Made by a program: the position numbers and the translations under genes | Notes under the pieces: generated by a model | Told to the model about the DNA's origin: nothing | Seen by the model: only the letters and a program-made list of their open reading frames with translations | The model's database searches: none | Virus record (IMG/VR): IMGVR_UViG_3300028184_000121 | Span: 1 to 64,000 of that record | Strand: one strand, 5' to 3' | Length of the DNA stretch: 64,000 nt | From: an uncultured virus (IMG/VR IMGVR_UViG_3300028184_000121) | Lineage: Duplodnaviria > Heunggongvirae > Uroviricota > Caudoviricetes | Shown: positions 1 to 64,000 of the stretch, piece by piece | How the letters are laid out: each line of letters opens with the position of its first letter | Numbering within the stretch: position 1 is the first letter of the stretch

Positions 1-20
1 ACTACTTAGGAGGTATTCAA

Positions 21-470
21 ATGATTGATTTAACTCAAATTACTTCTATCTTAAATGAAAGTGGTATTGAGGGTCTTACTGCTCAGTTAACTGAAGCAGA
101 CCCAGAAAACGATGTATTAATCTCAGAAGCTATTTTACAAGATGAGCTTACTGAAGAAGAATTATCAGAGTTCTTACAAAGCCCTGAGTATGATGAAGCA
201 GTAGCTTTAGGTATGCTTAGTGAGAAAACAATTGTACGTTTCGATAAAACTGCAAAATTATCTCGTGCTGAATCTCAAGCAATTCTTGCAATTGCTCGTG
301 AGAAAGGTGACCGCGACTTCAAGAAACTTATTACAATCTGGAAAGTGCGTAAACACCTTCTTGACAAATTAACGAAGAAGTATCGTGGACAAGCAGCTTC
401 TCGTGTTCGTCAAAACAAACAACGTATCTTAAATGGACCTAAAAAGGTTGCTAAGAAAGTTAAGAAATAA
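21..470 (+). CDS. Hypothetical protein, probable proteolytically processed virion head protein
   Basis: SD AGGAGG upstream; acidic N-half with several L/I-x-E motifs (LNE, ISE, LTE, LSE), basic C-half; followed by terminator. Confidence 0.5.
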   Translation: MIDLTQITSILNESGIEGLTAQLTEADPENDVLISEAILQDELTEEELSEFLQSPEYDEAVALGMLSEKTIVRFDKTAKLSRAESQAILAIAREKGDRDFKKLITIWKVRKHLLDKLTKKYRGQAASRVRQNKQRILNGPKKVAKKVKK

Positions 471-472
471 TT

Positions 473-506
473 AGATGGTAGAGCTTAGGCTCTACCGTCT
501 TTTTTG
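473..506 (+). terminator. Intrinsic terminator
   Basis: AGATGGTAGAGC-TTAG-GCTCTACCGTCT followed by T-run. Confidence 0.85.
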
Positions 507-543
507 CCGGATCATAGAAAAACGGAATAGACTCTTTTCCAAA

Positions 544-560
544 TATACATTATACTAGTG
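544..560 (+). promoter_or_regulatory. Putative early-type phage promoter TATACATTATActaGTG
   Basis: Motif recurs about 12 times, always upstream of genes. Confidence 0.65.
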
Positions 561-574
561 TAGCACAGCATAAC

Positions 575-640
575 AAGGTTTGCATGTTGTCCGAAACAAT
601 ATGCTATGACGTCCTAAAAGAGGTGTCATATATAAAGGAG
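575..640 (+). promoter_or_regulatory. Structured 5' leader, copy 1
   Basis: AAGGTTT + GCATGTTGT-CCGAA-ACAATATGC stem-loop + second hairpin + SD; homologous to 1216-1279 and 61426-61486. Confidence 0.7.
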
Positions 641-647
641 TAGAGAA

Positions 648-1109
648 ATGGAAAAGCATTTACTAGTTAACCGAGAAGAAGTTACACGTGCAAGAGGAAT
701 TCATCAAAGAGCGTTATTAGATACGCTATTGAATGAGAACTTGCTCACAAAACAGGAGTGGGAGAAATTAATCGAAATCAACCACACAACTGAACTTAGT
801 GTGTATTATGGAAAAGAGTTCTTGGAGCCATTCAAGTACAATGAGATTACCATAATAGACACGGCTATCCAAGTGGATGACACCATGATTATTACTACTA
901 GAGATATTATACCATTATTTGGGGAGTTTGAATTTGGCACCCTTGTCCATAAAGTGGGCATGGAAACACAAAAGAAAGTACCTGAGATGGATGATGTTTT
1001 CGCCGTTATGCTGGTGACTACAAATGCAGCGGAAAGTAGAGAGAATACTATTAAGCCATCCGCATTCTCATCGAGAATGTCAATCTACATTCCTTCCTAT
1101 AGATTATAG
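648..1109 (+). CDS. Hypothetical protein, 'hYIP' paralog family
   Basis: SD AAGGAG; internal LFGEFEFG; C-terminal SIYIP. Confidence 0.75.
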   Translation: MEKHLLVNREEVTRARGIHQRALLDTLLNENLLTKQEWEKLIEINHTTELSVYYGKEFLEPFKYNEITIIDTAIQVDDTMIITTRDIIPLFGEFEFGTLVHKVGMETQKKVPEMDDVFAVMLVTTNAAESRENTIKPSAFSSRMSIYIPSYRL

Positions 1110-1117
1110 GAGAAACA

Positions 1118-1147
1118 ATAAGAGAACTTCGGTTCTCTTATTTTTTT
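1118..1147 (+). terminator. Intrinsic terminator
   Basis: ATAAGAGAAC-TTCG-GTTCTCTTAT + T-run. Confidence 0.9.
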
Positions 1148-1185
1148 AGGAACATAGATAAAATCGTAATTAACATATATTAAGA

Positions 1186-1202
1186 TATATATTATAATAG
1201 TG
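1186..1202 (+). promoter_or_regulatory. Putative early-type promoter TATATATTATAataGTG
   Basis: Recurrent motif. Confidence 0.65.
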
Positions 1203-1215
1203 AGGTAGACAAATA

Positions 1216-1279
1216 AAGGTTTGAATGTTGTCCATAACAATATTCACTATACATGAAAAACATGTATAGATTAAAGGAG
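1216..1279 (+). promoter_or_regulatory. Structured 5' leader, copy 2
   Basis: AAGGTTT + GAATGTTGT-CCATA-ACAATATTC + CTATACATG-AAAAA-CATGTATAG + SD. Confidence 0.7.
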
Positions 1280-1287
1280 ATATTATC

Positions 1288-1779
1288 ATGACGAACTTAT
1301 TAGCATTATTCGGAAATACTAGTATTTATAAAACAGGTACTGAAAAGATGAAAGAGATTGTATCCCACGGGTTATTAAATCAAGATGAAGCTGATTTCCT
1401 TGAACGTATGATTGATGATAATACAAGTATTCACATTCATGTAGGAAAGCAAGGTAGAACTAATTTTAAAAATCGTGCATTACGTAATGTGATGACTTAT
1501 GAAAAACGTGATACTGGTTCTACTATAACGGTTCGCTCAGTAACACCATTCCATGGAGATTATGTTGTAGGTAATTATCGTACAGAGAATGGTAAGATTA
1601 TAACTAGAGAGAATGCATCTATGAAAGATGTATTTACTACAACAAAAGTTAATATTAAACGTAAAGATTATTCACCACATTGGGAAGGTGCAAAGATTAC
1701 AGAATCAAATACAGTATACGTTTATATTCCAACTGATCGTATTAACGAAGATTACACAAATGCTCGTAGTAAATATTAA
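1288..1779 (+). CDS. Hypothetical protein, 'hYIP' paralog family
   Basis: SD AAGGAG; FHGDYVVG; C-terminal VYVYIP. Confidence 0.75.
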   Translation: MTNLLALFGNTSIYKTGTEKMKEIVSHGLLNQDEADFLERMIDDNTSIHIHVGKQGRTNFKNRALRNVMTYEKRDTGSTITVRSVTPFHGDYVVGNYRTENGKIITRENASMKDVFTTTKVNIKRKDYSPHWEGAKITESNTVYVYIPTDRINEDYTNARSKY

Positions 1780-1785
1780 GATTAA

Positions 1786-1812
1786 AGGGAACTTCGGTTC
1801 CCTTATTTTTTT
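1786..1812 (+). terminator. Intrinsic terminator
   Basis: AGGGAAC-TTCG-GTTCCCT + T-run. Confidence 0.85.
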
Positions 1813-1849
1813 GGGTTCATAGTAAAAAATCGCCATCTAATATAGGAGT

Positions 1850-1861
1850 AACATGTTAATA
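1850..1861 (+). promoter_or_regulatory. Putative nvRNAP (AR9 late-type) promoter AACA-TGTTAA-TA
   Basis: Exact AACA-N6-TA upstream of the beta' gene. Confidence 0.5.
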
Positions 1862-1933
1862 TTTAATGTAGATTATAAGTAAACATTATCTACGTGAGAT
1901 ATAGAAATTAAATATTTGGAGGGAGTTAATAAC

Positions 1934-3919
1934 ATGTCAGTTGTTATTATTAAAGAAGTCTTATCAGGTAAAAAAGCGTGGAGAGCAGAATTCGATAAAC
2001 GCTACGATTACATGAAACGTAATATCGGGAAGAAGCATTGCTTCGAAAAACAAATTAGATTTAAGTTTAACAAAGCCGACGATAACGTCTTTGTACTCCA
2101 TATCACTGATTTCATTACAAATATGATCATGTGGAGACCCTTTGTTAAATACAAAGTAGAACTAGGACCAGACCTAATTATGGACTGTTCTAACATTACC
2201 CAACGAGTGATTAAAGGGTATATTGATGACAAAATTATTGAACCATTGAAACGTAAGGTTGCAGTAGAAGACCTAAGCATGGAATGTGCGAAAATCATTG
2301 AGGGTCTTGCAAAGATTGATGAAGACTTCGGTCTTATCATGGCAATGGGTATGAATCTATATGATACAATCCAATTATCAAAAATAAGCCCACGGTACAA
2401 AGAGTTAATCAATACAGTTGTACCTCATGGATTACAACCAAGTGAGATTGAGAACTATATCCGTAGTCGTGGTGCTGAGATGGTAGACATCTTAAAAGTA
2501 ATTCCGAATAACTTGAAACCATTCTTGAACTCAGGTCAGGGTGTTAAGGTTGACCAATTGAATGAGTTCCAACTATCGGGTGGTATGAAATCAGACTTAG
2601 AAGGTAATACATATCCAATGCCAATTAATACAAACTTATTAACGCGTGGATTCGATAAACCTTCTTATTATACATTAGATGCATTCGGCGGTCGTAAAGC
2701 CCTAATCATGAACAAAGAGTTCACTGGTAAATCAGGTTACTTTGCACGCCGTCTAGACTTACTATGTATGGATATTAAATTACATGATGACCCACGATAT
2801 GTATGTAACACAAAACACTTTGTGGAGTTCACGGTATTAACACCAACACACTTAGAAAAGATTGAAGGTCGTAAATATAAGAAGAGTCCGAAAGCAAAAG
2901 TATCTCGTACAGTATTTGCTGAAGATACTCATTTAATCGGTCAGACAATCTATTTACGTAGTCCGTCTACTTGTGCAAGCAAGAAAGGAATCTGTTATGC
3001 ATGTTATGGCGACTTAGCTTATGTGAATAACAATGGATTCCATATTGGACTATTTGCCGTTAAGGATGTATCGGCGAAACTAACACAGAACATTCTGTCA
3101 GCAAAACATTTACTGAAGACGAAATCTAAGCAAATTAAAATGACAGAAGGATTTGATAGCTACTTCACAATCGATGGCGGTGATATCGTATTACAACCAG
3201 ATGCAGATGTGAAGGGATTAGAAATGGTAATTGATGCGAAAGATGTACAGACAGAATCTGAGTTCGATGAAGTAATGGAATTCAATAAGAAGATTTCATA
3301 CTTCCGTATTCGTGTAAAGAAAACAAAGAAACCTATCTGTACGATTCGAGAGATTGGGGAATCCGAACCAACGTTATTCATTTCAGAGTATCTGGATGAC
3401 TTAATGGATAAGCATTACGATCCAGTTGATAACCAGTTCGTGATTCCGATGAATAAGATTAAAGATGATGAAGAAGGGCGTTCACTATTTGCAATCACAA
3501 TCATCAATAATGAGCTTACAAAACCATTAAAAGATATCATGGCACTTGTAGATAACAAAGCTCACTTAGGTTGTGAAACAGTTTCTGAAATGGTTCAGAA
3601 ATTCTGTGAACTACTTGTAAGCACAGGGATTAGCACAATGCTAGTTCATGCTGAACTCATCCTGCGTAATATTATGCGTGATGAGAATAATAAGTTACAC
3701 CTACCAGATTATACGAAAGATGAGATTGAATATGAAATGATGTCTGTTAAGAAAGCATTGAAGTTCCATCCATCTGCACTGGTATCGTTATCATTCGAAC
3801 GTATTGAAGAACAACTTCGTCGTCCGATGACATATAAGAAAACAGCACCGTCGATGTTTGACCCGCTGTTTATGCAAGACTATAACCAAGTACTTGACGT
3901 ATATGGAGATGATAGATAA
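1934..3919 (+). CDS. rpoC: Phage multisubunit RNA polymerase beta' subunit, C-terminal half (probably non-virion RNAP)
   Basis: Bridge-helix-like KSGYFARRL, Zn site RSPSTC...ICYACYG, trigger-loop-like IGLFAVKDVSAKLTQNILSAKH; no DFDGD (N-half lies elsewhere); ATG 1934 follows an SD. Confidence 0.9.
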   Translation: MSVVIIKEVLSGKKAWRAEFDKRYDYMKRNIGKKHCFEKQIRFKFNKADDNVFVLHITDFITNMIMWRPFVKYKVELGPDLIMDCSNITQRVIKGYIDDKIIEPLKRKVAVEDLSMECAKIIEGLAKIDEDFGLIMAMGMNLYDTIQLSKISPRYKELINTVVPHGLQPSEIENYIRSRGAEMVDILKVIPNNLKPFLNSGQGVKVDQLNEFQLSGGMKSDLEGNTYPMPINTNLLTRGFDKPSYYTLDAFGGRKALIMNKEFTGKSGYFARRLDLLCMDIKLHDDPRYVCNTKHFVEFTVLTPTHLEKIEGRKYKKSPKAKVSRTVFAEDTHLIGQTIYLRSPSTCASKKGICYACYGDLAYVNNNGFHIGLFAVKDVSAKLTQNILSAKHLLKTKSKQIKMTEGFDSYFTIDGGDIVLQPDADVKGLEMVIDAKDVQTESEFDEVMEFNKKISYFRIRVKKTKKPICTIREIGESEPTLFISEYLDDLMDKHYDPVDNQFVIPMNKIKDDEEGRSLFAITIINNELTKPLKDIMALVDNKAHLGCETVSEMVQKFCELLVSTGISTMLVHAELILRNIMRDENNKLHLPDYTKDEIEYEMMSVKKALKFHPSALVSLSFERIEEQLRRPMTYKKTAPSMFDPLFMQDYNQVLDVYGDDR

Positions 3920-5382
3920 TGACTAAAGTTACAGTGAAACATACAAGCATAGAGATTCAGCCCTACGTGTTAGGGCAGTCTCCTAGCTTGGAGAAACAAT
4001 TAACAGTATGGGATAAAGTAAACTTCAAGACCGTGAACGTAGGTCTTGAGTATATTGAAGAAGAACAAAAGTTGCTGATACCTCGTGGTATCGGTATTAG
4101 TTTCTTAGAAAAAGAGTTTAATACAACAGCATTCATGGATTCAAAACATGATGATGTACAACATACAAAGTTTAAAGTTAATATCAAACCAAGAAATGAT
4201 AATCAGAAAGAAGCGATTGCATACATACTTGGTGAAGGAAAATATCAAGGTAATAGAAAGTATAGTAGGCATATGTTAACCCTAGATACAGGAGAGGGTA
4301 AAACATATTGCTCGGTTACAGCATTAGGATTCATGCAAATGAGAGCGGCTATTGTTGTACCAAAGAATGGCTTAATGTCTCAATGGGAAGAACGCTTATT
4401 CCAGTATACGAATATCACTGAATGGGATATCTATCGTATTTCAGGAAGTAAGTCTATTGAGAAGTTAATGAAGATGAAAGATAAAGATATTAAGTATAAA
4501 ATTTTCTTAATCTCGCATAGTACAATTCGTAGTTATGGTGACCGTAATGGATGGGAAGCTGTAACAGCATTATTTAAGAAAATGCGAATTGGTGTAAAGA
4601 TATATGACGAAGCTCATTTACATATGCACAATATGCTGAAGATGGATTTATACTCAAATACAAAGTACACGTTATATCTAACAGCAACCGCAGGTCGCTC
4701 GAATCATAACGAGGACTATATTTATAATCGTGTCTTTGCAAATATTCCAAACTTCTTTGTCCATAAAGAGAAAGAAGATAATTACATGAATATGTTAATT
4801 CTACAGTATGACAGTGCTCCATCAGGTGTGTTGCAAGCTACATATCGAAACATGCATGGCTTGGATACAAATAAGTATATGGACTACTGTGTAGAACAAA
4901 AGGGTTCTGATCTATTCTTCAAGTCTATCTTCTTAGTATTAGATAGTATAGAACAGAAGTTAGCAGAGAACCCTGACATGAGAATTGTATTCTTATTGAA
5001 GAAGCTGACGGCTACACGTATCGTTAAGGAAGGTATTCTTCAGCGATATCCTCACTTCGCAGGGAATATAGGGATGTATACGTCCGATATGAAAACGAAG
5101 GAAAAGAAGGAAGCTCAGCTACAAAAACAAATCATCTTATCTACGACTAAATCATTAGGTACAGGTGATGATATACCAGGTTTACACTATCTTGTAATGT
5201 GTGAACCGTATCGTTCTGAGATTACCGCAAAACAGGTATCAGGACGTTTACGTAATATTGGGGATGTAACTTATCTTGAAATTATTGATATGGGATTCTC
5301 ATCGTGCAGAGACCAATTCAAGGCTCGGAAGAAGTTCCTTCTCAAACGTGCCAAACAGTTCACAATCGTAAACGTAAAATAG
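3919..5382 (+). CDS. Superfamily 2 (DEAH) helicase
   Basis: TGEGKT Walker A, YDEAH, LTATAGR motif III, QVSGRLR motif VI; translationally coupled to beta'C. Confidence 0.9.
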   Translation: MTKVTVKHTSIEIQPYVLGQSPSLEKQLTVWDKVNFKTVNVGLEYIEEEQKLLIPRGIGISFLEKEFNTTAFMDSKHDDVQHTKFKVNIKPRNDNQKEAIAYILGEGKYQGNRKYSRHMLTLDTGEGKTYCSVTALGFMQMRAAIVVPKNGLMSQWEERLFQYTNITEWDIYRISGSKSIEKLMKMKDKDIKYKIFLISHSTIRSYGDRNGWEAVTALFKKMRIGVKIYDEAHLHMHNMLKMDLYSNTKYTLYLTATAGRSNHNEDYIYNRVFANIPNFFVHKEKEDNYMNMLILQYDSAPSGVLQATYRNMHGLDTNKYMDYCVEQKGSDLFFKSIFLVLDSIEQKLAENPDMRIVFLLKKLTATRIVKEGILQRYPHFAGNIGMYTSDMKTKEKKEAQLQKQIILSTTKSLGTGDDIPGLHYLVMCEPYRSEITAKQVSGRLRNIGDVTYLEIIDMGFSSCRDQFKARKKFLLKRAKQFTIVNVK

Positions 5383-5383
5383 A

Positions 5384-5400
5384 TATACATTATATTAGTG
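5384..5400 (+). promoter_or_regulatory. Putative early-type promoter TATACATTATAttaGTG
   Basis: Recurrent motif, immediately after helicase stop. Confidence 0.65.
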
Positions 5401-5426
5401 AGCGGTACAATGAGGAGTTGAGAGGG

Positions 5427-6191
5427 TTGGCTTATGAAACAGTAGAGAAAGTTTCGAGCGATGTATTTCGACCCTGCATGAATTTTGTTTTACGGCATAA
5501 TGTGCAGTTAGCACATAAGAACAAATCAGGGGAGAGACAGCATTATCATCAAGAGTTCACATATGCTTCCAGTAAATATATGGACGCTAGAATTCTGAAA
5601 TCGATACGGTTGAATTTTAATTCATACCTATCATTAGAAGAAACGGGTAAAGATTGGACTGATAAAGAATTCGTGAGAATTGATTATCGTCATATCCGTT
5701 ATCTAACAAAGACTCTGAAGAGAGTTTTAGAATGGTTCTACGAACCAGAGTTTGATAAGCTATTTGCTTACTCAGATGAAACCAAACAAGAGTTGGTTGT
5801 AAGTCTAGACTTCAAAGACTTGCAAGAAGCAATACGAATCGGTCAAACGATTATACGATTTACACCGGCGGTAATCTATCATGATGTAGATTGCTATGAG
5901 GGGGTGATGATGTGTGTAGGTAAATCCGAATCATTCGGTCATATGACAATTGATTCTTTGGAAGCCATGTATCACATTATAAGTAACTTTGATTTACATC
6001 TAGCAGGTCTAGCTATTGTAAATTATATGGGTATTCCTGAAGAAGGCAAATATAATACAGATATGGAAATAGACCAACGAATGAGCGGTAATAGTATGAG
6101 AAGCTCATTTATAGAAAGTAAAGGAAACCTAAACAATATAGGTAAAGAAGAACCTGCTGGAAATCTGAAGGGCTTCTTTAAATCAATTTAA
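5427..6191 (+). CDS. Hypothetical protein
   Basis: Long ORF; probable TTG start at 5427, 9 nt after GAGGAG and downstream of the promoter motif. Confidence 0.7.
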   Translation: MAYETVEKVSSDVFRPCMNFVLRHNVQLAHKNKSGERQHYHQEFTYASSKYMDARILKSIRLNFNSYLSLEETGKDWTDKEFVRIDYRHIRYLTKTLKRVLEWFYEPEFDKLFAYSDETKQELVVSLDFKDLQEAIRIGQTIIRFTPAVIYHDVDCYEGVMMCVGKSESFGHMTIDSLEAMYHIISNFDLHLAGLAIVNYMGIPEEGKYNTDMEIDQRMSGNSMRSSFIESKGNLNNIGKEEPAGNLKGFFKSI

Positions 6192-6207
6192 TTGGAGGAC
6201 TTTTATT

Positions 6208-6864
6208 ATGGCTAAGAAACCCAAGTATATTTCACTAGGAGAAGATGTATTTAAGGTGAAAAAATGGAAAGGCGAATACACAGACCTTGAGGAAGGCTGT
6301 GCATATCACGTAAAAGAAATGAATCTGGTATTACCATACATGGGAGATATTGAGGAACTCTCACGTGATCAAATTGTACCAGGCATTTACACAAGCTTCT
6401 TCGATGACGTACGTGAAGATTCTGAAATCATTTATGTCCGTCCAGTAGGGAAGAAGATGAAACGTCAATACAGACCTGATAAAGTGTATGAAATTGATCC
6501 AGATTATATTTCTCAAATTATTGAGGAAGAAGGATTGAAGGATGTGTATGATTCTGCTTTAACAGCTGAAATGGGTGAAGCATTCGTTCCACCAATCAGT
6601 GATTCAGATAATGAATTATTACGTATCATTAAAACGGTATTACAGCATAAGAAAGTTGATATTAAGAACTATTCAAACCGCTTCCGTTCTGATACTGATA
6701 TGAATAACTTTAAACGTTCTCTATTAGCTCATAGTAAGATGAGTATGGAGAAATTTAATAATGCTTGTGAAATATTCGACGTAGAATGGGATATCACGTT
6801 CCGAGATAAAAAGGGATGTGCAAACCCAATGAACTACGAAGGAACAATTTCAAGCAGAAAATAA
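6208..6864 (+). CDS. Hypothetical protein, possible C-terminal HTH-like DNA-binding region
   Basis: SD GGAGG; ORF followed by terminator. Confidence 0.7.
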   Translation: MAKKPKYISLGEDVFKVKKWKGEYTDLEEGCAYHVKEMNLVLPYMGDIEELSRDQIVPGIYTSFFDDVREDSEIIYVRPVGKKMKRQYRPDKVYEIDPDYISQIIEEEGLKDVYDSALTAEMGEAFVPPISDSDNELLRIIKTVLQHKKVDIKNYSNRFRSDTDMNNFKRSLLAHSKMSMEKFNNACEIFDVEWDITFRDKKGCANPMNYEGTISSRK

Positions 6865-6867
6865 AAG

Positions 6868-6903
6868 AGAGATACCCTTAATTGGGTATCTCTTATTTTT
6901 TTT
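6868..6903. terminator. Terminator between convergent genes
   Basis: GAGATACCC-TTAATT-GGGTATCTC flanked by A- and T-runs. Confidence 0.85.
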
Positions 6904-6910
6904 GTCTTTT

Positions 6911-7615
6911 TTATGCTCTGAAGATTTTACGTCTACGAGAAGCAAGATAGTTTGCATCCCACTCTTCTAATAAAGCAGAACGTTTATCCTCAGCATCTTC
7001 CCATCTATCAATCTTTAAATCAACTTGTCCAAAAGAGGTATCAATCTTATCCATATGGCGAAGTGTATTATAAAGATATATCTGGATATCCAAAGTAGCT
7101 AACTTTAATAGTTGCTCTTTAAAGCTTGGATTTACTGTAGATAGATTATCAGGATGTACGACAGTGAACTGTACATTCAAGTTCGTTAACATACTAGGAC
7201 CAGCATCTATCATAAATTGGTCTGGCGGAACATAGTAAAATGTAATTGGTGTACTAATCATATCCTCATAGGTAGCAGCCATTTGAATATCTGTAAAGAT
7301 ATCAATTGCTGAATATGTAGTCGTATATGGTAAGTACGCACTCATTACATCACTAACTTTCATATCTTCGATAGATAAGATTTGGAAATTACCTACCGCA
7401 GCTTTATTAATGTAATAATAGTTTGGTTTCCCTTGTACTTTCATTGTCGATAAATCATGTTTAACGGTAATATAGTGTGGGAAGTATGTGCTAAATGTAT
7501 AAAGCGTTTCTTCTTTTAAGATATCAATCAAGTCTTTATCATCTAGCTTAAACATTGTGACACCAAGTCTACGCTTAATAGACTTTAGCATAGATGTTAG
7601 ATTCATTCCTTGCAT
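6911..7615 (-). CDS. Probable virion structural (neck/head-completion-like) protein
   Basis: Last gene of the protease operon; N-terminal IKRRLG resembles T4 gp13-like neck proteins. Confidence 0.45.
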   Translation of the reverse strand: MQGMNLTSMLKSIKRRLGVTMFKLDDKDLIDILKEETLYTFSTYFPHYITVKHDLSTMKVQGKPNYYYINKAAVGNFQILSIEDMKVSDVMSAYLPYTTTYSAIDIFTDIQMAATYEDMISTPITFYYVPPDQFMIDAGPSMLTNLNVQFTVVHPDNLSTVNPSFKEQLLKLATLDIQIYLYNTLRHMDKIDTSFGQVDLKIDRWEDAEDKRSALLEEWDANYLASRRRKIFRA

Positions 7616-7616
7616 A

Positions 7617-8249
7617 TTATTCAACCCCTCTCATAGTTAATATTTTAAAATCTCCTATTTTACTAGCAGCTGTCATGATTGTAGGTGTAATAGCTTTTAC
7701 TTCGAATCCATGTGTTTGAAATGCATTTACAGATTCATCGAAGTCATTGATTGTAACTAACTCAGTACCTTGTATTTTATAATACTGATTGTTAATTTTT
7801 AAAACAGAAGCCTCCATAAGAGGTTCGTATAACTGAATAGACGTAATCTGAACATCATTTCTAGTTGTCGTAAAACTAAAATCAAATGTATCGGCAACTA
7901 ATGTTCTAGGTAATTCTATTGTAGTAATATCTTGCCCGACAGGTAGATTATACGTGTACACCACATTTGTAGTTGAACCATCGGTACGGTGACGAATGGT
8001 TAAACGTAACACATCATTCATTTCTGAAAACCGTCTTGTGATAATTATAGTACGAACGTTATACCATCCTGTATTAAAATAAACTTTTAAAGTCGGAGCT
8101 TTGGATGGATATGAATCCCAGTATTCAGTTGCAACTTGATCTCCGACATGCCACGGGTATCTAGAATTGTATATCGAATCGGCAGTAATCCTACAGACAC
8201 CTGTAGTTTCTGCTGTCATCTTTGGTATTAGAGGTTTCCCTAAAGCCAT
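7617..8249 (-). CDS. Discoidin/F5-8C-like carbohydrate-binding-fold protein, paralog 1
   Basis: PLIPKMT start, YPW..GD, IQLY, LKINNQYY, FKILT end. Confidence 0.6.
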   Translation of the reverse strand: MALGKPLIPKMTAETTGVCRITADSIYNSRYPWHVGDQVATEYWDSYPSKAPTLKVYFNTGWYNVRTIIITRRFSEMNDVLRLTIRHRTDGSTTNVVYTYNLPVGQDITTIELPRTLVADTFDFSFTTTRNDVQITSIQLYEPLMEASVLKINNQYYKIQGTELVTINDFDESVNAFQTHGFEVKAITPTIMTAASKIGDFKILTMRGVE

Positions 8250-8261
8250 AATCTAACCTCC

Positions 8262-8879
8262 TTAATTAGACATCGTTAGAATCGAATACTTTCCACCAAT
8301 GTCTTTAATTTGTTTTTCCATGTCAGGTGTCATATCTTTGATATTAAACCCATCATTTAAGAAATGTGAAGGTAAAATACTTTCTGCCGATGAAGTTACT
8401 AATTTCATCTTACCACTATCATCAAATGAATAAATACTATCATTGATTCTAACAACGGCTAATGTATCAACTAGTTTAAATAGTTTAAATTCAGCAACGT
8501 TTATAAAACCAGTTGGGTTAATCTCTAATTTTATTTGTGTTACAAGTTTAGGTGCAAATGACATATTGTCTTTTCCATTGTTTCCAATAGTTCGAGAATA
8601 TGCTTGGACACCGTCAAAATAAACCTTGTAACCGTTACCGTAATATTGACCCATAAGTATATCAAACCCAATTAGATAAGCAGGCTTAGGGCATGTTATA
8701 GTAATACTATGGGTGCCGGACGAATTACAATACCAAGTGGTACCAGTATTACCGTCAAATGCAAACCCTACTCCTCTATCGGAACTGTATGCTGTACATA
8801 TAACTTGCACACCGTTATCTGTAAAATTATTAGTAGGGTAAGACCCATTGAATTTTGGAAATGCTACACTTCTTGCCAT
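8262..8879 (-). CDS. Discoidin-like protein, paralog 2
   Basis: AFDGNTGTTW, VAEFKLF, VRINDSIY, YSILT. Confidence 0.65.
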   Translation of the reverse strand: MARSVAFPKFNGSYPTNNFTDNGVQVICTAYSSDRGVGFAFDGNTGTTWYCNSSGTHSITITCPKPAYLIGFDILMGQYYGNGYKVYFDGVQAYSRTIGNNGKDNMSFAPKLVTQIKLEINPTGFINVAEFKLFKLVDTLAVVRINDSIYSFDDSGKMKLVTSSAESILPSHFLNDGFNIKDMTPDMEKQIKDIGGKYSILTMSN

Positions 8880-8891
8880 ATGAACCCCTCC

Positions 8892-9707
8892 TTAATTCTT
8901 AAAGCTGCGGAAGAATCCGTTAATCTCTTGGCTAATATAATCTTCTACACCAATGATTAGTTTATCTCCATTTTTAGATTTATCTTCAACCATAATACTA
9001 CGGTTACCTTCTAATAGTTGAATTCCGTCTGGAGCGAATTCGAAGAATTCAGACATAATACGGAAGTTCTCACTCTCAGATTGAATGTAATCTAAAGCAG
9101 CACTTTCCATTAATGGAATGCAGTATCCTTCAGTTAGCATATTTGGTTGCACGCTTTCTGAAATGATAGATTGTTGATATGCATCTTTATGACTAGGAAT
9201 GAATACCCAGTCATAACATAGAACGCGAACTGGTCCTACTACTAATGCACCACGAGAAGTCTGTTGGACTTTGCCCATAGCACGTAAACTGAATGCTACA
9301 TTTAATTCTTGACGAATTAAATCACGCATTGAAATACCTTGCGGTGTCATAAGTGTTTCCACTTCACCTTTGACAATGTTTCTATCAAAGCACCAGTTGT
9401 TTATACGGTGACTAATATTAGTATTGTCGATTGACATTTGTCGAACTGGTGTAGGGTTAATAGGGTGACCCGCTTCTCCTACCCATGATTTGTTTTTAAC
9501 TAGCTCGACGATACGAGGATCGTTTAACCCTGGTTCCATTACTTTTTTTGGGTAATTTCGTTGGTTACGATTCCATACATCTAAGTCTTGAAGAATCGCG
9601 TTAATACGAACACTGTCAACTAAAGAGTTGACAGGTTTTAAGATTTCTGGTTTTGATTCAGTAGCAGCTTCACTAATTAGGTATGCTACAGTCTTGTCTC
9701 TTCTCAT
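8892..9707 (-). CDS. Prohead maturation protease (T4 gp21/phiKZ gp175-like)
   Basis: NRNQRNYP, GEAGHP (His), FSLRAMG (Ser), YDWVFIPSH (Asp). Confidence 0.88.
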   Translation of the reverse strand: MRRDKTVAYLISEAATESKPEILKPVNSLVDSVRINAILQDLDVWNRNQRNYPKKVMEPGLNDPRIVELVKNKSWVGEAGHPINPTPVRQMSIDNTNISHRINNWCFDRNIVKGEVETLMTPQGISMRDLIRQELNVAFSLRAMGKVQQTSRGALVVGPVRVLCYDWVFIPSHKDAYQQSIISESVQPNMLTEGYCIPLMESAALDYIQSESENFRIMSEFFEFAPDGIQLLEGNRSIMVEDKSKNGDKLIIGVEDYISQEINGFFRSFKN

Positions 9708-9731
9708 TATAAATCACCTCTTTGCAATATT

Positions 9732-9743
9732 TAATACATTGTT
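9732..9743 (-). promoter_or_regulatory. Late-type promoter AACA-ATGTAT-TA
   Basis: Exact consensus upstream of protease. Confidence 0.75.
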
Positions 9744-9766
9744 TGCGGATAGGAACCCTATCGCCA

Positions 9767-9778
9767 AACATTAAGTTA
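9767..9778 (+). promoter_or_regulatory. Late-type promoter AACA-TTAAGT-TA
   Basis: Exact consensus, divergent from the protease promoter. Confidence 0.75.
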
Positions 9779-9805
9779 ACTACGAGAAAGAAAGGGGAAA
9801 TTATA

Positions 9806-10888
9806 ATGAATTTACATTTCAATGAAGATTACTTATTAAGTGAATCTAGCTTATTTAAAAAGCACGTTTCTTCCCATATCAATTTCATCGACTTTGATGT
9901 TATCAAGAAAGAGATGAAAAAGTATACGAAAGAAAACAAGGGTGTTATCCCAAAACCATTAAAAGATGCTGCTACAAAGCTGTATCAACGCCCACCAGAA
10001 GATGTTATTGACACACTTCCTTCAGTAGGTGAGGTACTTAGACTCTCTGTCGTTGTAGGGATTCCGATGGCAATTAACCCATTATACGGAGCATTCACGC
10101 TACTAGCAGACAGAGTTATTCAGAAGAATGTAGATCAAAAGTTTATTGGTAAATACATTGGTCTATATCGTATGCAATTACACAATGTAGAAAAACAACT
10201 CGACAAGACTGACGACCATAATAAACGTCAAGAGTTGGAAAAGATTAAGAAAGATTTAGAGAAAGGTATCGATAAATTAGAAGATGCTAAGATGGACTTA
10301 ACGGCTCATGAATATGAGGACGGTAGTTCTACTCTAAAACATTTCCAAGAGAACGATATTGTAGATATGGCTCTTATGCAAGGGTATCAAGTCTTCTCTG
10401 AGCAATATGCGAAATGTGAAGCATTATATCCTGGTAAAGATTACTTAAATGAAAGCATGAAAGAGAAAGCAACCATTGCAAAATCCACTGTAAACCGTAC
10501 TGAACGTAAGATGGATAAATGGTTTGAGAACTCTTTACAAGCAATCAAGACTAAATTCATGGGTAATAAACGTGAAGATATTATTAAGAATGAGACAGGC
10601 GCTCCATCACTATCTCGTATGATTCGTAAAGCTGCTTTACTAGGTACAGCCGCTGCTATTAACCCAGCTATGGCTGCTATTGGTATTGTGGTAGGATTTG
10701 CGATTCGTTCTAGAATGACTCATGTTGAGAAAGAGAAGTTATTACTCGAACTCAATAACGAGAAGAGAATGGTAGAAGAAAAGATTAAAGACGCTGACGC
10801 ACAAGGTGATCGTACGAAGAAGTATGAGCTTATGCGTTTACAGAATAAGATTAATTTAGACATTGATCGATTAAAACGTTACATCTAA
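9806..10888 (+). CDS. Probable internal head/virion protein with two similar halves
   Basis: ATG 9806 after AAGGGG; repeated hydrophobic AINP segment plus coiled coil; LSE/LNE putative processing sites. Confidence 0.55.
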   Translation: MNLHFNEDYLLSESSLFKKHVSSHINFIDFDVIKKEMKKYTKENKGVIPKPLKDAATKLYQRPPEDVIDTLPSVGEVLRLSVVVGIPMAINPLYGAFTLLADRVIQKNVDQKFIGKYIGLYRMQLHNVEKQLDKTDDHNKRQELEKIKKDLEKGIDKLEDAKMDLTAHEYEDGSSTLKHFQENDIVDMALMQGYQVFSEQYAKCEALYPGKDYLNESMKEKATIAKSTVNRTERKMDKWFENSLQAIKTKFMGNKREDIIKNETGAPSLSRMIRKAALLGTAAAINPAMAAIGIVVGFAIRSRMTHVEKEKLLLELNNEKRMVEEKIKDADAQGDRTKKYELMRLQNKINLDIDRLKRYI

Positions 10889-10901
10889 AGGAGGGAAGAC
10901 G

Positions 10902-11534
10902 ATGGCAAAATTATCAAATCCACTAATACCTATAATGAAATCTTCAAACCAGGATGGTATTTCAATTAAAGGTTTCATACCTGAGGCATTTGATGGGAAT
11001 TGGGATGTTTCTGTTCGAACCAATATTTCATATCCTACTTTTACTATAACATTCCCGGTAGCTAAGAAGATTACCGCTATGAAATATAAGGGTGCTAGTA
11101 TGGGATTCTCTAGTATAAAAGGTGGGATGACGGCTAGTAATTTAGTTACTCTCGCATACACTACAGAATCTGCTGGTGACGTGAATACGTACTATATAAC
11201 CAATGAACCCATGTGTCAAGTTGTAGAAATCGCACTTAGCTCGATTGGAGGATCATCAGGTAATTGGTATGGATACATTAATGAAGTACAATTATATGGA
11301 CCACAGAATTCAGCATTTATTGAAATAAATAATACGTTATATACTGTAAAAAATAAGGTCCTAGCACCTATCGGCGATGTATCGTCTATCACCATTGAGC
11401 AGTATAAAGATAAGGATTTAACAGTGAATACTTTAGTTAGCACTATGATTTCATATAACGGGAAAGACGTCCCATTATTAGATTATTTACAGACTAATTA
11501 TGGTAAATTTAAATTACACACGTTACAGCAATAG
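10902..11534 (+). CDS. Discoidin-like protein, paralog 3
   Basis: PLIPIM, EAFDGN, INEVQLYG, IEINNTLY, KFKLH. Confidence 0.65.
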   Translation: MAKLSNPLIPIMKSSNQDGISIKGFIPEAFDGNWDVSVRTNISYPTFTITFPVAKKITAMKYKGASMGFSSIKGGMTASNLVTLAYTTESAGDVNTYYITNEPMCQVVEIALSSIGGSSGNWYGYINEVQLYGPQNSAFIEINNTLYTVKNKVLAPIGDVSSITIEQYKDKDLTVNTLVSTMISYNGKDVPLLDYLQTNYGKFKLHTLQQ

Positions 11535-11545
11535 GAGGTTTTAAT

Positions 11546-12211
11546 ATGACTGAAGCTTTAGTTCCTAAAATGACAGGGCAAACTACTAGTAATATTAGTA
11601 TCACTCAAAGTGATTTTACATCTAACGGTCCTGCATGGATGTCATTTGATAAAAAAACTGATGATTTTGGTTGGTATTGGAATAATAGTGCGGTAGTACC
11701 ACATCATTTAATAATTTATTTTCCTTATGTTGTTAGTGTAGCATATCTAGAGTTCTACAGAGCTGTAGGTAACACTAAAGGGGCAGGTACAATACAGACT
11801 GTTGAAATGTATGCTGGTAATACTGATCAAAGTCTAATTTTAAAAGATAGTAAACCTGTAGGCTTTACTATAAATGATACACTTAAACGTGTCAACTTCA
11901 CATCACCTATTATGGGTAAGTGTATTAAAATGAGATTTACCGCAGATTCTACCTATACAATAATACCTGAAATGCAGATATTTGGTACAAAGGTACCACA
12001 AGTGTATCTTCTAGCGATGAAAGGTAAATTGTATACTATACAAAATAAAGCTTTAAAACTTGTAAGTAACTTAAATGAACCTGATATCGCTTCATTTACT
12101 GAAGGGTTTGCATTATCAGTATTATATGAACCCGTTACGGTGGACGGTAATCAAATACCGTTTATCAATACATTAGAAGATTTTAAGCTGTATGGAAAAT
12201 TAGGAGGTTAA
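11546..12211 (+). CDS. Discoidin-like protein, paralog 4
   Basis: LVPKMT, AWMSFD, IPEMQIFG, FKLY. Confidence 0.65.
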   Translation: MTEALVPKMTGQTTSNISITQSDFTSNGPAWMSFDKKTDDFGWYWNNSAVVPHHLIIYFPYVVSVAYLEFYRAVGNTKGAGTIQTVEMYAGNTDQSLILKDSKPVGFTINDTLKRVNFTSPIMGKCIKMRFTADSTYTIIPEMQIFGTKVPQVYLLAMKGKLYTIQNKALKLVSNLNEPDIASFTEGFALSVLYEPVTVDGNQIPFINTLEDFKLYGKLGG

Positions 12212-12214
12212 GTT

Positions 12215-12862
12215 ATGGCAAATATACCATTAATACCTAAGATGACCGTTAGTCCAACTAACGGTGTATCTGTGGTAGAAACAAATAGAAATACTTTCTA
12301 TCCCCAAATGGTGGATAGAAATTCTGCTACATCAGTACGTATTCAAGCATCATATCCGGCTGTAAGTGTTAAATTTAATAAACCTGTCAAAGTTACATCG
12401 GTAATGTTTGACCTATATAACTACGGAAGTGTGACAATACAGGGTAAAAAGCCAGGTGGTCCATTGGCTAATATCACATCGTACACGTCAGGTAATATAC
12501 GAAATGTTACAATTAATATTACAGCGGCGGTATACGAAGAAATTGTGTTTTATATAGATGCCCGAGGAAAAGATTCAGCTAATGCTTGGATTGCAGATAT
12601 CTATGACGTACAAGTATATACGGATAGCCCTCCTGTATTTTTAGAAATTGATGGGAAAGTATGTACTATCGTTAATAAAGCGATAAATGTGATAGGGAAT
12701 GCTACGGATATGACAAAGGAGTTATATCTATCAGCCCCATCATTATTTATAAAAGAACTTCATAACGAGAAGATACTATTTAATGGAAAAGAAATTCCAC
12801 TATTACAGTATCTGCAAGAGAATTATCCGAAGTATAAACTACATTATGTAGAAACGTTATAA
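12215..12862 (+). CDS. Discoidin-like protein, paralog 5
   Basis: PLIPKMT, IYDVQVY, LEIDGKV, KYKLH. Confidence 0.6.
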   Translation: MANIPLIPKMTVSPTNGVSVVETNRNTFYPQMVDRNSATSVRIQASYPAVSVKFNKPVKVTSVMFDLYNYGSVTIQGKKPGGPLANITSYTSGNIRNVTINITAAVYEEIVFYIDARGKDSANAWIADIYDVQVYTDSPPVFLEIDGKVCTIVNKAINVIGNATDMTKELYLSAPSLFIKELHNEKILFNGKEIPLLQYLQENYPKYKLHYVETL

Positions 12863-12875
12863 GGAGGTATTACTA

Positions 12876-13496
12876 ATGGCAACTTTAGAAAGTTTAGTTC
12901 CTAAGTTAACAAGTGCACAAGGACCAGGTATAAAGATAACATCTGGTGGTGAAACTGCATGGAAAGCTTTTGATGGACGAACTGAGATTAATGGAGAGCA
13001 GTATGCATGGTCCTTAGCCGGGACTGGTTGGCGCACTATTACGATAGAGTTTGATAGTCCCATTATAATCACGCAATTTGATGTAAAAACAAGTTATACA
13101 GGTCTTACTAGTATTACAAAAGAATCTATCATAGTGGATGGAGGTCAAGATGAATCATTTTCAGTTAAAATAGTTTATGAAAATAGGCTTGTGACCAATG
13201 AATTTAAATTAGCACAACCAAAAACAGGGAAGACAGTTGCACTACAATTTTATGTAGGTAATTCTAGTTCATTCATACAAGAGATAGTTCTATGGGGATA
13301 TAAAATGAAGTCTCTTGTAGAAATAGATGGAAAGTTATTTTCATTTATAGGTGACAAGCTAACGCTTGTATCTGAAACTCATGATTTTACATTAGACCTT
13401 GTAGATCAAAGTACTTCTTTATCAGATATTACTAAAGGTATGGATAGTATAAAGATCATGTCTGATAAATTTAAAATACAAACGGTAATTACATAA
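12876..13496 (+). CDS. Discoidin-like protein, paralog 6
   Basis: LVPKLT, AWKAFDG, IQEIVLWG, LVEIDGKL, DKFKI. Confidence 0.65.
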   Translation: MATLESLVPKLTSAQGPGIKITSGGETAWKAFDGRTEINGEQYAWSLAGTGWRTITIEFDSPIIITQFDVKTSYTGLTSITKESIIVDGGQDESFSVKIVYENRLVTNEFKLAQPKTGKTVALQFYVGNSSSFIQEIVLWGYKMKSLVEIDGKLFSFIGDKLTLVSETHDFTLDLVDQSTSLSDITKGMDSIKIMSDKFKIQTVIT

Positions 13497-13510
13497 TAGG
13501 AGGTGATAAT

Positions 13511-14155
13511 ATGGCAACTTTAGAAAGTTTAGTACCGACATTGACTGGATATACAGGACCAGGAGTAACGATATCGGCATCGAGTGAACGTGATTCTCAA
13601 TACCCTGCATGGAAAGCGTTTGATTCAAGCATCCAATCAGCAGAGACTTGGGGTTGGGGTGCAAATTTAACATCAGCATCGATTAGTGTAGCCTTTGATG
13701 TACCTGTGACACTACATGCAATAAGACTTAAAACCAATGGTAATGGATTTACTGATATTAAATCCATATCAGTGTATACTGATGATGCACTTATTACTAC
13801 TTTTGCATCCAAATTAGCTTGGTGGACAAATAATGGTGGGATTATGGATGAAGAACACACGCTCTCATTGCCACCGACAGGAAAAACTATTAAATTAGGA
13901 TTTATGGCAAATAGAGATGGTAACTATATTGCTGAAATCCAATTACTAGGAATTAAAAAAGATGAAAAATCATTATTGGAAATCGGTAACCGAATGTATA
14001 CTATCTCTAATGGTAATATGCTACGAGTAAATGATTCGATTGATTATACTACAGAGGTATTCGACAAGTACAGTTTGCCAATAGCTATGATTCCTAATCA
14101 TATGGAAGCTATTAAAAATACAGGTGAGTCATTTAAGATTCATACAATTAAATAA
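13511..14155 (+). CDS. Discoidin-like protein, paralog 7
   Basis: ASSE...YPAWKAFD, IAEIQLLG, LLEIGNRMY, FKIH. Confidence 0.7.
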   Translation: MATLESLVPTLTGYTGPGVTISASSERDSQYPAWKAFDSSIQSAETWGWGANLTSASISVAFDVPVTLHAIRLKTNGNGFTDIKSISVYTDDALITTFASKLAWWTNNGGIMDEEHTLSLPPTGKTIKLGFMANRDGNYIAEIQLLGIKKDEKSLLEIGNRMYTISNGNMLRVNDSIDYTTEVFDKYSLPIAMIPNHMEAIKNTGESFKIHTIK

Positions 14156-14173
14156 CAACAAGGAGGTACGATT

Positions 14174-14815
14174 ATGAATCCATTATTATTTCGTCTATTA
14201 AGTGAAGCTGGAGACGATGACAAGAAAGACAAGCCTGCTACACTAGAAGATGCACCAGGGTCTGCTGACCTAGATATGTCAGATGAATTAAGTGCAGCTG
14301 ATGATGACGGAGGTGATTCCCCAGATGATACTACTGGCGACGACACTACGGCAGAAGATAACCCAGATGGTACCGGTGGAGATGACATGGGAGATGATAC
14401 TTCTGGGGACGGCACTGATACTGATGGCGAACCAGATAGTGGTGATGGTGCTACTGAAGACGGCACTGATGGTGACGAATCTGGTGATGGAACAGAGGGA
14501 GAAGAAGAGACAGACAACTCAGTCCTCAAAAAGAAACAATTATTAGAGGAAATGTCTGAGCTATATACCCTGATTAGTACAACATCAAATCAATTGACAA
14601 AAGTAGATACCATTGGACAAAAGGAGACAGCTCTTATTCGATATGCACAAGATGAGATTGGGAGACTGAAACAAACAGTATATGATTATATGATTTATAA
14701 ATTTTCTCAGGATAGTTACGAGCAAAATTTGGTACTTTATTACAAATTTGAAACATCTTTGAAAATATGTACTCAAATAATTGCAAAAGTTAATGATATG
14801 AGAAATGAAAAATAA
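14174..14815 (+). CDS. Acidic low-complexity head protein (scaffold/core-like)
   Basis: LLSEA N-terminus, about 100-aa D/G/T/E-rich tract, helical C-terminus, directly upstream of the capsid gene. Confidence 0.55.
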   Translation: MNPLLFRLLSEAGDDDKKDKPATLEDAPGSADLDMSDELSAADDDGGDSPDDTTGDDTTAEDNPDGTGGDDMGDDTSGDGTDTDGEPDSGDGATEDGTDGDESGDGTEGEEETDNSVLKKKQLLEEMSELYTLISTTSNQLTKVDTIGQKETALIRYAQDEIGRLKQTVYDYMIYKFSQDSYEQNLVLYYKFETSLKICTQIIAKVNDMRNEK

Positions 14816-14826
14816 ACAATTATATA
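14815..14826 (+). promoter_or_regulatory. Late-type promoter AACA-ATTATA-TA
   Basis: Exact consensus upstream of major capsid gene. Confidence 0.75.
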
Positions 14827-14878
14827 ACTGAATTGAAAAGAATCCTATTGTTACTTTGGATAAAAAGGAGAGATTAGA

Positions 14879-16552
14879 ATGATCGAAAACACACCTACGG
14901 TTGGCTCATTTATTGAAAACGGAGCGCAAGGTTTCGTGCAAACGTTATCACGCTTATCTGAATCTTTTGCTTCAGAACATAATCTGGACTATGCAAAGGA
15001 TATCGGCAATATCATCCAGTATGAAAACTTATTAGAACAGTACAAAGAAATCCTTTTAGAGGATTACGTAACTGCTCCAATTAACAACGATGCTGGAATG
15101 CACCAACGTAACGCTTTAAAATTAGACCAAATGTTTGAGAATGCTCGTAAAGAAATTCTTTCTGAGTCTTACTCTTCAAACTTAAATCCAATTGTTGGTC
15201 TTACATTCCCATTACTTAAACGTTACTGGGTAAACTGTGTATATAAAGACTTCATTCCTACTGAAGTTGCAACTGCTCCAGTTGTTAACATCGGTATCGA
15301 ACGTCTGTACCTACAAGATTCTAAAGGTAAGAAATTCTACTTACCAGAAGCATTCGACGAAAACGTTGATGAAATCATGGGTGCAGTACGTCAACGCTTA
15401 ACTGATAAACCAATCGCAGTACCAAATTTCGAATATAACTTAATCGAAGCATCTGGCGGTTCTACATTACAACAAGATACACTTTCTCGTGACTTCTTCA
15501 TTAGTTCTGTAACTGTAGATGTTAAAGGTACTGACGTTGTTGTTAAAACACGTATTCCTGTTGAAGCTGGTTCTGGTTTATTCAATAAAACAATCACAGC
15601 TAAAACAGAAGAAGTAAAAGAAGAAGGTACAGGCAATGTTACTAAACCTGCTGCTTCAGTTACTGATATCGTTCAAGGTTCAGTTGACTTCGAAACAGGT
15701 CTTATCAACATTGGTAGCGTACAGCAAAAAATTAAAGCATTTACTGTTAGCGGTTCTCTATCTAGTGAAAACCACTTACGTACTGCTTCAAGCGGTTGGG
15801 ATAAAGAAACGAAACAATTCGTTATTCCTGATGGCGATCATTTAGCAACTGGTCTGACTGAAGAACGTATCAAAGATGAAAAAATCATCTATAACATTGA
15901 TACAACTGCGAAAGCAATTCAAACAATGACAGACACAGTTACACAATTAAAAGATATCAAAATCAAACGTTACTTAGATGATTCTAAATCTCGTTTAGTT
16001 GGTACAAAACATTACCAACGTGCTATCTTTGACTGCAAACCACCAAGCAGCTACACTAAAACTCCAACTGAATGGAGACAAATCGAGTTAAAAGAGACTC
16101 TAGACCGTCTAGCAATCTCTTTAAGCTACATCTTACGTAACCAAAACGTATACTTCGCAGTAATGGGCAACCCTATGGATGTTAAATTACTTGACCAAGT
16201 AAACTGGATTTACGGACAAGATGCTGAAGTTGGTGGAATTAAACTTGACTACAACATTGGTTTATACAATAACCAAAAACGATTCTTCGTTGTATCATCT
16301 GAGCGTGCTACTCAAGGATCATTACAAGTAGTCTTAATCCCAACTACTGCTGAACACATTACTTACAAACATTTCGAATACCAATTCGTAATCTCTAACG
16401 GATACCGTATGGCTGAAAACGTACGTATTCCTTCAGTAATGTTATTCGAACGTAGCTTAACTGATGAAGTTATTCCAATTCAAGGTGAAGTTAAACTTAT
16501 CAACAACGACGTATTAGGTTCTTCTGAAATCTACGGTCGTTACGACGTTTAA
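14879..16552 (+). CDS. Major capsid protein precursor
   Basis: Strongly biased codon usage; propeptide ending near ILSE|S then NPIVGLTFPLLKRYW, resembling T4 gp23-like N-arm; own promoter and terminator; lies between protease and terminase. Confidence 0.75.
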   Translation: MIENTPTVGSFIENGAQGFVQTLSRLSESFASEHNLDYAKDIGNIIQYENLLEQYKEILLEDYVTAPINNDAGMHQRNALKLDQMFENARKEILSESYSSNLNPIVGLTFPLLKRYWVNCVYKDFIPTEVATAPVVNIGIERLYLQDSKGKKFYLPEAFDENVDEIMGAVRQRLTDKPIAVPNFEYNLIEASGGSTLQQDTLSRDFFISSVTVDVKGTDVVVKTRIPVEAGSGLFNKTITAKTEEVKEEGTGNVTKPAASVTDIVQGSVDFETGLINIGSVQQKIKAFTVSGSLSSENHLRTASSGWDKETKQFVIPDGDHLATGLTEERIKDEKIIYNIDTTAKAIQTMTDTVTQLKDIKIKRYLDDSKSRLVGTKHYQRAIFDCKPPSSYTKTPTEWRQIELKETLDRLAISLSYILRNQNVYFAVMGNPMDVKLLDQVNWIYGQDAEVGGIKLDYNIGLYNNQKRFFVVSSERATQGSLQVVLIPTTAEHITYKHFEYQFVISNGYRMAENVRIPSVMLFERSLTDEVIPIQGEVKLINNDVLGSSEIYGRYDV

Positions 16553-16574
16553 TATAGCTGCCTGATAATAAAAT

Positions 16575-16610
16575 ACCCCATAACCTTTTGGTTATGGGGA
16601 TTTATTTTTT
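16575..16610 (+). terminator. Intrinsic terminator
   Basis: CCCCATAACC-TTTT-GGTTATGGGG + T-rich tail. Confidence 0.85.
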
Positions 16611-16650
16611 CGACATGTAAATAACCATAAAAAGAAAGGGGCTTTTACCC

Positions 16651-17871
16651 ATGAAAGATGGAAACCTACAATATTTAGAAGACTGTTTTACAGACTTACA
16701 GCTGAATGTCACAACTAGAGAAAAGAAACTAGAAGACATGGCTCGCGTATTGAATCGTAAATTTAATCGAGGTATGAATTGTGAAAGCATTATCATATCA
16801 CCAAACGATGGAGAACCATTCGTAATGAGTGTATATCCAATTCGTAACCAATTAAACGTATTAGCAAACGATTTAATCTATGGTGAGACTGCCGATAAAG
16901 GTAAATGGGAACCAAGTGCAAAACGTGTTATTGAGAACATCCGTTATATCATTGAGATTGACGAACGTGTTCTAACAGACATGGTTGCTAAATTTACTGC
17001 AAAAGAATTAACAGCTGTTATGCTACATGAAGTAGGTCATATTATGGACTACAAAGCAAAGCACTCGGAAATGAAGTTGTTATATTCAGATGCTATTTCT
17101 ACAGAACGTATCAATAATGATGAGTTCGATATTATTACAGAAGCAAGTAATGATAAAGTAAAGAAATCAGCGAATATGATTACTCGTCTTTACATTATTG
17201 ATTACTTAAAACATGCTCAATTCTTTAATACTGATGAAAGTATTCAAATGGAAAAACGTGCAGACAAGTTTGTAATCGATTGGGGTTACGGGCAAGAATT
17301 ACATTCTGCCATCCATAAGATTCAAAAACATTATCGTATCCGCTTAGCATCTAGTATGTCAGCAATGGCTAATGCACAAGCTTATGTGAAGATGTTAATG
17401 GCGACTCGTACACGTAAACGTTACATTATGGAGAATCTGAAAACCGAAGCTCGTAAAGAACGTCGTACGTATGTTAAGTCTATGATTGATGAGTTCCACC
17501 GCTTCCTATTTAAAAATGGATTCGGTATGGAAGACCGTATTAAGCTTTACAGCACGGGTATTCAAGAAGGATTCCTTCGAGAAATCATTAGCCCGATAAA
17601 GGTGACGAAGAAAGATATTGACATCCTTGGAGTAGAAATGGAGATGATTGAAACGGTTGATGATAAGATGTCAGTCGTATACAAAATCCATAAACGTATC
17701 TCTCAATTGGATGATTCTGCTATCGCTTATAAAGACGACCGTCATAAGATGACAGAAATCAATTCGAATCGTAACCGTTTATTAGAAATGCTGAAGAAGA
17801 CAAAAGATGTAAAGATTAAAGAAAAGAGTTATGGAATCTTCGTCCAATATCCTGACGGATATCAGGGGTGA
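16651..17871 (+). CDS. Virion-associated protein with zincin HExxH motif
   Basis: ELTAVMLHEVGH followed by EKRADKF. Confidence 0.6.
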   Translation: MKDGNLQYLEDCFTDLQLNVTTREKKLEDMARVLNRKFNRGMNCESIIISPNDGEPFVMSVYPIRNQLNVLANDLIYGETADKGKWEPSAKRVIENIRYIIEIDERVLTDMVAKFTAKELTAVMLHEVGHIMDYKAKHSEMKLLYSDAISTERINNDEFDIITEASNDKVKKSANMITRLYIIDYLKHAQFFNTDESIQMEKRADKFVIDWGYGQELHSAIHKIQKHYRIRLASSMSAMANAQAYVKMLMATRTRKRYIMENLKTEARKERRTYVKSMIDEFHRFLFKNGFGMEDRIKLYSTGIQEGFLREIISPIKVTKKDIDILGVEMEMIETVDDKMSVVYKIHKRISQLDDSAIAYKDDRHKMTEINSNRNRLLEMLKKTKDVKIKEKSYGIFVQYPDGYQG

Positions 17872-17877
17872 TAATCT

Positions 17878-20133
17878 ATGGCAATTAAAAATGATCTTCC
17901 AGATATCTTTGTCAAAGAAGAAAAGGTAAAGAAGAAAGGGAAGAAGGCTGGTCACTCCACGGGATATTATGTCCACGTGGAGACCACCAATCACTCTTTC
18001 TTAAAATTATCAAAACTATTACGTACCAAATTAGGTATTAAGAATAATAAGTTCTTCTTAGCATTATATGATACCAATCTAATTGGTGTTGACCCATATG
18101 ACCCATCTTTACCATTAGCAATTAAGATGCGTGTCATTAAGGAATGTATGAGGAACTTCTGGTACTTTGCCAGAGAAGTTGCACGTATACCAGTAGCCGG
18201 TGCAGGTATCGGTGAAGGTAAACGATTTGAATTACATCGTGGTAATTTGGCTATGCTTTATCTTACGTACTGTAATATTAACTCGTACACAGAACTACCA
18301 CGACAAACAGGTAAAACCATAGGTACCGCAGTATACTTTGTCTGGCTCTTTAACTTCGGTACGACCAACTCGACCATGATGTTAGTAAATAAAGAGCACA
18401 AAGATGCGAAGGACAACTTAACTCGTATTAAGAATATTCGAGATGTTCTACCTGAATACCTTCAATTTAAATTCAAGTTTAATGAAGATGGTAAACGTTT
18501 AAAAGCAGAAGAAAACGTTGAGACTGCATACAACGACAAAACACGTAATCGTTTAGAGACGAAACCAGCAGCAATGTCTGAGGAAAAAGCCGATAAACTA
18601 GGACGTGGTTGTACACAACCAGTACAATGGTTCGATGAGTATGCCTTCTTAGGTTACAATGATATTATCTTTAAATCGGCTTCACCAGCCGCATCTCAGG
18701 CATCTCGTGAGGCTGAAGCAAATGGTAAGCCACATGCTCAGATATTTACATCAACACCAGGGGATATGAAGACACGACATGGACAGGATGCCTTTGCATT
18801 CATCAAGATGTCAGCAGTCTTTACCGATGACTTCTATGATTGGTCTATCCCTGAATTAAAAGAATACGTTGACAATAACTCTGATAACGGATTCTTCTAT
18901 GTAAAATATAGCTACAAACAATTAGGTCGAAGTCAAGCATACTTCAAAGAACAAGTACGTTCTCTAGCGAAGGACTGGGATAAGATTAAACGTGAGGTTC
19001 TGTTAGAATGGAATAACAAAGCCGTTAACTCACCATATGACCCAGATGACTTGAATGAATTAGATGACATCAAACGTTATCCAATCTCTAAACCTATCAT
19101 GATTAACAAGTACTTTAAATTGGAAATCTATGAGCAGGCTGATTATGAATATCCATTCATTATATCAGTGGACGTTGCCGCAGGTATGAGTAAGGATAGC
19201 TCCGCTATTACTGTCATATCTACGAAAACAAAACGTCCTGTAGCAGCATTAAAGAATAACACAATTGATATCCCTACATTATCAAACGTGGTATATGCAA
19301 TCGCAAATGACCATGGACCATTCCCTAACAGTTTAATCGTTGTAGAGCGAAACGGTCAAGGGGAAGGTGTTGTAGGTAACTTAGTACACACTGATATTAA
19401 GCATAAGTTGTTCTATGAGATTTCAGGCGACGATACGAAGGAGAAAATGAAACGTGGAGTAATGGCAAATGATTTCGGCACAGAAAGCCGAGTATACGGT
19501 TTATGGAACAGTGCAAATGTTCGTGAACGTATGCATGATATCCTTGGTAACTTCGTTCGCAAATACAAGAACCGTATTAATATTGATCTTCTTGTAGAAG
19601 AAATCAAAGGTTTACAGTATACAAAAACAGGACGTATCGATCATGCTCCTGGGCAACATGATGACGTTGTTATGGCATACTTATTAGGTATGTATGTATA
19701 CTATGAACATGATTTATCTCGCTTTGGTATCATTCGATTCCCTGACTTTGAAAACGATGATGAAATCGATGAAGCAATGCTAGAACAAATTAAAGAGTCT
19801 GAAGTAAATAAAAATGGTGTAGATGCTGATTTATACCGTACATTAATTGCAGACCTTGATACTATCGACGACCCTCGTTCAGCTAGAATGGCTGAAGCGC
19901 AAGAGTTTAGAACATTGAAAGACTATTATGACGATATCGATAAAGAGCGTGAATCTCATTTAATCGGTAACGGTAATAACTTGCAACAGTTCGATGTATT
20001 CAAGCAACCCGGTTACAATAGTAACGGTGCAGCTTATATACCAAATATGTATGCACAGCCAAGTTATGGACAGCAATCTTCTAACAATGATGATTATGAA
20101 GATTTTGTACGTGATTCATTAGTTGATTATTAG
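17878..20133 (+). CDS. terL: Terminase large subunit
   Basis: PRQTGKT Walker A, WFDE Walker B, TSTPG motif C, nuclease VDVAAG..KDSS and HDDVVMA. Confidence 0.93.
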   Translation: MAIKNDLPDIFVKEEKVKKKGKKAGHSTGYYVHVETTNHSFLKLSKLLRTKLGIKNNKFFLALYDTNLIGVDPYDPSLPLAIKMRVIKECMRNFWYFAREVARIPVAGAGIGEGKRFELHRGNLAMLYLTYCNINSYTELPRQTGKTIGTAVYFVWLFNFGTTNSTMMLVNKEHKDAKDNLTRIKNIRDVLPEYLQFKFKFNEDGKRLKAEENVETAYNDKTRNRLETKPAAMSEEKADKLGRGCTQPVQWFDEYAFLGYNDIIFKSASPAASQASREAEANGKPHAQIFTSTPGDMKTRHGQDAFAFIKMSAVFTDDFYDWSIPELKEYVDNNSDNGFFYVKYSYKQLGRSQAYFKEQVRSLAKDWDKIKREVLLEWNNKAVNSPYDPDDLNELDDIKRYPISKPIMINKYFKLEIYEQADYEYPFIISVDVAAGMSKDSSAITVISTKTKRPVAALKNNTIDIPTLSNVVYAIANDHGPFPNSLIVVERNGQGEGVVGNLVHTDIKHKLFYEISGDDTKEKMKRGVMANDFGTESRVYGLWNSANVRERMHDILGNFVRKYKNRINIDLLVEEIKGLQYTKTGRIDHAPGQHDDVVMAYLLGMYVYYEHDLSRFGIIRFPDFENDDEIDEAMLEQIKESEVNKNGVDADLYRTLIADLDTIDDPRSARMAEAQEFRTLKDYYDDIDKERESHLIGNGNNLQQFDVFKQPGYNSNGAAYIPNMYAQPSYGQQSSNNDDYEDFVRDSLVDY

Positions 20134-20144
20134 GAGGTGCAAGT

Positions 20145-20822
20145 ATGTCATTTAAAGAAAAGTATAACGGTCTGTATCCTATTGTACCAAAATTTACAAG
20201 CATGGAGAATAAATTTGGTAAACTTTATTTTGAAGGTAAATTTTTAGAAAAGTTTGATCCTTGGAAAATATTCGATGACGAATCACCAGACTATGATTCC
20301 CGTTTCTTCGAAACTACTGAAAGTAGTACAGGGTATGGTGCATATTTTCATGTAATGTTAAACTACCCTATTAGAGATATCAGTCTTATTCGAGTGAAAC
20401 ATGGTTCAAATACTTCATATCTAACTAAAGGTGTCGAAATATTTGCATTATTGGATGATGGTACCATGCAACGATTGGGTGCATGGTTGATACCAGGAAC
20501 TAAAGAATATCAACTGGTTGATGTATCGACAAAAACCCCGGCATTCATAACCAAACATTTAGTATTTAGATTTACTACAGGGTATCATATTTTAAATGAA
20601 ATACAGTTTTATAGTAAGTATCCTGTAGGGGTTAATTCGGTATTATTAGAAATAAATTCAGCTATGTATAGTACTGCAAAATCTAGTGTAGAACTAGTTG
20701 AATCTGGAAATAATCCTAGCAAACAGTCTTTCGATAAAGGTAGTGATATATCGGAAGTTATAGGTCAGATGGATTTAATAAAAGCTATATCTGATAAATT
20801 TAAAGTTCATATACTAGACTAA
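20145..20822 (+). CDS. Discoidin-like protein, paralog 8
   Basis: PIVPKFT, PWKIFD, LNEIQFY, LLEINSAMY, SDKFKVH. Confidence 0.6.
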   Translation: MSFKEKYNGLYPIVPKFTSMENKFGKLYFEGKFLEKFDPWKIFDDESPDYDSRFFETTESSTGYGAYFHVMLNYPIRDISLIRVKHGSNTSYLTKGVEIFALLDDGTMQRLGAWLIPGTKEYQLVDVSTKTPAFITKHLVFRFTTGYHILNEIQFYSKYPVGVNSVLLEINSAMYSTAKSSVELVESGNNPSKQSFDKGSDISEVIGQMDLIKAISDKFKVHILD

Positions 20823-20824
20823 TT

Positions 20825-20858
20825 GCAAGAGATGGGAAACCATCTCTTGTAGTTTTTT
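20825..20858 (+). terminator. Intrinsic terminator
   Basis: GCAAGAGATGG-GAAA-CCATCTCTTGT + T-run. Confidence 0.85.
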
Positions 20859-20913
20859 ACATTTTCTCAAACTATATATTAGATATAATAGATATTTACA
20901 AGGAGGAGAAACC

Positions 20914-21702
20914 ATGTTAAACATGATGAACGAAAACTTTAGTACGGAAGCAAATGAAACAGAAGATATTATTAGTCAAATGCACTTTGAATTAATCGCT
21001 GAGGAAATACAGGAGCAAATCGATAATACGTTTACAAAGAGTAAAATGAACTTCTTAGAAATATATCGTGACCGATATAAATACTTTAAAGAGGAGTATG
21101 CTGATAATGAGGAATTCCTTGAGCAGCTAAAACAAGTTCGTAACCAAACGTATGAGAAAATTATCGAATTAATTGCTAAGAAATTTAACCTGGAATATGT
21201 AGACATCAATCCAAAGCGTGCAAAGGATTTATATGAATTCTTCGTACTAAAATATGATGAAAACGTGACGGCATTAATTATTAACTTCATTGTAAGTAAC
21301 CGAAAATTTGTTATCAATGAAATTAAAAATAGTAATACAAGCCGTACACGTGATACTTCTTATGTATCTACCAAAGAACTAATTGTGAATCAGCAAGAAG
21401 CGCTGATTATTACACAAGCAAATAAAATCATCTTTGATATTATTCCAAATGCGTTTGATATCGATGATGATACAGAATTCTTAAAATATATTGTAGACTA
21501 CGATGACACAAGTGTGAACGTAGCTATTAAGAAATTATTCGTAGAGAAACAAACTATTAGTTGCGAGGAGAATTTATTGGAAGAATTCTTAGCTCCAGTC
21601 TTACGTAAAGAGGACGGCTATACAGAAATCAAATCCACTGTCGTAACAGAGCTATATGAATTATATGCAAAGAATGTAAAAGATTTTAGTATTGTAGACT
21701 AA
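20914..21702 (+). CDS. Hypothetical acidic protein
   Basis: SD AAGGAGG, 262 aa. Confidence 0.75.
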   Translation: MLNMMNENFSTEANETEDIISQMHFELIAEEIQEQIDNTFTKSKMNFLEIYRDRYKYFKEEYADNEEFLEQLKQVRNQTYEKIIELIAKKFNLEYVDINPKRAKDLYEFFVLKYDENVTALIINFIVSNRKFVINEIKNSNTSRTRDTSYVSTKELIVNQQEALIITQANKIIFDIIPNAFDIDDDTEFLKYIVDYDDTSVNVAIKKLFVEKQTISCEENLLEEFLAPVLRKEDGYTEIKSTVVTELYELYAKNVKDFSIVD

Positions 21703-21725
21703 TTACATACTGAGGAGGAATCGGA

Positions 21726-22490
21726 ATGGAAACAGTAGGAACGATTAAAACATTGGGAATCACAGGATGGAATGGGGTATTAGGATACCTATGCACATTA
21801 AAAGAAGGTGCCGAATTCATCAGTATCGATGACCTAGAAGTAGGTAAGAGATACCCAATTATGAGTTTTCATTTTAATAAAGAAAAAGGTGCAGGAGATA
21901 ACTTCTATACGGAAGCTAAACTCGTAAAAGAGTCTGACCATCCTGATGCAAACCTTTATCTTAAACTAGAACTTGACCATGCAATTCGATATGTAAGAAT
22001 TGTAGGTAACTTAGATATATTTAAAAAGATTAAAGAAAAAGGTCTTGGTACAATCGCGATTAGTAATCGTGCATTTACAGTACCATCTGACCAAATCTTA
22101 ATTAAAGGTATCCATTATCCATCTGTAGAACGTGCAAATCCAAAGCTTGATATCAAGCGTATGTTTGGAGATAAAGCTATTCTTTCAGATGATGGGTATT
22201 ACGTATTATTAAATGACGAAGATATGGCTAAGTATACAGAATATTGTAATAGCTGTATTGATATGAAACCTATTGATATGATAGGTGAAATTTATAAAGA
22301 TTCTATTAAATTAAACCCAGATGTTAAACGTCATGAGCTATTATTAGGTCATACGTATGCATATAAAACATCTGTTAGAACGGTTACTGGTGAACTTACA
22401 AGAGAACTTGAAGGTCACTGTACAATTAACGGTATTCCAGTTCTAGCTAATAAAGAAATTGCAATTGAGCAAGCTGAGGAGGAAAAATAA
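21726..22490 (+). CDS. Hypothetical protein
   Basis: SD GAGGAGG. Confidence 0.75.
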   Translation: METVGTIKTLGITGWNGVLGYLCTLKEGAEFISIDDLEVGKRYPIMSFHFNKEKGAGDNFYTEAKLVKESDHPDANLYLKLELDHAIRYVRIVGNLDIFKKIKEKGLGTIAISNRAFTVPSDQILIKGIHYPSVERANPKLDIKRMFGDKAILSDDGYYVLLNDEDMAKYTEYCNSCIDMKPIDMIGEIYKDSIKLNPDVKRHELLLGHTYAYKTSVRTVTGELTRELEGHCTINGIPVLANKEIAIEQAEEEK

Positions 22491-22491
22491 A

Positions 22492-23310
22492 ATGGCACAT
22501 GAAGTATTAGGAACTATGTATAAAAACTTTGCAGGACAATATATGGTATTATTTAATACTAATTTTAATATTGCTGCAATTCGAGCAGATCGAATGTATT
22601 TTGTTATTAGTCCAGAAGGAGAAATTCTTCAAGGGCAATTAAAGAAACGTCATACTGACTGGAGAACATCCACAGTATATATGGAAATCCCTATGATGCT
22701 ACATGGCGACTACACGTTAATACGAGCTGTATTAGCTTCTGACAATGAAGCGTGTATAGTATCTCTTAAAGAGATGCATAAAGATAATGATAATATCATA
22801 ATGGTGCCATATGAATGGAATAAATCTCAACCTAAAGTATTGATAGATGGTTTACAGCATGAAATTATTCGTTATATCACTGACGAAGAATTGGATACCT
22901 TAGGTGATAGTGAAATGAGCCGTATTGTAAGAACTGATTATGGGGATGCTGTTATGGTATCACATGATGCCATGGTATTTATCGATCAAGATCGTATTAA
23001 TCTCAACAGAACACATATGGCTAACCAATTAATCGTTGGTAAGGTTTGGAATGATGAATGTACTGTAATGATGCTAGATAAACATATCAGACATTATCAT
23101 TTAATGTATAATGGTCGCTATGCAGTAGAAGGTAGATATGGTGGATTCTATGATGGTCACCTTGTACCTGATGCTGATGGAGCGCCTAGACTTGAAACTT
23201 CACACGGTAAATGTTTCATTCTTGCTAGTGAAAGTATTATGGGTATTCGTCCAACAGTAACTGATGCTGCGGGAGTAGTAGACCCATCAGAAGTACCAAA
23301 TAAAAAATAA
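22492..23310 (+). CDS. Hypothetical protein, possibly distant paralog of 21726-22490
   Basis: ATG 22492 after GAGGAGG; HIRHYHLMYNGRYA resembles DVKRHELLLGHTYA. Confidence 0.7.
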   Translation: MAHEVLGTMYKNFAGQYMVLFNTNFNIAAIRADRMYFVISPEGEILQGQLKKRHTDWRTSTVYMEIPMMLHGDYTLIRAVLASDNEACIVSLKEMHKDNDNIIMVPYEWNKSQPKVLIDGLQHEIIRYITDEELDTLGDSEMSRIVRTDYGDAVMVSHDAMVFIDQDRINLNRTHMANQLIVGKVWNDECTVMMLDKHIRHYHLMYNGRYAVEGRYGGFYDGHLVPDADGAPRLETSHGKCFILASESIMGIRPTVTDAAGVVDPSEVPNKK

Positions 23311-23335
23311 AACTATTCCTGAGGAGGAACTAACA

Positions 23336-23584
23336 ATGACAGTAGTATTAAAAGATTGTGACAAATATATTATTACACCTTATAATGAGGACGATGAACC
23401 AACGGTTATGGTAAATGGGGAAGACCTTCCTTACCTAGCTCGTTATGAAATTGATATGGCTACAGCTGTAGAAATTACTGCGGAAGACTTACATGACCAT
23501 GCTGTAATTACAGATGATGGTATGGTAGCTGTATTATCTGAAGAGGATTACAATCACTTCAAATCTACTTCTATGCGTGCCTAG
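23336..23584 (+). CDS. Small acidic hypothetical protein
   Basis: SD GAGGAGG; ITDDGMVAVLSEED resembles LSDDGYYVLLNDED of 21726. Confidence 0.7.
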   Translation: MTVVLKDCDKYIITPYNEDDEPTVMVNGEDLPYLARYEIDMATAVEITAEDLHDHAVITDDGMVAVLSEEDYNHFKSTSMRA

Positions 23585-23593
23585 GTGATAGCT

Positions 23594-23848
23594 ATGGAAA
23601 ATATCACTGAAGCTATAGCATCATTTCGTCAGAGGATAGCTGGTAAACAATTACCAGCTTCTCTTCGAACTAAAGTAGAGAAAGAAATAGATGAATGTTG
23701 TAAGACTAAACTTGATTTAGAGTTGATGCTCAATAGTTCATCTATGGTAAAAGAACTTGCCCATCAATGCTCAAAGAACTTTATTGATGAAGAGTATAGA
23801 AGTGTAGCGTATAATCTTATTTGTACAGCGTTAACACCCGCTACATAA
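23594..23848 (+). CDS. Small hypothetical protein
   Basis: SD AGGTGA then ATG. Confidence 0.6.
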   Translation: MENITEAIASFRQRIAGKQLPASLRTKVEKEIDECCKTKLDLELMLNSSSMVKELAHQCSKNFIDEEYRSVAYNLICTALTPAT

Positions 23849-23905
23849 ATATTAGAAAAAGAAAATATAAACCATAAATTAAGAGAAACCGAGGAGGAAA
23901 TTAAA

Positions 23906-25093
23906 ATGCAAAACAAACGTGAAGAAATCGAAACAGTAGTAGGACAGGTATTAGAAGGTAAAGAAGACCAAGTACAACCTGGATTTAAAGAAGCTCTAAC
24001 TAATACTATTGAAAAATTCGATGGAGCACTACAAGGATTAGCAGAACAAGAAGCTGCTGAACTTGCTAATATCAATTCTACTGACGGTATTACTATTACT
24101 GGTTCTGATATTGTAGCTACACAAGAAGAAAAGAAATCTAACGCTGTAGTAATTGCAGGAGCAGGTAGCCATAGAATTGATCCAAAAATGTTAAGAGAAT
24201 TACAAGACATGAATGTGCAGGTACTAGGAACTGATGTTTCTACACGACCTGATCAAACAAATATTACATATATCTCACCAGATGACTTAAAGAATAAATC
24301 TGCTGGTGAATTAGCAAATGCTCAGTTTAATCAATTATTTGATGGATTAACTCCTGAAAAGATTGATGAAATGACTGATGAAGAGATTTGTAAAGTCCTT
24401 CCTCCAGTCATGGTTCAGAACTCTGAGAAATTTGTAAGTGAAGTTGGAGAACATACACCTGAAGAATTCCGTCGTGACTTCTTAAAGTATATGGTTGCTC
24501 AAACTAACCTTGATAAAGTTATCGAGGAAGAGAAAAAAGTATTAGAAACAATGATGCAACAATTCCATCAGGAATTAGCTGGATTAGTTAAGAACCTTGA
24601 TTCACAAGAAGAAATTCTTAAAGTGGAAAAAGAGATTGAAGAAACAACTGATCCTGAAAAGAAACGTCAATTAATTGAATTACGTAACATCCTACATGGT
24701 AGCTTATACTTAAACAATTTAACTGATCGTTTCCATAACCTAGGTGGTAAAGCTGCTGTAATGAAACGTGTGAAGAAGGACTTCAAGAAAGAAGAAAAGA
24801 ACTTTAATCGTTACGTAAAGAACGATAAGAAGAATATGTTCTTAGACCCACGTTACTTACTAACAGACTTAAAGAAAATTATTCCGAACCGCTTCCATGG
24901 TCAAATCGAAGGTATCTTATACCTATTATACCGTGAAGTCACAAAGAATAAAAAGATCACTATGTCTACAGCTTCATTTGTTAACTACTTCTTAGTAAAC
25001 GTTACGAAGTGTGTAGAGAACAATGCAAACGAAGACCGAAACGTTGCTGAATTTAAACAAAGCTTAATCGACTTAGCAACTTTATTGAAATAA
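23906..25093 (+). CDS. Hypothetical helical/coiled-coil protein
   Basis: SD GAGGAGG, 395 aa. Confidence 0.75.
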   Translation: MQNKREEIETVVGQVLEGKEDQVQPGFKEALTNTIEKFDGALQGLAEQEAAELANINSTDGITITGSDIVATQEEKKSNAVVIAGAGSHRIDPKMLRELQDMNVQVLGTDVSTRPDQTNITYISPDDLKNKSAGELANAQFNQLFDGLTPEKIDEMTDEEICKVLPPVMVQNSEKFVSEVGEHTPEEFRRDFLKYMVAQTNLDKVIEEEKKVLETMMQQFHQELAGLVKNLDSQEEILKVEKEIEETTDPEKKRQLIELRNILHGSLYLNNLTDRFHNLGGKAAVMKRVKKDFKKEEKNFNRYVKNDKKNMFLDPRYLLTDLKKIIPNRFHGQIEGILYLLYREVTKNKKITMSTASFVNYFLVNVTKCVENNANEDRNVAEFKQSLIDLATLLK

Positions 25094-25100
25094 TATACTA

Positions 25101-25112
25101 AACATATTTATA
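25101..25112 (+). promoter_or_regulatory. Late-type promoter AACA-TATTTA-TA
   Basis: Exact consensus; no CDS before the next terminator. Confidence 0.5.
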
Positions 25113-25203
25113 AGGGAAATCTTCCCTCTGTCTAGTTTGTATTATCATGTATCCATGAGATTAAGCACGAGTAGAACCTTCGGGTTCTACTCACTTTTAT
25201 TTT
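25112..25203 (+). ncRNA. Candidate small RNA (~90 nt)
   Basis: Promoter, 5' hairpin AGGGAA-ATC-TTCCCT, and terminator; no SD-led ORF. Confidence 0.35.
25169..25203 (+). terminator. Intrinsic terminator
   Basis: GAGTAGAACC-TTCG-GGTTCTACTC + T-rich tail. Confidence 0.9.
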
Positions 25204-25206
25204 CGT

Positions 25207-25218
25207 AACATCTAATTA
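25207..25218 (+). promoter_or_regulatory. Late-type promoter AACA-TCTAAT-TA
   Basis: Exact consensus. Confidence 0.7.
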
Positions 25219-25238
25219 TAAAATAGAGGAGTGATATT

Positions 25239-25988
25239 ATGAAGACAAAACCATCTTACTTTGCAGAGAAAGATGAGAAGTTAATCTTCACTGGTGGCTA
25301 CTTAGAAGTCTATATTCCTGATAGTTTATTCTCATCGGGTATTGCCACGGTTATAGGAGAGAAAGTGGAAACGATGGGATTATTCAACTTCTGTGTGATG
25401 AATAAGCCCACTGACAAGAGAGATTTCTCTAAATTAAAAACGTTCAACGTTCCTTGTAAGATGATTACGAAGCCGAATATCATTGAGAAGGAAACACTTA
25501 CATTAATTCCTGGTCATGAAGAAGAGAAGTATTATGTATTAAAATACTTTAACGGTGATGTCGTTATGACTTCTACAAACGTTATCGCAACGATTGATAA
25601 TGTAGAAGCATTTATTAAGATGCTGAATGATGGAAAGATTCCTAGAACGATTCCTTACGACCAGTTATTAAATATCATGATTCGTAACTTAGAATTAAAC
25701 TCTGTTAACCTACAAGTTCCAGGCACACTAATGTCTTGTATTATCTCAGAGTTATCTCGTTCGAAGAAAGATATTGCGAAACCATTCCGTTTAGAGATTG
25801 GTAAGAATCCGAATGTATCTGTATATGACTACATAGGTGTTAATAACCGTACGGTATGTTCAATGAACTCAACGTTCACAGCATTGACATTCGAGGACTT
25901 AGATTCTATGGTAACATCATCAATTAACCGTACTCGACACAATCGAAGTCAGGCTTACACACCAGTAGAAGAACTTATTAAAGTATAA
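25239..25988 (+). CDS. Hypothetical late protein, possibly structural
   Basis: Late promoter, SD GAGGAG, adjacent to tail genes. Confidence 0.65.
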   Translation: MKTKPSYFAEKDEKLIFTGGYLEVYIPDSLFSSGIATVIGEKVETMGLFNFCVMNKPTDKRDFSKLKTFNVPCKMITKPNIIEKETLTLIPGHEEEKYYVLKYFNGDVVMTSTNVIATIDNVEAFIKMLNDGKIPRTIPYDQLLNIMIRNLELNSVNLQVPGTLMSCIISELSRSKKDIAKPFRLEIGKNPNVSVYDYIGVNNRTVCSMNSTFTALTFEDLDSMVTSSINRTRHNRSQAYTPVEELIKV

Positions 25989-25993
25989 GAAAA

Positions 25994-26030
25994 ACCCATA
26001 CTACATTCAGGTAGTATGGGGTCTTTTTTT
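25994..26030 (+). terminator. Intrinsic terminator
   Basis: CCCATACTAC-ATTCAG-GTAGTATGGG + T-run. Confidence 0.85.
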
Positions 26031-26053
26031 GCCTCCTCGCAATCTTGTAATGG

Positions 26054-26065
26054 AACATAAGATTA
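26054..26065 (+). promoter_or_regulatory. Late-type promoter AACA-TAAGAT-TA
   Basis: Exact consensus upstream of sheath. Confidence 0.75.
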
Positions 26066-26100
26066 ATATCTTATGACTTAAAAGATTGGAGGTTTTATTT

Positions 26101-27999
26101 ATGGCTATTGCTCCAGGTTTATACAAACATCCACACGATACACTTCGTGTTCAGGACAATACCGAAATTAAAACAGATTCCTTCGTAAACAATGGTGCAG
26201 TATTAATTGCTCCATTCATCTCTGACAAAGGTATCGATGGTCAAATGACACTTTTACGTGACTTAGCTATCACCGAAAGAGATTACGGTAAAGGAAACTT
26301 TAAAGTACACGGTCAAGGGTACTACAACGTACTATCTTGGTTGCGTAATGGTGGACAAGTACGAGGAATGCGTATTACAGCGAAAGATGCTACATATGCA
26401 AACGTACTTATCATGGCAAAAGTGGCAGTCTTTGACAAACAAAAGACTGACTCTAAAGGGAACCCTCTTTACATTGATGCTGTAACTGGTCAAGAGACTA
26501 CTACTGCTTCAGGTAACGTTCCTATTAAAGAAAAGAAAGCTGAAGTTAAACTTTTCGCTGAAAAGTATGACAACTTACGCGACGTGAACGATGACATCGA
26601 AATTCTTATGAAAGAGAAATACGATGACTCTAATGCTGCGGATGGGATTATTTTCCCACTTTACTTATTCGTATCAAAAGGTCGTGGAGAATTCGGTAAT
26701 GCTTACCGCATCCGCTTAACTCCATCTCCATCTCGCGATAAAGAAACTGTTTATCGTAACTACAGCTTCGAGTTATTTAACAACGAGAACGGGTTACAAC
26801 GTGTTGAGGTACCATTAAACATCTCTACATTCCCAGATGCTCGTAGTGTCTACAGCCGAAGCGAGTACATTGAAGATGTACTAAAACGTAACATCTTCCC
26901 AATTAACACTTTCGCTATTGAAGATTCATTCTATCAAATGGCTGAAATGTTACGCCCTGTAGTTCAACAAGAGCATCCAGAAGCGGAGATTAAACCAGAA
27001 GAAATCGACTTCTTATTCTTCCGTAACCGTGATACTACGAACTACAAACACATCACAACTGCTAAAGATAGCATTAACCTAAGTTTATACGAAGGTTACC
27101 CATTAGCAGCTGGTGACGATGGAGCGTTCAAACGTTCTAACCGTGACCGTCAAATCGCTATCAACGAACGTTTAATTGATGCGTTCGACGGAAAGATTGA
27201 TAAAACAATCTTAGACCGTAAACGTAACCCTGCTAACGTAGCTTTAGATGCAAACTATCCATTGGAAGTTAAGCAAGCTATGATTAACTGGCGTTACCTA
27301 CGTGATGACCTACCATTGTACTTAGATGCAGGTATGTCTCACACAATTCTTGACTTAAAGACATGGAGACAAACTGAGTTAACAGTTAACTCTTACGGAG
27401 TAACTATCATGGCTCAAAACTTCATGACTTATGATGAATACACAGGTAAGGATATTCCAGTAACAATGACTTACCTTGTAGCTAATACAATGCCAGCACA
27501 TTTCGCTTCTTATGGAAATCATATTCCATTAGCAGGTGACTTCGTGAAGCTGAACCAATACATTATTCCTAATAGTGTACGTCCTGCTGTGGCTGAAGAT
27601 GCAGATAAATCTGATCTTTACGAATTACGTTTGAACTACTTAGAAGAAGAGTACGGTGAAATCACATTCGGTACTCAGTTATCTTCTCAGTCTAAAGACT
27701 CTCAGTTATTAGACATGAACAACGTTCATACGTTATACGATATCAAACGCGATGTTGAAATGCTTAGCCCTAAATTCCGTTACAAACCAAATGAAACGGA
27801 AGAGGACTTAAAAGAATTCAACCGTATGTTGGACATGCGTCTAGCTAAATATCGTGACTTCAAATGTAAGTTCATTGAAGGTGTGATTACGAAGAGTTCA
27901 AACCCTGACACTCCTCGTCGTATCCAAACGGCTATCCGTGTCGGATTTAAATCTATCACTGAAATCAATGATATTACAATCTCAATTGACCGCGTGTAA
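26101..27999 (+). CDS. Contractile tail sheath protein
   Basis: YKHPH..RVQDNT start, SDKG, DYGK, WLRNGGQVRGMRI, LDANYP, C-terminal NNVHTL and beta-strand; followed by tube-sized gene. Confidence 0.8.
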   Translation: MAIAPGLYKHPHDTLRVQDNTEIKTDSFVNNGAVLIAPFISDKGIDGQMTLLRDLAITERDYGKGNFKVHGQGYYNVLSWLRNGGQVRGMRITAKDATYANVLIMAKVAVFDKQKTDSKGNPLYIDAVTGQETTTASGNVPIKEKKAEVKLFAEKYDNLRDVNDDIEILMKEKYDDSNAADGIIFPLYLFVSKGRGEFGNAYRIRLTPSPSRDKETVYRNYSFELFNNENGLQRVEVPLNISTFPDARSVYSRSEYIEDVLKRNIFPINTFAIEDSFYQMAEMLRPVVQQEHPEAEIKPEEIDFLFFRNRDTTNYKHITTAKDSINLSLYEGYPLAAGDDGAFKRSNRDRQIAINERLIDAFDGKIDKTILDRKRNPANVALDANYPLEVKQAMINWRYLRDDLPLYLDAGMSHTILDLKTWRQTELTVNSYGVTIMAQNFMTYDEYTGKDIPVTMTYLVANTMPAHFASYGNHIPLAGDFVKLNQYIIPNSVRPAVAEDADKSDLYELRLNYLEEEYGEITFGTQLSSQSKDSQLLDMNNVHTLYDIKRDVEMLSPKFRYKPNETEEDLKEFNRMLDMRLAKYRDFKCKFIEGVITKSSNPDTPRRIQTAIRVGFKSITEINDITISIDRV

Positions 28000-28013
28000 T
28001 TCGCGGTCTTTTT
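27988..28013 (+). terminator. Terminator-like hairpin between sheath and tube
   Basis: GACCGCG-TGTAATT-CGCGGTC + T-run. Confidence 0.55.
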
Positions 28014-28035
28014 ATAAGAAAGGAGAGATCAACCT

Positions 28036-28797
28036 ATGTCTACATTACACACATCTCAAACTGGTTTACGTCAAGTAACTCGTGCATACGATGATGTAGA
28101 TTTATTTAAGGGTATACTGAAATTGGATAATGCTAACATTAACCAGTTCGACCCAATGATTACTGGTTACGCTCAATTCTACTGGGTTAAACTACCTCCG
28201 TTCATGACGCAAGGTCACCCAGAATTAACTACGCGTTTCCGCAACTACACAGAGAAAGGTCATACTTCATTCGATGGAATTCAAGATATGGCAGTAGACT
28301 CTGAGGATATGACTGGTGGTATCGCTGGTAACCAATTCAAAATGGTTACAAATATGAAGGATGACTTCGATACTTTCACTATGAAAGTATATGAATTACA
28401 AGGTTCTCCTGTTCGTGAAGCGATCAACTACTGGGCAACAGGTATTCGTGACCCTAAAACTGGTTACGCTACTTACCACGGATTAGCTGATACAATTGAC
28501 GGTGGATACTGTGCTAAAAACCACTCTGGCGAATTACTATACGTAGTAACTGACCCTACTGGTGGTTCTAAAGGTATTGAGTACGCTGCATTAATCGCTA
28601 ATATTGTACCAACAAAGATTCCAAAATCTCACTTGAACTTGAACCACGGTGAACACGGTCTTGTACAAATTGACCTTGAATTCACTGGTGTTAAATACGA
28701 ATCCGTTTACATTAACGAATACGCTAACAAAATCGTTCAAGCGCGACGTAAGATCGAGAGATACGATCAATTCCGTCCTGTATTACCAGAAGTGTGA
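28036..28797 (+). CDS. Tail tube protein
   Basis: Directly after sheath; FTMKVYELQGSPV..AINYW..GIRDPKTG, NIVPT, IDLEFTG. Confidence 0.75.
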   Translation: MSTLHTSQTGLRQVTRAYDDVDLFKGILKLDNANINQFDPMITGYAQFYWVKLPPFMTQGHPELTTRFRNYTEKGHTSFDGIQDMAVDSEDMTGGIAGNQFKMVTNMKDDFDTFTMKVYELQGSPVREAINYWATGIRDPKTGYATYHGLADTIDGGYCAKNHSGELLYVVTDPTGGSKGIEYAALIANIVPTKIPKSHLNLNHGEHGLVQIDLEFTGVKYESVYINEYANKIVQARRKIERYDQFRPVLPEV

Positions 28798-28802
28798 TAA
28801 AA

Positions 28803-28838
28803 ATAGACTATACCGTAATGGTATAGTCTATATCTTTT
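28803..28838. terminator. Bidirectional terminator
   Basis: ATAGACTATAC-CGTAATG-GTATAGTCTAT between convergent genes. Confidence 0.85.
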
Positions 28839-28844
28839 GTCATT

Positions 28845-31163
28845 TTAGTAACCTGATGTATCATCGCCGCCACCAGCGTTCTTCGCTTTAGCCGCTTTCT
28901 CTGCTTTTTCTTTCTCTAATTGCACACGAGCCTGTTTCTCCATTTCAGCAAATGATGCCCAAGGGACAGATGGTGCATACTGTTTCATAATAGATAAGTT
29001 TAGTATATCTAATAAACGTTGTGCATCTTCATCTTGGTTGTTATCTCCAATCATTGCTCCTGAGATAGCATTCGCTAAATCTCTTGCATTATTAATTTCA
29101 TCTAATGCATTCTGTAATACTAGATTCGTCGGTGCTTGGAATGAAGTTGTTAAGCTATTGATTTCACTTTCTCTATCATCCAACTCACTACGAAGAATTG
29201 CTTTAATGAATTCCGTATTCGGTTCATTTAAATCCAACTGCCAACCTAATACCCGACGTAGGTACTTGGTACTTAACATAGTTAAGGTCTTAGCAAAGTC
29301 TACGTCATTAGAAGCGTTCAATAGCACGCTTGGAACTCCGGTCCCACTGACAATAATCTCTTCTAGCATCTCCATCATTTCATCTTTTACCTGCACATCT
29401 TGACCTTGAATGATGTCAAAGTCAATCGGACGTTTACCATCTTTATCTGTAGGTAAGAATAAATCTGTAAATTTAGTCGTAGTTGCAATCATACGAGGAA
29501 TGTTATTTAAATGCATTAAAGAACGATTGTCCTTTTTAATCTCATTGATTGCATGGTTTACTACGCTTGATACATCTGGTGCTACACCACTATTAATGTA
29601 GTATGCACGAATATCATTAGAACGAGAAATACGCATCATGATATTAGACATTAATAATCCTAAGTATAACTTCGCAAAGAATAATACATTGTCTAATACA
29701 GATTTCCCACCATTGATTTCAAACTTGTATACTTCATCAGGACGTAAGTATGTTACTTTAACAGCATTACGGTTATGAAGTACTTGGTGGTATTTTAATA
29801 ATCCGTAAATCTCATCTTTAATGTGAGCATTCTTCTCTAAGAACTTCTTATCTAGACGATGCAATAATAGTTTCGACAAGTTACTGTAAGCATTCTCAAC
29901 AGAGTTAGATACCGTCTGCTTCGAAGCACTTTTCTTAATGTTCTGTGCCCACTGTTGTGGATTATAGCTCTTACGGAGAGCTTGTTGTGTATCATCTGAT
30001 TCAATGTAGTAATACCCTAGACAGATATCGTCTACTTCTAATGGAATGACTTTACGGATATCTAACTGCTTGATAACGACCCCTTTTAAAGAAGCTGTAT
30101 CAGCATCAGTTAGTTCTTTTATCTCATCGGTAGATTTAAATCCGTCATTTATAATCTTACCGTTTGCTTCTAATTCTTTCGCAAGTGTTTCCGATTTATC
30201 TTTCTTCTTCGGAGCTTTCTTCTTAATCATGTTTTGTTTCTTTGCCTCTTGTAGTAGCTCCATATCTACAAGATTTACAGCACCTTCTTGAAGAACGAAT
30301 GAGTCTACCGTTTCCACGATACTACCTTTCAGGTCTTCAATAGATTTTGATTCATAACATTCTGAAAGATTCATCGTAAACGATTCAGTTAGAAGTTCTG
30401 TTACTTCCTCCGTCTTACCTTTGTAAGATTCAGATAAAGTCGTTCTACCCATCATTTGCTGTTTTGCAAGTTGCATATCTTTATCATTTAAAAGATATTG
30501 GAATGCTCGACTGTAAGGGATAGCTGCCACGTAATGCTTACCTTGGATAGCAGTTTTATTTACAATCTCTTTGATATGCTTATTGTACTTATACTCAGAT
30601 AATACTTGCATTGACTCTTTTCTGAAATCGTCATCTTCTTTTAATTCTACATCAGCTTTCATAAGAGATAACACTACTTGTTTCGTGAAATCATCTGGTG
30701 ATAGAATGGAATCTGTTATCGCATTGATTGCGTCACCAAGCTGAGGGATTAAGTTAACGACAACATTTAAATCCTCGTTCTTACTAATTGTCGAGTTTAA
30801 TTCAGAGTAGATTTTATAGATGTCACTAGCTCCATCAGGATTAGATAAAGCATCTTTAATACGGTTAAATGTTTCTTTATCTTTACCACCTGAGTTACCG
30901 TAGTAACTTTCCAGTCCACCTATTAAGTCTCCATTGGCAGAACCTGTCTCCCTTTGGATTAATTCCGATACGACATCATTGACACGTGATCTTGTACGTT
31001 CTCCATCACGTTGTACATCATTGGCTGTACCATATACCTGTGTTTCCAGGTCACGGTTAATATCAGCTTGAGCTTTTAATAAAGGCTCTACTGGTTTTAT
31101 GTTAATATTGGATAGATTTTCCGTTTTTTTCATAAAAAAATAAAGACTTATGGTTTTACCCAT
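28845..31163 (-). CDS. Portal protein
   Basis: T4 gp20-like elements: IPQLGDAINAITDSILSPD, MMRISRSNDIRAYYI, DLFLP, TGVPSVLL; SD GGAGGTG before ATG 31163. Confidence 0.78.
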   Translation of the reverse strand: MGKTISLYFFMKKTENLSNINIKPVEPLLKAQADINRDLETQVYGTANDVQRDGERTRSRVNDVVSELIQRETGSANGDLIGGLESYYGNSGGKDKETFNRIKDALSNPDGASDIYKIYSELNSTISKNEDLNVVVNLIPQLGDAINAITDSILSPDDFTKQVVLSLMKADVELKEDDDFRKESMQVLSEYKYNKHIKEIVNKTAIQGKHYVAAIPYSRAFQYLLNDKDMQLAKQQMMGRTTLSESYKGKTEEVTELLTESFTMNLSECYESKSIEDLKGSIVETVDSFVLQEGAVNLVDMELLQEAKKQNMIKKKAPKKKDKSETLAKELEANGKIINDGFKSTDEIKELTDADTASLKGVVIKQLDIRKVIPLEVDDICLGYYYIESDDTQQALRKSYNPQQWAQNIKKSASKQTVSNSVENAYSNLSKLLLHRLDKKFLEKNAHIKDEIYGLLKYHQVLHNRNAVKVTYLRPDEVYKFEINGGKSVLDNVLFFAKLYLGLLMSNIMMRISRSNDIRAYYINSGVAPDVSSVVNHAINEIKKDNRSLMHLNNIPRMIATTTKFTDLFLPTDKDGKRPIDFDIIQGQDVQVKDEMMEMLEEIIVSGTGVPSVLLNASNDVDFAKTLTMLSTKYLRRVLGWQLDLNEPNTEFIKAILRSELDDRESEINSLTTSFQAPTNLVLQNALDEINNARDLANAISGAMIGDNNQDEDAQRLLDILNLSIMKQYAPSVPWASFAEMEKQARVQLEKEKAEKAAKAKNAGGGDDTSGY

Positions 31164-31170
31164 AAGTCTT
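31134..31170 (-). terminator. Terminator hairpin overlapping the portal start codon
   Basis: AAGACTTATGG-GTAAAA-CCATAAGTCTT + TATTTTTTT on the minus strand. Confidence 0.75.
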
Positions 31171-31191
31171 CTACACCTCCCCTTTGAGTTT

Positions 31192-31833
31192 TTAGAAGTT
31201 AATTATGAGATACATATTTGATATAATATAGTGTTTTTTATGTACATCTATTATTGCTTTAAATAGATGAGGTTCATCTGTCTGATGAAAAGTCACGTAT
31301 ACTTTATCATTTTTCTTATATCCCTTAATCATCTTCTTACTCACTCGGACTATCATACTTCCTATCTGAACGGTATGTACTGATTTTGTTTCATTAATTT
31401 CATAAGCTACTTCTGACATATCCCCTGAGATAACTGTACCTGAATCCGATACCGTAGGTATATTATTATATTTATTCACCTTCTGTACGATAGGTTTCAA
31501 GTCTTTCTTTCGTCTAGATAATTCAATTGATTCTTCGTCATTACCTAGTCTAATGTACTTACTGGTCACATCTAGAATCTCTGGCTGTTTCACTACTTTA
31601 TACAAGCCAAAGAGTTCTTTTCCATCTACACAAATACCATCTAGTAGACTGAATAATTCTTTATATTCGGAGGAAATCGGAGTAACGACTGATACTCCGA
31701 CTGTTTCATCTCCAAATACATCTATTACCGCAGACATTACTTTACCATCTTTGATAATGTATCCACTGTCTTTACGCAAGTTTTTACAATCTTGATTCAT
31801 TGCGTTTAATACTTTCGGGTTAAACTCTACCAT
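31192..31833 (-). CDS. Hypothetical protein coupled to DNA polymerase gene (possible replication accessory)
   Basis: Start overlaps polymerase stop; mixed alpha/beta 213 aa. Confidence 0.65.
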   Translation of the reverse strand: MVEFNPKVLNAMNQDCKNLRKDSGYIIKDGKVMSAVIDVFGDETVGVSVVTPISSEYKELFSLLDGICVDGKELFGLYKVVKQPEILDVTSKYIRLGNDEESIELSRRKKDLKPIVQKVNKYNNIPTVSDSGTVISGDMSEVAYEINETKSVHTVQIGSMIVRVSKKMIKGYKKNDKVYVTFHQTDEPHLFKAIIDVHKKHYIISNMYLIINF

Positions 31834-33698
31834 GTAACCTTCACCTTCTCCGATAGTCTGGTCGCTTTTACTTTACGTATTTCGACACCTTTCTTATTCT
31901 TCTTCTTGTCATCTTTCTTAACTTTAGATACATATTGTACACGAGCCTTACGTATAGCACGTTCCCCAAGCTCATGTCCGAACTCTTCAAGCATATCTTC
32001 AGCAGATGGCATACCCATCCAACGATGCATGAATTGAACTGGTTCGTTTAATTCTAAATCTTCAATGAACTTACCACCTCTATCATACTTGTCCATATCA
32101 GTGATAACTTCTCGTTTCGTAATGTTACGATTATCCATAATGACTCGACCCAGCTGCGTCGTAGCAAATATGTTGAATATCATGATAATCGATGGATATA
32201 GTGAACTATAGTCAAAGTCCATTACGTTATTAAATACATTTCGTGATTGATAGTTCTTCAAGATATTCATACCTGTAGGCAAGTTTAACTTCGGATCACC
32301 AACTACGGCACCCTCGAAGCGCTCTTGGTTCTCACTATCTCCTGAACTTTCACCATAGGTAATATTATGATTATTACCCATAACTAATCCTTGCTCCTGG
32401 AACTCCATTGCTGCTTTATTTCTCAGGAACACAGTTTCTTTATATGTTTTATTGAATCGTGTACTAGAGTCATATGCTTTATTAAACAGTAACTCGATAT
32501 CATTTAATTTATTTTCGATTTTCATCTGAATAAGTACATCTCGAATATTGTATCGTACAAACATCTTGTAATCTACATAAGGTAAGTTTCTGAAGTTTGC
32601 TGTACCCGTATATTCTAACTTCTTAGCTCCTACTTCTCTATCACCTATGTAATCTAACTTATAGCTATCTAACTCTGCACCCGATTTACGAATCGCTGCA
32701 TAGTTAATCATTTGGTCTACCCATACTGTAAAGCTAGTTAGTGTTGCATAATCACCTTTACGGTTAATTTTAAAGTTACGTTTATCTGCATAGTACCAAC
32801 ACTCTTTATACTTGAATGCTTCATCCGTCATGATGTCTTCTGGGTCAATTCCTAATCGTTCGATACGGTGCATAATGTACTGAAAATCGAACCCGAGGTT
32901 CCATACCATCATAAAGTCTACACGGATAATATTAATAATCTGGAATAACTTTCTGATTAATTCTATCTCAGTATCACACATGATAATATGGTACTCAAGT
33001 TTACCGAATTCTGGTTCGAACTCAGCTTCAATCTCTTCAATGAATCCTGGAATGTCTTGCTCGAATTCCGCAATCAATGGATTCTCTGAGTTACGTAATA
33101 ATAGAGTGAACGATTGTTTCTTATCATTGTCCACAAGTGTTACAGCATTAATAGGAGCAGAACCTTCTACATTCTTCATATCAATGTTTCCTGCATAGAT
33201 ATCTGCCTCTATATCTAGGAACCCCTTAGTTAACTTAAACTTCTCTTTTGTTCCAAAGTGTTCTAGACATTTAAACTTATAGAAATCCTCTACATCTACA
33301 TCAGATGAGAAGATACGATTCCATTTATGGAAGTTCTTTAATTCAGAAGAACGTCGTTCTTTAATCATCTGCCAATACTGGTTGACGGCTTGCTCACCAA
33401 TTAGACCAGCTATATCTTTCAAGACATAACGGTAACTTAAATCAACCTTATTAACTTTATCGGCTTCTATACAAATCATAGGATAGTCTATTTGGACATC
33501 ATCCTTTGCCACATATGCTTCAATCTGTGGATTCTCAATAATCTTTAATTGCTTCTCACCCGTCTTTATGTTTTTAATAATTAGTGAGATAGCGTCTGGA
33601 GTCATATCATCTCCATCACGTTTAGGCTTGTGGTACATCTGATTTAATAAGATGTAATCCCCGCCTTCTGGCAGTCCCAGTAGTTTGGTCATATCCAT
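31827..33698 (-). CDS. polB: Family B DNA polymerase, exonuclease + motif A subunit of a split polymerase
   Basis: ExoI LDIEAD, ExoII WNLGFDFQYI, SYKLDYIG, ExoIII YNIRDV, GAVV, motif A DFDYSSLYPSII; motifs B/C absent; ATG 33698 after GGGAGG. Confidence 0.9.
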   Translation of the reverse strand: MDMTKLLGLPEGGDYILLNQMYHKPKRDGDDMTPDAISLIIKNIKTGEKQLKIIENPQIEAYVAKDDVQIDYPMICIEADKVNKVDLSYRYVLKDIAGLIGEQAVNQYWQMIKERRSSELKNFHKWNRIFSSDVDVEDFYKFKCLEHFGTKEKFKLTKGFLDIEADIYAGNIDMKNVEGSAPINAVTLVDNDKKQSFTLLLRNSENPLIAEFEQDIPGFIEEIEAEFEPEFGKLEYHIIMCDTEIELIRKLFQIINIIRVDFMMVWNLGFDFQYIMHRIERLGIDPEDIMTDEAFKYKECWYYADKRNFKINRKGDYATLTSFTVWVDQMINYAAIRKSGAELDSYKLDYIGDREVGAKKLEYTGTANFRNLPYVDYKMFVRYNIRDVLIQMKIENKLNDIELLFNKAYDSSTRFNKTYKETVFLRNKAAMEFQEQGLVMGNNHNITYGESSGDSENQERFEGAVVGDPKLNLPTGMNILKNYQSRNVFNNVMDFDYSSLYPSIIMIFNIFATTQLGRVIMDNRNITKREVITDMDKYDRGGKFIEDLELNEPVQFMHRWMGMPSAEDMLEEFGHELGERAIRKARVQYVSKVKKDDKKKNKKGVEIRKVKATRLSEKVKVTW

Positions 33699-33770
33699 AT
33701 TAAAATTCCTCCCTTTATTCTCGGTTAATGAAGTGTTTCCCTCCTTTTCAATTTCAAGTCTTTTCTCTTT

Positions 33771-33787
33771 CACTTAGATAATATATA
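33771..33787 (-). promoter_or_regulatory. Early-type promoter TATATATTATctaaGTG
   Basis: Recurrent motif upstream of polymerase. Confidence 0.65.
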
Positions 33788-33810
33788 TTTAAGACGAATG
33801 TTAAACTTAA

Positions 33811-33822
33811 AACAATATATTA
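33811..33822 (+). promoter_or_regulatory. Late-type promoter AACA-ATATAT-TA
   Basis: Exact consensus. Confidence 0.65.
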
Positions 33823-33844
33823 TATACGTAGAGGAGGAATATAT

Positions 33845-34939
33845 ATGAAATTAAGAATAGCAAAGGTAAAACGTGTAGAACCCAAATCACAAAAGTTACC
33901 TACTTCTATACCAAGCGTGTATAAAGAAGAAAATGATAAGGACTTAGCAATCTTAAATAGCCTAATGGCTAGTACTCGTATACGAGATAAAATGCACGAA
34001 GATAAAAAAGAAAAAGAGAAAAAAAAGAAAGAGAAACCATCGAAGAAGAAAAAAAGCGGTAAGAAACGTCAAAGTGCTATATCAGCACTTTACGAGATGA
34101 GTGGAACAAATAAAGATATATTTGGAGAAGGTGGTGGTGGAACTCCTGTACCTGCAACAAAAGCAGATAAGAGTGCAGAAGACTTCTACGAACAACGTTT
34201 CGATGGCTCCATTATGATGCTACGCGACCTACTTAAAAATATTAATCATATGACAGAAGATGGTCAAGCATTCTTAGATATGCTGAAAAAGACACCTCAT
34301 TATAGAGGCTACTTAACAGCTATTACGAACCAAACATCTAACTTAGCTTCACTAGTAAATACAAAGTTAAGTATCGTAAAAGAGATTACATCTGTTAATA
34401 AAAGTATCTCTGACCTTGAGCTTAAACGTGCGGCTAGAGAAGCGAAAGAAGGTAACGCTGCGGGTGGAGCTGGTGCTAGTGATGAATTCTTAATCAACCA
34501 AGCATTTGCTCAATTAATGGATACTGATACACCTACCGTTACAACGAAGAAAAAGAAGAAGAAAAAGAAATTGGAAGAAGACCCGAATTATAACTTCGGT
34601 ATTCCTGAAGATGAAATTGCATTGGAAGACTTGGGTGAAGAGGATTTCGATGATATGATTGATGCACGCTTCGATCAGCTCGTTGAGGCTGAAGATATTG
34701 TCTTAACAGACAATGAGCAAGCATTCCATTATGAAGGTGATACTGGTATTAAGATTGTTATCCGTAAATGGTTACCATCAGAAAGATGGGAGTTCGAAGC
34801 GGTTAACGCTTTAGGAGAAGTGTTAGATGATCATCCGTTACCAGATAGAGACTCTGTTGGACGTATTCAATTCGATAAAGATAAAGGAATTGCACGTGAC
34901 AGATTAGGTACGGTTTATGAGGTTATGTATTCGAGATAA
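33845..34939 (+). CDS. Hypothetical protein with poly-Lys tracts, coiled coil and N-terminal KLRIAKVKRVEP motif
   Basis: SD GAGGAGG, 364 aa. Confidence 0.75.
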   Translation: MKLRIAKVKRVEPKSQKLPTSIPSVYKEENDKDLAILNSLMASTRIRDKMHEDKKEKEKKKKEKPSKKKKSGKKRQSAISALYEMSGTNKDIFGEGGGGTPVPATKADKSAEDFYEQRFDGSIMMLRDLLKNINHMTEDGQAFLDMLKKTPHYRGYLTAITNQTSNLASLVNTKLSIVKEITSVNKSISDLELKRAAREAKEGNAAGGAGASDEFLINQAFAQLMDTDTPTVTTKKKKKKKKLEEDPNYNFGIPEDEIALEDLGEEDFDDMIDARFDQLVEAEDIVLTDNEQAFHYEGDTGIKIVIRKWLPSERWEFEAVNALGEVLDDHPLPDRDSVGRIQFDKDKGIARDRLGTVYEVMYSR

Positions 34940-34979
34940 AAAGGAGTGGTATAGGCTGAGCGCCTATACCACTTTCTTT
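34938..34979. terminator. Bidirectional terminator
   Basis: AGTGGTATAGGC-TGAGC-GCCTATACCACT with T-rich tails on both strands. Confidence 0.85.
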
Positions 34980-35037
34980 GTCCATAGTCTAAGTACAATA
35001 ATATACCTGAGGAGGAAATTCGGAATATTTTCCGATT
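34938..35037 (-). ncRNA. Candidate anti-Shine-Dalgarno small RNA (~100 nt)
   Basis: Own AACA-TTATTA-TA promoter (35048-35037), 5' hairpin TCGGAA-AATA-TTCCGA, ATTTCCTCCTCAGG tract, terminator. Confidence 0.45.
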
Positions 35038-35072
35038 ATAATAATGTTGGGTAATGTAAGAGTAAAATAGAC

Positions 35073-35107
35073 AAAAAAAGAAAGGAAGCGTTAATTCGCT
35101 TCCTTTT
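35073..35107 (-). terminator. Intrinsic terminator
   Basis: AAAGGAAGCG-N6-CGCTTCCTTT + T-run on minus strand. Confidence 0.85.
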
Positions 35108-35113
35108 CATTTA

Positions 35114-35617
35114 TTACAAATCTTTATCGGTTGCCGCATCAACGATTATGTTATGGAAGTTTCTAAATCCTCCTGTACCTAATCGTCTAGAAGTAAATAG
35201 ATTTGGTTTAAGTCCTTTGATACTAGCTACCCCATCTTTTGCACGATAGGCAATAGACAGGCTATCTGTACCTAAACTATGAATGACAAACTCTTCTTTC
35301 ATAGGTTGGAATGTACCATTGGCTCCAATTAAATCAAAGCGGTAGTTATCGACAAATTCATTGTTCTTTGTTTCCATTGCTTTTATAAACTCTAATACTT
35401 CTAATGGACCAGTAAAGCAATGAGTAATCTCCCCTGATTCGCCATCATTATATGCAATTGTGACTGACTTAGTATTATCATATTCTGTAAGCCTTACATG
35501 ACCTGCAATCTCACGACGGATCATAGCAATTATCTCATCGTGAGCAATAGTTAATACTAACCCCTTTAAGTCTGTACTTGAAGAAAGCAATTTTAATAAA
35601 TGTGGCTGTGTTCCCAT
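35114..35617 (-). CDS. Hypothetical protein, paralog of 35665-36363
   Basis: IAHDEIIAMI/IPHKVITAML, KSVTIAY/QSVSITY, PLEVLE/PLDVLE, TDSLSIAY/SDTLSILY. Confidence 0.75.
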   Translation of the reverse strand: MGTQPHLLKLLSSSTDLKGLVLTIAHDEIIAMIRREIAGHVRLTEYDNTKSVTIAYNDGESGEITHCFTGPLEVLEFIKAMETKNNEFVDNYRFDLIGANGTFQPMKEEFVIHSLGTDSLSIAYRAKDGVASIKGLKPNLFTSRRLGTGGFRNFHNIIVDAATDKDL

Positions 35618-35664
35618 CGTACTTGTCTCCCTCTAAGGTATATTTTTTTAATATACTTTTTATC

Positions 35665-36363
35665 TTATCGTTTCCATTTGCTTCCGCTTGGACCGAATAA
35701 TTCGTCAAACTCCCCCGTGCTTAAATTAGCATATTCCTCATCAGATTCATCTGGATGTGTTGCTCTACCTTCTAATCCAGTGACTAATTCACCGACATCC
35801 CATTTTCTATCCCCTGCTAAATACATTGCATAACTAAACGTTGGTAACATATCATTCACATATGTAGCCCATGGTTTCGTTGCATCAATATATTCTTTAT
35901 CGATACCGCAATTGACATAGTATAAAATAGATAATGTGTCTGAGCAAATAGCTTCTTCTTGAATAGTAAAGCATCCACCAGATTCATCTAACGTCCCACT
36001 TACTTCAATGTAGTTGTACGTACTTATCCCGTTCTCGTACATATCTTCTGAAAGCGCATCATTCCGTAAACGCATGACATCCTCCAGCACATCTAGTGGT
36101 GTATAATATTCTTTGTTCCATACCTTACCATTCTCTATATAGGTAATAGATACGGATTGAGCTTTCACACTATCAATAATTTTTACACCTTCCACATATT
36201 CACTTAGCATAGCTGTAATTACTTTATGTGGTATGTGTATTTTAAAATCTTCCGATGCACTATCCGACAATAAGCTAATTTTATGTGTATCAAAGTGTCT
36301 TTTTAAATATCCGTTTCTCATTTGAGCCTTTCCCCTTTTTAAGGGTGTACCTTTTGGATACAC
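35665..36363 (-). CDS. Hypothetical protein, paralog of 35114-35617 (start uncertain)
   Basis: Shared motifs with neighbour. Confidence 0.7.
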   Translation of the reverse strand: MYPKGTPLKRGKAQMRNGYLKRHFDTHKISLLSDSASEDFKIHIPHKVITAMLSEYVEGVKIIDSVKAQSVSITYIENGKVWNKEYYTPLDVLEDVMRLRNDALSEDMYENGISTYNYIEVSGTLDESGGCFTIQEEAICSDTLSILYYVNCGIDKEYIDATKPWATYVNDMLPTFSYAMYLAGDRKWDVGELVTGLEGRATHPDESDEEYANLSTGEFDELFGPSGSKWKR

Positions 36364-36380
36364 CCGTTTATATTTTTTAT

Positions 36381-36800
36381 TTATCTAATATTAATTGAAT
36401 TTAATACTTGAGCATAATTATTGATTACAATATAAGTTTCATTATAAGGATGCTCCTGTGTTGCACGTCTTGTAGTTAGATGATAGCATTCATCCATATC
36501 AACTGTAAAGTCATGGTACATTGAAGATTGACTACCCCAGTTAATTTTGATGAATCGTTGATATGCACCTTTTGTTAACGCTCTAAATGTAACGTGTTTA
36601 TTCTTACCAATCGTTACCTCACCCTCCAGTGAAATAACATTTGATATAGGAATTCCATTTCGTAAGCACATTGTTTCTAACGCTGTATCTGTATACACTT
36701 CTGGATGTTGAGGCAATGCTTCTAAATACTCCTCTGAAACACCTGCTATTGTTAAGTTTGTTGAAATATCAAAGCTATATATGTTTTCTGTATTTTCCAT
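36381..36800 (-). CDS. Hypothetical protein
   Basis: ORF in operon; INWG motif shared with neighbours (FEWG, VRWG). Confidence 0.7.
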   Translation of the reverse strand: MENTENIYSFDISTNLTIAGVSEEYLEALPQHPEVYTDTALETMCLRNGIPISNVISLEGEVTIGKNKHVTFRALTKGAYQRFIKINWGSQSSMYHDFTVDMDECYHLTTRRATQEHPYNETYIVINNYAQVLNSINIR

Positions 36801-36801
36801 G

Positions 36802-37422
36802 TTATTGTTCCACCTTTCCGATGCGACTGATTCTGTTGTACGTTACTTCTTGATTTGGTACGACAATTAATAATAGATTCTTATCATCAGATGTTACTGT
36901 TTTAGCATGTACGATATACTGTAAGTAATGTAGTGCTAATGTGTGTTCAGTACCCCATTCAAATACAAACATTAAGAATTTAGGGTCTTCCAAATTCAAT
37001 CTGATATCGGTTACGTCAGGTGTGTTATCTGATTCGCTCACTATAACATTTCGATCTACTTCAACTATTGTAGAACCAACAATGTTTACGTCAGCTAGAG
37101 TATATTCCGGTACATCTACTCCAATACTCATTACCTTTGTTACATCGAATCCTTTATCATAACAGAAATCGATTCCTGGGTTATGGTCATTTAATCGACT
37201 CCAATATAGTCTCATAAACGTAAATGCATCTAAATAGCGTCTTTCCCCTGTAGCTACATCGTTGATGTCTACAACATCATTTGCAGTACTATTAACACCA
37301 AATGCACCAGACCATTCACTCATTTTAGAGACATCTTTACGTTCAATAATGAAACGATAGTCTCCTTTAAACCCAAAATTCTTTAATTCTACTGCCAGTT
37401 CGTTTTCGTGAAACTTTGTCAT
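36802..37422 (-). CDS. Hypothetical protein
   Basis: SD GAGGGAG; early-type motif upstream. Confidence 0.75.
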   Translation of the reverse strand: MTKFHENELAVELKNFGFKGDYRFIIERKDVSKMSEWSGAFGVNSTANDVVDINDVATGERRYLDAFTFMRLYWSRLNDHNPGIDFCYDKGFDVTKVMSIGVDVPEYTLADVNIVGSTIVEVDRNVIVSESDNTPDVTDIRLNLEDPKFLMFVFEWGTEHTLALHYLQYIVHAKTVTSDDKNLLLIVVPNQEVTYNRISRIGKVEQ

Positions 37423-37541
37423 TTTATAACTCTCTCCCTCGGCTTTATAGTGACTTGTATTTTATACACGTCTAATATGATAATGTATATGTATAAGAGC
37501 GTTTATTACGAAAAAAAAAGCTAGGGAAATTAATCCCTAGC

Positions 37542-38117
37542 TCATCGTACGATCTCAATATCTTCAAGAAATTCCATTCCACCAAGATAGAACTCTGGTA
37601 GTTCAATGATAAACATTGTTTCATTATCAAATACCGCACTTCCAGATTTATATGTTTTATTATAGATAACTGTAGAATCAGACTCATATTTACCAAGCCA
37701 CTCTACATCCGTAATATCGTTAGAAGTGAATCCACCCCAACGAACTGTTACCATAACATGGAATGGCTGTGTCGATGTTTTAAATTCAATCTTTTCACCT
37801 TTTTGTGTAGCATCGCCAAATACGATAGATACCATTGTTGCAGACACTTGATTAATTGAACTAAAGAAATTAAACATAGAGTCCTGTGCTAACATAGGTG
37901 CTACATATTGCTGGATAATCTCATATCCACCCAATGTGATCTCACGTCCAGGCATTTTTAAATCTTCTATTGTAAACTTCCCAGTTGTAGTATCTTCTTT
38001 AATAATTCTAAATGTATCAGGTAGCTTCTGTAGCTCCTCTACATCCGATGTTTCGTACACGAATGTAATCTCTGGGAAACCTTTATCTTCTAATTTTCTT
38101 TCATATAACATTTTCAT
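37542..38117 (-). CDS. Hypothetical protein
   Basis: SD AAGGGAG; followed by terminator 37512-37541. Confidence 0.75.
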   Translation of the reverse strand: MKMLYERKLEDKGFPEITFVYETSDVEELQKLPDTFRIIKEDTTTGKFTIEDLKMPGREITLGGYEIIQQYVAPMLAQDSMFNFFSSINQVSATMVSIVFGDATQKGEKIEFKTSTQPFHVMVTVRWGGFTSNDITDVEWLGKYESDSTVIYNKTYKSGSAVFDNETMFIIELPEFYLGGMEFLEDIEIVR

Positions 38118-38160
38118 CTCTCCCTTTATAGTATAATATAATGGTCAAACTTTTCTAGAT

Positions 38161-38316
38161 TTATACAAAAAAAGAAAGACGTTTAGGTCTTTCTTCTTTA
38201 GACTTATCCGTAATGGATAAGTCTCTATCTTCGTTCTTTTTCTCTTCTAATTGTTTCATTTTAAATTCTAGTAATAAGTTCTCAAGTTCAAATAGTTTCT
38301 TATTGAGGTCTGACAA
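38161..38316 (-). CDS. Small hypothetical coiled-coil protein (51 aa), not in ORF track
   Basis: SD AAGGAGA + TTG; MSDLNKKLFELENLLLEFKMKQLEEKKNEDRDLSITDKSKEERPKRLSFFV. Confidence 0.55.
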   Translation of the reverse strand: MSDLNKKLFELENLLLEFKMKQLEEKKNEDRDLSITDKSKEERPKRLSFFV

Positions 38317-38327
38317 ATTATATCTCC

Positions 38328-38864
38328 TTACCAGATTGGTTTAATTACATTCATAATCTCAGGATCAAATTCAAGAATAGCAAAGTGCGCTGTTAGTACA
38401 CCTAACTGATAATTATGTCGGTATAACTGTTTCGCAGAACCGTAATCAAAGTCTTTAATTTCGTCTGATGGTCCAGTAACAACTTGGATAATCATATGTG
38501 TAATATCTTGATCTGTTGCTTCAAATATAAATTCTCCCATTTCAGTTCTTGTGCAACGACCACTTACTCCCATAAAGTTTCCTGGATGGATACGAGTACG
38601 CTTTGTAAAGCTTAATGAATCTGGATGATGTCTCGTTGCAATTTCACTAAGGTCTTTAAATAGTTGGAATAGACCAAAATGCATATCTTTATTTTCTAAA
38701 ATGATTGTACCATCTAATCGAACTTCTTTAATTGCAGGTAAATCTATTTCTGCTAACCCATCGTTGATTGCTTGTGTGCTTACTGTAATCTTCACAGTAG
38801 GCATTCCGTATTCAGTTAAAACCTCGTCCATTGTTTCTGGTAAATTCTTAGTTTCGTTTGTCAT
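38328..38864 (-). CDS. Hypothetical protein
   Basis: ATG 38864 after GAGGAG; early-type motif upstream. Confidence 0.75.
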   Translation of the reverse strand: MTNETKNLPETMDEVLTEYGMPTVKITVSTQAINDGLAEIDLPAIKEVRLDGTIILENKDMHFGLFQLFKDLSEIATRHHPDSLSFTKRTRIHPGNFMGVSGRCTRTEMGEFIFEATDQDITHMIIQVVTGPSDEIKDFDYGSAKQLYRHNYQLGVLTAHFAILEFDPEIMNVIKPIW

Positions 38865-38954
38865 TTTTAAACACTCCTCAGTATAATTTAGAAGCATATA
38901 TTTTGTATATGCTCATTAATATAATGTATCTTTATATTACTTCTTGTTACGTTT

Positions 38955-39542
38955 TTAGCTTAATGTGATTTCATCCATTGGATGACCTGCTTTTACTCGT
39001 TTAATGAAATGAATTCGATTACAGCGCTTACCATCATAACGCTCTACGTTAGACTCACCGATTGTATATAATGTATCAATTTTATTTGTATTGTCGTATA
39101 CGTATACATAATCATCAAGGTCACCACCGTATTCAAATGCTGTATATGAATATATCTCATTTGAACCTGGTGTCATGGAGAATAAGATTTCATCATTCGC
39201 ATCAATTAGGTTACTACTTGATAACATGATGTATCCTCCATTTACACGAGATTGATCTTTACCGAATGTTTCAGCCATATCATAGATTGCTCGTCGAGCA
39301 ATACCACCTAGGTATAAAGCACATTCAAAAGCTTCATCGAAATCAAATGATTCACCATCATAAGAACCTTCAATGAAGAATCGACCCTTGCTAATAGTTA
39401 AAGAGTCAACTGTAATCTTTTGTGTTAAACGTTTAATATGATTAATTAAACTGATAATCTTATCCGAACTTAATTCCACATAAAGTGTTTTTGCAACACC
39501 GTTAAGTGTTATATCAAATGATTTTACATAAATAGCTGCCAT
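38955..39542 (-). CDS. Hypothetical protein
   Basis: ATG 39542 after GAGGGAG. Confidence 0.7.
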   Translation of the reverse strand: MAAIYVKSFDITLNGVAKTLYVELSSDKIISLINHIKRLTQKITVDSLTISKGRFFIEGSYDGESFDFDEAFECALYLGGIARRAIYDMAETFGKDQSRVNGGYIMLSSSNLIDANDEILFSMTPGSNEIYSYTAFEYGGDLDDYVYVYDNTNKIDTLYTIGESNVERYDGKRCNRIHFIKRVKAGHPMDEITLS

Positions 39543-39555
39543 TATATTCTCTCCC

Positions 39556-40098
39556 TCAATATATCCGAACGATTGCATAAGCGATAGTATGCTTTGGATA
39601 TTCTTCTTTTATATTGTAAAACACCGCTTCTAATCTTGGATCATCGAATATCAATTTCTCTAACGACCTTCGATTCAAATGAGTTCTAATAATACGATGT
39701 GTAGGATTCTCGGATGTCATGATAAATGTTCCACCTGATGATGAAACATATGGTTTCTTATAAGTGCCTTCAAACTCAAAGTATGTGAAACTTGTTGTTC
39801 GAATATCCTTTGGGTGAAGTATGACGGGAACGATTTTCCGTTCTTTCATATCACACTCAAATTTAGCTTTCAGGAAATCTTGTATAGAAGCAAAGCCAAT
39901 CTTTCGATCTACTTGCTTTCCGAATACAGCTGGGAAAGATTCTATTGCTCGAATCGTTCCTTCTTTTGTCCATTCGTCTAAGGTGATATGTCTTTCTCCC
40001 ATCCTCATCTGTAACCAGTCCACATCAAATAAAATCCGATCAACGTTATTTACTTTATAAATAACGGTCTTTCTTGCATTCGTATATAAGAGACTCAT
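39556..40098 (-). CDS. Hypothetical protein
   Basis: SD GGAGGT. Confidence 0.7.
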   Translation of the reverse strand: MSLLYTNARKTVIYKVNNVDRILFDVDWLQMRMGERHITLDEWTKEGTIRAIESFPAVFGKQVDRKIGFASIQDFLKAKFECDMKERKIVPVILHPKDIRTTSFTYFEFEGTYKKPYVSSSGGTFIMTSENPTHRIIRTHLNRRSLEKLIFDDPRLEAVFYNIKEEYPKHTIAYAIVRIY

Positions 40099-40124
40099 TT
40101 TGTAAACCTCCGTATTTTATTATA

Positions 40125-40619
40125 CTACTTAGCTATCTTGATAGATTGCTTTACATCAAATGCTGGGTTTAACCAAAGAATTGATTCACATTCCCAATAG
40201 AAGAATGGGTTATCATTAATCATGAATGATAGACTTTCTTGATACGTCATATCATACTTGATTATTTGTGGCGAATAATAAATGCCATCATAATCTTTAG
40301 CCAATTTTTCATAATCTAATAATACATCACTTATGGAGTAATGTTCAAGTAAACGTTCCATTTCTTTCTTTGTCACACATAAGAGTCTAGCATCTTCTCT
40401 TGGATGAATGACATGACCGTAGTGCTGGGTATTCTGCCAATATGGTGAACCGATATCTGTACAATATTGATACCACCATGAGTAATCTGTTTGCAGGAAA
40501 GTTGATGTCCAAAGTCCTCCTACCGGTTTATTTAACTTTATTTCGTTATTATCTATAGGTCTAATTTTATCCTTTGAAAATTCCATATCTTGTGTTATGA
40601 ATAACTGTGCTGTATTCAT
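40125..40619 (-). CDS. Hypothetical protein (NKPxGGLWTS...YDGI...WECES)
   Basis: SD GGAGGG; aromatic motifs suggest an enzyme fold. Confidence 0.7.
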   Translation of the reverse strand: MNTAQLFITQDMEFSKDKIRPIDNNEIKLNKPVGGLWTSTFLQTDYSWWYQYCTDIGSPYWQNTQHYGHVIHPREDARLLCVTKKEMERLLEHYSISDVLLDYEKLAKDYDGIYYSPQIIKYDMTYQESLSFMINDNPFFYWECESILWLNPAFDVKQSIKIAK

Positions 40620-40677
40620 GTGCTATCCCTCCAAAAATTATAATAGATAGAAGAGGATTATCTCCTCTTCTATACAT

Positions 40678-41187
40678 TTACATTAAGTCCATTCTGGGAA
40701 CATAGATATTTAGGATAAAATAATGTGAGTCAAATTCAGGAATTCCAGAACCAGACAAGTTATTCCATACATGTCGATGGATTGTAACGACATTCACTTT
40801 TGTTTCATCAAACTCAGGCTTAACGAAATCAAACGTTGTTTTACTTGGAATAAACATTCCGTGATGTTCTGTACTCTTACGAGTTCCAAATACTAATTCA
40901 TTACCGATTACGCATTGTCCAAACTCTTCAGTTCCTTCAGAACCTGATACTGAATTTGAACGATTATAGTTACGCAATGTCAGTGTGTTTTCAAATTCCT
41001 TTGGGTCACGAGTTACGTGTACCATGTAACCTAAACTTACATCGACAGTATCAATGATTTTCTTTAGGTATGTAGTAGAGATATCCCCTTCAGCTTTCTG
41101 AACGATTAACTCTAAAAGATTAATCTTCTGATTCTCTAACGCGATGTCCTTCATCATTTCTGGTCTAGCTACTGTTGTGATTGTCAT
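40678..41187 (-). CDS. Hypothetical protein, 'hYIP' paralog family
   Basis: VIGNELVFG; C-terminal LNIYVP; long structured leader. Confidence 0.75.
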   Translation of the reverse strand: MTITTVARPEMMKDIALENQKINLLELIVQKAEGDISTTYLKKIIDTVDVSLGYMVHVTRDPKEFENTLTLRNYNRSNSVSGSEGTEEFGQCVIGNELVFGTRKSTEHHGMFIPSKTTFDFVKPEFDETKVNVVTIHRHVWNNLSGSGIPEFDSHYFILNIYVPRMDLM

Positions 41188-41352
41188 TTCGGTTTCTCCT
41201 CCTGATAGTATGCTTTTTACATACTATGCTTATCTAATAGTTTTTCTATACCCTACTGTTTTTTACAGTATTGTATTTAAGACACATGATAGCATATGCT
41301 TTTTGTCCCTGCTATCCTGGGAAGCTTATTTATTTAACGAGTACTAACTATA

Positions 41353-41371
41353 CTCACAGATATAATGTATA
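41353..41371 (-). promoter_or_regulatory. Early-type promoter TATACATTATAtctGTGAG
   Basis: Recurrent motif. Confidence 0.65.
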
Positions 41372-41387
41372 GCCAAGGATACTGTTA

Positions 41388-41915
41388 TTACGATTTTATA
41401 TATGGGTCTGGTATCTGGTACGTCCTAGGTAAAATCATGTATACTGTCGGATAACCTTTCGATACAGTTTCTCCACAACGTTCAATTCCCAAATCCATAA
41501 AGAGTTCTTCCGCTAAGAATACAGCGTTTAAATCCATAATATCACTTACTCGTAATTCTTCAGGTGCTACACAATCTAAGTAAGTTGTAAACTTTACTAA
41601 CATAAACGCACCATTTTTATTTATATCAAATACTACTGGTACTCCATCATAAGAGTAACCTAATAGTCCACAATTTCCATATAAAATATATTCCACTTCA
41701 TATAGCGGATTCAACTTGAACCGTTCCCAAGTATCAATCATTCCTGTTGCATGAGCAAGAGATTTAAGTAATTTGTCTCCTTGCTTATGACGTTCTTTTG
41801 CATTAAGGTCTTTTGATATTAAATCCCTTAAAGCTTCTCTTTTATAATAAATAGTAAGTTTGTCGGGTGACGGCATTGTCACTCCTGAAGCTCCAAATGC
41901 TCTCATAATTTCCAT
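41388..41915 (-). CDS. Hypothetical protein
   Basis: ORF; C-terminal GYPTVYMILP resembles GYPTLYVVVP of 55360-56403. Confidence 0.7.
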   Translation of the reverse strand: MEIMRAFGASGVTMPSPDKLTIYYKREALRDLISKDLNAKERHKQGDKLLKSLAHATGMIDTWERFKLNPLYEVEYILYGNCGLLGYSYDGVPVVFDINKNGAFMLVKFTTYLDCVAPEELRVSDIMDLNAVFLAEELFMDLGIERCGETVSKGYPTVYMILPRTYQIPDPYIKS

Positions 41916-41959
41916 TCCTCCTACAAAAAAATAAGTACATCCCGAGTGGGATGTACCTT

Positions 41960-44632
41960 CTAATACTCATATACTATGTTCTTCTCTTTGTAATTGTCCA
42001 GTTGATGCTTATACAATAGTACAAGCCCGGCATCTTTAGTAGAGAATGCATCATTATGTGAGATGATATGACATTGACCTGTATCCATCTTCTCTAATAA
42101 CTCTAAGAATAATCGACGATGATACTTATCTAATGTCGCATCTAACTCATCTACTAGCATGATATCATAACTACTAGACGCTTGTGTCGATAATGCATAA
42201 CATAAGGCAAGACCGATAATCGCTTTCTCACCTGAAGAACACGTGCTAATATCTCCGTTCTTCTCTCCCTTACCTGAGCAAGGAATACGGAACTCTTTCT
42301 CATTAATCTCAAACTTATCTAACTTCAGTTTTCCATCAAATGCTTTCTCTAGTATCTTATTTGCAATAACCCGAGTCTTACGTAAATACATATCTACGAA
42401 TACAATCGGGATACCTTTATTACCAGATAAAGCTGTACGTAGTAATTCAATCTCCACATAGTCTTTCTCTAAAGCATCTTTCTCTTTCTTAAATCGTTTT
42501 GCCATCTTCTCTTTGATTTTAAGTTTATCCCGACGTTTATTTAATTCAGAGATAGAGAAGTCTATTGGAGCTATCGCTTCTCGATTGGTTTGAATCCCAA
42601 TACGACAAGCATGAATCTTATTAATTGAATCCGTATACTTTACAATACTTGATTCAATCTTTCTTTTCTCTTGTATCATTTCTTCCTTCTCTTCTAAGGT
42701 ACTCATCATTGTTTCAATACCTTGTGTGAGAAGTTGATTCTGATGTAAACGTCTTTCTGAAGTATTTGTCGTATCTTTCAATACTTTAATCTCATCTTGT
42801 AGACGTTGCGATTGTTTCTCTAATAAATTGATATTCATCTTCAGAGATTGTACCATTCTATCATTAGATTCTAGTAGCTCTAACTCTTTCTCTAACATAG
42901 GTACTTTCTCTTCATATGTTTTCATTTCTTTTAATGTGTCTGCATCCTCAATCTCTTGTATCATCATCTCTTTATTATATAAAGGCTTACCAGTCTTTAC
43001 GCATTTGATAAGATGATCTTTATCTAATAGATGGGGATTACGCGTTTGATTAATCATATGGGCTTGACGTCCTAATTGTACATGAAGTTGTTTAATAGTT
43101 CGCTCCATCTCAATACATTCTCCAACCCATGTAAGTTCTTGCTCTAGTCGTTCTATTTCATGATTTAGTTCGTCTTGACGACGCTCATTGGCATGATAAG
43201 CTTCAATTAAATGCATAGAAGACAACGCCTCTTGTATAAACGGACAGGTGTCAATCTTACATTCTTTTGGACGAAGCTGTAATGTATTTGCTAGTGTAAC
43301 GGCACCTTTATTCTCTGCCAGCTTACGTTCTATATCAGCTAAATCCTTCTCAGCTCTTTCTAATGCTGAGCTAGAATATAAATACATTTGTTGTAATTCA
43401 CTCATTGGTTTTGTACCAACTAGATTGATGACATTCTCACCACGTTGACGCATCGCATCAATACTATCTTGAATCGAGTCAACTGTTCCATAGATAGACT
43501 TAATCTCTTGTGATGATAATGTCGGTTCATCAATCATGATTCGAATACGATGTTGTAAGTTATCGTATGCTTTCTTATATTGTCTATATACACTACGAGT
43601 CTCTTCTAAGTTATAATCGTTCATAGAGAATAACTGAGATTGATAATCTGTAATCTGGTTCTGAATTGTATGGAACTCTTCCAGCTTACTATTTAAGATA
43701 CTCGTTTCTCTTTCAATTGATTCTTGATCTAACGCAATAGACTTATTCAATGAAGTTAGTTTCTTCTGTGCATCCTGTAAGGATTCTGCACGATATACAC
43801 TTTGACCCTCAATGATTTCTAAGTCCTTAATTGAACTATCGATTAGACGTAACTCCGTTACGAGCTTATTATACTCACTTTCTAGTATCCCATTCGGGTC
43901 TAATGCTGCTATAGCTCCTACAGCGTTATTCATTTGAGCATGGAACTTATCTCGTTCTATTTGTAACTGCTCTAACTTACGTTCAGCTATCTCAATATCT
44001 TCTTGTAGGATAGATATATCATCTAGCTTATTTAACTTATCCGTTAAGTTCTTGATAACCCCTTTATACTCTCGGGCTTTTGTATTAATGTTTTTAAACA
44101 TCTTCAAATAGATATCAGCTTCTGAAATAAATTGACTAATATATTTCTTACGTTCAGTTGCTGACATTCCAATGATATTCTTTAAGTTAACACCCATCTG
44201 AATTAGGTTCAAGTAATCACTATTAATTCCTAATTCCATGAAGACACATTCTTCAAAAGATGTTACATTACCATTCTCATTTAATTCAACTGGGTCTGCA
44301 AATCCAATCTGTTTTGCAATGAAACTCTTCGTTGAATGTTTATCCCCTTTTGCATCAAAGTAATGCTTAATCAGGTACGTAGTATTTTCGTCCTTACTGA
44401 TATGGATTTCTTTATATCCATTCTTCCCTGGACGTATAAATCGCATGTGAGACCCACCAGCTTTTGCGAATGGTTGAATCTCATTCTGAATGGTAGATTT
44501 TCCACTACCATTGGCTCCAGCATAAATATAAAACTTATGCTCACTCTTGGTGAAATCTATCTCAATAGACTTCAGTCCCATTCCATTATAAATACCTATA
44601 TAGTTCTTTAGTTTTAAATAAAGGACTTTCAT
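41960..44632 (-). CDS. sbcC: SbcC/Rad50-like (T4 gp46-like) SMC ATPase
   Basis: LKLKNY start, GANGSGKS Walker A, long coiled coil with central CKIDTCP hook, CSSGE signature, LVDELDATLD Walker B/D-loop, ISH. Confidence 0.9.
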   Translation of the reverse strand: MKVLYLKLKNYIGIYNGMGLKSIEIDFTKSEHKFYIYAGANGSGKSTIQNEIQPFAKAGGSHMRFIRPGKNGYKEIHISKDENTTYLIKHYFDAKGDKHSTKSFIAKQIGFADPVELNENGNVTSFEECVFMELGINSDYLNLIQMGVNLKNIIGMSATERKKYISQFISEADIYLKMFKNINTKAREYKGVIKNLTDKLNKLDDISILQEDIEIAERKLEQLQIERDKFHAQMNNAVGAIAALDPNGILESEYNKLVTELRLIDSSIKDLEIIEGQSVYRAESLQDAQKKLTSLNKSIALDQESIERETSILNSKLEEFHTIQNQITDYQSQLFSMNDYNLEETRSVYRQYKKAYDNLQHRIRIMIDEPTLSSQEIKSIYGTVDSIQDSIDAMRQRGENVINLVGTKPMSELQQMYLYSSSALERAEKDLADIERKLAENKGAVTLANTLQLRPKECKIDTCPFIQEALSSMHLIEAYHANERRQDELNHEIERLEQELTWVGECIEMERTIKQLHVQLGRQAHMINQTRNPHLLDKDHLIKCVKTGKPLYNKEMMIQEIEDADTLKEMKTYEEKVPMLEKELELLESNDRMVQSLKMNINLLEKQSQRLQDEIKVLKDTTNTSERRLHQNQLLTQGIETMMSTLEEKEEMIQEKRKIESSIVKYTDSINKIHACRIGIQTNREAIAPIDFSISELNKRRDKLKIKEKMAKRFKKEKDALEKDYVEIELLRTALSGNKGIPIVFVDMYLRKTRVIANKILEKAFDGKLKLDKFEINEKEFRIPCSGKGEKNGDISTCSSGEKAIIGLALCYALSTQASSSYDIMLVDELDATLDKYHRRLFLELLEKMDTGQCHIISHNDAFSTKDAGLVLLYKHQLDNYKEKNIVYEY

Positions 44633-44709
44633 ATAATCTCTCCCTGTATCTTATTAATACATTGTCGTAAGTTTAATCAAAAAATAAAAGAGTAGGAATA
44701 TCCTACTCT

Positions 44710-45462
44710 TTATACTGACGCCTTATAGCGTTTTGTTGCACGATTCACATAATCTATCGCCAATCGAATAGATGCTTCTGCTGGTTGCCAATCGATTGGG
44801 AACTTACGGTAACGTTGTTTCTCTTTCTTTCCAGTACAATCGGTAACGACTGCGGTAATACATTGTGTATGCTCATCAAACTGGATACATTTATAATATG
44901 TATTGAAATGTTCTTCACCTTTATAAGCACCGATAGTCATTAACAATTCTCTGAACGCATCTCGACTTTTCTTCTCTACAACATTCTTTCTACGTAAGTC
45001 TAATACATTCCCATTGACAAATCCGTATGTATCTTCTGGGAAATCTTGATCAGCGCTACGAGAAGCATGAGCATCCCAATTATCATCTGTTAACACTTTT
45101 ACAATCGGAGTTTTTCTGGCTACATTATTTGTAGACTTTGTAATAACTGCATCGATTGCTTTTCCTGTAGAAGTTGTATTAACACGTACAAAGAAATTCT
45201 TCAAGATAGGTTGCATATCTTTATCAATCAGTACGTCATAATAATGGTCAACCATTGCTACATATACTCGAATGATATAATGATCATCTTTCTCAATATA
45301 TAAGTTATTGTAAAGAAATTTGTCTTTGATACTCTTATCGATAATCTCTTCAAATAAGTTTCCAAAGAATTTACGTGCGTAAGTTTTCGTCACCTCTCCC
45401 TGAATTAGCTTTACACTGTTAGTTCCTGTTTTAGGTAGTTTCTTAGTAATTTGCATAGTCAT
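44710..45462 (-). CDS. Degenerate HNH(-AP2)-like DNA-binding protein
   Basis: VLIDKD then GFVNGNVLDLRRKNV, resembling DHINGNxLDNRxxNL with His and Asn substituted. Confidence 0.45.
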   Translation of the reverse strand: MTMQITKKLPKTGTNSVKLIQGEVTKTYARKFFGNLFEEIIDKSIKDKFLYNNLYIEKDDHYIIRVYVAMVDHYYDVLIDKDMQPILKNFFVRVNTTSTGKAIDAVITKSTNNVARKTPIVKVLTDDNWDAHASRSADQDFPEDTYGFVNGNVLDLRRKNVVEKKSRDAFRELLMTIGAYKGEEHFNTYYKCIQFDEHTQCITAVVTDCTGKKEKQRYRKFPIDWQPAEASIRLAIDYVNRATKRYKASV

Positions 45463-45515
45463 TGTTATTTCCCCTTTTTCTATATGTAATTTACGTTAAT
45501 AAAACAGCTAGAGGA

Positions 45516-47276
45516 TTAATCCTCTAGCCGTGTTGCTTTCACTTTTCTTGCTTTTGGTTTTGTCTTGACCCTAGCTGGGTCAACTCGAACTACTTTTGCA
45601 ATTCGTAGTTTATCATCCACATCTAATATATTATATCCTTTGTTATACTCATCGTTACGGATGAAGTAATGGACATCTTCTAGACGTTCTACCATCTTAC
45701 GAGATTTCTTCTCTTGTTGATAGAAGTAGTCAAGACCTTTAATTTCATATTGTTTTCCTTCAAAGTGGTTCGCATATAATTTCTTATAGTTTGCTAACCA
45801 ATTATCCGGTTCAGGCGTATCATCAAAGTACATTCCGAAGTTCTCCATGAACGGTGTAAATACGCCACCCATACCTGGATCAGATGAACCTGATGTATTA
45901 ATGTCGAGTCGTCCAACGTGTGATGGATGTACTCCGCGATACTTTATGTTTACAGCATTGCTACTATGCTCACCAAGTGAACCAGGACCCTTCGTTGAAT
46001 ACTTCAACGCTGTAAAGAAGTCCATGTCATTCACAGTGTTATCATAGCGCAGTAAGCTGGATTTACTTTTGTGTAACTGTTTGATTAACTCATCTGGTGG
46101 GAATGTTAAGAGTCCCACTAAGTCAGCCATTGTTACTGCATTACGTTTACGGCTTAATAACATATTTACTTTCGTAGATAGTTTACGAATAAAGTAGAAT
46201 GCAATGTACTCAGCCATACGAATACGTTTGTTTGCTAAGTCCATATTATCCTTAGCTTTCAACTCAGAGAAGTTACATAGTAACCATCTAATTAATGCAT
46301 AGATGTTTTCTTTGTTGAATGGTTGTAGCTTCAGACTCTTACGAGTCGTGTTATCCAATAGACGATAGAACGAAAGTAATACATTCTTTCCTTTCTCTAA
46401 CTGTCCATTGGTATTCTTTGCGAACTCAGCACCTAATGAAGTGACCCAATAATCAACATCTTCTAATTGATGGAATTCTGTCTTCTTACATAACTCGTGT
46501 AACGCATATACCATTGACTGAACGAAGTGATCGTTGTCAAATAAGTATTTTACTACTTTTACGTATACATGGTTACACTTGAAATAATGATGTTCTTCAT
46601 CATCCCAGTTTGGTTCAGCAACTACATCGATAGCATCCTCTACATTCATGAAGCGTAATGTATTCTCTAATCCCATTGTTGCTAAATAGTATAGGACAGC
46701 ATTACATTTCTTCTTGAAGATACATAATGTATAATGTGGAACCTGGAATGAATCTCCTGCTATAGAGTTCAGTTTTCCTGTGTTCCGTTTAATAATAATT
46801 GGCATGTACATTGTTTTCAATGTCACGTAATCCTTATTATTATAGGTACTACTATCTACAATCTGATAGATTGGATAGAACTTATTCCCACTCATCATCA
46901 GATAGTATTTCTTATATTGCTTCAATAACAGAAGTTCTACTTGCTTATACTGAACTTCATTGTTTAGCGTTAACTTAAAGTTTACACGAAGCATATTGTA
47001 ACGAGTCACATCAATATTGATGTGCTTTTTGATATTCTTTCCTTTGCTTTTCTTAGACTTTAAATACTTCTCATTAACAACATCTGTATCGAACTGAGAC
47101 TCATGCTCAATGTAGTCATAGTCTAGCATTTTGATGTTATTAATTACTTCTAGTGATTTAAATGCATCTAAGATATAATCAACCAGAGGTTCATTTCTCA
47201 TCCCGTAGATTAACTCTTCATTGATTCTCTTTCTGTTGGGATTCTCATACTGTGATATAAATTTTGAAAAACTCAT
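45516..47276 (-). CDS. rpoB: Phage multisubunit RNA polymerase beta subunit, N-terminal half
   Basis: DLANKRIR, GPGSL, RGVHPSHVGRLD..TS..SDPGM (compare RDVHPTHYGR); ATG 47276 after GGGGAG. Confidence 0.88.
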   Translation of the reverse strand: MSFSKFISQYENPNRKRINEELIYGMRNEPLVDYILDAFKSLEVINNIKMLDYDYIEHESQFDTDVVNEKYLKSKKSKGKNIKKHINIDVTRYNMLRVNFKLTLNNEVQYKQVELLLLKQYKKYYLMMSGNKFYPIYQIVDSSTYNNKDYVTLKTMYMPIIIKRNTGKLNSIAGDSFQVPHYTLCIFKKKCNAVLYYLATMGLENTLRFMNVEDAIDVVAEPNWDDEEHHYFKCNHVYVKVVKYLFDNDHFVQSMVYALHELCKKTEFHQLEDVDYWVTSLGAEFAKNTNGQLEKGKNVLLSFYRLLDNTTRKSLKLQPFNKENIYALIRWLLCNFSELKAKDNMDLANKRIRMAEYIAFYFIRKLSTKVNMLLSRKRNAVTMADLVGLLTFPPDELIKQLHKSKSSLLRYDNTVNDMDFFTALKYSTKGPGSLGEHSSNAVNIKYRGVHPSHVGRLDINTSGSSDPGMGGVFTPFMENFGMYFDDTPEPDNWLANYKKLYANHFEGKQYEIKGLDYFYQQEKKSRKMVERLEDVHYFIRNDEYNKGYNILDVDDKLRIAKVVRVDPARVKTKPKARKVKATRLED

Positions 47277-47310
47277 GTTACTCCCCCTCGTGGCTTTCTG
47301 TAGTGACAAT

Positions 47311-47347
47311 AAAAAAATAAGTAGCGGTAACCTCTCGGTCACCGCTA
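47311..47347 (-). terminator. Intrinsic terminator just upstream of beta-N gene
   Basis: TAGCGGTGACC-GAGA-GGTTACCGCTA + TTATTTTTTT on minus strand. Confidence 0.8.
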
Positions 47348-47363
47348 TATTGTAAGCTCACGC

Positions 47364-47693
47364 TTATTCTTCGTCAGATTCTTCTAACTCTTCTAGTTGA
47401 GCATCTGATTTAATACGTTTCTTGATCTCAGCATGAGCTGTGATTCCGATAACGATTTCATCTTCCTGTTTAACACCTTTGAACTCGATGTAGTCAGCAA
47501 GTTTAACTACTACTGATGCTCCATTTTCAGCATCTTTTAATTCTTCGCCGATTACAGTACCAACGTATTGGTAGTAACCTTTCACAGTATCTTCAACGAA
47601 TGATGCGTCTTCGAAACGTACACGCATGTTGTCCTCGATGAATTGTGTTTGTCCTTCAAAGAATTTCTTGTCCATTTTAATTGTTTTAGCCAT
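47364..47693 (-). CDS. Acidic HU/IHF-fold-like small protein A
   Basis: Helix-helix-beta pattern, VVKLADYIEF, IGITAHAEIKKRIK; paralog of next gene. Confidence 0.45.
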   Translation of the reverse strand: MAKTIKMDKKFFEGQTQFIEDNMRVRFEDASFVEDTVKGYYQYVGTVIGEELKDAENGASVVVKLADYIEFKGVKQEDEIVIGITAHAEIKKRIKSDAQLEELEESDEE

Positions 47694-47757
47694 TGTAATT
47701 TCCTCCAGTATATTGGTTAGTTTATTTTAATAGTAATACGTTTACTACAATTTATAA

Positions 47758-48066
47758 TTAAGCTTCGTTTGCTAATTCAACTAATTCTTCACCAGCAGTA
47801 ATACCAATACCGAAGTTACCTTCAGACTCATCTGCACCTGCACGATAAGAAGCTTGGTATGTAACTAATCCATCTAATTCTAAAGCTACTGGTTCTTCTT
47901 CATTTTTATTTGCTCCAAGTACTTCACCAGCATATTGGTGGTTACCTTTAACAACCATTTCTAATAAATCTAAATCTTCAGGATCATAGTCAACTCCATT
48001 GTTTTCTACTAGGAAAGCTGAAAGTCCTTTGAAGAATTCTTCGTTCATTTCGATTGTTTTAGTCAT
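47758..48066 (-). CDS. Acidic HU/IHF-fold-like small protein B
   Basis: MTKTIEMNEEFFKG vs MAKTIKMDKKFFEG; LELDGLVTY; IGITAGEELVELAN. Confidence 0.45.
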   Translation of the reverse strand: MTKTIEMNEEFFKGLSAFLVENNGVDYDPEDLDLLEMVVKGNHQYAGEVLGANKNEEEPVALELDGLVTYQASYRAGADESEGNFGIGITAGEELVELANEA

Positions 48067-48104
48067 TTTAATTTCCTCCAATTAAGTTAAGTATATTTTT
48101 CCTA

Positions 48105-48184
48105 CAATAATTTGTTATGGTTATTGTAGTTTGTTAATATTTGGTTATTGGGATGAGCAGTCTCATCTCTCCCAATACCTTGTT
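48105..48184 (-). promoter_or_regulatory. Two tandem late-type promoters (AACA-AGGTAT-TG at 48184-48173; AACA-AATTAT-TG at 48116-48105)
   Basis: AACA-N6-TG variant of consensus. Confidence 0.5.
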
Positions 48185-48248
48185 AAGCCGATATTAATTT
48201 TTAATAACATCGATTATAGAAGTGATTCCTCCTTATATTTTATTTGGT

Positions 48249-48267
48249 CTCACCTCTATAATGTATA
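48249..48267 (-). promoter_or_regulatory. Early-type promoter TATACATTATAgagGTGAG
   Basis: Recurrent motif. Confidence 0.65.
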
Positions 48268-48287
48268 GTTATAATTTCTTTTAATTT

Positions 48288-49082
48288 TTATTTTACTAGC
48301 TTCCGAGCATCTCCTTGTCGTACTACTCTACCACTACCTGCTGAGAATGATTTAGGTTCTGGTATAATTGTATGCGACGTTATATTCATTTCACCTACAA
48401 CGTCATAAGACAATAGTCGGAATAGTTCTTCAATGTCACATTCACTTGTAGTAGTAAATTCAAATACGAAATTATCTTTACTACTAAAATTCATTGTATC
48501 AAAGTTATGGACAACATCCCATATCTTCGTCTTTTCTAAATCTGCTAATAGAGTGTACATAGCTTCAATATCTAATTCCATCTTACTTTGTATTGTATAC
48601 TCTAGATTAGATGTCCATGTATTCTTACGGGCTTTATAAGCACCCATTGCTAAGCTTACACATGTACGTCTACCGTCCACTTCTATATCTGTCACATGTT
48701 TATTGTAGCGGTCTTGGTAGATATAAATTTCATTTGTCGCTGACCCGCGGTTTGCATCTATATCTTCCAATGTAAAATGTAGTGAATTGATATAATCGAC
48801 ATACTCCCTTTTCCCCATATTATGTACAGCTGAGATTAAATGTGGTAATCCTAAATTCTGTTTTAATCTCCATAAGTTCTCACTTGCTCTTTCAGGAAAA
48901 GCTGAACGTAGTCCAAACTTATATGCTTGGACTAACTGTTCTAAGATTTGCCCATTAATTGCAACAATCTCTTTTTGGATATCAGGTTGGAAACCTGTTC
49001 TAATTACTGTAAAGAATTGTTCAGCCTTTACTTTATCAGGTTTAACCATTGTCATTGTTACTCGTTTAAGTGGATTTGTCAT
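48288..49082 (-). CDS. Hypothetical protein
   Basis: ATG 49082 after GGGAGAG. Confidence 0.7.
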   Translation of the reverse strand: MTNPLKRVTMTMVKPDKVKAEQFFTVIRTGFQPDIQKEIVAINGQILEQLVQAYKFGLRSAFPERASENLWRLKQNLGLPHLISAVHNMGKREYVDYINSLHFTLEDIDANRGSATNEIYIYQDRYNKHVTDIEVDGRRTCVSLAMGAYKARKNTWTSNLEYTIQSKMELDIEAMYTLLADLEKTKIWDVVHNFDTMNFSSKDNFVFEFTTTSECDIEELFRLLSYDVVGEMNITSHTIIPEPKSFSAGSGRVVRQGDARKLVK

Positions 49083-49107
49083 TTTTCTTTCTCTCCCTTT
49101 GATTGGA

Positions 49108-49887
49108 TTATTTCTTTTTAGATTTTTCTTTTCCATCTTTAAATTTCTTATCAGTTATTGTTTTATTAGCAAATCGGGTTTGATCGTTATACTTAATCTT
49201 CATTGTAAACTCTAACTTAGGAAACTGTTTAGAGATTTTTTTAATTGCATCATGACTCATTTCAGCACGTACGTCGAATGAATATTCATGACGACTTTTC
49301 TTTTCACGTTTAAGTTCAATTGGAATATTATATAATTGTAATGTACCTAATCCAAACACCTTTGTGCTCCATTCATCATATGTCAAGTGACTTGGTATAG
49401 CAGGAGATTCCTTTCTATACTTTGTAAACTCACTTGGTTCAATTAAATTGAAGAAGCAATAGTCAGGCGTATGGGAACGTAGAAACTTCACATATAATTC
49501 ATCAGCTTCTGCTTTTTCTTCAGGTGTTGCATTCATACGTTTCAATGCAATATCAAACACTCCATCCGCAACCTGATCAATATCCATTCGTTGAAGTGTA
49601 ACCCATGATAAATTTAAGTGATTATAGTTTGCATACATAAATTTAAAAAGGTCTTCGATATGATGACCTTTATATTGCTTCTCAGAAAATGCTTTTCCAC
49701 CTAACTTCATTAAAAAGTATTGGTAGAAGAAGTCAACTTTCTTTAAGTTATTATAACCGAAACTTTGTTTTACTCTGTCTGCTGAATCACCAAATACTTT
49801 ATTGAATTTCTCTAATTGAGATGGGTTACCTTCTACGATTAATGTATGCTCATATTGTTTGATTGATTTTACGAATTTAGATGTCAT
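49108..49887 (-). CDS. Hypothetical protein with Api92/YubB-like ferredoxin-fold C-terminal domain
   Basis: LIVEGNPSQLEKF, FFNLIEP, YDEWSTKVFG, YSF...IKKISKQFPKLEF. Confidence 0.45.
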   Translation of the reverse strand: MTSKFVKSIKQYEHTLIVEGNPSQLEKFNKVFGDSADRVKQSFGYNNLKKVDFFYQYFLMKLGGKAFSEKQYKGHHIEDLFKFMYANYNHLNLSWVTLQRMDIDQVADGVFDIALKRMNATPEEKAEADELYVKFLRSHTPDYCFFNLIEPSEFTKYRKESPAIPSHLTYDEWSTKVFGLGTLQLYNIPIELKREKKSRHEYSFDVRAEMSHDAIKKISKQFPKLEFTMKIKYNDQTRFANKTITDKKFKDGKEKSKKK

Positions 49888-49925
49888 TTTAATTTCTCCC
49901 TTAGTCTAATTATTTTAGTTTTATA

Positions 49926-50870
49926 TTACTCGGATTCTAATTGTAAGTTTAAATGTGATACAATATCTCTCATGCCTTCAGCTTTGCCTTCAACATGCAT
50001 TTTTAAATAATCTCCACATAATTGCTCTGCGTAATGAGATGTATAGTCACTACCTTCTAGATGCATTCCAAAGTGGATATTATATTCTTTTACGTATTTA
50101 GGTAAATCTACTTTCTCTCTAAATCTTTCAGCTAACATATAAGCTGTACAATCTCTTACAGCGCGTAAAACCGGTAGCCATCTTCTCTCAATAAGAGGTC
50201 TAGATGTACCATAATGCTCTGCAAGTTCTTCATCACTATTGTATTTATTTTCAAATATTGTTAACTGAACCATTTCCAAACCAATACCTCTTAACCCACA
50301 GAAGTTTAATTTATACATAGGAATTCTAAGTTCATTTAACGCTATCTCTAAATACATTTGTATCTTATCTATTCTTGAATCATCAAATGTTCTCTTACGT
50401 TTAATGATTGAATCAGAAGGTTTAACTAATGATTCTACAAGACTTTCAGCATAGAATTTCAATTGAGCACATTTGTCAATCTCATACTCTTGTACATATT
50501 CTTTTACTTCTTCTGTCCGCACATCTATGAACGTACGCATATCACTTTCAATACCAGCACGTTGCATAAATTGTGTGCTGATTTTAGATGTAAATACTTG
50601 ACGTAATCTGTTTGCTAAACGACGCTGTTTCTGCATACAGTTTGACATTGCATCTCCTGAGAACTTTGAGTACTCAATAGTTGTATTGAAATAATTGTGT
50701 ACTAATAAGTCGTCAAATAACTCTACCTCAGTATGTGTGAAGTTAGCTTCTAAATCTTCTCTTGTATATCCTATACCTCTTAGTAGTTCCGCATACATTT
50801 GAATATCATCTGCAACATGCGTAAGACAGTCTCTATCAGTATAGTTTCTATTAATTGTTAATTGTGTCAT
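49926..50870 (-). CDS. Hypothetical protein with Spo0A effector-domain-like C-terminal half
   Basis: LNELRIPMYKLNF...EELAEHYGTSRPLIERRW resembles LHEIGVPAHIKGY...IAKKYNTTASRVERAI. Confidence 0.4.
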   Translation of the reverse strand: MTQLTINRNYTDRDCLTHVADDIQMYAELLRGIGYTREDLEANFTHTEVELFDDLLVHNYFNTTIEYSKFSGDAMSNCMQKQRRLANRLRQVFTSKISTQFMQRAGIESDMRTFIDVRTEEVKEYVQEYEIDKCAQLKFYAESLVESLVKPSDSIIKRKRTFDDSRIDKIQMYLEIALNELRIPMYKLNFCGLRGIGLEMVQLTIFENKYNSDEELAEHYGTSRPLIERRWLPVLRAVRDCTAYMLAERFREKVDLPKYVKEYNIHFGMHLEGSDYTSHYAEQLCGDYLKMHVEGKAEGMRDIVSHLNLQLESE

Positions 50871-50905
50871 GGTTATATTCCCCCGCATAGTCTAATTTAT
50901 TTTAA

Positions 50906-51184
50906 TTACATAGAATCCATTACTATTAAATAGGCTTGTAAAGCTACTGTAATTCGTTCTATTGTATCTTTATCTTTACTTGGATATTTCTTTACAATAT
51001 ATTTTGCAACTCGTTTCGGATTTCTCCTTGGTGACCATCTACGCCACCAAGGTCCTGATTGATAGTATTTCATAAACGCTGATAGTACTAGTTGTACATC
51101 ACGTCTTTCAAACTTCATACCATCATTTGCTCTTTCTACAAATTCATGAATGATTCTTAATTCTTGAATATATTCACTTAACAC
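50906..51184 (-). CDS. Small hypothetical protein
   Basis: SD GGAGG + GTG; possibly paralog of next gene (LSEYIQELRIIHEF / LVEYLPEITQIRDY). Confidence 0.65.
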   Translation of the reverse strand: MLSEYIQELRIIHEFVERANDGMKFERRDVQLVLSAFMKYYQSGPWWRRWSPRRNPKRVAKYIVKKYPSKDKDTIERITVALQAYLIVMDSM

Positions 51185-51477
51185 TGTTCTTCCTCCTTCA
51201 CTCTAGCATAATGAATCATGCTAGAGCCGATATGGAATATTAATGCTTTACGTATTGGTGGTAACTTGTCCCCGTAATTATCGAGGACAAAGTTTGTGAA
51301 ACGCATTTTCTTTCTGATTAGTATCTTACTTTGCTCTACCACCGTAAATCGATGTGTTGCAAGTAATAATGTTTCTAATACGTTTGTTTCCATAAAGGGT
51401 GCTCCGCACTCTTTATGTAAGTAATCTCTAATCTGCGTAATCTCAGGCAAGTATTCTACTAATCGTTTATTCACCAT
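51178..51477 (-). CDS. Small hypothetical protein
   Basis: ORF in operon. Confidence 0.65.
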   Translation of the reverse strand: MVNKRLVEYLPEITQIRDYLHKECGAPFMETNVLETLLLATHRFTVVEQSKILIRKKMRFTNFVLDNYGDKLPPIRKALIFHIGSSMIHYARVKEEEQC

Positions 51478-51486
51478 TCTTCTTCC

Positions 51487-52008
51487 TTATCGTTTATTAT
51501 TTTCTTTAATTTCTTCCGCTTGTTTCATTTTTTCGATGGCTTCTAGTTTTATAATGACATAATAAACTAGATTGCCCATATTTTCATTTTCTTTAGATGG
51601 TACAAGAGAAGTTTCGTGCCATGATGCAAGTAACCCAAAATGTTTATTTAATGCAATATCAATATGCTCATTATCACCGTATGCATTGAATATCATTGGT
51701 GTTAAATTTTTATCAAATAATCTAAGTAGCATAAAGTTACCATCATTATTGACAGTAAAAGTATGCATATCAAAGTTAATATAATGACCAATCCATGATA
51801 GTTGAACTTCAATATTTTCTGGTAAATAATATTCCTTTGTAAGATGTGGTTTTGAATCAGGTAATGTATATGCTCTCTTGTATCCTTTTTCAAGATAGTT
51901 AAATGGTGTTGCTACAGGAATATCTGTTTCTTGAAATACTGTGAATGATGGTCCTGTGATAATATCTACTGTCGTGTTTAGTGCGTCTATTTTATTTACG
52001 TTTGTCAT
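51487..52008 (-). CDS. Hypothetical protein
   Basis: SD AAGGGAG; FTVNNDGNFMLLRL resembles FDINKNGAFMLVKF of 41388-41915. Confidence 0.72.
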   Translation of the reverse strand: MTNVNKIDALNTTVDIITGPSFTVFQETDIPVATPFNYLEKGYKRAYTLPDSKPHLTKEYYLPENIEVQLSWIGHYINFDMHTFTVNNDGNFMLLRLFDKNLTPMIFNAYGDNEHIDIALNKHFGLLASWHETSLVPSKENENMGNLVYYVIIKLEAIEKMKQAEEIKENNKR

Positions 52009-52041
52009 TTTAATTAGCTCCCTTAGTTTATATTATTTTTA

Positions 52042-52455
52042 TTATTTAGCTAAACGTGAAACATTCTTTCCAGCTTTTTTTAATTTCTTAGCATCCTTAT
52101 TTGACCAGCCATGTTTATCTTGCATTTCTATCATAGCCTTCTTACCCCAGCCAAATACAATTCCCCAAATTAAAGCTAATTCCGAGGATTCGCTCCAATC
52201 TCTGCTACTACTAGCAAGAATCTCTTTTAGCATACCCAAACCTTTTCCAACTTCCTCTACATCAATTGGGATAACATCTAATTCATTTATATCAGTATAT
52301 CTTCCTCCACAGAAAGTTTCCCCTGAACCAATGATGTATGCTTTAACAGTTCCATCATTATCACGGTATTCTGTCTTAAACCCGATTGTATCATTATATC
52401 TAAATAATGAACCCGGTTCTACATCTTCTAATTTTACAGTCTTAGTCATTTTCAT
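52042..52455 (-). CDS. Hypothetical protein
   Basis: SD AAGGAG. Confidence 0.7.
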   Translation of the reverse strand: MKMTKTVKLEDVEPGSLFRYNDTIGFKTEYRDNDGTVKAYIIGSGETFCGGRYTDINELDVIPIDVEEVGKGLGMLKEILASSSRDWSESSELALIWGIVFGWGKKAMIEMQDKHGWSNKDAKKLKKAGKNVSRLAK

Positions 52456-52489
52456 TCTCCTTTGCTTTATGAAAGACAGGTAAGAGGAA

Positions 52490-54640
52490 TTAACCTCTTA
52501 CCTTCTTTTCAAACTCTTTACGCGAAATTACTTCAATACCTTTGTCTAAAGCCTTCGCTACTTTCTTCTTACTCGTATCATGTGGATCAGTTGCCACTAA
52601 ATATGTCAACCCTTTGAATCCACTGTCTACTACTTTATATCCTTTTGCTTCACACTCTTTCTTTAAGTCCTTATCTCGGAATCCAGTAAACATAACTTTC
52701 TTCTTACCAGTATCCTGATGTGCTTCGAACTTAGAATGTATAATGTTATTTGTAAATACTTCTTGTAATAGATATTGTAAAGTCGGCATGACTTCATCTA
52801 ATCCATTAATAAAGTTTTCTTTCTTAGCATCTCTTACATTCGGAATATTAACTGTCCCGATAGAATAAGAGTTCTTCATTACTTCTTGTAATGTATACCA
52901 ATTTAAAATCTGCTCACTCGTCTTTGGACCAGAGATACCTAACGCATTACATAAGTTATAATCATGTATCGGTTCGGTTCTAATTCTCTCAATCTCAGAC
53001 TTTATATTATTTACTTTTGATTCTCCGAATCCATCTAATTGTAAGATAGCTGAATAATCTAGATTAAATAATGATGGGATATCCGTAAGGAGACCTTCAT
53101 CATATAATCGTGTTACTGTCTTATCAGCAAAGTCTTTCAGACCTAATGCTTTGATAAAGAATGTAATACGATTCAAATGTTTCGTTGTACAATTACCATT
53201 TGCACAGAAATAGTTCTTTCCTTTCTGTACTATAGACCCTCCACAGCTTGGACATTGGTCAGGATATCCAATGACTGGACCCATCCCGTTATGTCGTACG
53301 GTTGGTTGCACATAAGGCATTACATCACCGTTATAAGATACTGTAACTGTATCTCCGTAATGTAAATTCATCTTACTAAATCTCTCATAAGATGATAGTG
53401 TACTATGATTGTGGATTGTACCATTTAGTTCAATCGGATCATAGAAAAGGATCGGTGTTAATAATCCTGTACGACCTACGGTTACTTCGAATCCTTTAAC
53501 AGTCGTCTGCACTTCATCGGGTGGATACTTGTAAGCTACCTGATATTTATTAATTGCATTCTTTCTTCCAAACTCATCACGAATCTCATCATTGATTACA
53601 TCGATAACGATACCATCAATTGCGAATCCTAAGTCTGGACGCTTTACTCGAATGTCTGCTATGAAGTCATGAATCTTAGCCATCGCTTCTTTTACCGATG
53701 TTACTTCTAACTCAATAAATGATAGTGCTAAGTTCTGTGCAAACATTTTGTTTATTACCGCATAGGATACTTCCTCATCGGTATCTGTTACGGCATACAA
53801 TGGAACTGGTGTTAAGTACTTTGCATACTTGGCTCCATTACTAGCTGATACAATACTAACTGCCGCGCTTCGACAGTTTGCATAACTCTTTCCTCGTTCT
53901 TCCATGTATAAATCACGGTTTGCTTTTGTTACAATTAACTCTGTCTTCAATCCGAAGTTTAACCCCATTTCATTTAAGGCATTCGGATATCTTACATTTG
54001 TAAATAAGTGTGTTAGGTCTGTTCCATTACCATCATCACCACGAGTGATTGCTGATACAACTTTACCTGTTACACTATCTATTTCTAAGATGACAGATAC
54101 GCCATCATACTTTAATGATAATCTGATACGAAGAGGTCCACGGCTTCTAGCCATCCAACTTCTAATGAAGGATTCAACATCTTTCGTACCTTCTTTCCTT
54201 TGTGTGTTATCTGCTGTATAGATAAAATGAGCCTTGTCTAATGTACCACGTAATAGTGGAAACTCATGTGTCGTATCTTTCGTACGTCTACCAACAAATA
54301 ATGTAGCCTCAATTGGCTCAGCGCGATAAGACTTAAATTTATCTAATGTTATGTCATATATCTTATCGCTTACAAACTCCTTTCCATTTTCGTATATGAT
54401 TTTTAATGCCTTGATAATGTCTTCAACACTATCAAGCATTTCATCTATTTTCTTTTCTTTACCTTCTTTAACGAAGCGTTCCATATATAATTCAACGCCC
54501 GCTTTCTTCAGCGTATTCTTCGCTTGACGTAGCTTTCCTTTCTTTGCAAGCTTCAATGCTTTTGCAAATAATTCTTCAGGAGCTACTGTTAGTTCATCTG
54601 GCTTAATTCGTTTGACTCTCGCTACTCTAATTTCAGTCAT
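52490..54640 (-). CDS. ligA: NAD-dependent DNA ligase
   Basis: KYDG adenylation motif, AITRGDDGNG, DGIV, AYK, VGRTG, CPSCG...C..GNC Zn finger, HhH repeats, BRCT (FTGFRD). Confidence 0.95.
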   Translation of the reverse strand: MTEIRVARVKRIKPDELTVAPEELFAKALKLAKKGKLRQAKNTLKKAGVELYMERFVKEGKEKKIDEMLDSVEDIIKALKIIYENGKEFVSDKIYDITLDKFKSYRAEPIEATLFVGRRTKDTTHEFPLLRGTLDKAHFIYTADNTQRKEGTKDVESFIRSWMARSRGPLRIRLSLKYDGVSVILEIDSVTGKVVSAITRGDDGNGTDLTHLFTNVRYPNALNEMGLNFGLKTELIVTKANRDLYMEERGKSYANCRSAAVSIVSASNGAKYAKYLTPVPLYAVTDTDEEVSYAVINKMFAQNLALSFIELEVTSVKEAMAKIHDFIADIRVKRPDLGFAIDGIVIDVINDEIRDEFGRKNAINKYQVAYKYPPDEVQTTVKGFEVTVGRTGLLTPILFYDPIELNGTIHNHSTLSSYERFSKMNLHYGDTVTVSYNGDVMPYVQPTVRHNGMGPVIGYPDQCPSCGGSIVQKGKNYFCANGNCTTKHLNRITFFIKALGLKDFADKTVTRLYDEGLLTDIPSLFNLDYSAILQLDGFGESKVNNIKSEIERIRTEPIHDYNLCNALGISGPKTSEQILNWYTLQEVMKNSYSIGTVNIPNVRDAKKENFINGLDEVMPTLQYLLQEVFTNNIIHSKFEAHQDTGKKKVMFTGFRDKDLKKECEAKGYKVVDSGFKGLTYLVATDPHDTSKKKVAKALDKGIEVISRKEFEKKVRG

Positions 54641-54698
54641 TGTTATTCCTCCTCTATGTAGCTTTATACATTAGTAGCTTTTGGATTCATTATCCAAT

Positions 54699-54717
54699 CT
54701 CACCTATATAATGTATA
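54699..54717 (-). promoter_or_regulatory. Early-type promoter TATACATTATAtagGTGAG
   Basis: Recurrent motif upstream of ligase. Confidence 0.65.
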
Positions 54718-54795
54718 ATCAAATTAAATGTTGAATTTATTGTTATTGTATAAAAATGACAAAAAATAAAGATAGGGATTTCTCCCTATCTCGTA

Positions 54796-55272
54796 CTATT
54801 GTAGACGGATGTTTACGTCTAAGTATTGCCCTGGTCCCATTTTAATAGGTTCCAATTCGATTGCAGTATACTTGTTTTCTACAATACAAGTTACTCCATT
54901 ATGATATGAATGACGTTCTTTATTAAGTAACCCGATATCCGCCATCACATTCAATATTCTATAATAGTAATTTCTAGTTGTATCAGATGATGCTTTTGCA
55001 CGTTTTAATGGATTCACATCAGCTAGTTCGCGAGAAGTAGCATACCCTTTACGTACCATATCTAATACTGTTTTATAATTATTTGGTAGATAGTTTTCAT
55101 TACGAGTTAAACGAACTAAGTTTATCTTACTCGTTAACCCACCTTTAATTAATAAACCTGCTTTACGTTTACGTACTGATACTGTTTTGATAGCATCTAC
55201 TTTTTGTACGGAAACTTTCTTTGTAGTCTTTCTAGTTGTTGCTTTAGCCTCTTTATTTGTTTTAGTAGCCAT
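54796..55272 (-). CDS. Basic protein, possible winged-helix DNA-binding domain
   Basis: K/T-rich N-tail; TSRELAD...YYRILNVMADIGLL pattern. Confidence 0.5.
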   Translation of the reverse strand: MATKTNKEAKATTRKTTKKVSVQKVDAIKTVSVRKRKAGLLIKGGLTSKINLVRLTRNENYLPNNYKTVLDMVRKGYATSRELADVNPLKRAKASSDTTRNYYYRILNVMADIGLLNKERHSYHNGVTCIVENKYTAIELEPIKMGPGQYLDVNIRLQ

Positions 55273-55359
55273 TGTTAATGGTCCCCTCTCCACTTTTTAT
55301 ATCTGAGTATATTAATTATAAGTTCTAATTTTTTAAGAGAAAAGTGTTACTTCTTTATA

Positions 55360-56403
55360 TTAAATAACATTTGGTACTACTACATATAATGTAGGATACC
55401 CTGCAACATAACCATCATTAATAGTCATAGAGTCCATATCAAAATCAAGTAAATGTGGTATCACAAGACTATTAACTCGGATAAATTGTTTTGCTGTTTC
55501 TTCTAAGTTTGTACGCATAATCTCAAATGTTTCACGAGAGTATGTCGCCGGAGCTGCTAATGTTAATTTAAGGAAATAGCTAGTCGGCTCTGCAATATGA
55601 CTTCTCGTTTCAAGATATTTGTACACGCCCCCATCACCAGGTTTAATTTTTGATATAAGCGCTCCTTGTACGACAGCTTTTGTTATAACTTTATCTGACA
55701 CTTTAACCTGAGATGCAAAGTCTGCGGACAATGGTGTCCATAGCATACGAGCATCAGGTAAAACCGCAGCTGGGCTATCAGACTGTACCCATATTTCAAA
55801 ATCATGGAAACCTTTTAATTTTGTTACTTTATTGGCTCTCATTAGAGCTTCTTCTTTTTCTACTTCTACACGTTTTAATGCATTGCGTAATACTAATTTT
55901 GCATTAAGTACTCCTGCATGATCCGGCATTCCGTTAACTGGAACCAAACCAAATTCATACCAAGAGACAACACCTACCGCTGCAAATTCATCTTGACTGA
56001 ATAGTTCGATTAAATGCTTATCATTCAGTTTATCGAATTCACTAAACGTCATAAGTGTTGGATGCATTGCATGTAGTAATATATCTTTACCGTTTTTATC
56101 TTCAACAAATTCACGGTATATGCCATCTTTAGTATCATTATTACGTCGAACGTTATATTCACCTCGGACAACTGCACTTACATGAATGTCTTCAGGAATC
56201 TTATATGTATCCTGTACTTCTTTACATTGCTCATCTGTTACACCCATTGTACGATAAGATGCCGCAGGCAATGATAATCCTTTTTTAAATGATCCACTTG
56301 TAGCCTTTACAGGTAAATCATATTCTGTAAATTTTAATGCCATATCATCTACCTGTAGTAGATGTGGTCTAATATGCTTTACAGATACATTCTTTCTAAC
56401 CAT
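55360..56403 (-). CDS. Hypothetical protein with two repeated domains
   Basis: VSAVVRG/TKAVVQG, DGIYREF/GGVYKYL, TFSEFD/SRETFE repeats. Confidence 0.72.
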   Translation of the reverse strand: MVRKNVSVKHIRPHLLQVDDMALKFTEYDLPVKATSGSFKKGLSLPAASYRTMGVTDEQCKEVQDTYKIPEDIHVSAVVRGEYNVRRNNDTKDGIYREFVEDKNGKDILLHAMHPTLMTFSEFDKLNDKHLIELFSQDEFAAVGVVSWYEFGLVPVNGMPDHAGVLNAKLVLRNALKRVEVEKEEALMRANKVTKLKGFHDFEIWVQSDSPAAVLPDARMLWTPLSADFASQVKVSDKVITKAVVQGALISKIKPGDGGVYKYLETRSHIAEPTSYFLKLTLAAPATYSRETFEIMRTNLEETAKQFIRVNSLVIPHLLDFDMDSMTINDGYVAGYPTLYVVVPNVI

Positions 56404-56506
56404 TATAGTTCCTCCTCAGGAAATGTATTTTCTTTCTATAATAATTAGTTGTCATTATTTTTATTTATTACCAAATATATGTAAAAAAGAAGAGTAGACC
56501 AATGGT

Positions 56507-58567
56507 CTACTCCTCATCTTCATCTTCAAATACAACCCCGTTTAATTGAGTTTCATCAGCTACTTCTTCCCCGTCTTCAATCTCGAATTCTAATCCGATA
56601 CCAATAGACTTTAAGTACACTGTTGCAATCTCTGCTGCACGGTTCTTTGCATTATCTGACATTTCAATATTCTCTAAATCTAATACATTGTTTTCATATA
56701 ACTGACCTGTATCACGACGACCGATTACAGACGTACTATATAGCATAGACATATACGCTAATAGGTCTGGTCGTTGTGTCATCAGTAAGTTAGAATACTC
56801 CATTTCCCCTACACGTACTGGTGTCTTTTGATAAATAGAACGATGATGTTTATTTGCAATAGACTTAGATGGTAGGTCTTTACTGTTTGAGTATCCGGTA
56901 CTACGAGTTGAGAACTTACCTTTCGGTGTATGTTTCAACTTCAGAATATATTTGCTTCCTACAACAACTTTGTTTAGCATTTTGATCTTGCGACCAAATT
57001 TGTTTACATAGCAAGTATATGGTTCGAATCCATACTTGTCATAAATAAACTCAAACTTATCAAGTGTCATATTATCATACATCGGTGGTTGATGTATCAT
57101 GATACCATTCTTATCAATATCTTCAAAGAAGGCAAGCTTCTCATCCTCAGCTAATGGTGAATAATAGTTAATTAATGCATTAGCCTGAGTTGTATTAATA
57201 TCATTAATGATATCGAATAAGAAGTTTTCTTTATCAGTTAATGATGCCATTTCTGCTAATCGTTCTCTTACTCGGTGTCCAATAAAATTTAACTCCACTT
57301 CATATAACTGACCTGGATTTAAACGGTTAACAACACCTAGAACGTTGAATATGGCATCTACACGAAGACCTGTTTCTGTGAAAGGCATTTCATCATCAGG
57401 AACAATCTGACTGATAACCCCTTTGTCACCGAAGCGTCCTGTAAGTTTTTGTCCGATTGTAACACCAGATTCTTTCTCAACAACGAACTCAATAACCATG
57501 TTACTGAATGTTGAGTTATTGCTATCTTTCCAACTACAAGTTGGGTCTAAGATATCTTTCGAACGCTTGTACATAAAGTCTAGGTCTTCTGTATATTGAC
57601 CAGTCTTCATAATCTCTCCAAGCGTTTGTACGACTTCTCTATGATAACGTAATTCATTATCGTAGTATTTCATAATTTGTTTATTGTACTTTGCTTTTGG
57701 AATTTCGTCATATGGTTTATTACAATAGATATTAATATCAACTACTTTTCCTTGTGCATAGAACGTTGTATCATTTCTAAAGTTAGGCTTCTGCATATTT
57801 TCATACTTTAAATCATATAGAGATTGAGAGTATGTAATTCGACGCTTACAAGCCAAGATTGTATCTTTATTAATCATCTCTCCAATATCAGGGAATGCTC
57901 GATATCCATCTTCCCCTCCATACATATTGATGAGAAGGTCATTATCATTTAGTGAGATGCGAACGTTCTCTACTTCGATAGACTTTAATCCATCTCGAAG
58001 AGATTCTGATATAACAATCGCATCCTCTATCGTTCGGTTATCAATACCATACATACAGTTTACATTGATACCATAACGATAGTTCATATTTTCATCAAAT
58101 GAAGTACTGCTAAATAATACTTCACCTGCTTCAATTGTATCATCTATTTCCTTTGAGTCTAATTTCTGAGTATTATATTTATACCCGTAAGACTCTGTTA
58201 AGCGTTCATTACTTCTCTTTTCAATAACATCGAACTTTTGTGTTTCTGTATTGAATACGAGTAATGTATATAAGTGGTCAGGATTATCTTCAAACTTCTG
58301 AATTTTTCCTACCACGACTAATTGTGCTTCCGCTCGATAATAAGCAGAACTAAATTCTCCAACTATATTCTCATAGTTGGTATACATCTTCGGAATCTCT
58401 GGATTCAGTAGAACTACGTTCTGATCTAACTGACTACTTACCATGATTGCACGAGATGAGTTTGTACGATTCGCCATCGTCAATACATTCTTTCCTAGAA
58501 TGTCATCTTTTCCTTCATACTTTCGATCTAACTCTAGCATCTGCTCTTTAATGTTTTTAATTGACAT
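56507..58567 (-). CDS. rpoB: Phage multisubunit RNA polymerase beta subunit, C-terminal half
   Basis: NSSRAIM..SQLDQ, EDAIVISE, GQKLTGRFGDKGVIS, DAIFN.LGV.NRLNPGQ, LKLKH, RSTG, RVGEME. Confidence 0.93.
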   Translation of the reverse strand: MSIKNIKEQMLELDRKYEGKDDILGKNVLTMANRTNSSRAIMVSSQLDQNVVLLNPEIPKMYTNYENIVGEFSSAYYRAEAQLVVVGKIQKFEDNPDHLYTLLVFNTETQKFDVIEKRSNERLTESYGYKYNTQKLDSKEIDDTIEAGEVLFSSTSFDENMNYRYGINVNCMYGIDNRTIEDAIVISESLRDGLKSIEVENVRISLNDNDLLINMYGGEDGYRAFPDIGEMINKDTILACKRRITYSQSLYDLKYENMQKPNFRNDTTFYAQGKVVDINIYCNKPYDEIPKAKYNKQIMKYYDNELRYHREVVQTLGEIMKTGQYTEDLDFMYKRSKDILDPTCSWKDSNNSTFSNMVIEFVVEKESGVTIGQKLTGRFGDKGVISQIVPDDEMPFTETGLRVDAIFNVLGVVNRLNPGQLYEVELNFIGHRVRERLAEMASLTDKENFLFDIINDINTTQANALINYYSPLAEDEKLAFFEDIDKNGIMIHQPPMYDNMTLDKFEFIYDKYGFEPYTCYVNKFGRKIKMLNKVVVGSKYILKLKHTPKGKFSTRSTGYSNSKDLPSKSIANKHHRSIYQKTPVRVGEMEYSNLLMTQRPDLLAYMSMLYSTSVIGRRDTGQLYENNVLDLENIEMSDNAKNRAAEIATVYLKSIGIGLEFEIEDGEEVADETQLNGVVFEDEDEE

Positions 58568-58614
58568 TTTAAAATCACACTCCCTATAGTTATGATGTTA
58601 TAGTTTACATCATT

Positions 58615-58631
58615 CGCTACTATAATGTATA
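58615..58631 (-). promoter_or_regulatory. Early-type promoter TATACATTATAgtaGCG
   Basis: Recurrent motif upstream of beta-C. Confidence 0.6.
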
Positions 58632-58708
58632 TTTATAGAAGGAGTGAATATTTACTATGAACCCAAAAAAAAATAAGGGTAAGCTTTTGCTTACCCTCCC
58701 CCTAATCA

Positions 58709-59215
58709 TTAAACGATGTCAAATAACTTCGTAATGATTTCTATCTCTTTATCCATTTTATATGGTTGACCCTCTGGTAAGTAGATTGCAACTTCTTTAT
58801 GCATCTTATCAAAGTTAGGGTCTTTACTTGTAATCTCAATTACTGCTACTTCATCAACTGAGAAGTTTGGTAATTGTAATTTACTTTCAGCTTGACTATA
58901 GAAAGTAGCTTCCTTCTCAATCTTCTTACCTACTTCTACATTACCTACGATTACACGGCAATATTGTTTTACGTAAGTTGGTACTGTGTTACCTGCTTTA
59001 GATTTAGTAATATCTTTATCAAAACATTTTTCAGCAAATTTCTTTGAAGTTTCATATACGTTAATTCTGTATTGTTCCATCACATCCATATTACTCACTA
59101 CAGCTTCAATCTGAGATTTAGTTAATGCACCTCGCGTACGCTTGATAATCGTTCCGATTAAAATCGCCTTTCGTTCCGCCATATTAAGTGTTTTATAATT
59201 TTTTAATTCCGACAT
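58709..59215 (-). CDS. Hypothetical protein, 'hYIP' family
   Basis: VIVGNVEVG; VAIYLP. Confidence 0.75.
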   Translation of the reverse strand: MSELKNYKTLNMAERKAILIGTIIKRTRGALTKSQIEAVVSNMDVMEQYRINVYETSKKFAEKCFDKDITKSKAGNTVPTYVKQYCRVIVGNVEVGKKIEKEATFYSQAESKLQLPNFSVDEVAVIEITSKDPNFDKMHKEVAIYLPEGQPYKMDKEIEIITKLFDIV

Positions 59216-59237
59216 TGTTAAAATTCCTCCTAATTAG

Positions 59238-59762
59238 TTATGTTAAACAAACGTGTAATTCATAATGTAAACTTATTGGTTGTTCTTCTCTCGTTACTTC
59301 CCTAACGATCATAGTTGCAAATAAGTTACGTGTACCAAAATCTTCTATGTTTCCAATTTCAAATGTTTTACCCTCGACGATATTTACACCTTCGATGATT
59401 TCTGTATCATAATTATAACCATATCCATATGCTTGGAATGATGCTTTTGCTTTTGCTTTTGTTATTTTAATATCTCCGATTATCACTACAGGCATAGCCA
59501 CATGACGGATTGTTACTTCTTTTCCATCCTCCATCATTGTATATGTGAAGTCTCTTCCTGTACATGCATTTGATAGGAACTTGCGATATGCAGGACCTCT
59601 TTCTGCGGCATCAGCATAAATGTGTACTGCATCAATATGATGTGTTGTGAAAACACCTATGAATGCTGATCTATCTCCGTCTCCTAATTCTAATCTACTA
59701 ATCCCAAAAGGTCTTGGTCCAAATATTGATAAGAATGCTTCTTCATGTTTTAATGTAGTCAT
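59238..59762 (-). CDS. Hypothetical protein, 'hYIP' family
   Basis: VHIY, IIGDIKI, ELHVCL. Confidence 0.72.
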   Translation of the reverse strand: MTTLKHEEAFLSIFGPRPFGISRLELGDGDRSAFIGVFTTHHIDAVHIYADAAERGPAYRKFLSNACTGRDFTYTMMEDGKEVTIRHVAMPVVIIGDIKITKAKAKASFQAYGYGYNYDTEIIEGVNIVEGKTFEIGNIEDFGTRNLFATMIVREVTREEQPISLHYELHVCLT

Positions 59763-59775
59763 TATTATTTCCCCC

Positions 59776-60330
59776 TTATTTTATCCCTCTGTAGTTGTAA
59801 CACAATTCCATAACGGTATCTGGTATATAGACATGTAACCTGGACTTAATATCCGAATCAGTTACTTCTTCATTTTCCAGAGTCTGATAGGAATGTGTGA
59901 CTCGAATGATTAAAATATTCTCATGGAGATTTTTAGGGTCATAGTCTTTTGACTCACCTCTGACATCGATATCAACATCCACACATCGACCACTATTGAA
60001 TGGATCGAATATAACCGCCGCATTTACATGTGTGTCTGGAATCTTGATGTCTTTTGGAATGAGTAACCATTCCGGTGTTACCTTTTGCTTTATTTCTAAT
60101 GTCCCACCATCAAGCTTGTATATGCCATCTCTTTTTGTGGTAGCGTGCATAGTGAATACAGGATACTCCTTGTATCCCATGTATACCGCTACATCATCTA
60201 TAATATTACTGAACTGCAATTGATGCCGTAGAACTGCAATTACATTCTCAGCTGGTTGAAATCCTCTAATTCCCAAAATCACATTACTGTCTAATGATTG
60301 TAAAGCCACCTCTTTAGTTAGAATAGTCAT
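59776..60330 (-). CDS. Hypothetical protein, 'hYIP' family
   Basis: VAVYMG; RLHVYIP. Confidence 0.75.
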   Translation of the reverse strand: MTILTKEVALQSLDSNVILGIRGFQPAENVIAVLRHQLQFSNIIDDVAVYMGYKEYPVFTMHATTKRDGIYKLDGGTLEIKQKVTPEWLLIPKDIKIPDTHVNAAVIFDPFNSGRCVDVDIDVRGESKDYDPKNLHENILIIRVTHSYQTLENEEVTDSDIKSRLHVYIPDTVMELCYNYRGIK

Positions 60331-60400
60331 TTTTAATAACCTCTTTCTATTATATTATCGGATGGAGTTTTATCTCCATCCGGTGTTACCATTGATAAAC

Positions 60401-60901
60401 CTATATACGATTATTAGGAATATAAATGTGTAATTCTTTGAGGTCATGTTCTTGCCCATCGTCATTCGTTCCATAACGATTTACCTGAACAATTTGTAAC
60501 TTGCTTTCATTTAAAGTTCCTTGTACATGAGGTCGTTCGACTTCTCCTATACGTGGATGCTCCATAAGACAATCATAGGCTACATCCGCAAACTCTAATG
60601 AACCGCATGTAGCTTCTCCGTATAATACATAATTTGCTGTAGCATACGTAATTTTAGTATCTGGTTCAGTCACTGATACATATTTTACTAACATACGAGT
60701 TAAAGCATTATCTATAAACTTTTGTGTTTTAGAATACGCTTCATTTCGATCCGAGTATATATGAACTAAGTCAAATTTTTCTTTGTGTAATGTTGCGAGT
60801 AGAACGTGTAATTCATTATGCATTAACATAAAGTCTTTTAAACCTAATACGTTCGGTGAGAATAGTGAGTGTAATGTTTCATCATGTGATAGTGTTTTCA
60901 T
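60401..60901 (-). CDS. Hypothetical protein, 'hYIP' family
   Basis: ATG 60901 after GAGGAG; VHIY, VLYGE, ELHIYIP. Confidence 0.75.
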   Translation of the reverse strand: MKTLSHDETLHSLFSPNVLGLKDFMLMHNELHVLLATLHKEKFDLVHIYSDRNEAYSKTQKFIDNALTRMLVKYVSVTEPDTKITYATANYVLYGEATCGSLEFADVAYDCLMEHPRIGEVERPHVQGTLNESKLQIVQVNRYGTNDDGQEHDLKELHIYIPNNRI

Positions 60902-60947
60902 TGTAATATCTCTCCTCAAATAAATTAGTAGGATAAAGCTTTTAGCT

Positions 60948-61418
60948 TTATCCCTGTTCTGCTTGCAGAATGCGATTCTCTGGAATGTGTATATACATAA
61001 TACTTCCATCGCCTCTATATTTCATTTTGTCAGCATGTATAACTCCAACTAAATCTTCTGCTAGGGTCATAGTAAACTGATTAGAATCAACGAAGCATTC
61101 GCTTCGTTTTTCACTATTGGGTTGATACTTTGGATAGACTGAGTCTTCCACTTTTCCTACTGACACGTTACCTGATAAGACTTTAATACGACGCATTTCC
61201 ATTCGGTCAGACGTTTGTTTAAAGTTACTGTCATAGCACGCTAGTTTCTTGAATGGCGATAACTCTCCATTCCCAAAGAAGAAGCGAACTCCTGTGATAT
61301 CATCATTCTTCTTTAAGTGTGAAACTAATACTTTCTTTTCTGAATCTTTCATTAATCCGCCATGCGGGATCATAGATTCATTGTACTTCATAAGTTCTTC
61401 TCTTACGTATAATTCCAT
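60948..61418 (-). CDS. Hypothetical protein, 'hYIP' family
   Basis: VLSGNVSVG; MYIHIP. Confidence 0.75.
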   Translation of the reverse strand: MELYVREELMKYNESMIPHGGLMKDSEKKVLVSHLKKNDDITGVRFFFGNGELSPFKKLACYDSNFKQTSDRMEMRRIKVLSGNVSVGKVEDSVYPKYQPNSEKRSECFVDSNQFTMTLAEDLVGVIHADKMKYRGDGSIMYIHIPENRILQAEQG

Positions 61419-61425
61419 TTCTTAG

Positions 61426-61486
61426 CTCCTTATCTCCATACCTTATAAGTATGGGGGAGGGTTGTTATGGACAACCCTAAAACCTT
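61426..61486 (-). promoter_or_regulatory. Structured 5' leader, copy 3
   Basis: AAGGTTT(T) + AGGGTTGT-CCATA-ACAACCCT + CCATAC/GTATGG hairpin + AAGGAG. Confidence 0.7.
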
Positions 61487-61499
61487 TATTAATGGCTTA

Positions 61500-61518
61500 C
61501 TCACTAATATAATGTATG
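61500..61518 (-). promoter_or_regulatory. Early-type promoter CATACATTATAttaGTGAG
   Basis: Recurrent motif. Confidence 0.65.
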
Positions 61519-61543
61519 ACTGAATACACATTTGTTACGTTTT

Positions 61544-62083
61544 TTATTCTACTGGAATTGTAGGGTTAATATTAGGCTGATATACATGTAGTTCATTATA
61601 CACTTCATCATGCTCTTTTCCTGTAGTTAACTCTTTTACGCAACGAGTAATTGTTCTAATAAAGATATGAGGCTTCTCAATATCAAAGTTCTCAAATTCT
61701 TTATCTGTATCAGCAATGAGAGTCTGACGTGTTTTACCAAAAATAGTCTCTACTGTCTGGCGAATATGCTTATCACCAAATTCAATATCACTATCAATAG
61801 CCTTTACAAAGATACTTGACATCTCCATACACTCATCATTTTTACCGTAATACTTTTCATTATATAATACGTCAGTGATAGACATTTCTTGAGAGTTAAT
61901 ATCATCTTTATGATGATATACAAAACGAAGAAACTTATCAGATGATAAGTTCTTCAGTAATGTAGCTGTAATATTTCTATCCATTTCCGATATGATATTA
62001 TTCTCTACCATGTGATCATATCGTGCTTGCATTGTTTTTATTAATTGACCAATATGTTCTAGTCCGTCTCCAAATATATGCAT
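61544..62083 (-). CDS. Hypothetical protein, 'hYIP' family
   Basis: ATG 62083 after GAGGAG; DIEFG; ELHVYQP. Confidence 0.75.
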   Translation of the reverse strand: MHIFGDGLEHIGQLIKTMQARYDHMVENNIISEMDRNITATLLKNLSSDKFLRFVYHHKDDINSQEMSITDVLYNEKYYGKNDECMEMSSIFVKAIDSDIEFGDKHIRQTVETIFGKTRQTLIADTDKEFENFDIEKPHIFIRTITRCVKELTTGKEHDEVYNELHVYQPNINPTIPVE

Positions 62084-62084
62084 A

Positions 62085-62690
62085 CTAGTTCTCCTCACTT
62101 TCTGTAAATTCTTCAAATAAGGTACCTGGCATTAGAATATGTAATGAGTATTCAGGTTTCGTACTTGTAGCAGAGCGTTCTGCAAATATACGATGAGATT
62201 CATAATCTTTTACTAGTGCAATAATAATCTCTTTTTTACCCGGGAACTTAGTAAGTTTTTCGGATGTAGTTGTCATGATTTCCAATTGTCCAGTATGTGT
62301 CATTTTCTGTGACGTATGGATACATTTATTACCTTTAAGAATAGCGTCAGCACCCTTAACGATATCCACTCGTCGAGTGGTAGTTTTATTACCAATAATT
62401 TCAGAGATATTTGGAACTTCTCCCACAGGGTATTGCATATTCGTAGGAACTGTTTCATCCATATCAATACACTTAAATGCGAAGTCTAAGAAGTCCTTCG
62501 AGAATAATGAGCAATCCCCACCATCGTATAAGTGTACTAATTTAAGTCCATATGTATCATCTTGTAGTAATGTTTTAATTGCATCTGTATGATCTTGTGA
62601 GAAGTGTAATGATGAATTCTTAGGAAGGAATTTATCCAGCCCGTCCTTCTCGATATGTTGTAATGTAAGTTCTTTTGATAGTGTAATCAT
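62085..62690 (-). CDS. Hypothetical protein, 'hYIP' family
   Basis: VHLYDG; SLHILMP. Confidence 0.72.
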   Translation of the reverse strand: MITLSKELTLQHIEKDGLDKFLPKNSSLHFSQDHTDAIKTLLQDDTYGLKLVHLYDGGDCSLFSKDFLDFAFKCIDMDETVPTNMQYPVGEVPNISEIIGNKTTTRRVDIVKGADAILKGNKCIHTSQKMTHTGQLEIMTTTSEKLTKFPGKKEIIIALVKDYESHRIFAERSATSTKPEYSLHILMPGTLFEEFTESEEN

Positions 62691-63265
62691 TATTTATTCT
62701 CTCCCTTTTCTGTAGTTGGTACATATACCATAATATGTCGGTAAACACCCATAACGTCAGCAGGTTTATACCATTGCATTTCATTATTTGGGCGTGTAGC
62801 TATTTCTACTTCTACTTCGCATATAATAACATTATTTATAAACATTGGAATTGCTACACCATCTTCATCACAAGCGGTACATGATTCCATAATTTCAGTT
62901 TGCATAACACCATTACGATTCATATATGCAAAGTTTTTAATTTTTCTTGTTTTAGGTTGATAAGTTCCAAATAATACTGTAACTTTATGAGTATCAAATG
63001 AATCGAATGGTTTTACACCAATTCGAGATATGTGCTTGTTTGTAGCCTCATCGATAAATGTAAACATATCATTCTGACCTTCGAAGATTGCAATACTATC
63101 GATAACCTTTTCACCTTGTGCGAGTCTATCTAAGATAATATCATGATGCTCATGTAGTAATGAGCCATCTCTACATAATTTTGTAATTTTATTAAGTCCT
63201 TTATCTATATTCTCTAAGCGAATATTTTCATATACTTTCTCAGCCTTATGTAAGTCTGTCGTCAT
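62690..63265 (-). CDS. Hypothetical protein, 'hYIP' family
   Basis: IAIFEG, VLFG, IMVYVP. Confidence 0.72.
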   Translation of the reverse strand: MTTDLHKAEKVYENIRLENIDKGLNKITKLCRDGSLLHEHHDIILDRLAQGEKVIDSIAIFEGQNDMFTFIDEATNKHISRIGVKPFDSFDTHKVTVLFGTYQPKTRKIKNFAYMNRNGVMQTEIMESCTACDEDGVAIPMFINNVIICEVEVEIATRPNNEMQWYKPADVMGVYRHIMVYVPTTEKGENK

Positions 63266-63323
63266 TTCTATTTCCTCCTCTAAGGTTTCTCAATATAATG
63301 TAGGATGATTTCTAAAAAATGAC

Positions 63324-63355
63324 AAAAAAGAAGAGTAGACCGAAGTCTACTCTCT
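63324..63355 (-). terminator. Intrinsic terminator
   Basis: AGAGTAGAC-TTCG-GTCTACTCT + T-run on minus strand. Confidence 0.9.
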
Positions 63356-63358
63356 TTC

Positions 63359-64000
63359 TTAGTATTTATCACGAACTGTGATATATGCACCATGAACCCA
63401 TTCGTCATCATTGATGCAGTACCAATCACCTTGACGTGTCCAAACGCGTACTTGTGCACCGCTTGTAAGTTGTTTCTTAATAGAGAAGTTTGTTCCTGGA
63501 CCTGTACGTACATTTAATACAGATGCTGTTACTACAGCTCCACCAGAAATAAAGTCTCCACCTACGTCAGAACGAACCCATCCAGAACCTAAGTTCCACC
63601 AAATGTAACCGTCTTCACCTTTGACATAACCGTAGTATAAATACTCAAGTTTATCAAGTGTTTTAACGATTCTTGAATTTGTAGATGGCTGTTCACGTAA
63701 ACGTACACCAGTGCCAGTTACTTTTACACGACCAATTGGAAGACCTGCGTTTTTATCAACAAGACTACCACTGTCAGGTGCAATGCTTGGAGGTGGTGTT
63801 GGAACACTCGCTCCAGTATACCATTCAAGTGTTTTATCACCTAATAGCATATTTACATCAGAACGTGTTTGGATACCTGGAATGTTACCGTACTCAGTAT
63901 ATTGCCAAATATCTACACGCATTTTTGGTTTAGGACCATCTGGGTTAGGAGATTTGTTAGCTCCGTAACGTGGTACCCAAACGAAGTCAGCATCCACTTT
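63359..64000 (-). CDS. Endolysin/cell-wall hydrolase: end of GH25 muramidase domain plus two SH3b domains (5' end outside window)
   Basis: WVPRY, IWQYT..G.IPGI...DVN; Pro linker; VRLREQPST...GWV and LNVRTGPGT...EWV. Confidence 0.85.
   Translation of the reverse strand, partial: KVDADFVWVPRYGANKSPNPDGPKPKMRVDIWQYTEYGNIPGIQTRSDVNMLLGDKTLEWYTGASVPTPPPSIAPDSGSLVDKNAGLPIGRVKVTGTGVRLREQPSTNSRIVKTLDKLEYLYYGYVKGEDGYIWWNLGSGWVRSDVGGDFISGGAVVTASVLNVRTGPGTNFSIKKQLTSGAQVRVWTRQGDWYCINDDEWVHGAYITVRDKY

Follow-up and report, generated by a model that had tools for sequence, protein, structure and literature searches.

In phage lambda, the nut site consists of boxA located 5' of a boxB hairpin that carries a GNRNA pentaloop. 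The operator of T4 gene 43 is a hairpin located about 40 nt upstream of the start, the top of which is invariant between phages (PMC3014915). In T4-type phages, orphan genes have also been shown to be shuffled by PeSL units (PMC2839356), and the put element of phage HK022, which is about 70 nt long, forms two stem-loops 3' of early promoters (PMC9378689). Among jumbo phages, the early promoter consensus of Bacillus phage AR9 has been mapped as AAATATATATTAT-6N-G, and the 5' UTRs of AR9 early transcripts carry an unnamed predicted motif of which the function was left unexplained (PMC5312081); antitermination in another jumbo phage has only been suggested (PMC11512511).

Among these systems, the leader element described here would appear to work most like the T4 gene 43 operator, to which no sequence relation is apparent. 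As in the gene 43 operators of T4 and RB69, a hairpin is found some 40-50 nt before the start codon, near the ribosome-binding site of early transcripts, and its top and loop are invariant between phages while the lower stem is variable (PMC3014915). Unlike the gene 43 operator, which is one autogenous site recognized by its own product, the element is represented by six sites that precede divergent paralogues, and it includes a second hairpin and a 5' AAGGUU motif.

The window, i.e., the whole stretch of DNA that was analysed (64,000 nucleotides), corresponds to positions 1-64000 of a virus record (G000) that is 73,336 bases long. The genome-wide survey was performed with a 223-kb record (G003) that is about 90% complete and is identical to G000 over the compared stretches. 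On the basis of a beta subunit of RNA polymerase that shares about 40% identity with its counterparts in Bacillus phages AR9/PBS1 and Internexus, the source is classified by sequence as an uncultured AR9-related jumbo phage encoding its own polymerases, and strong Shine-Dalgarno (SD) sequences together with the kinship to Bacillus phages suggest a Bacillota host. This phage also encodes a second paralogous family (205-225 aa, start ..L(V/I)PK(M/L)T..; window 7617-8879, 10902-14155 and 20145-20822), which is probably structural.

Six copies of the element were found in G000, at 575-640 (+), 1216-1279 (+) and 61486-61426 (-) in the window and at 65562, 66165 and 67343 (-) beyond it. An earlier note on this DNA had reported three copies, at 575, 1216 and 61486 (minus strand), and all three were located there with the stems that it described. 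One further full copy, found in a related phage (L166), brought the alignment to seven sequences. The order of parts is a promoter TA(C/T)ATTAT-6N-G, a leader of 13-16 nt (14-16 nt in this phage and 13 in L166), AAGGUU, hairpin 1 (9 bp, loop CC(A/G)(A/U)(A/G)), 0-3 nt, hairpin 2 (about 9 bp, loop AAAAA, AAAAG, UAUAA, GAAAA or UAAAA), a few bases, the SD and ATG. The promoters match the AR9 virion-RNA polymerase early consensus; a clear promoter motif was found for 5 of the 7 copies, where the predicted start lies 13-16 nt 5' of the element.

Copy 1 (+) follows a virion-RNA polymerase type early promoter motif with predicted start G560 (541-560) that matches the AR9 consensus; it consists of the single-stranded AAGGUU motif (575-581), hairpin 1 (582-604; 9 bp, loop CCGAA) and hairpin 2 (605-630; bulged stem, A-rich loop), and is followed by the SD AAGGAG (635-640), a gene of the hYIP family (648-1109; 153 aa) and a predicted intrinsic terminator with a UUCG loop and U tract that ends unit 1 (1119-1147). 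Copy 2 (+; 1216-1269) is preceded by an early promoter motif with predicted start G1202 (1188-1202) and carries AAGGUU at 1216-1221, hairpin 1 at 1222-1246 (loop CCAUA) and hairpin 2 at 1247-1269 (loop AAAAA). Its SD, AAGGAG (1274-1279), serves an hYIP gene encoding 163 aa (1288-1779), unit 2 ends in another terminator with a UUCG loop and U tract (1785-1812), and the promoter motif of the next gene, encoding RNA polymerase beta-prime, is found at 1882 (+). Copy 3 (-; 61436-61486) has its promoter motif and predicted start G61502 at 61502-61516, AAGGUU at 61486-61481, hairpin 1 at 61478-61458 (loop CCAUA), hairpin 2 at 61454-61436 and the SD AAGGAG at 61426-61431; the hYIP gene that follows (60948-61418; 156 aa) opens a five-gene hYIP run with a terminator at 58698-58675. 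The statement of the earlier note that each copy is placed between a promoter and the SD of an hYIP gene holds for these three copies but does not extend to the intercistronic copy 66165, which has no promoter-like motif, or to copy 65562, of which the promoter is poor at best. A repeated DNA motif (CATAG, an A-run and CG) is located between terminator and early promoter at window 505-530, 1150-1170 and 1813-1833 and is kept in L166; a similar string precedes AR9 g263 (Table S2, PMC5312081).

Soil RNA libraries accounted for 17 of the 20 runs that hold window 300-2300, with long contigs and flat cover that includes intergenic parts; this cover may represent transcript, or phage DNA carried into the libraries. 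At the contig level, three of four RNA libraries have a contig that starts at 604-617 and one has a contig that reads through, and copy 2 is spanned from 5' of its predicted start. Therefore, since one contig runs through and copy 2 is spanned, the contig ends at 604-617 carry no information on transcript ends.

The three window copies each fold as two abutting hairpins, with z scores of -2.5, -2.3 and -1.9. A 14-mer core with 2 mismatches allowed gave 4 matches vs 2.12 expected, which is not significant (17 of 100 shuffles reach 4), whereas the full pattern of AAGGTT, 9-bp stem and CC loop, itself derived from the copies, was found 5 times in the 73-kb contig and in none of 200 Markov controls. 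In the alignment of the six phage copies and L166, which represents about three lineages, 96.8% of hairpin 1 is paired and 4 of its 9 pairs differ on both sides. For both hairpins together, 91.9% of 124 cells are paired, as compared to 36-50% in slid-alignment controls, and 11 of 18 pairs are changed on both sides; none of 500 shuffles scored as high, although related sequences can beat shuffles and, with seven sequences from about three related groups, covariation counts overstate the number of independent events. Compensatory changes, noted earlier for the lower part of the first stem, are present in both stems, and the covariation represents good evidence for RNA structure, short of formal proof. 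Two details of the earlier description had to be revised: the GTTGT/ACAA top is not invariant, as copy 65562 has GCTGT/ACAGC, a compensatory change, and copy 67343 is degenerate there, and hairpin 2, described as of unrelated sequence, is a covarying stem of about 9 bp with an A-rich 5-nt loop. The unpaired AAGGUU and the loop CC are conserved and the outer stem pairs vary; because unpaired bases are conserved on a covarying stem, a ligand is pointed to. A closing helix or pseudoknot among AAGG, the CC loop and the SD was also considered and was rejected, as it would have just 2-3 bp and no covariation.

The evidence for the RNA strand as such is modest. Hairpin 1 shows 4 G-U and no A-C combinations among the six intact copies, and hairpin 2 shows 2 G-U and 3 A-C (six copies, with 575 left out); the sense strand folds better in 5 of 7 copies and the antisense strand is equal or better in 2. 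A site that acts as DNA, either a palindromic operator (GTTGT-N5-ACAAC) recognized by a dimeric repressor or a late promoter that overlaps the element, could account for an inverted repeat directly 3' of the start and for the presence in 7/7 copies of AACA, the core of the AR9 late promoter. However, the outer arms vary yet pair, including G-T pairs, the spacer is asymmetric and conserved, only one copy of seven conforms to AACA-6N-T(A/G), and hairpin 2 would be left unexplained, which makes such a site highly improbable. The analyses confirm that the element is a real, structured, covarying and conserved cis-element of early leaders, and its function most probably resides in the RNA and involves a bound factor.

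All copies precede genes of a single orphan early family, hYIP, with about 20 members (G000 64522-70953, 58709-63265 and 40678-41187; L033:18973-19500). The family profile identified 20 genes in the phage at E<0.001, and the full element was found before six of them. No Pfam or PHROG name was found for hYIP. The profile is matched by 41 cluster representatives, which include orthologues in other phages and multi-repeat proteins; P0024, P0031, P0040, P0041, P0045 and P0044, from other sources and 364-567 aa long, contain two or three tandem hYIP-like domains, and an HSWAG motif is common to several of the tandem-domain proteins and P0044, which is an orthologue of window gene 58709-59215. The AlphaFold model of gene 1288 (pLDDT 88) shows an alpha/beta protein with a long beta-hairpin; comparison with PDB and BFVD gave no clear structural match (best Z 4.4), which is not proof of a new fold, and the ESM Atlas gave no lead above 0.83. 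The family is absent from AR9 and five other relatives; the profile search gave one partial match (E 0.005), within a 2783-aa frame. Binding of the element by the downstream family, as proposed in the earlier note, is not supported, given that identity of the members to the first of 14 aligned is 11-22%, that they are mostly acidic (the element-bearing genes 1288 and 66814 encode basic members), that they show no known RNA-binding fold, and that element-bearing genes do not represent one clade. In a poorly resolved tree of 22 rows, from which three divergent rows were left out, these genes require 4 changes and formed a single group in none of 200 bootstrap trees.

Of the 18 family genes that have a clear SD, 7 are preceded by a hairpin of at least 7 bp that ends at most 8 nt from the SD, as compared to 4 of 166 other genes; hairpin 2 is therefore a family-wide module, to which AAGGUU and hairpin 1 are an add-on. 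Other hYIP leaders were also observed. The leader at window 41355-41187 (-) is about 170 nt long and has several A-loop hairpins without hairpin 1, the last of which resembles one before L035:16479. A second leader type has a single A-loop hairpin 12-15 nt 5' of the SD (window 60954-60930 (-) and 60382-60359 (-), G000 ~69880-69860 (-)), and those before genes 60901 and 69833 are alike in sequence.

A metagenome scan found one relative, L166, of which 22 kb could be compared and of which beta-prime is 75% identical. In this single comparison, the element is found at the orthologous locus before a single hYIP gene (P0021, 39% identity to gene 648), as opposed to two genes in this phage. While the downstream proteins are about 30-40% identical between the two phages and 102 of 160 four-fold sites (64%) of the neighbouring beta-prime gene are identical, AAAGGUU and hairpin 1 of L166 are identical to copy 1216 at 31/31 nt; L166 hairpin 2 is altered in sequence with pairing retained. 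Terminators and promoter-upstream DNA at this locus are likewise well conserved, so that the leader resembles other selected regulatory DNA and conservation alone does not single out a translational operator. The difference in gene number, an L166 leader that corresponds to copy 575 upstream and to copy 1216 in the hairpins, and the dispersal of element-bearing genes over the family tree (4 changes) could also reflect a ligand-free cassette of promoter and leader, a generic unit for translation or stability copied with duplicated genes and homogenised by recombination or gene conversion. Like the PeSL cassettes of T4-type phages, which shuffle orphan genes, the element is part of a repeated set of promoter, stem-loop and SD before orphan early genes with gene number varying between relatives. 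By comparison, the PeSL stem-loop is located within a sigma-70 promoter or 5' of it and terminates transcription (PMC2839356), while here the promoter is of the virion-RNA polymerase type, the hairpins are 3' of the predicted start and transcribed without a U tract, and one copy has no promoter; no sigma-70 site was listed at the predicted starts of copy 3 or the outer copies. Gene conversion would, moreover, homogenise stems and not yield compensatory changes in both of them, and such a cassette is considered unlikely.

The covariance-model search proposed in the earlier note was run on G003 with a model (R1) of the six phage copies and the one from the relative. It recovered exactly the six known copies, at 62-86 bits by construction, and one weak, degenerate copy before gene 66687 (21 bits, E 0.08), with none in the remaining ~150 kb. 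A long RNase III-like stem, interrupted by an internal loop and lacking a U tract, was observed between genes 67278 and 66687 (G000 ~66810-66770 (-) and L012 2775-2737), followed by this degenerate copy. Searches with R1 of AR9, two uncultured jumbo phages, Internexus, LPJP1, phiR1-37, SA1 and PB50 gave nothing convincing (best E 0.35), and the best match in AR9 (E 0.75) is within apparent coding DNA. Because R1 finds nothing in AR9 and AR9 has no hYIP, the AR9 early-UTR motif, which resembles the element in being predicted for early leaders, those of the closest phage studied (PMC5312081), is probably different from the element. No new homologue was obtained by pattern scans of viral contigs, which gave chance matches and identical records of this phage, and protein-seeded scans of viral contigs gave identical records or nothing; a promoter-based pattern was set aside as too loose. 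The comparison with Rfam 15 that had also been proposed placed the element in no family, with no window match at gathering score and, at E<=5, three unrelated weak matches that do not fall on the element.

Look-alikes were found in Patescibacteria. One of 24 genome matches (L183, 1001-1030) has a perfect hairpin 1 with AAGGUU (45.5 bits), a second genome (L202, 1501-1540) has a weaker hairpin-1 look-alike (29 bits), and 30 Patescibacteria loci that were scored gave 1 further weak match. The two look-alikes show a 5' AAGG(G)UUU just past a stop codon and before a T-rich run, in differing contexts, and the core was not enriched in 401 Patescibacteria genomes (40 matches vs 44 in a reversed control, forward strand alone). 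Given this setting, the differing contexts and the lack of enrichment, they were treated as probable terminator-like chance matches. The element was observed in a narrow phage lineage, with two phages at the DNA level. Literature searches showed no description of the motif, and 6 of the supplement files of a viral structured-RNA catalogue (PMC10690425) held no match; within that scope, the element is apparently undescribed.

The spacing from AAGG to the SD is 55-60 nt in all seven copies. One operon contains three copies, each before a different gene and with no terminator found between them. The constant distance to the SD, the promoterless copy 66165 and the presence of three copies within one operon point to an action on translation or mRNA fate. 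Units 575 and 1216, which each consist of a single gene that ends in a terminator and is followed by a new promoter motif, argue for the same and against antitermination. Modification of the phage's virion RNA polymerase (anti-pausing or antitermination) by an element of the put or nut type would be in keeping with two abutting hairpins of about 55 nt found 13-16 nt past the predicted start in 5/7 copies, and HK022 putL and putR likewise have two adjacent stem-loops of similar size soon after early promoters. The resemblance to put is in shape only: HK022 put acts, with no need of a protein factor, on the beta-prime zinc domain of the host RNA polymerase and suppresses pausing and distant terminators (PMC9378689), while here the units are short, have their own (predicted) terminators and are tied to the SD. 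The put effect persists over 10 kb, which would make repeats needless, the operon with three copies has no intervening terminator, only 4 of many early-type promoters bear the element, and it is the distance to the SD, not to the promoter, that is constant. As in lambda nut, a pentaloop hairpin follows a short unpaired motif, and a GAAAA loop is present in 2 of the 7 second hairpins. Unlike nut, the 5' motif is AAGGUU and not boxA and the hairpin 1 loop is CCR.. and not GNRNA, each in 7/7 copies, and this phage, unlike lambda, has its own RNA polymerases. Among 149 proteins there was no Pfam match to an N-like or NusG-like protein, although N proteins are poorly conserved and four ORFs have an Arg-rich window. 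The boxA/boxB-like antitermination site considered in the earlier note is not supported, given this consensus and loop, the promoterless copy, units that end in their own terminators and the lack of N/NusG-like Pfam matches among the 149 proteins, and modification of the virion polymerase is judged quite improbable.

The AAGG could alternatively serve as a weak SD for a leader peptide that is translated through the hairpins and unfolds them or couples to the main gene. All seven copies read X-Leu-Ser in one frame (with the synonymous codons TTG, CTG and TTA) with a stop before the main start, and 4/7 have an ATG start. Nevertheless, GGG replaces ATG in the other 3, pairing of AAGG with the anti-SD is about -4 kcal/mol vs -8.5 to -9.4 for the real SD, and the frames, of 9-19 codons, share no frame or stop position and start within a stem; such a peptide is very doubtful.

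Less unlikely, but still improbable, is a processing or stabilising site, at which an endonuclease (of the host RNase Y type or of the phage) cuts AAGGUU and the 5' double hairpin shields the cistron from 5' exonuclease and sets its level. The copies precede individual genes within one operon, which also contains the long stem without a U tract, and B. subtilis RNase Y prefers A/U-rich single strands with G at -1 and a stabilising downstream hairpin (PMC11780869). However, the RNase Y consensus is only weak (PMC11780869), the B. subtilis enzyme may not be that of the host, stabilising hairpins require stem strength and not loop conservation, and a cut in the promoter-proximal copies would take off just 15-20 nt.

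The preferred reading, to which we assign a probability of roughly 45%, is a protein-bound translational operator that coordinates a subset of early hYIP genes, probably by repression. Of the earlier proposal of a protein-binding cis-regulatory RNA, the structured and conserved cis-element, most likely RNA, is retained, antitermination and binding by hYIP proteins are not, and the translational operator is the reading adopted here. The leader RNA would act in cis and after transcription through two modules. Module 1 (AAGGUU and hairpin 1 with its CCR loop) would be a sequence-specific site for one trans-acting protein, most likely phage-encoded, and module 2 (the A-loop hairpin, stacked on hairpin 1) would serve as a rigid spacer, so that the ribosome-binding site stays unfolded and the protein on module 1 is positioned at the edge of the 30S footprint. 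Neither stem includes the SD, which is predicted to be unpaired in 5 of 7 copies (0.69-0.84) and mostly paired in two (unpaired 0.42 and 0.15); since it is outside the stems and predicted open in 5/7 copies, no intrinsic switch is evident. An unbound leader would allow good translation and would probably be stabilised; in a bound leader initiation would be blocked, so that synthesis of the subset of early hYIP proteins would be jointly dosed or shut off. A protein bound to hairpin 1 would be located 30 nt or more from the SD, and a steric block is assumed. Transcription starts, protein binding, the identity of the binder and repression are what we infer in this model. Comparison of 149 of the 175 phage proteins (up to 420 aa) with Pfam found no RNA-binding family and one 3'-5' exoribonuclease-like domain; at L036:14816-15439 and L036:10541-11656, the phage codes for a protein with an Rv2179c-like 3'-5' exoribonuclease domain and a tubulin/FtsZ-family protein.

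The narrow distribution (two phages at the DNA level), the uncultured host and a function deduced from sequence limit the weight of these findings. Phages of the phiKZ/AR9 type transcribe independently of the host, and the element would bear on how their early genes are dosed or silenced post-transcriptionally. As a compact, covarying motif with seven copies, an alignment and a model, the element represents a direct bait for the regulator, and it also gives access to an orphan protein family whose confidently modelled fold has no clear match. A more far-reaching possibility, considered unlikely, is an undiscovered regulon in which a phage-encoded RNA-binding protein with a new fold, possibly one of the basic hYIP members, reads AAGGUU and the CCR loop and times or balances about 20 early proteins of new fold, or in which the RNA docks on the sigma-less virion RNA polymerase. 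If true, this regulon would represent an undescribed translation-level early switch in host-independent AR9-like jumbo phages.

Follow-up and report, generated by a model that had tools for sequence, protein, structure and literature searches.

Background

The PIP and APIM motifs that bind PCNA, like the tails of herpesvirus polymerases, are short, partly basic peptides that extend the clamp fold by one strand, next to its inter-domain loop. In phages T4 and RB69, gp45 binds one motif on the polymerase gp43, on the ligase and on gp33 and gp55 (PMC7892883). A review describes phages of the broader group considered here as lacking a classical clamp (PMC7824862), and in phiKZ the clamp domain is reported to form no ring and, as a single subunit, to bind the thumb of the catalytic polymerase half (10.64898/2026.09.30.755723). 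The specificity of protein import in chimalliviruses has been argued to arise from the toxic endonucleases of competitors (PMC11087766); a review places AR9-like phages outside Chimalliviridae (PMC11087766, PMC13282480).

The window analysed here, a stretch of 64,000 nucleotides, comes from the genome of an AR9-like jumbo phage. We also analysed G001, a 223-kb record, about 90% complete, that is near-identical to the phage of the window. Several proteins of this phage share a basic peptide tag of nine residues that, judged from sequence comparisons, is selected at the protein level and, often as a pair of copies, occupies flexible ends. The literature searched, supplements aside, contains no description of this tag.

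A peptide shared by the ends of unrelated proteins

The region 45516-45611 (minus strand) is the terminal part of an open reading frame, 45516..47342 (minus), that encodes the beta-N subunit of the non-virion RNA polymerase (RNAP), the orthologue of AR9 gp105 (tblastn, phrog_2943). Residues 19-511 match gp105 with 30.7% identity (E 8e-62, tblastn), and Met23 of the listed frame, which is preceded by a ribosome-binding site, is the likely true start. The protein ends in a C-terminal extension of about 100 residues that has no equivalent in its AR9 counterpart (496 aa), and the available text of the AR9 RNAP structure paper makes no mention of such a tail (PMC9209446). Two copies of the tag lie in this extension, at residues 579-587 (45582..45608, minus) and at residues 598-606 (45525..45551, minus), the latter two residues short of the C-terminus.

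Two further copies, at residues 607-615 (31929..31955, minus) and 632-640 (31854..31880, minus), lie in the product of 31827..33773 (minus; PF03104, PF00136, phrog_3011). The initial annotation named this carrier a DNA polymerase. The gene is indeed of polymerase family B, but the enzyme is split: this gene encodes just the N-terminal half, with the exonuclease, and the catalytic half is encoded outside the window (G001 149487-151427, PF20286). The reported eight-residue identity between the beta-N and polymerase tails holds for the last copy of each (8/8 residues), with only three of the eight codons the same.

The remaining copies quoted in the initial annotation were likewise found in the proteins it named. 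The NAD-dependent DNA ligase (52490..54640, minus; PF01653, PF03120) has a copy at its N-terminus, residues 4-12 (54605..54631, minus), and the ligase of L102, an 82%-identical relative, has its own version of the tag in the same place. The other N-terminal copy, residues 3-11 (33851..33877, plus), belongs to ORF 33845 (33845..34939, plus; phrog_27823), a conserved protein with no assigned function. Its predicted structure, of poor overall quality (pLDDT 56), has a disordered N-terminus (pLDDT below 50 for residues 1-30), long helices and a small C-terminal beta domain. All sampled genomes except SA1, AR9 included, encode a homologue of ORF 33845, and the closer homologues have a related strand at their N-terminus; a profile search of viral contigs returned no relatives, and the ESM Atlas only unnamed clusters, below 0.9.

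Position, frequency and carriers of the tag

Hydrophobic residues occupy positions 1, 4, 6 and 9 of the tag and basic residues positions 2, 5 and 8, so that it is nearly palindromic; contrary to what had been stated, it is not strictly alternating. In G001 the pattern h-R-x-[AV]-[KR]-[AV]-x-[RY]-h has 15 matches, against a shuffle mean of 0.1, and none in the other five frames. The 15 copies are spread over 12 proteins, and each lies no more than 47 residues from an end. The stricter pattern put forward initially gave three matches among the 75 ORFs of the window, compared with 0.01-0.05 in shuffles, none of 300 of which reached three. In the held-out part of the genome it gave a single match, a count reached by 10-22 of 300 shuffles. 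A looser pattern, derived from the window alone while the remaining genome was still unseen, gave seven matches in the 173 held-out ORFs of G001 (49,014 aa), where 0.25-0.33 were expected; no shuffle in 300 reached seven, local shuffling over 15 residues included. All seven lie within 47 residues of an end, whereas 34% of residues lie within 50. The counts derive from fixed patterns rather than a position-weight-matrix scan and may miss weaker copies. Loose N-terminal look-alikes in RusA and in ORF 55360-56403 were left out of them.

The carriers in G001 include the non-virion RNAP subunits beta-N and beta'-N, the N-terminal polymerase half, ligase, DnaB, GyrA and a PC4-like protein. On a hand-made list, the tag is present on 7 of 29 DNA- or RNA-acting proteins versus 5 of 217 others (Fisher p=8e-5). 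None of 19 structural ORFs carries it, in agreement with the initial annotation, and neither does any of the four virion-RNAP subunits of this phage. No copy was found in the primase, RecA, GyrB, SbcC, Dda or the clamp-fold protein of G001, and the same six are absent from the listed matches of three other whole records with tags of their own (G009-G011). The subunits beta-C and beta'-C and the sigma-like subunit are untagged in this phage; in G009-G011, by contrast, beta-C, beta'-C and sigma bear the tag, as do UvsW and SbcD, which are also untagged here. The place of the tag differs too: on DnaB it is N-terminal here and C-terminal in G009-G011, and on the ligase N-terminal here and in an internal loop there.

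Relatives carry chemically different tags that change together

In relatives an overlapping set of proteins is tagged in equivalent places, but the peptide is chemically different and specific to each genome, being rich in aromatic residues and proline, in Met-Cys, or in Asn/Asp. The own tags of G009, G010 and G011 gave 24, 16 and 14 matches, respectively, against 0.6, 1.85 and 1.95 in shuffles and at most three in any other genome, counts that are partly circular because the patterns were picked after viewing the tails. A loose pattern applied to G004-G006 was clearly above shuffles only in G006 (19 versus 5.8, shuffle maximum 14), with 5 versus 4.6 in G004 and 9 versus 4.3 in G005 (shuffle maximum 10). 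For three tagged G009 proteins with no assigned function, the G010 and G011 orthologues have the local tag at the same end (6/6, by eye). The best G010 and G011 matches of a tagged G009 HNH protein have no tag in their 22 end residues.

Within genomes, the tails co-vary. This holds for beta-N and polymerase (p=3e-5, 10 genomes), for ORF 33845 and polymerase (p=0.0014, 19 genomes) and for ORF 33845 and beta-N (p=0.005, 8 genomes), p-values that overstate independence because the genomes are related; internal-segment controls gave p=0.98 and 0.38. The cognate pair ranks first in 5/10 cases for beta-N and polymerase, 4/19 for ORF 33845 and polymerase, and 2/8 for ORF 33845 and beta-N. In the clade with basic tags, the cognate pairing ranks first among 120 permutations (five pairs); beyond G001, this clade is represented by 21 kb of L102 and by single proteins, whose grouping by genome is inferred. 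The closest relatives are L102, L112, L116 and L006.

Several lineages have no visible tag, and no common tag was seen by eye on the orthologues inspected in the cultured phages AR9, LPJP1 and SA1. AR9 beta-N and the AR9 homologue of ORF 33845 have at most a weak Ile/Asn-rich likeness.

On this comparative evidence, the tag marks proteins that serve replication, recombination or transcription by the non-virion RNAP, and from one related phage to another it changes in all of them together.

A probable genome-private docking motif

Because the private tags differ chemically and yet co-vary between proteins, they point to a docking or address code at the protein level and not to a generic basic tail. 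We assign a probability of roughly 0.6 to the reading that the tag is a genome-private short linear docking motif. The initial annotation had proposed a basic short linear motif that binds a common hub or directs proteins into a compartment. Much of that proposal survives, given the terminal position of all 15 copies, their enrichment on DNA- and RNA-acting proteins, their absence from structural ones and the co-variation; the basic character does not, since the equivalent places in relatives hold tags of the aromatic/proline, Met-Cys or Asn/Asp-rich kinds.

If the tag is a docking motif, all copies would bind one site on one phage-encoded partner that is oligomeric or DNA-bound, probably as an extended strand joining the edge of a beta-sheet. 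The near-palindromic pattern would permit binding from either end of a protein, several copies per tail would provide avidity, and tag and receptor could drift together. On replicating phage DNA, binding would bring together the polymerase, the helicase, the ligase, the topoisomerase and the late RNA polymerase, comparable to the action of clamp-binding motifs in T4. Recruitment of this kind is favoured over an obligatory import signal, which is less likely because the primase, RecA, GyrB, SbcC, Dda, beta-C, beta'-C and the sigma-like subunit are untagged.

A clamp-fold protein as candidate receptor

The gene at 31192..31833 (minus), which was previously unannotated and overlaps the gene for the N-terminal polymerase half, encodes a protein with a predicted sliding-clamp fold. 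Its AlphaFold2 model, a monomer, has a pLDDT of 88.7, and in a structure search of 48,161 chains ranks 1-39 were all clamps or processivity factors. The best match was PCNA (Z 10.4, rmsd 4.0 over 185 residues), T4 gp45 scored Z 9.5 and the first unrelated chain Z 4.4; Foldseek gave E 3.5e-4. At 213 aa, compared with 230-260 for gp45 and PCNA chains, the protein has a shortened second domain, consistent with a ring-less form. A gene of 170-300 aa follows the polymerase gene at 33 of 47 distinct loci.

Within the docking explanation, this protein is a candidate receptor that takes about a third of the odds and would need a second site for the tag. It is more probably a processivity subunit of the polymerase than the receptor. 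The catalytic polymerase half has one invariant C-terminal motif in 10/10 genomes, tagged or untagged, and this invariant tail, together with the ring-less clamp of phiKZ, suggests that the main site of the clamp probably serves an invariant partner. AR9 has a homologue of the clamp (E 3e-10) but no clear tag, and the net charge of clamp orthologues does not clearly track that of the tags. The clamp profile had no match in SA1, phiR1-37 or LPJP1, which is uninformative at that divergence. Complex prediction with three copies of the protein and beta-N residues 569-608 scored 0.00, an outcome that weighs neither way; a trimer is perhaps wrong if the protein is ring-less. No clamp-loader family was detected among 184 ORFs (Pfam) and 87 ORFs (PHROGs) of G001, in a record about 90% complete whose unscanned ORFs are mostly small.

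The remaining receptor odds would fall on a putative SSB encoded at G001 151493-152317, on ORF 33845 itself and on kinase-like or HU-like proteins, the latter two present in tagged genomes only; the HU-like gene of G001 lies at 204318-204890. The kinase-like and SSB-like families have no Pfam or PDB support.

Alternative explanations

The docking reading competes foremost with the possibility that the tag is an address into a replication and transcription compartment built without chimallin, a lineage password that excludes proteins of competitors and host nucleases. We consider this unlikely, though it has several observations in its favour. Tags are present on non-virion RNAP subunits, but none of the 16 virion-RNAP subunits of four genomes has one. 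The tag of their own genome is borne by four HNH endonucleases, from three genomes, two of which are encoded where a sigma and a beta-N gene are split, between the two halves. That the code turns over completely is in keeping with an arms race, and tubulin is encoded by 6/7 tagged and 0/3 cultured untagged genomes. That last contrast, however, amounts to one deep split with only three untagged genomes, and one tagged genome lacks tubulin. The carrier set also shifts between genomes, and the six untagged replication and recombination proteins named above, primase to clamp, count against an address as well.

No shell protein was found, by a search of low sensitivity: phiKZ gp54 (chimallin) had no match below E 0.05 in five genomes, with the control gp68 also missing a known homologue, and phiKZ gp69 (PicA), subject to the same limit, had best E values of 0.096-0.98 in five genomes. 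Chimallivirus import, as far as the available texts describe it, operates without terminal linear signals (PMC13282480, PMC11087766). A fuller scenario is of similarly low, if marginally higher, probability: tubulin-bearing AR9-like jumbo phages would have a chimallin-free compartment or scaffold, entered by a lineage-private linear password. An arms race against competing phages and the homing endonucleases of those phages would rewrite this password in 10-20 genes simultaneously, and some of the endonucleases would have copied it.

Much less probable is the absence of any separate receptor, in which case the tags would pair with one another as beta-zippers, here neutralized by DNA or polyphosphate, and gather their carriers into a condensate. 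Self-recognition would force all carriers to change jointly, and the near-palindromic pattern and the two copies per tail suit it. The central proline of the G009 tag and the aromatic anchors of other tags are, however, unlike self-stacking strands, and polyphosphate kinase, present in G001, G004, G005 and G006, was not found in three of the seven tagged genomes.

Slightly fainter still is the prospect that the tag docks a phage modifying enzyme that regulates or protects the carriers, such as the kinase-like protein encoded at G001 1431-2237. Its family occurs in 7/7 tagged and 0/3 untagged genomes and has an invariant G-T-N-R loop and invariant Lys, Glu and two Asp positions, which we take to resemble a protein-kinase core. 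However, the family has no Pfam or PDB kinase match and falls only into phrog_4301, with no assigned function, several other families have the same distribution, and tails with as many as four copies are more readily explained by avidity than by docking of an enzyme.

That the tails are ordinary basic extensions with non-specific affinity for DNA, alike only through K/R/V-rich composition, is very improbable as an explanation and largely refuted. Tails of the basic clade do have a K/R fraction of 0.39-0.42 in their last 30 residues, versus 0.09-0.14 in distant orthologues, and all annotated carriers act on DNA. However, the chance frequency in such tails, which the initial annotation had named as an outcome against its proposal, is exceeded: composition-keeping shuffles, local ones included, give 0.1-0.3 copies against 7-15. 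The motif is missing from 13 of 19 K/R-rich termini, and the same proteins carry neutral or acidic tags in relatives.

A repeated DNA element (promoter, repeat or conversion tract) read in frame can be dismissed and is rejected outright for G001, where codon identity between copies (0.40 versus 0.38 expected) and the empty other five frames indicate no DNA repeat; G009 (0.52 versus 0.57) and G010 (0.44 versus 0.44) show no excess either, and only G011 does (0.75 versus 0.60, 92 comparisons).

Implications and comparison with known systems

That one peptide marks both the replisome and the late RNA polymerase encoded by the phage itself suggests a physical coupling of replication to transcription in AR9-like phages. 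Hub motifs described elsewhere are conserved, whereas the tag has changed fully between relatives and is yet matched across a dozen or more proteins. Its turnover is thus a natural experiment in re-coding a many-client interface, and may be a mechanism that makes phages incompatible when they co-infect a cell. Orthogonal pairs of tag and receptor would also make useful tools. Were the password reading true, this would be a genuine targeting-sequence system in bacterial viruses.

PIP, APIM and herpesvirus polymerase motifs are conserved over long distances, whereas the tag turns over completely within one phage group. Rhc (phiKZ gp155, Goslar gp190), a clamp-derived subunit found with a split family-B polymerase, is the probable counterpart of the clamp-fold protein described here (10.64898/2026.09.30.755723, PMC13648698). 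Rhc has an RNase H domain, which the protein encoded at 31192-31833 lacks, all of its 213 residues aligning to clamp folds. The contact of Rhc with the catalytic half is a folded interface, and the available texts describe no linear motif with many clients (10.64898/2026.09.30.755723, PMC13648698).

Import through PicA/Imp1 resembles the present case in its species-specific choice of replication and transcription proteins and in its exploitation by homing endonucleases (PMC11087766, PMC13282480). It differs in requiring chimallin and PicA, of which the insensitive test applied here detected neither, and in reading folded surfaces, with no conserved linear motif according to the same sources (PMC11087766, PMC13282480), whereas the carriers here have a terminal linear motif in common.

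The T4 gp45 motif is a conserved hydrophobic/aromatic plug for a hydrophobic patch of the clamp (PMC7892883), whereas the tag of this phage is basic, strand-like and without aromatic anchors. The tag, often present twice, is also found, unlike the T4 motif, on subunits of the phage's own RNA polymerase and on the helicase and topoisomerase, and relatives have unrelated motifs in its stead; the clamp is only a candidate partner. Both T4/RB69 and the phage described here place a short motif on the flexible tails of polymerase, ligase and late-transcription proteins, have a clamp-fold gene beside the polymerase gene, and, in the present case probably, use one docking code for replication and late transcription.

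A terminal tag on replication and transcription proteins

The short basic peptide carried by replication and non-virion transcription proteins of this AR9-like jumbo phage is a protein-level motif: terminal, multi-copy, portable and genome-specific. The source virus record is 73 kb, its bases 1-64,000 make up the window, and the window has a G+C content of 35%. The product of ORF 45516-47342 matches the non-virion RNAP beta-N of Bacillus phage AR9 and 20 other records of the AR9 group at 27-32% identity. The rest of the phage genome was represented by G001, a 223-kb IMG/VR record (~90% complete; 248 ORFs of at least 50 aa) whose beta-N, ORF 33845, ORF 31192 and polymerase are 100% identical to those in the window. 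It encodes a split family-B polymerase, virion and non-virion RNAP subunits, DnaB, GyrA/B, tubulin and polyphosphate kinase. The polyphosphate kinase 1 gene is full length (L086:5585-7783; G001 24585-26783) and also occurs in three related records (G004, G005 and G006) and in L157 (188 kb), an AR9-like phage contig found within a Clostridium genome bin.

All six tag copies named by the initial annotation were found in place, and its pattern matched 3 times in the 75 ORFs of the window, where shuffles gave 0.01-0.05. That strict pattern alone did not carry over to the rest of G001, where it gave a single, non-significant held-out match. A looser pattern, fixed before the rest of G001 was fetched, gave seven matches in the 173 held-out ORFs (0.25-0.33 expected), all at most 47 residues from a protein end; none of 300 shuffles reached seven, whether whole proteins, 30 residues or 15 residues were shuffled. 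The final G001 pattern, tuned after copies had been seen, finds 15 copies in 12 proteins, every one terminal (shuffle mean 0.1), with no match in the other five reading frames. The consensus, h-R-x-[AV]-[KR]-[AV]-x-[RY]-h, reads almost identically backwards. Codon sharing between copies (0.40) is no higher than codon usage predicts (0.38), which indicates that selection acts on the peptide.

The carriers are non-virion beta-N (two copies), beta'-N (AR9 non-virion RNAP subunit, 7s01_d), the exonuclease half of the polymerase (31827-33773; two copies), ligase, DnaB, GyrA, a PC4-like DNA-binding protein (phrog_26484), ORF 33845 (33845-34939, plus strand), whose N-terminal 30 residues are disordered in a structure model, and four proteins without useful annotation, of 291, 321 (two copies), 323 (DUF1281) and 73 aa. 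The proposed bias towards DNA-acting proteins held on a hand-made list, where the tag is on 7 of 29 annotated DNA/RNA-acting proteins and on 5 of 217 other proteins (p=8e-5), and none of 19 structural ORFs bears it, in line with the initial annotation. The tag is likewise absent from all four virion-RNAP subunits, from beta-C, beta'-C and the sigma-like subunit, and from primase, RecA, GyrB, SbcC/D, Dda, UvsW and the catalytic polymerase half.

Directly upstream of beta-N lie genes for two small, very acidic proteins (47364-47693 and 47758-48081, minus strand), both conserved in the related contig L102; by eye they resemble HU, with short arms, and may be DNA mimics. Separately, many proteins of 150-200 aa (window 648-1779, 40678-41187 and 58709-63265; G000 64522-70953) share a similar C-terminal L-x-h-Y-h-P strand; they probably form an expanded paralogue family, and those scanned had no Pfam match.

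Relatives carry their own versions of the tag

In orthologues at 37-72% identity, the tails end in basic/hydrophobic strands, mostly two. Among close relatives, one fixed pattern matched the tail in 12 of 23 beta-N and in 11 of 15 polymerase sequences; among distant relatives it matched none (0/29 and 0/34, respectively; truncated or split entries excluded from both sets). Most close tails that it missed show a sister version by eye. L102, whose beta-N is 82% identical, has a matching variant on ligase and beta-N. Among five close beta-N/polymerase pairs, three of them assigned to the same genome by inference, the true pairing was the best of 120 permutations, with one pair not first in its row.

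The distant sample comprised 80 polymerase loci, 47 of them distinct. Many of these polymerase tails, not all, hold two or three repeats of some other short motif, also present on the same contig in the ORF 33845 orthologue or in the beta-N extension. Cognate pairs exceeded permuted genomes in best-7-mer similarity between beta-N and polymerase (p=3e-5; 10 loci representing 12), ORF 33845 and polymerase (p=0.0014; 19 of 29) and ORF 33845 and beta-N (p=0.005; 8 of 10), p-values that rest on genomes related to one another; cognate pairs ranked first in only 5/10, 4/19 and 2/8 cases, respectively. Internal control segments gave p=0.98 and 0.38.

In three whole records, with patterns picked after inspection, G009 has an N-P-F-I-H-like tag (24 matches, 21 terminal; shuffle 0.6), G010 an M-C-x-I-V-like tag (16, 14 terminal; 1.85) and G011 an M-V-x-F-like tag (14, 9 terminal; 1.95). 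Each genome's pattern, including that of this phage, has at most three matches in any other of eight genomes. As an independent check, by eye, the G010 and G011 orthologues of three tagged G009 proteins of unknown function have their own genome's tag at the matching terminus (6/6). The DnaB tag is N-terminal in this phage and C-terminal in G009-G011; that of ligase is N-terminal here, and in G009-G011 an internal loop of ligase holds two copies. In G004-G006, a Tyr/Ile/Asn/Asp-rich version lies at the termini of beta-N, beta-C, PC4 and the ORF 33845 orthologue, its pattern exceeding shuffles only in G006. By eye, no clear shared tag was seen in cultured AR9, LPJP1 or SA1.

Four HNH endonucleases (L197:16013-16600, L296:11989-12993, L307:5335-6135 and L309:4820-5701) bear their own genome's tag, one in G006, one in G009 and two in G010; two of the four sit where a beta-N or sigma gene is split, between its two parts. 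At L102:9980-12667, an HNH-bearing insertion splits beta-N near its 3' end, and G006 beta-N is split at a similar place.

Candidate readers of the tag

We favour, at a probability of roughly 60%, a single phage-encoded binding site that would read the tag and gather its carriers on replicating DNA. One candidate is the product of an unannotated gene (31192-31833, minus strand) that overlaps the gene for the polymerase N-half; a similar-sized gene follows polymerase in 33 of 47 loci. Its fold is confidently predicted (pLDDT 88.7; 34 aligned sequences), and clamps or processivity factors take all of the top 39 places among its structural matches (PCNA at Z 10.4, with an rmsd of 4.0 over 185 residues; the best match outside these folds has Z 4.4). 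According to a comparative review, this broad phage group lacks a classical clamp (PMC7824862). We doubt that this protein reads the tag, because the related clamp domain of chimalliviruses is, according to two 2026 preprints (10.64898/2026.09.30.755723, PMC13648698), a single ring-less subunit on the catalytic polymerase half; because the C-terminal motif of that half (L092:16487-18427; G001 149487-151427) is conserved in 10/10 genomes, whereas the tag varies; because AR9 has a clamp homologue (106726-107493 of its genome, G008; E 3e-10) without a clear tag; and because a Pfam scan of 184 ORFs turned up no clamp loader. The conserved C-terminal motif is a likely ligand of the clamp-fold protein.

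Families of kinase-like, HU-like and putative SSB proteins, named by eye, and of PD-(D/E)XK nucleases occur in 7/7 tagged and 0/3 untagged genomes, and a profile search of the untagged genomes also found none; as this contrast amounts to one deep split, it yields receptor candidates only. The kinase-like protein (L085:1431-2237; G001 1431-2237) has a C-terminal Cys cluster and matches only phrog_4301. A 218-aa protein of unknown function (window 6208-6864, plus strand) is conserved in 7/7 tagged genomes and adjoins beta-N in several; its AR9 homologue is partial only.

The tag could instead be an address for a chimallin-less compartment, which we consider unlikely: chimallivirus import reportedly uses folded surfaces rather than linear signals (PMC11087766 and PMC13282480). 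Chimallin and PicA were not detected in a search that also missed a control. The phage has a tubulin/PhuZ-like gene (L088:12941-14056; G001 69941-71056), present in 6/7 uncultured tagged genomes and absent from AR9, LPJP1 and SA1. Self-association of the tags is improbable, and docking of a modifying enzyme very improbable. That the tags are plain DNA-binding tails is hardly credible; only 6 of 19 K/R-rich termini bear one.

Comparison with known systems

No published description of the tag was found in the literature searched, supplements and most subscription papers aside. The precedent is T4, where the gp45 clamp is bound through a single motif that polymerase, ligase and late-transcription factors have in common (PMC7892883). 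Because its motif is of a different type and its receptor is putative, we do not class the tag as a member of the T4 clamp-motif system; the two are alike in that replication and transcription proteins share one motif.
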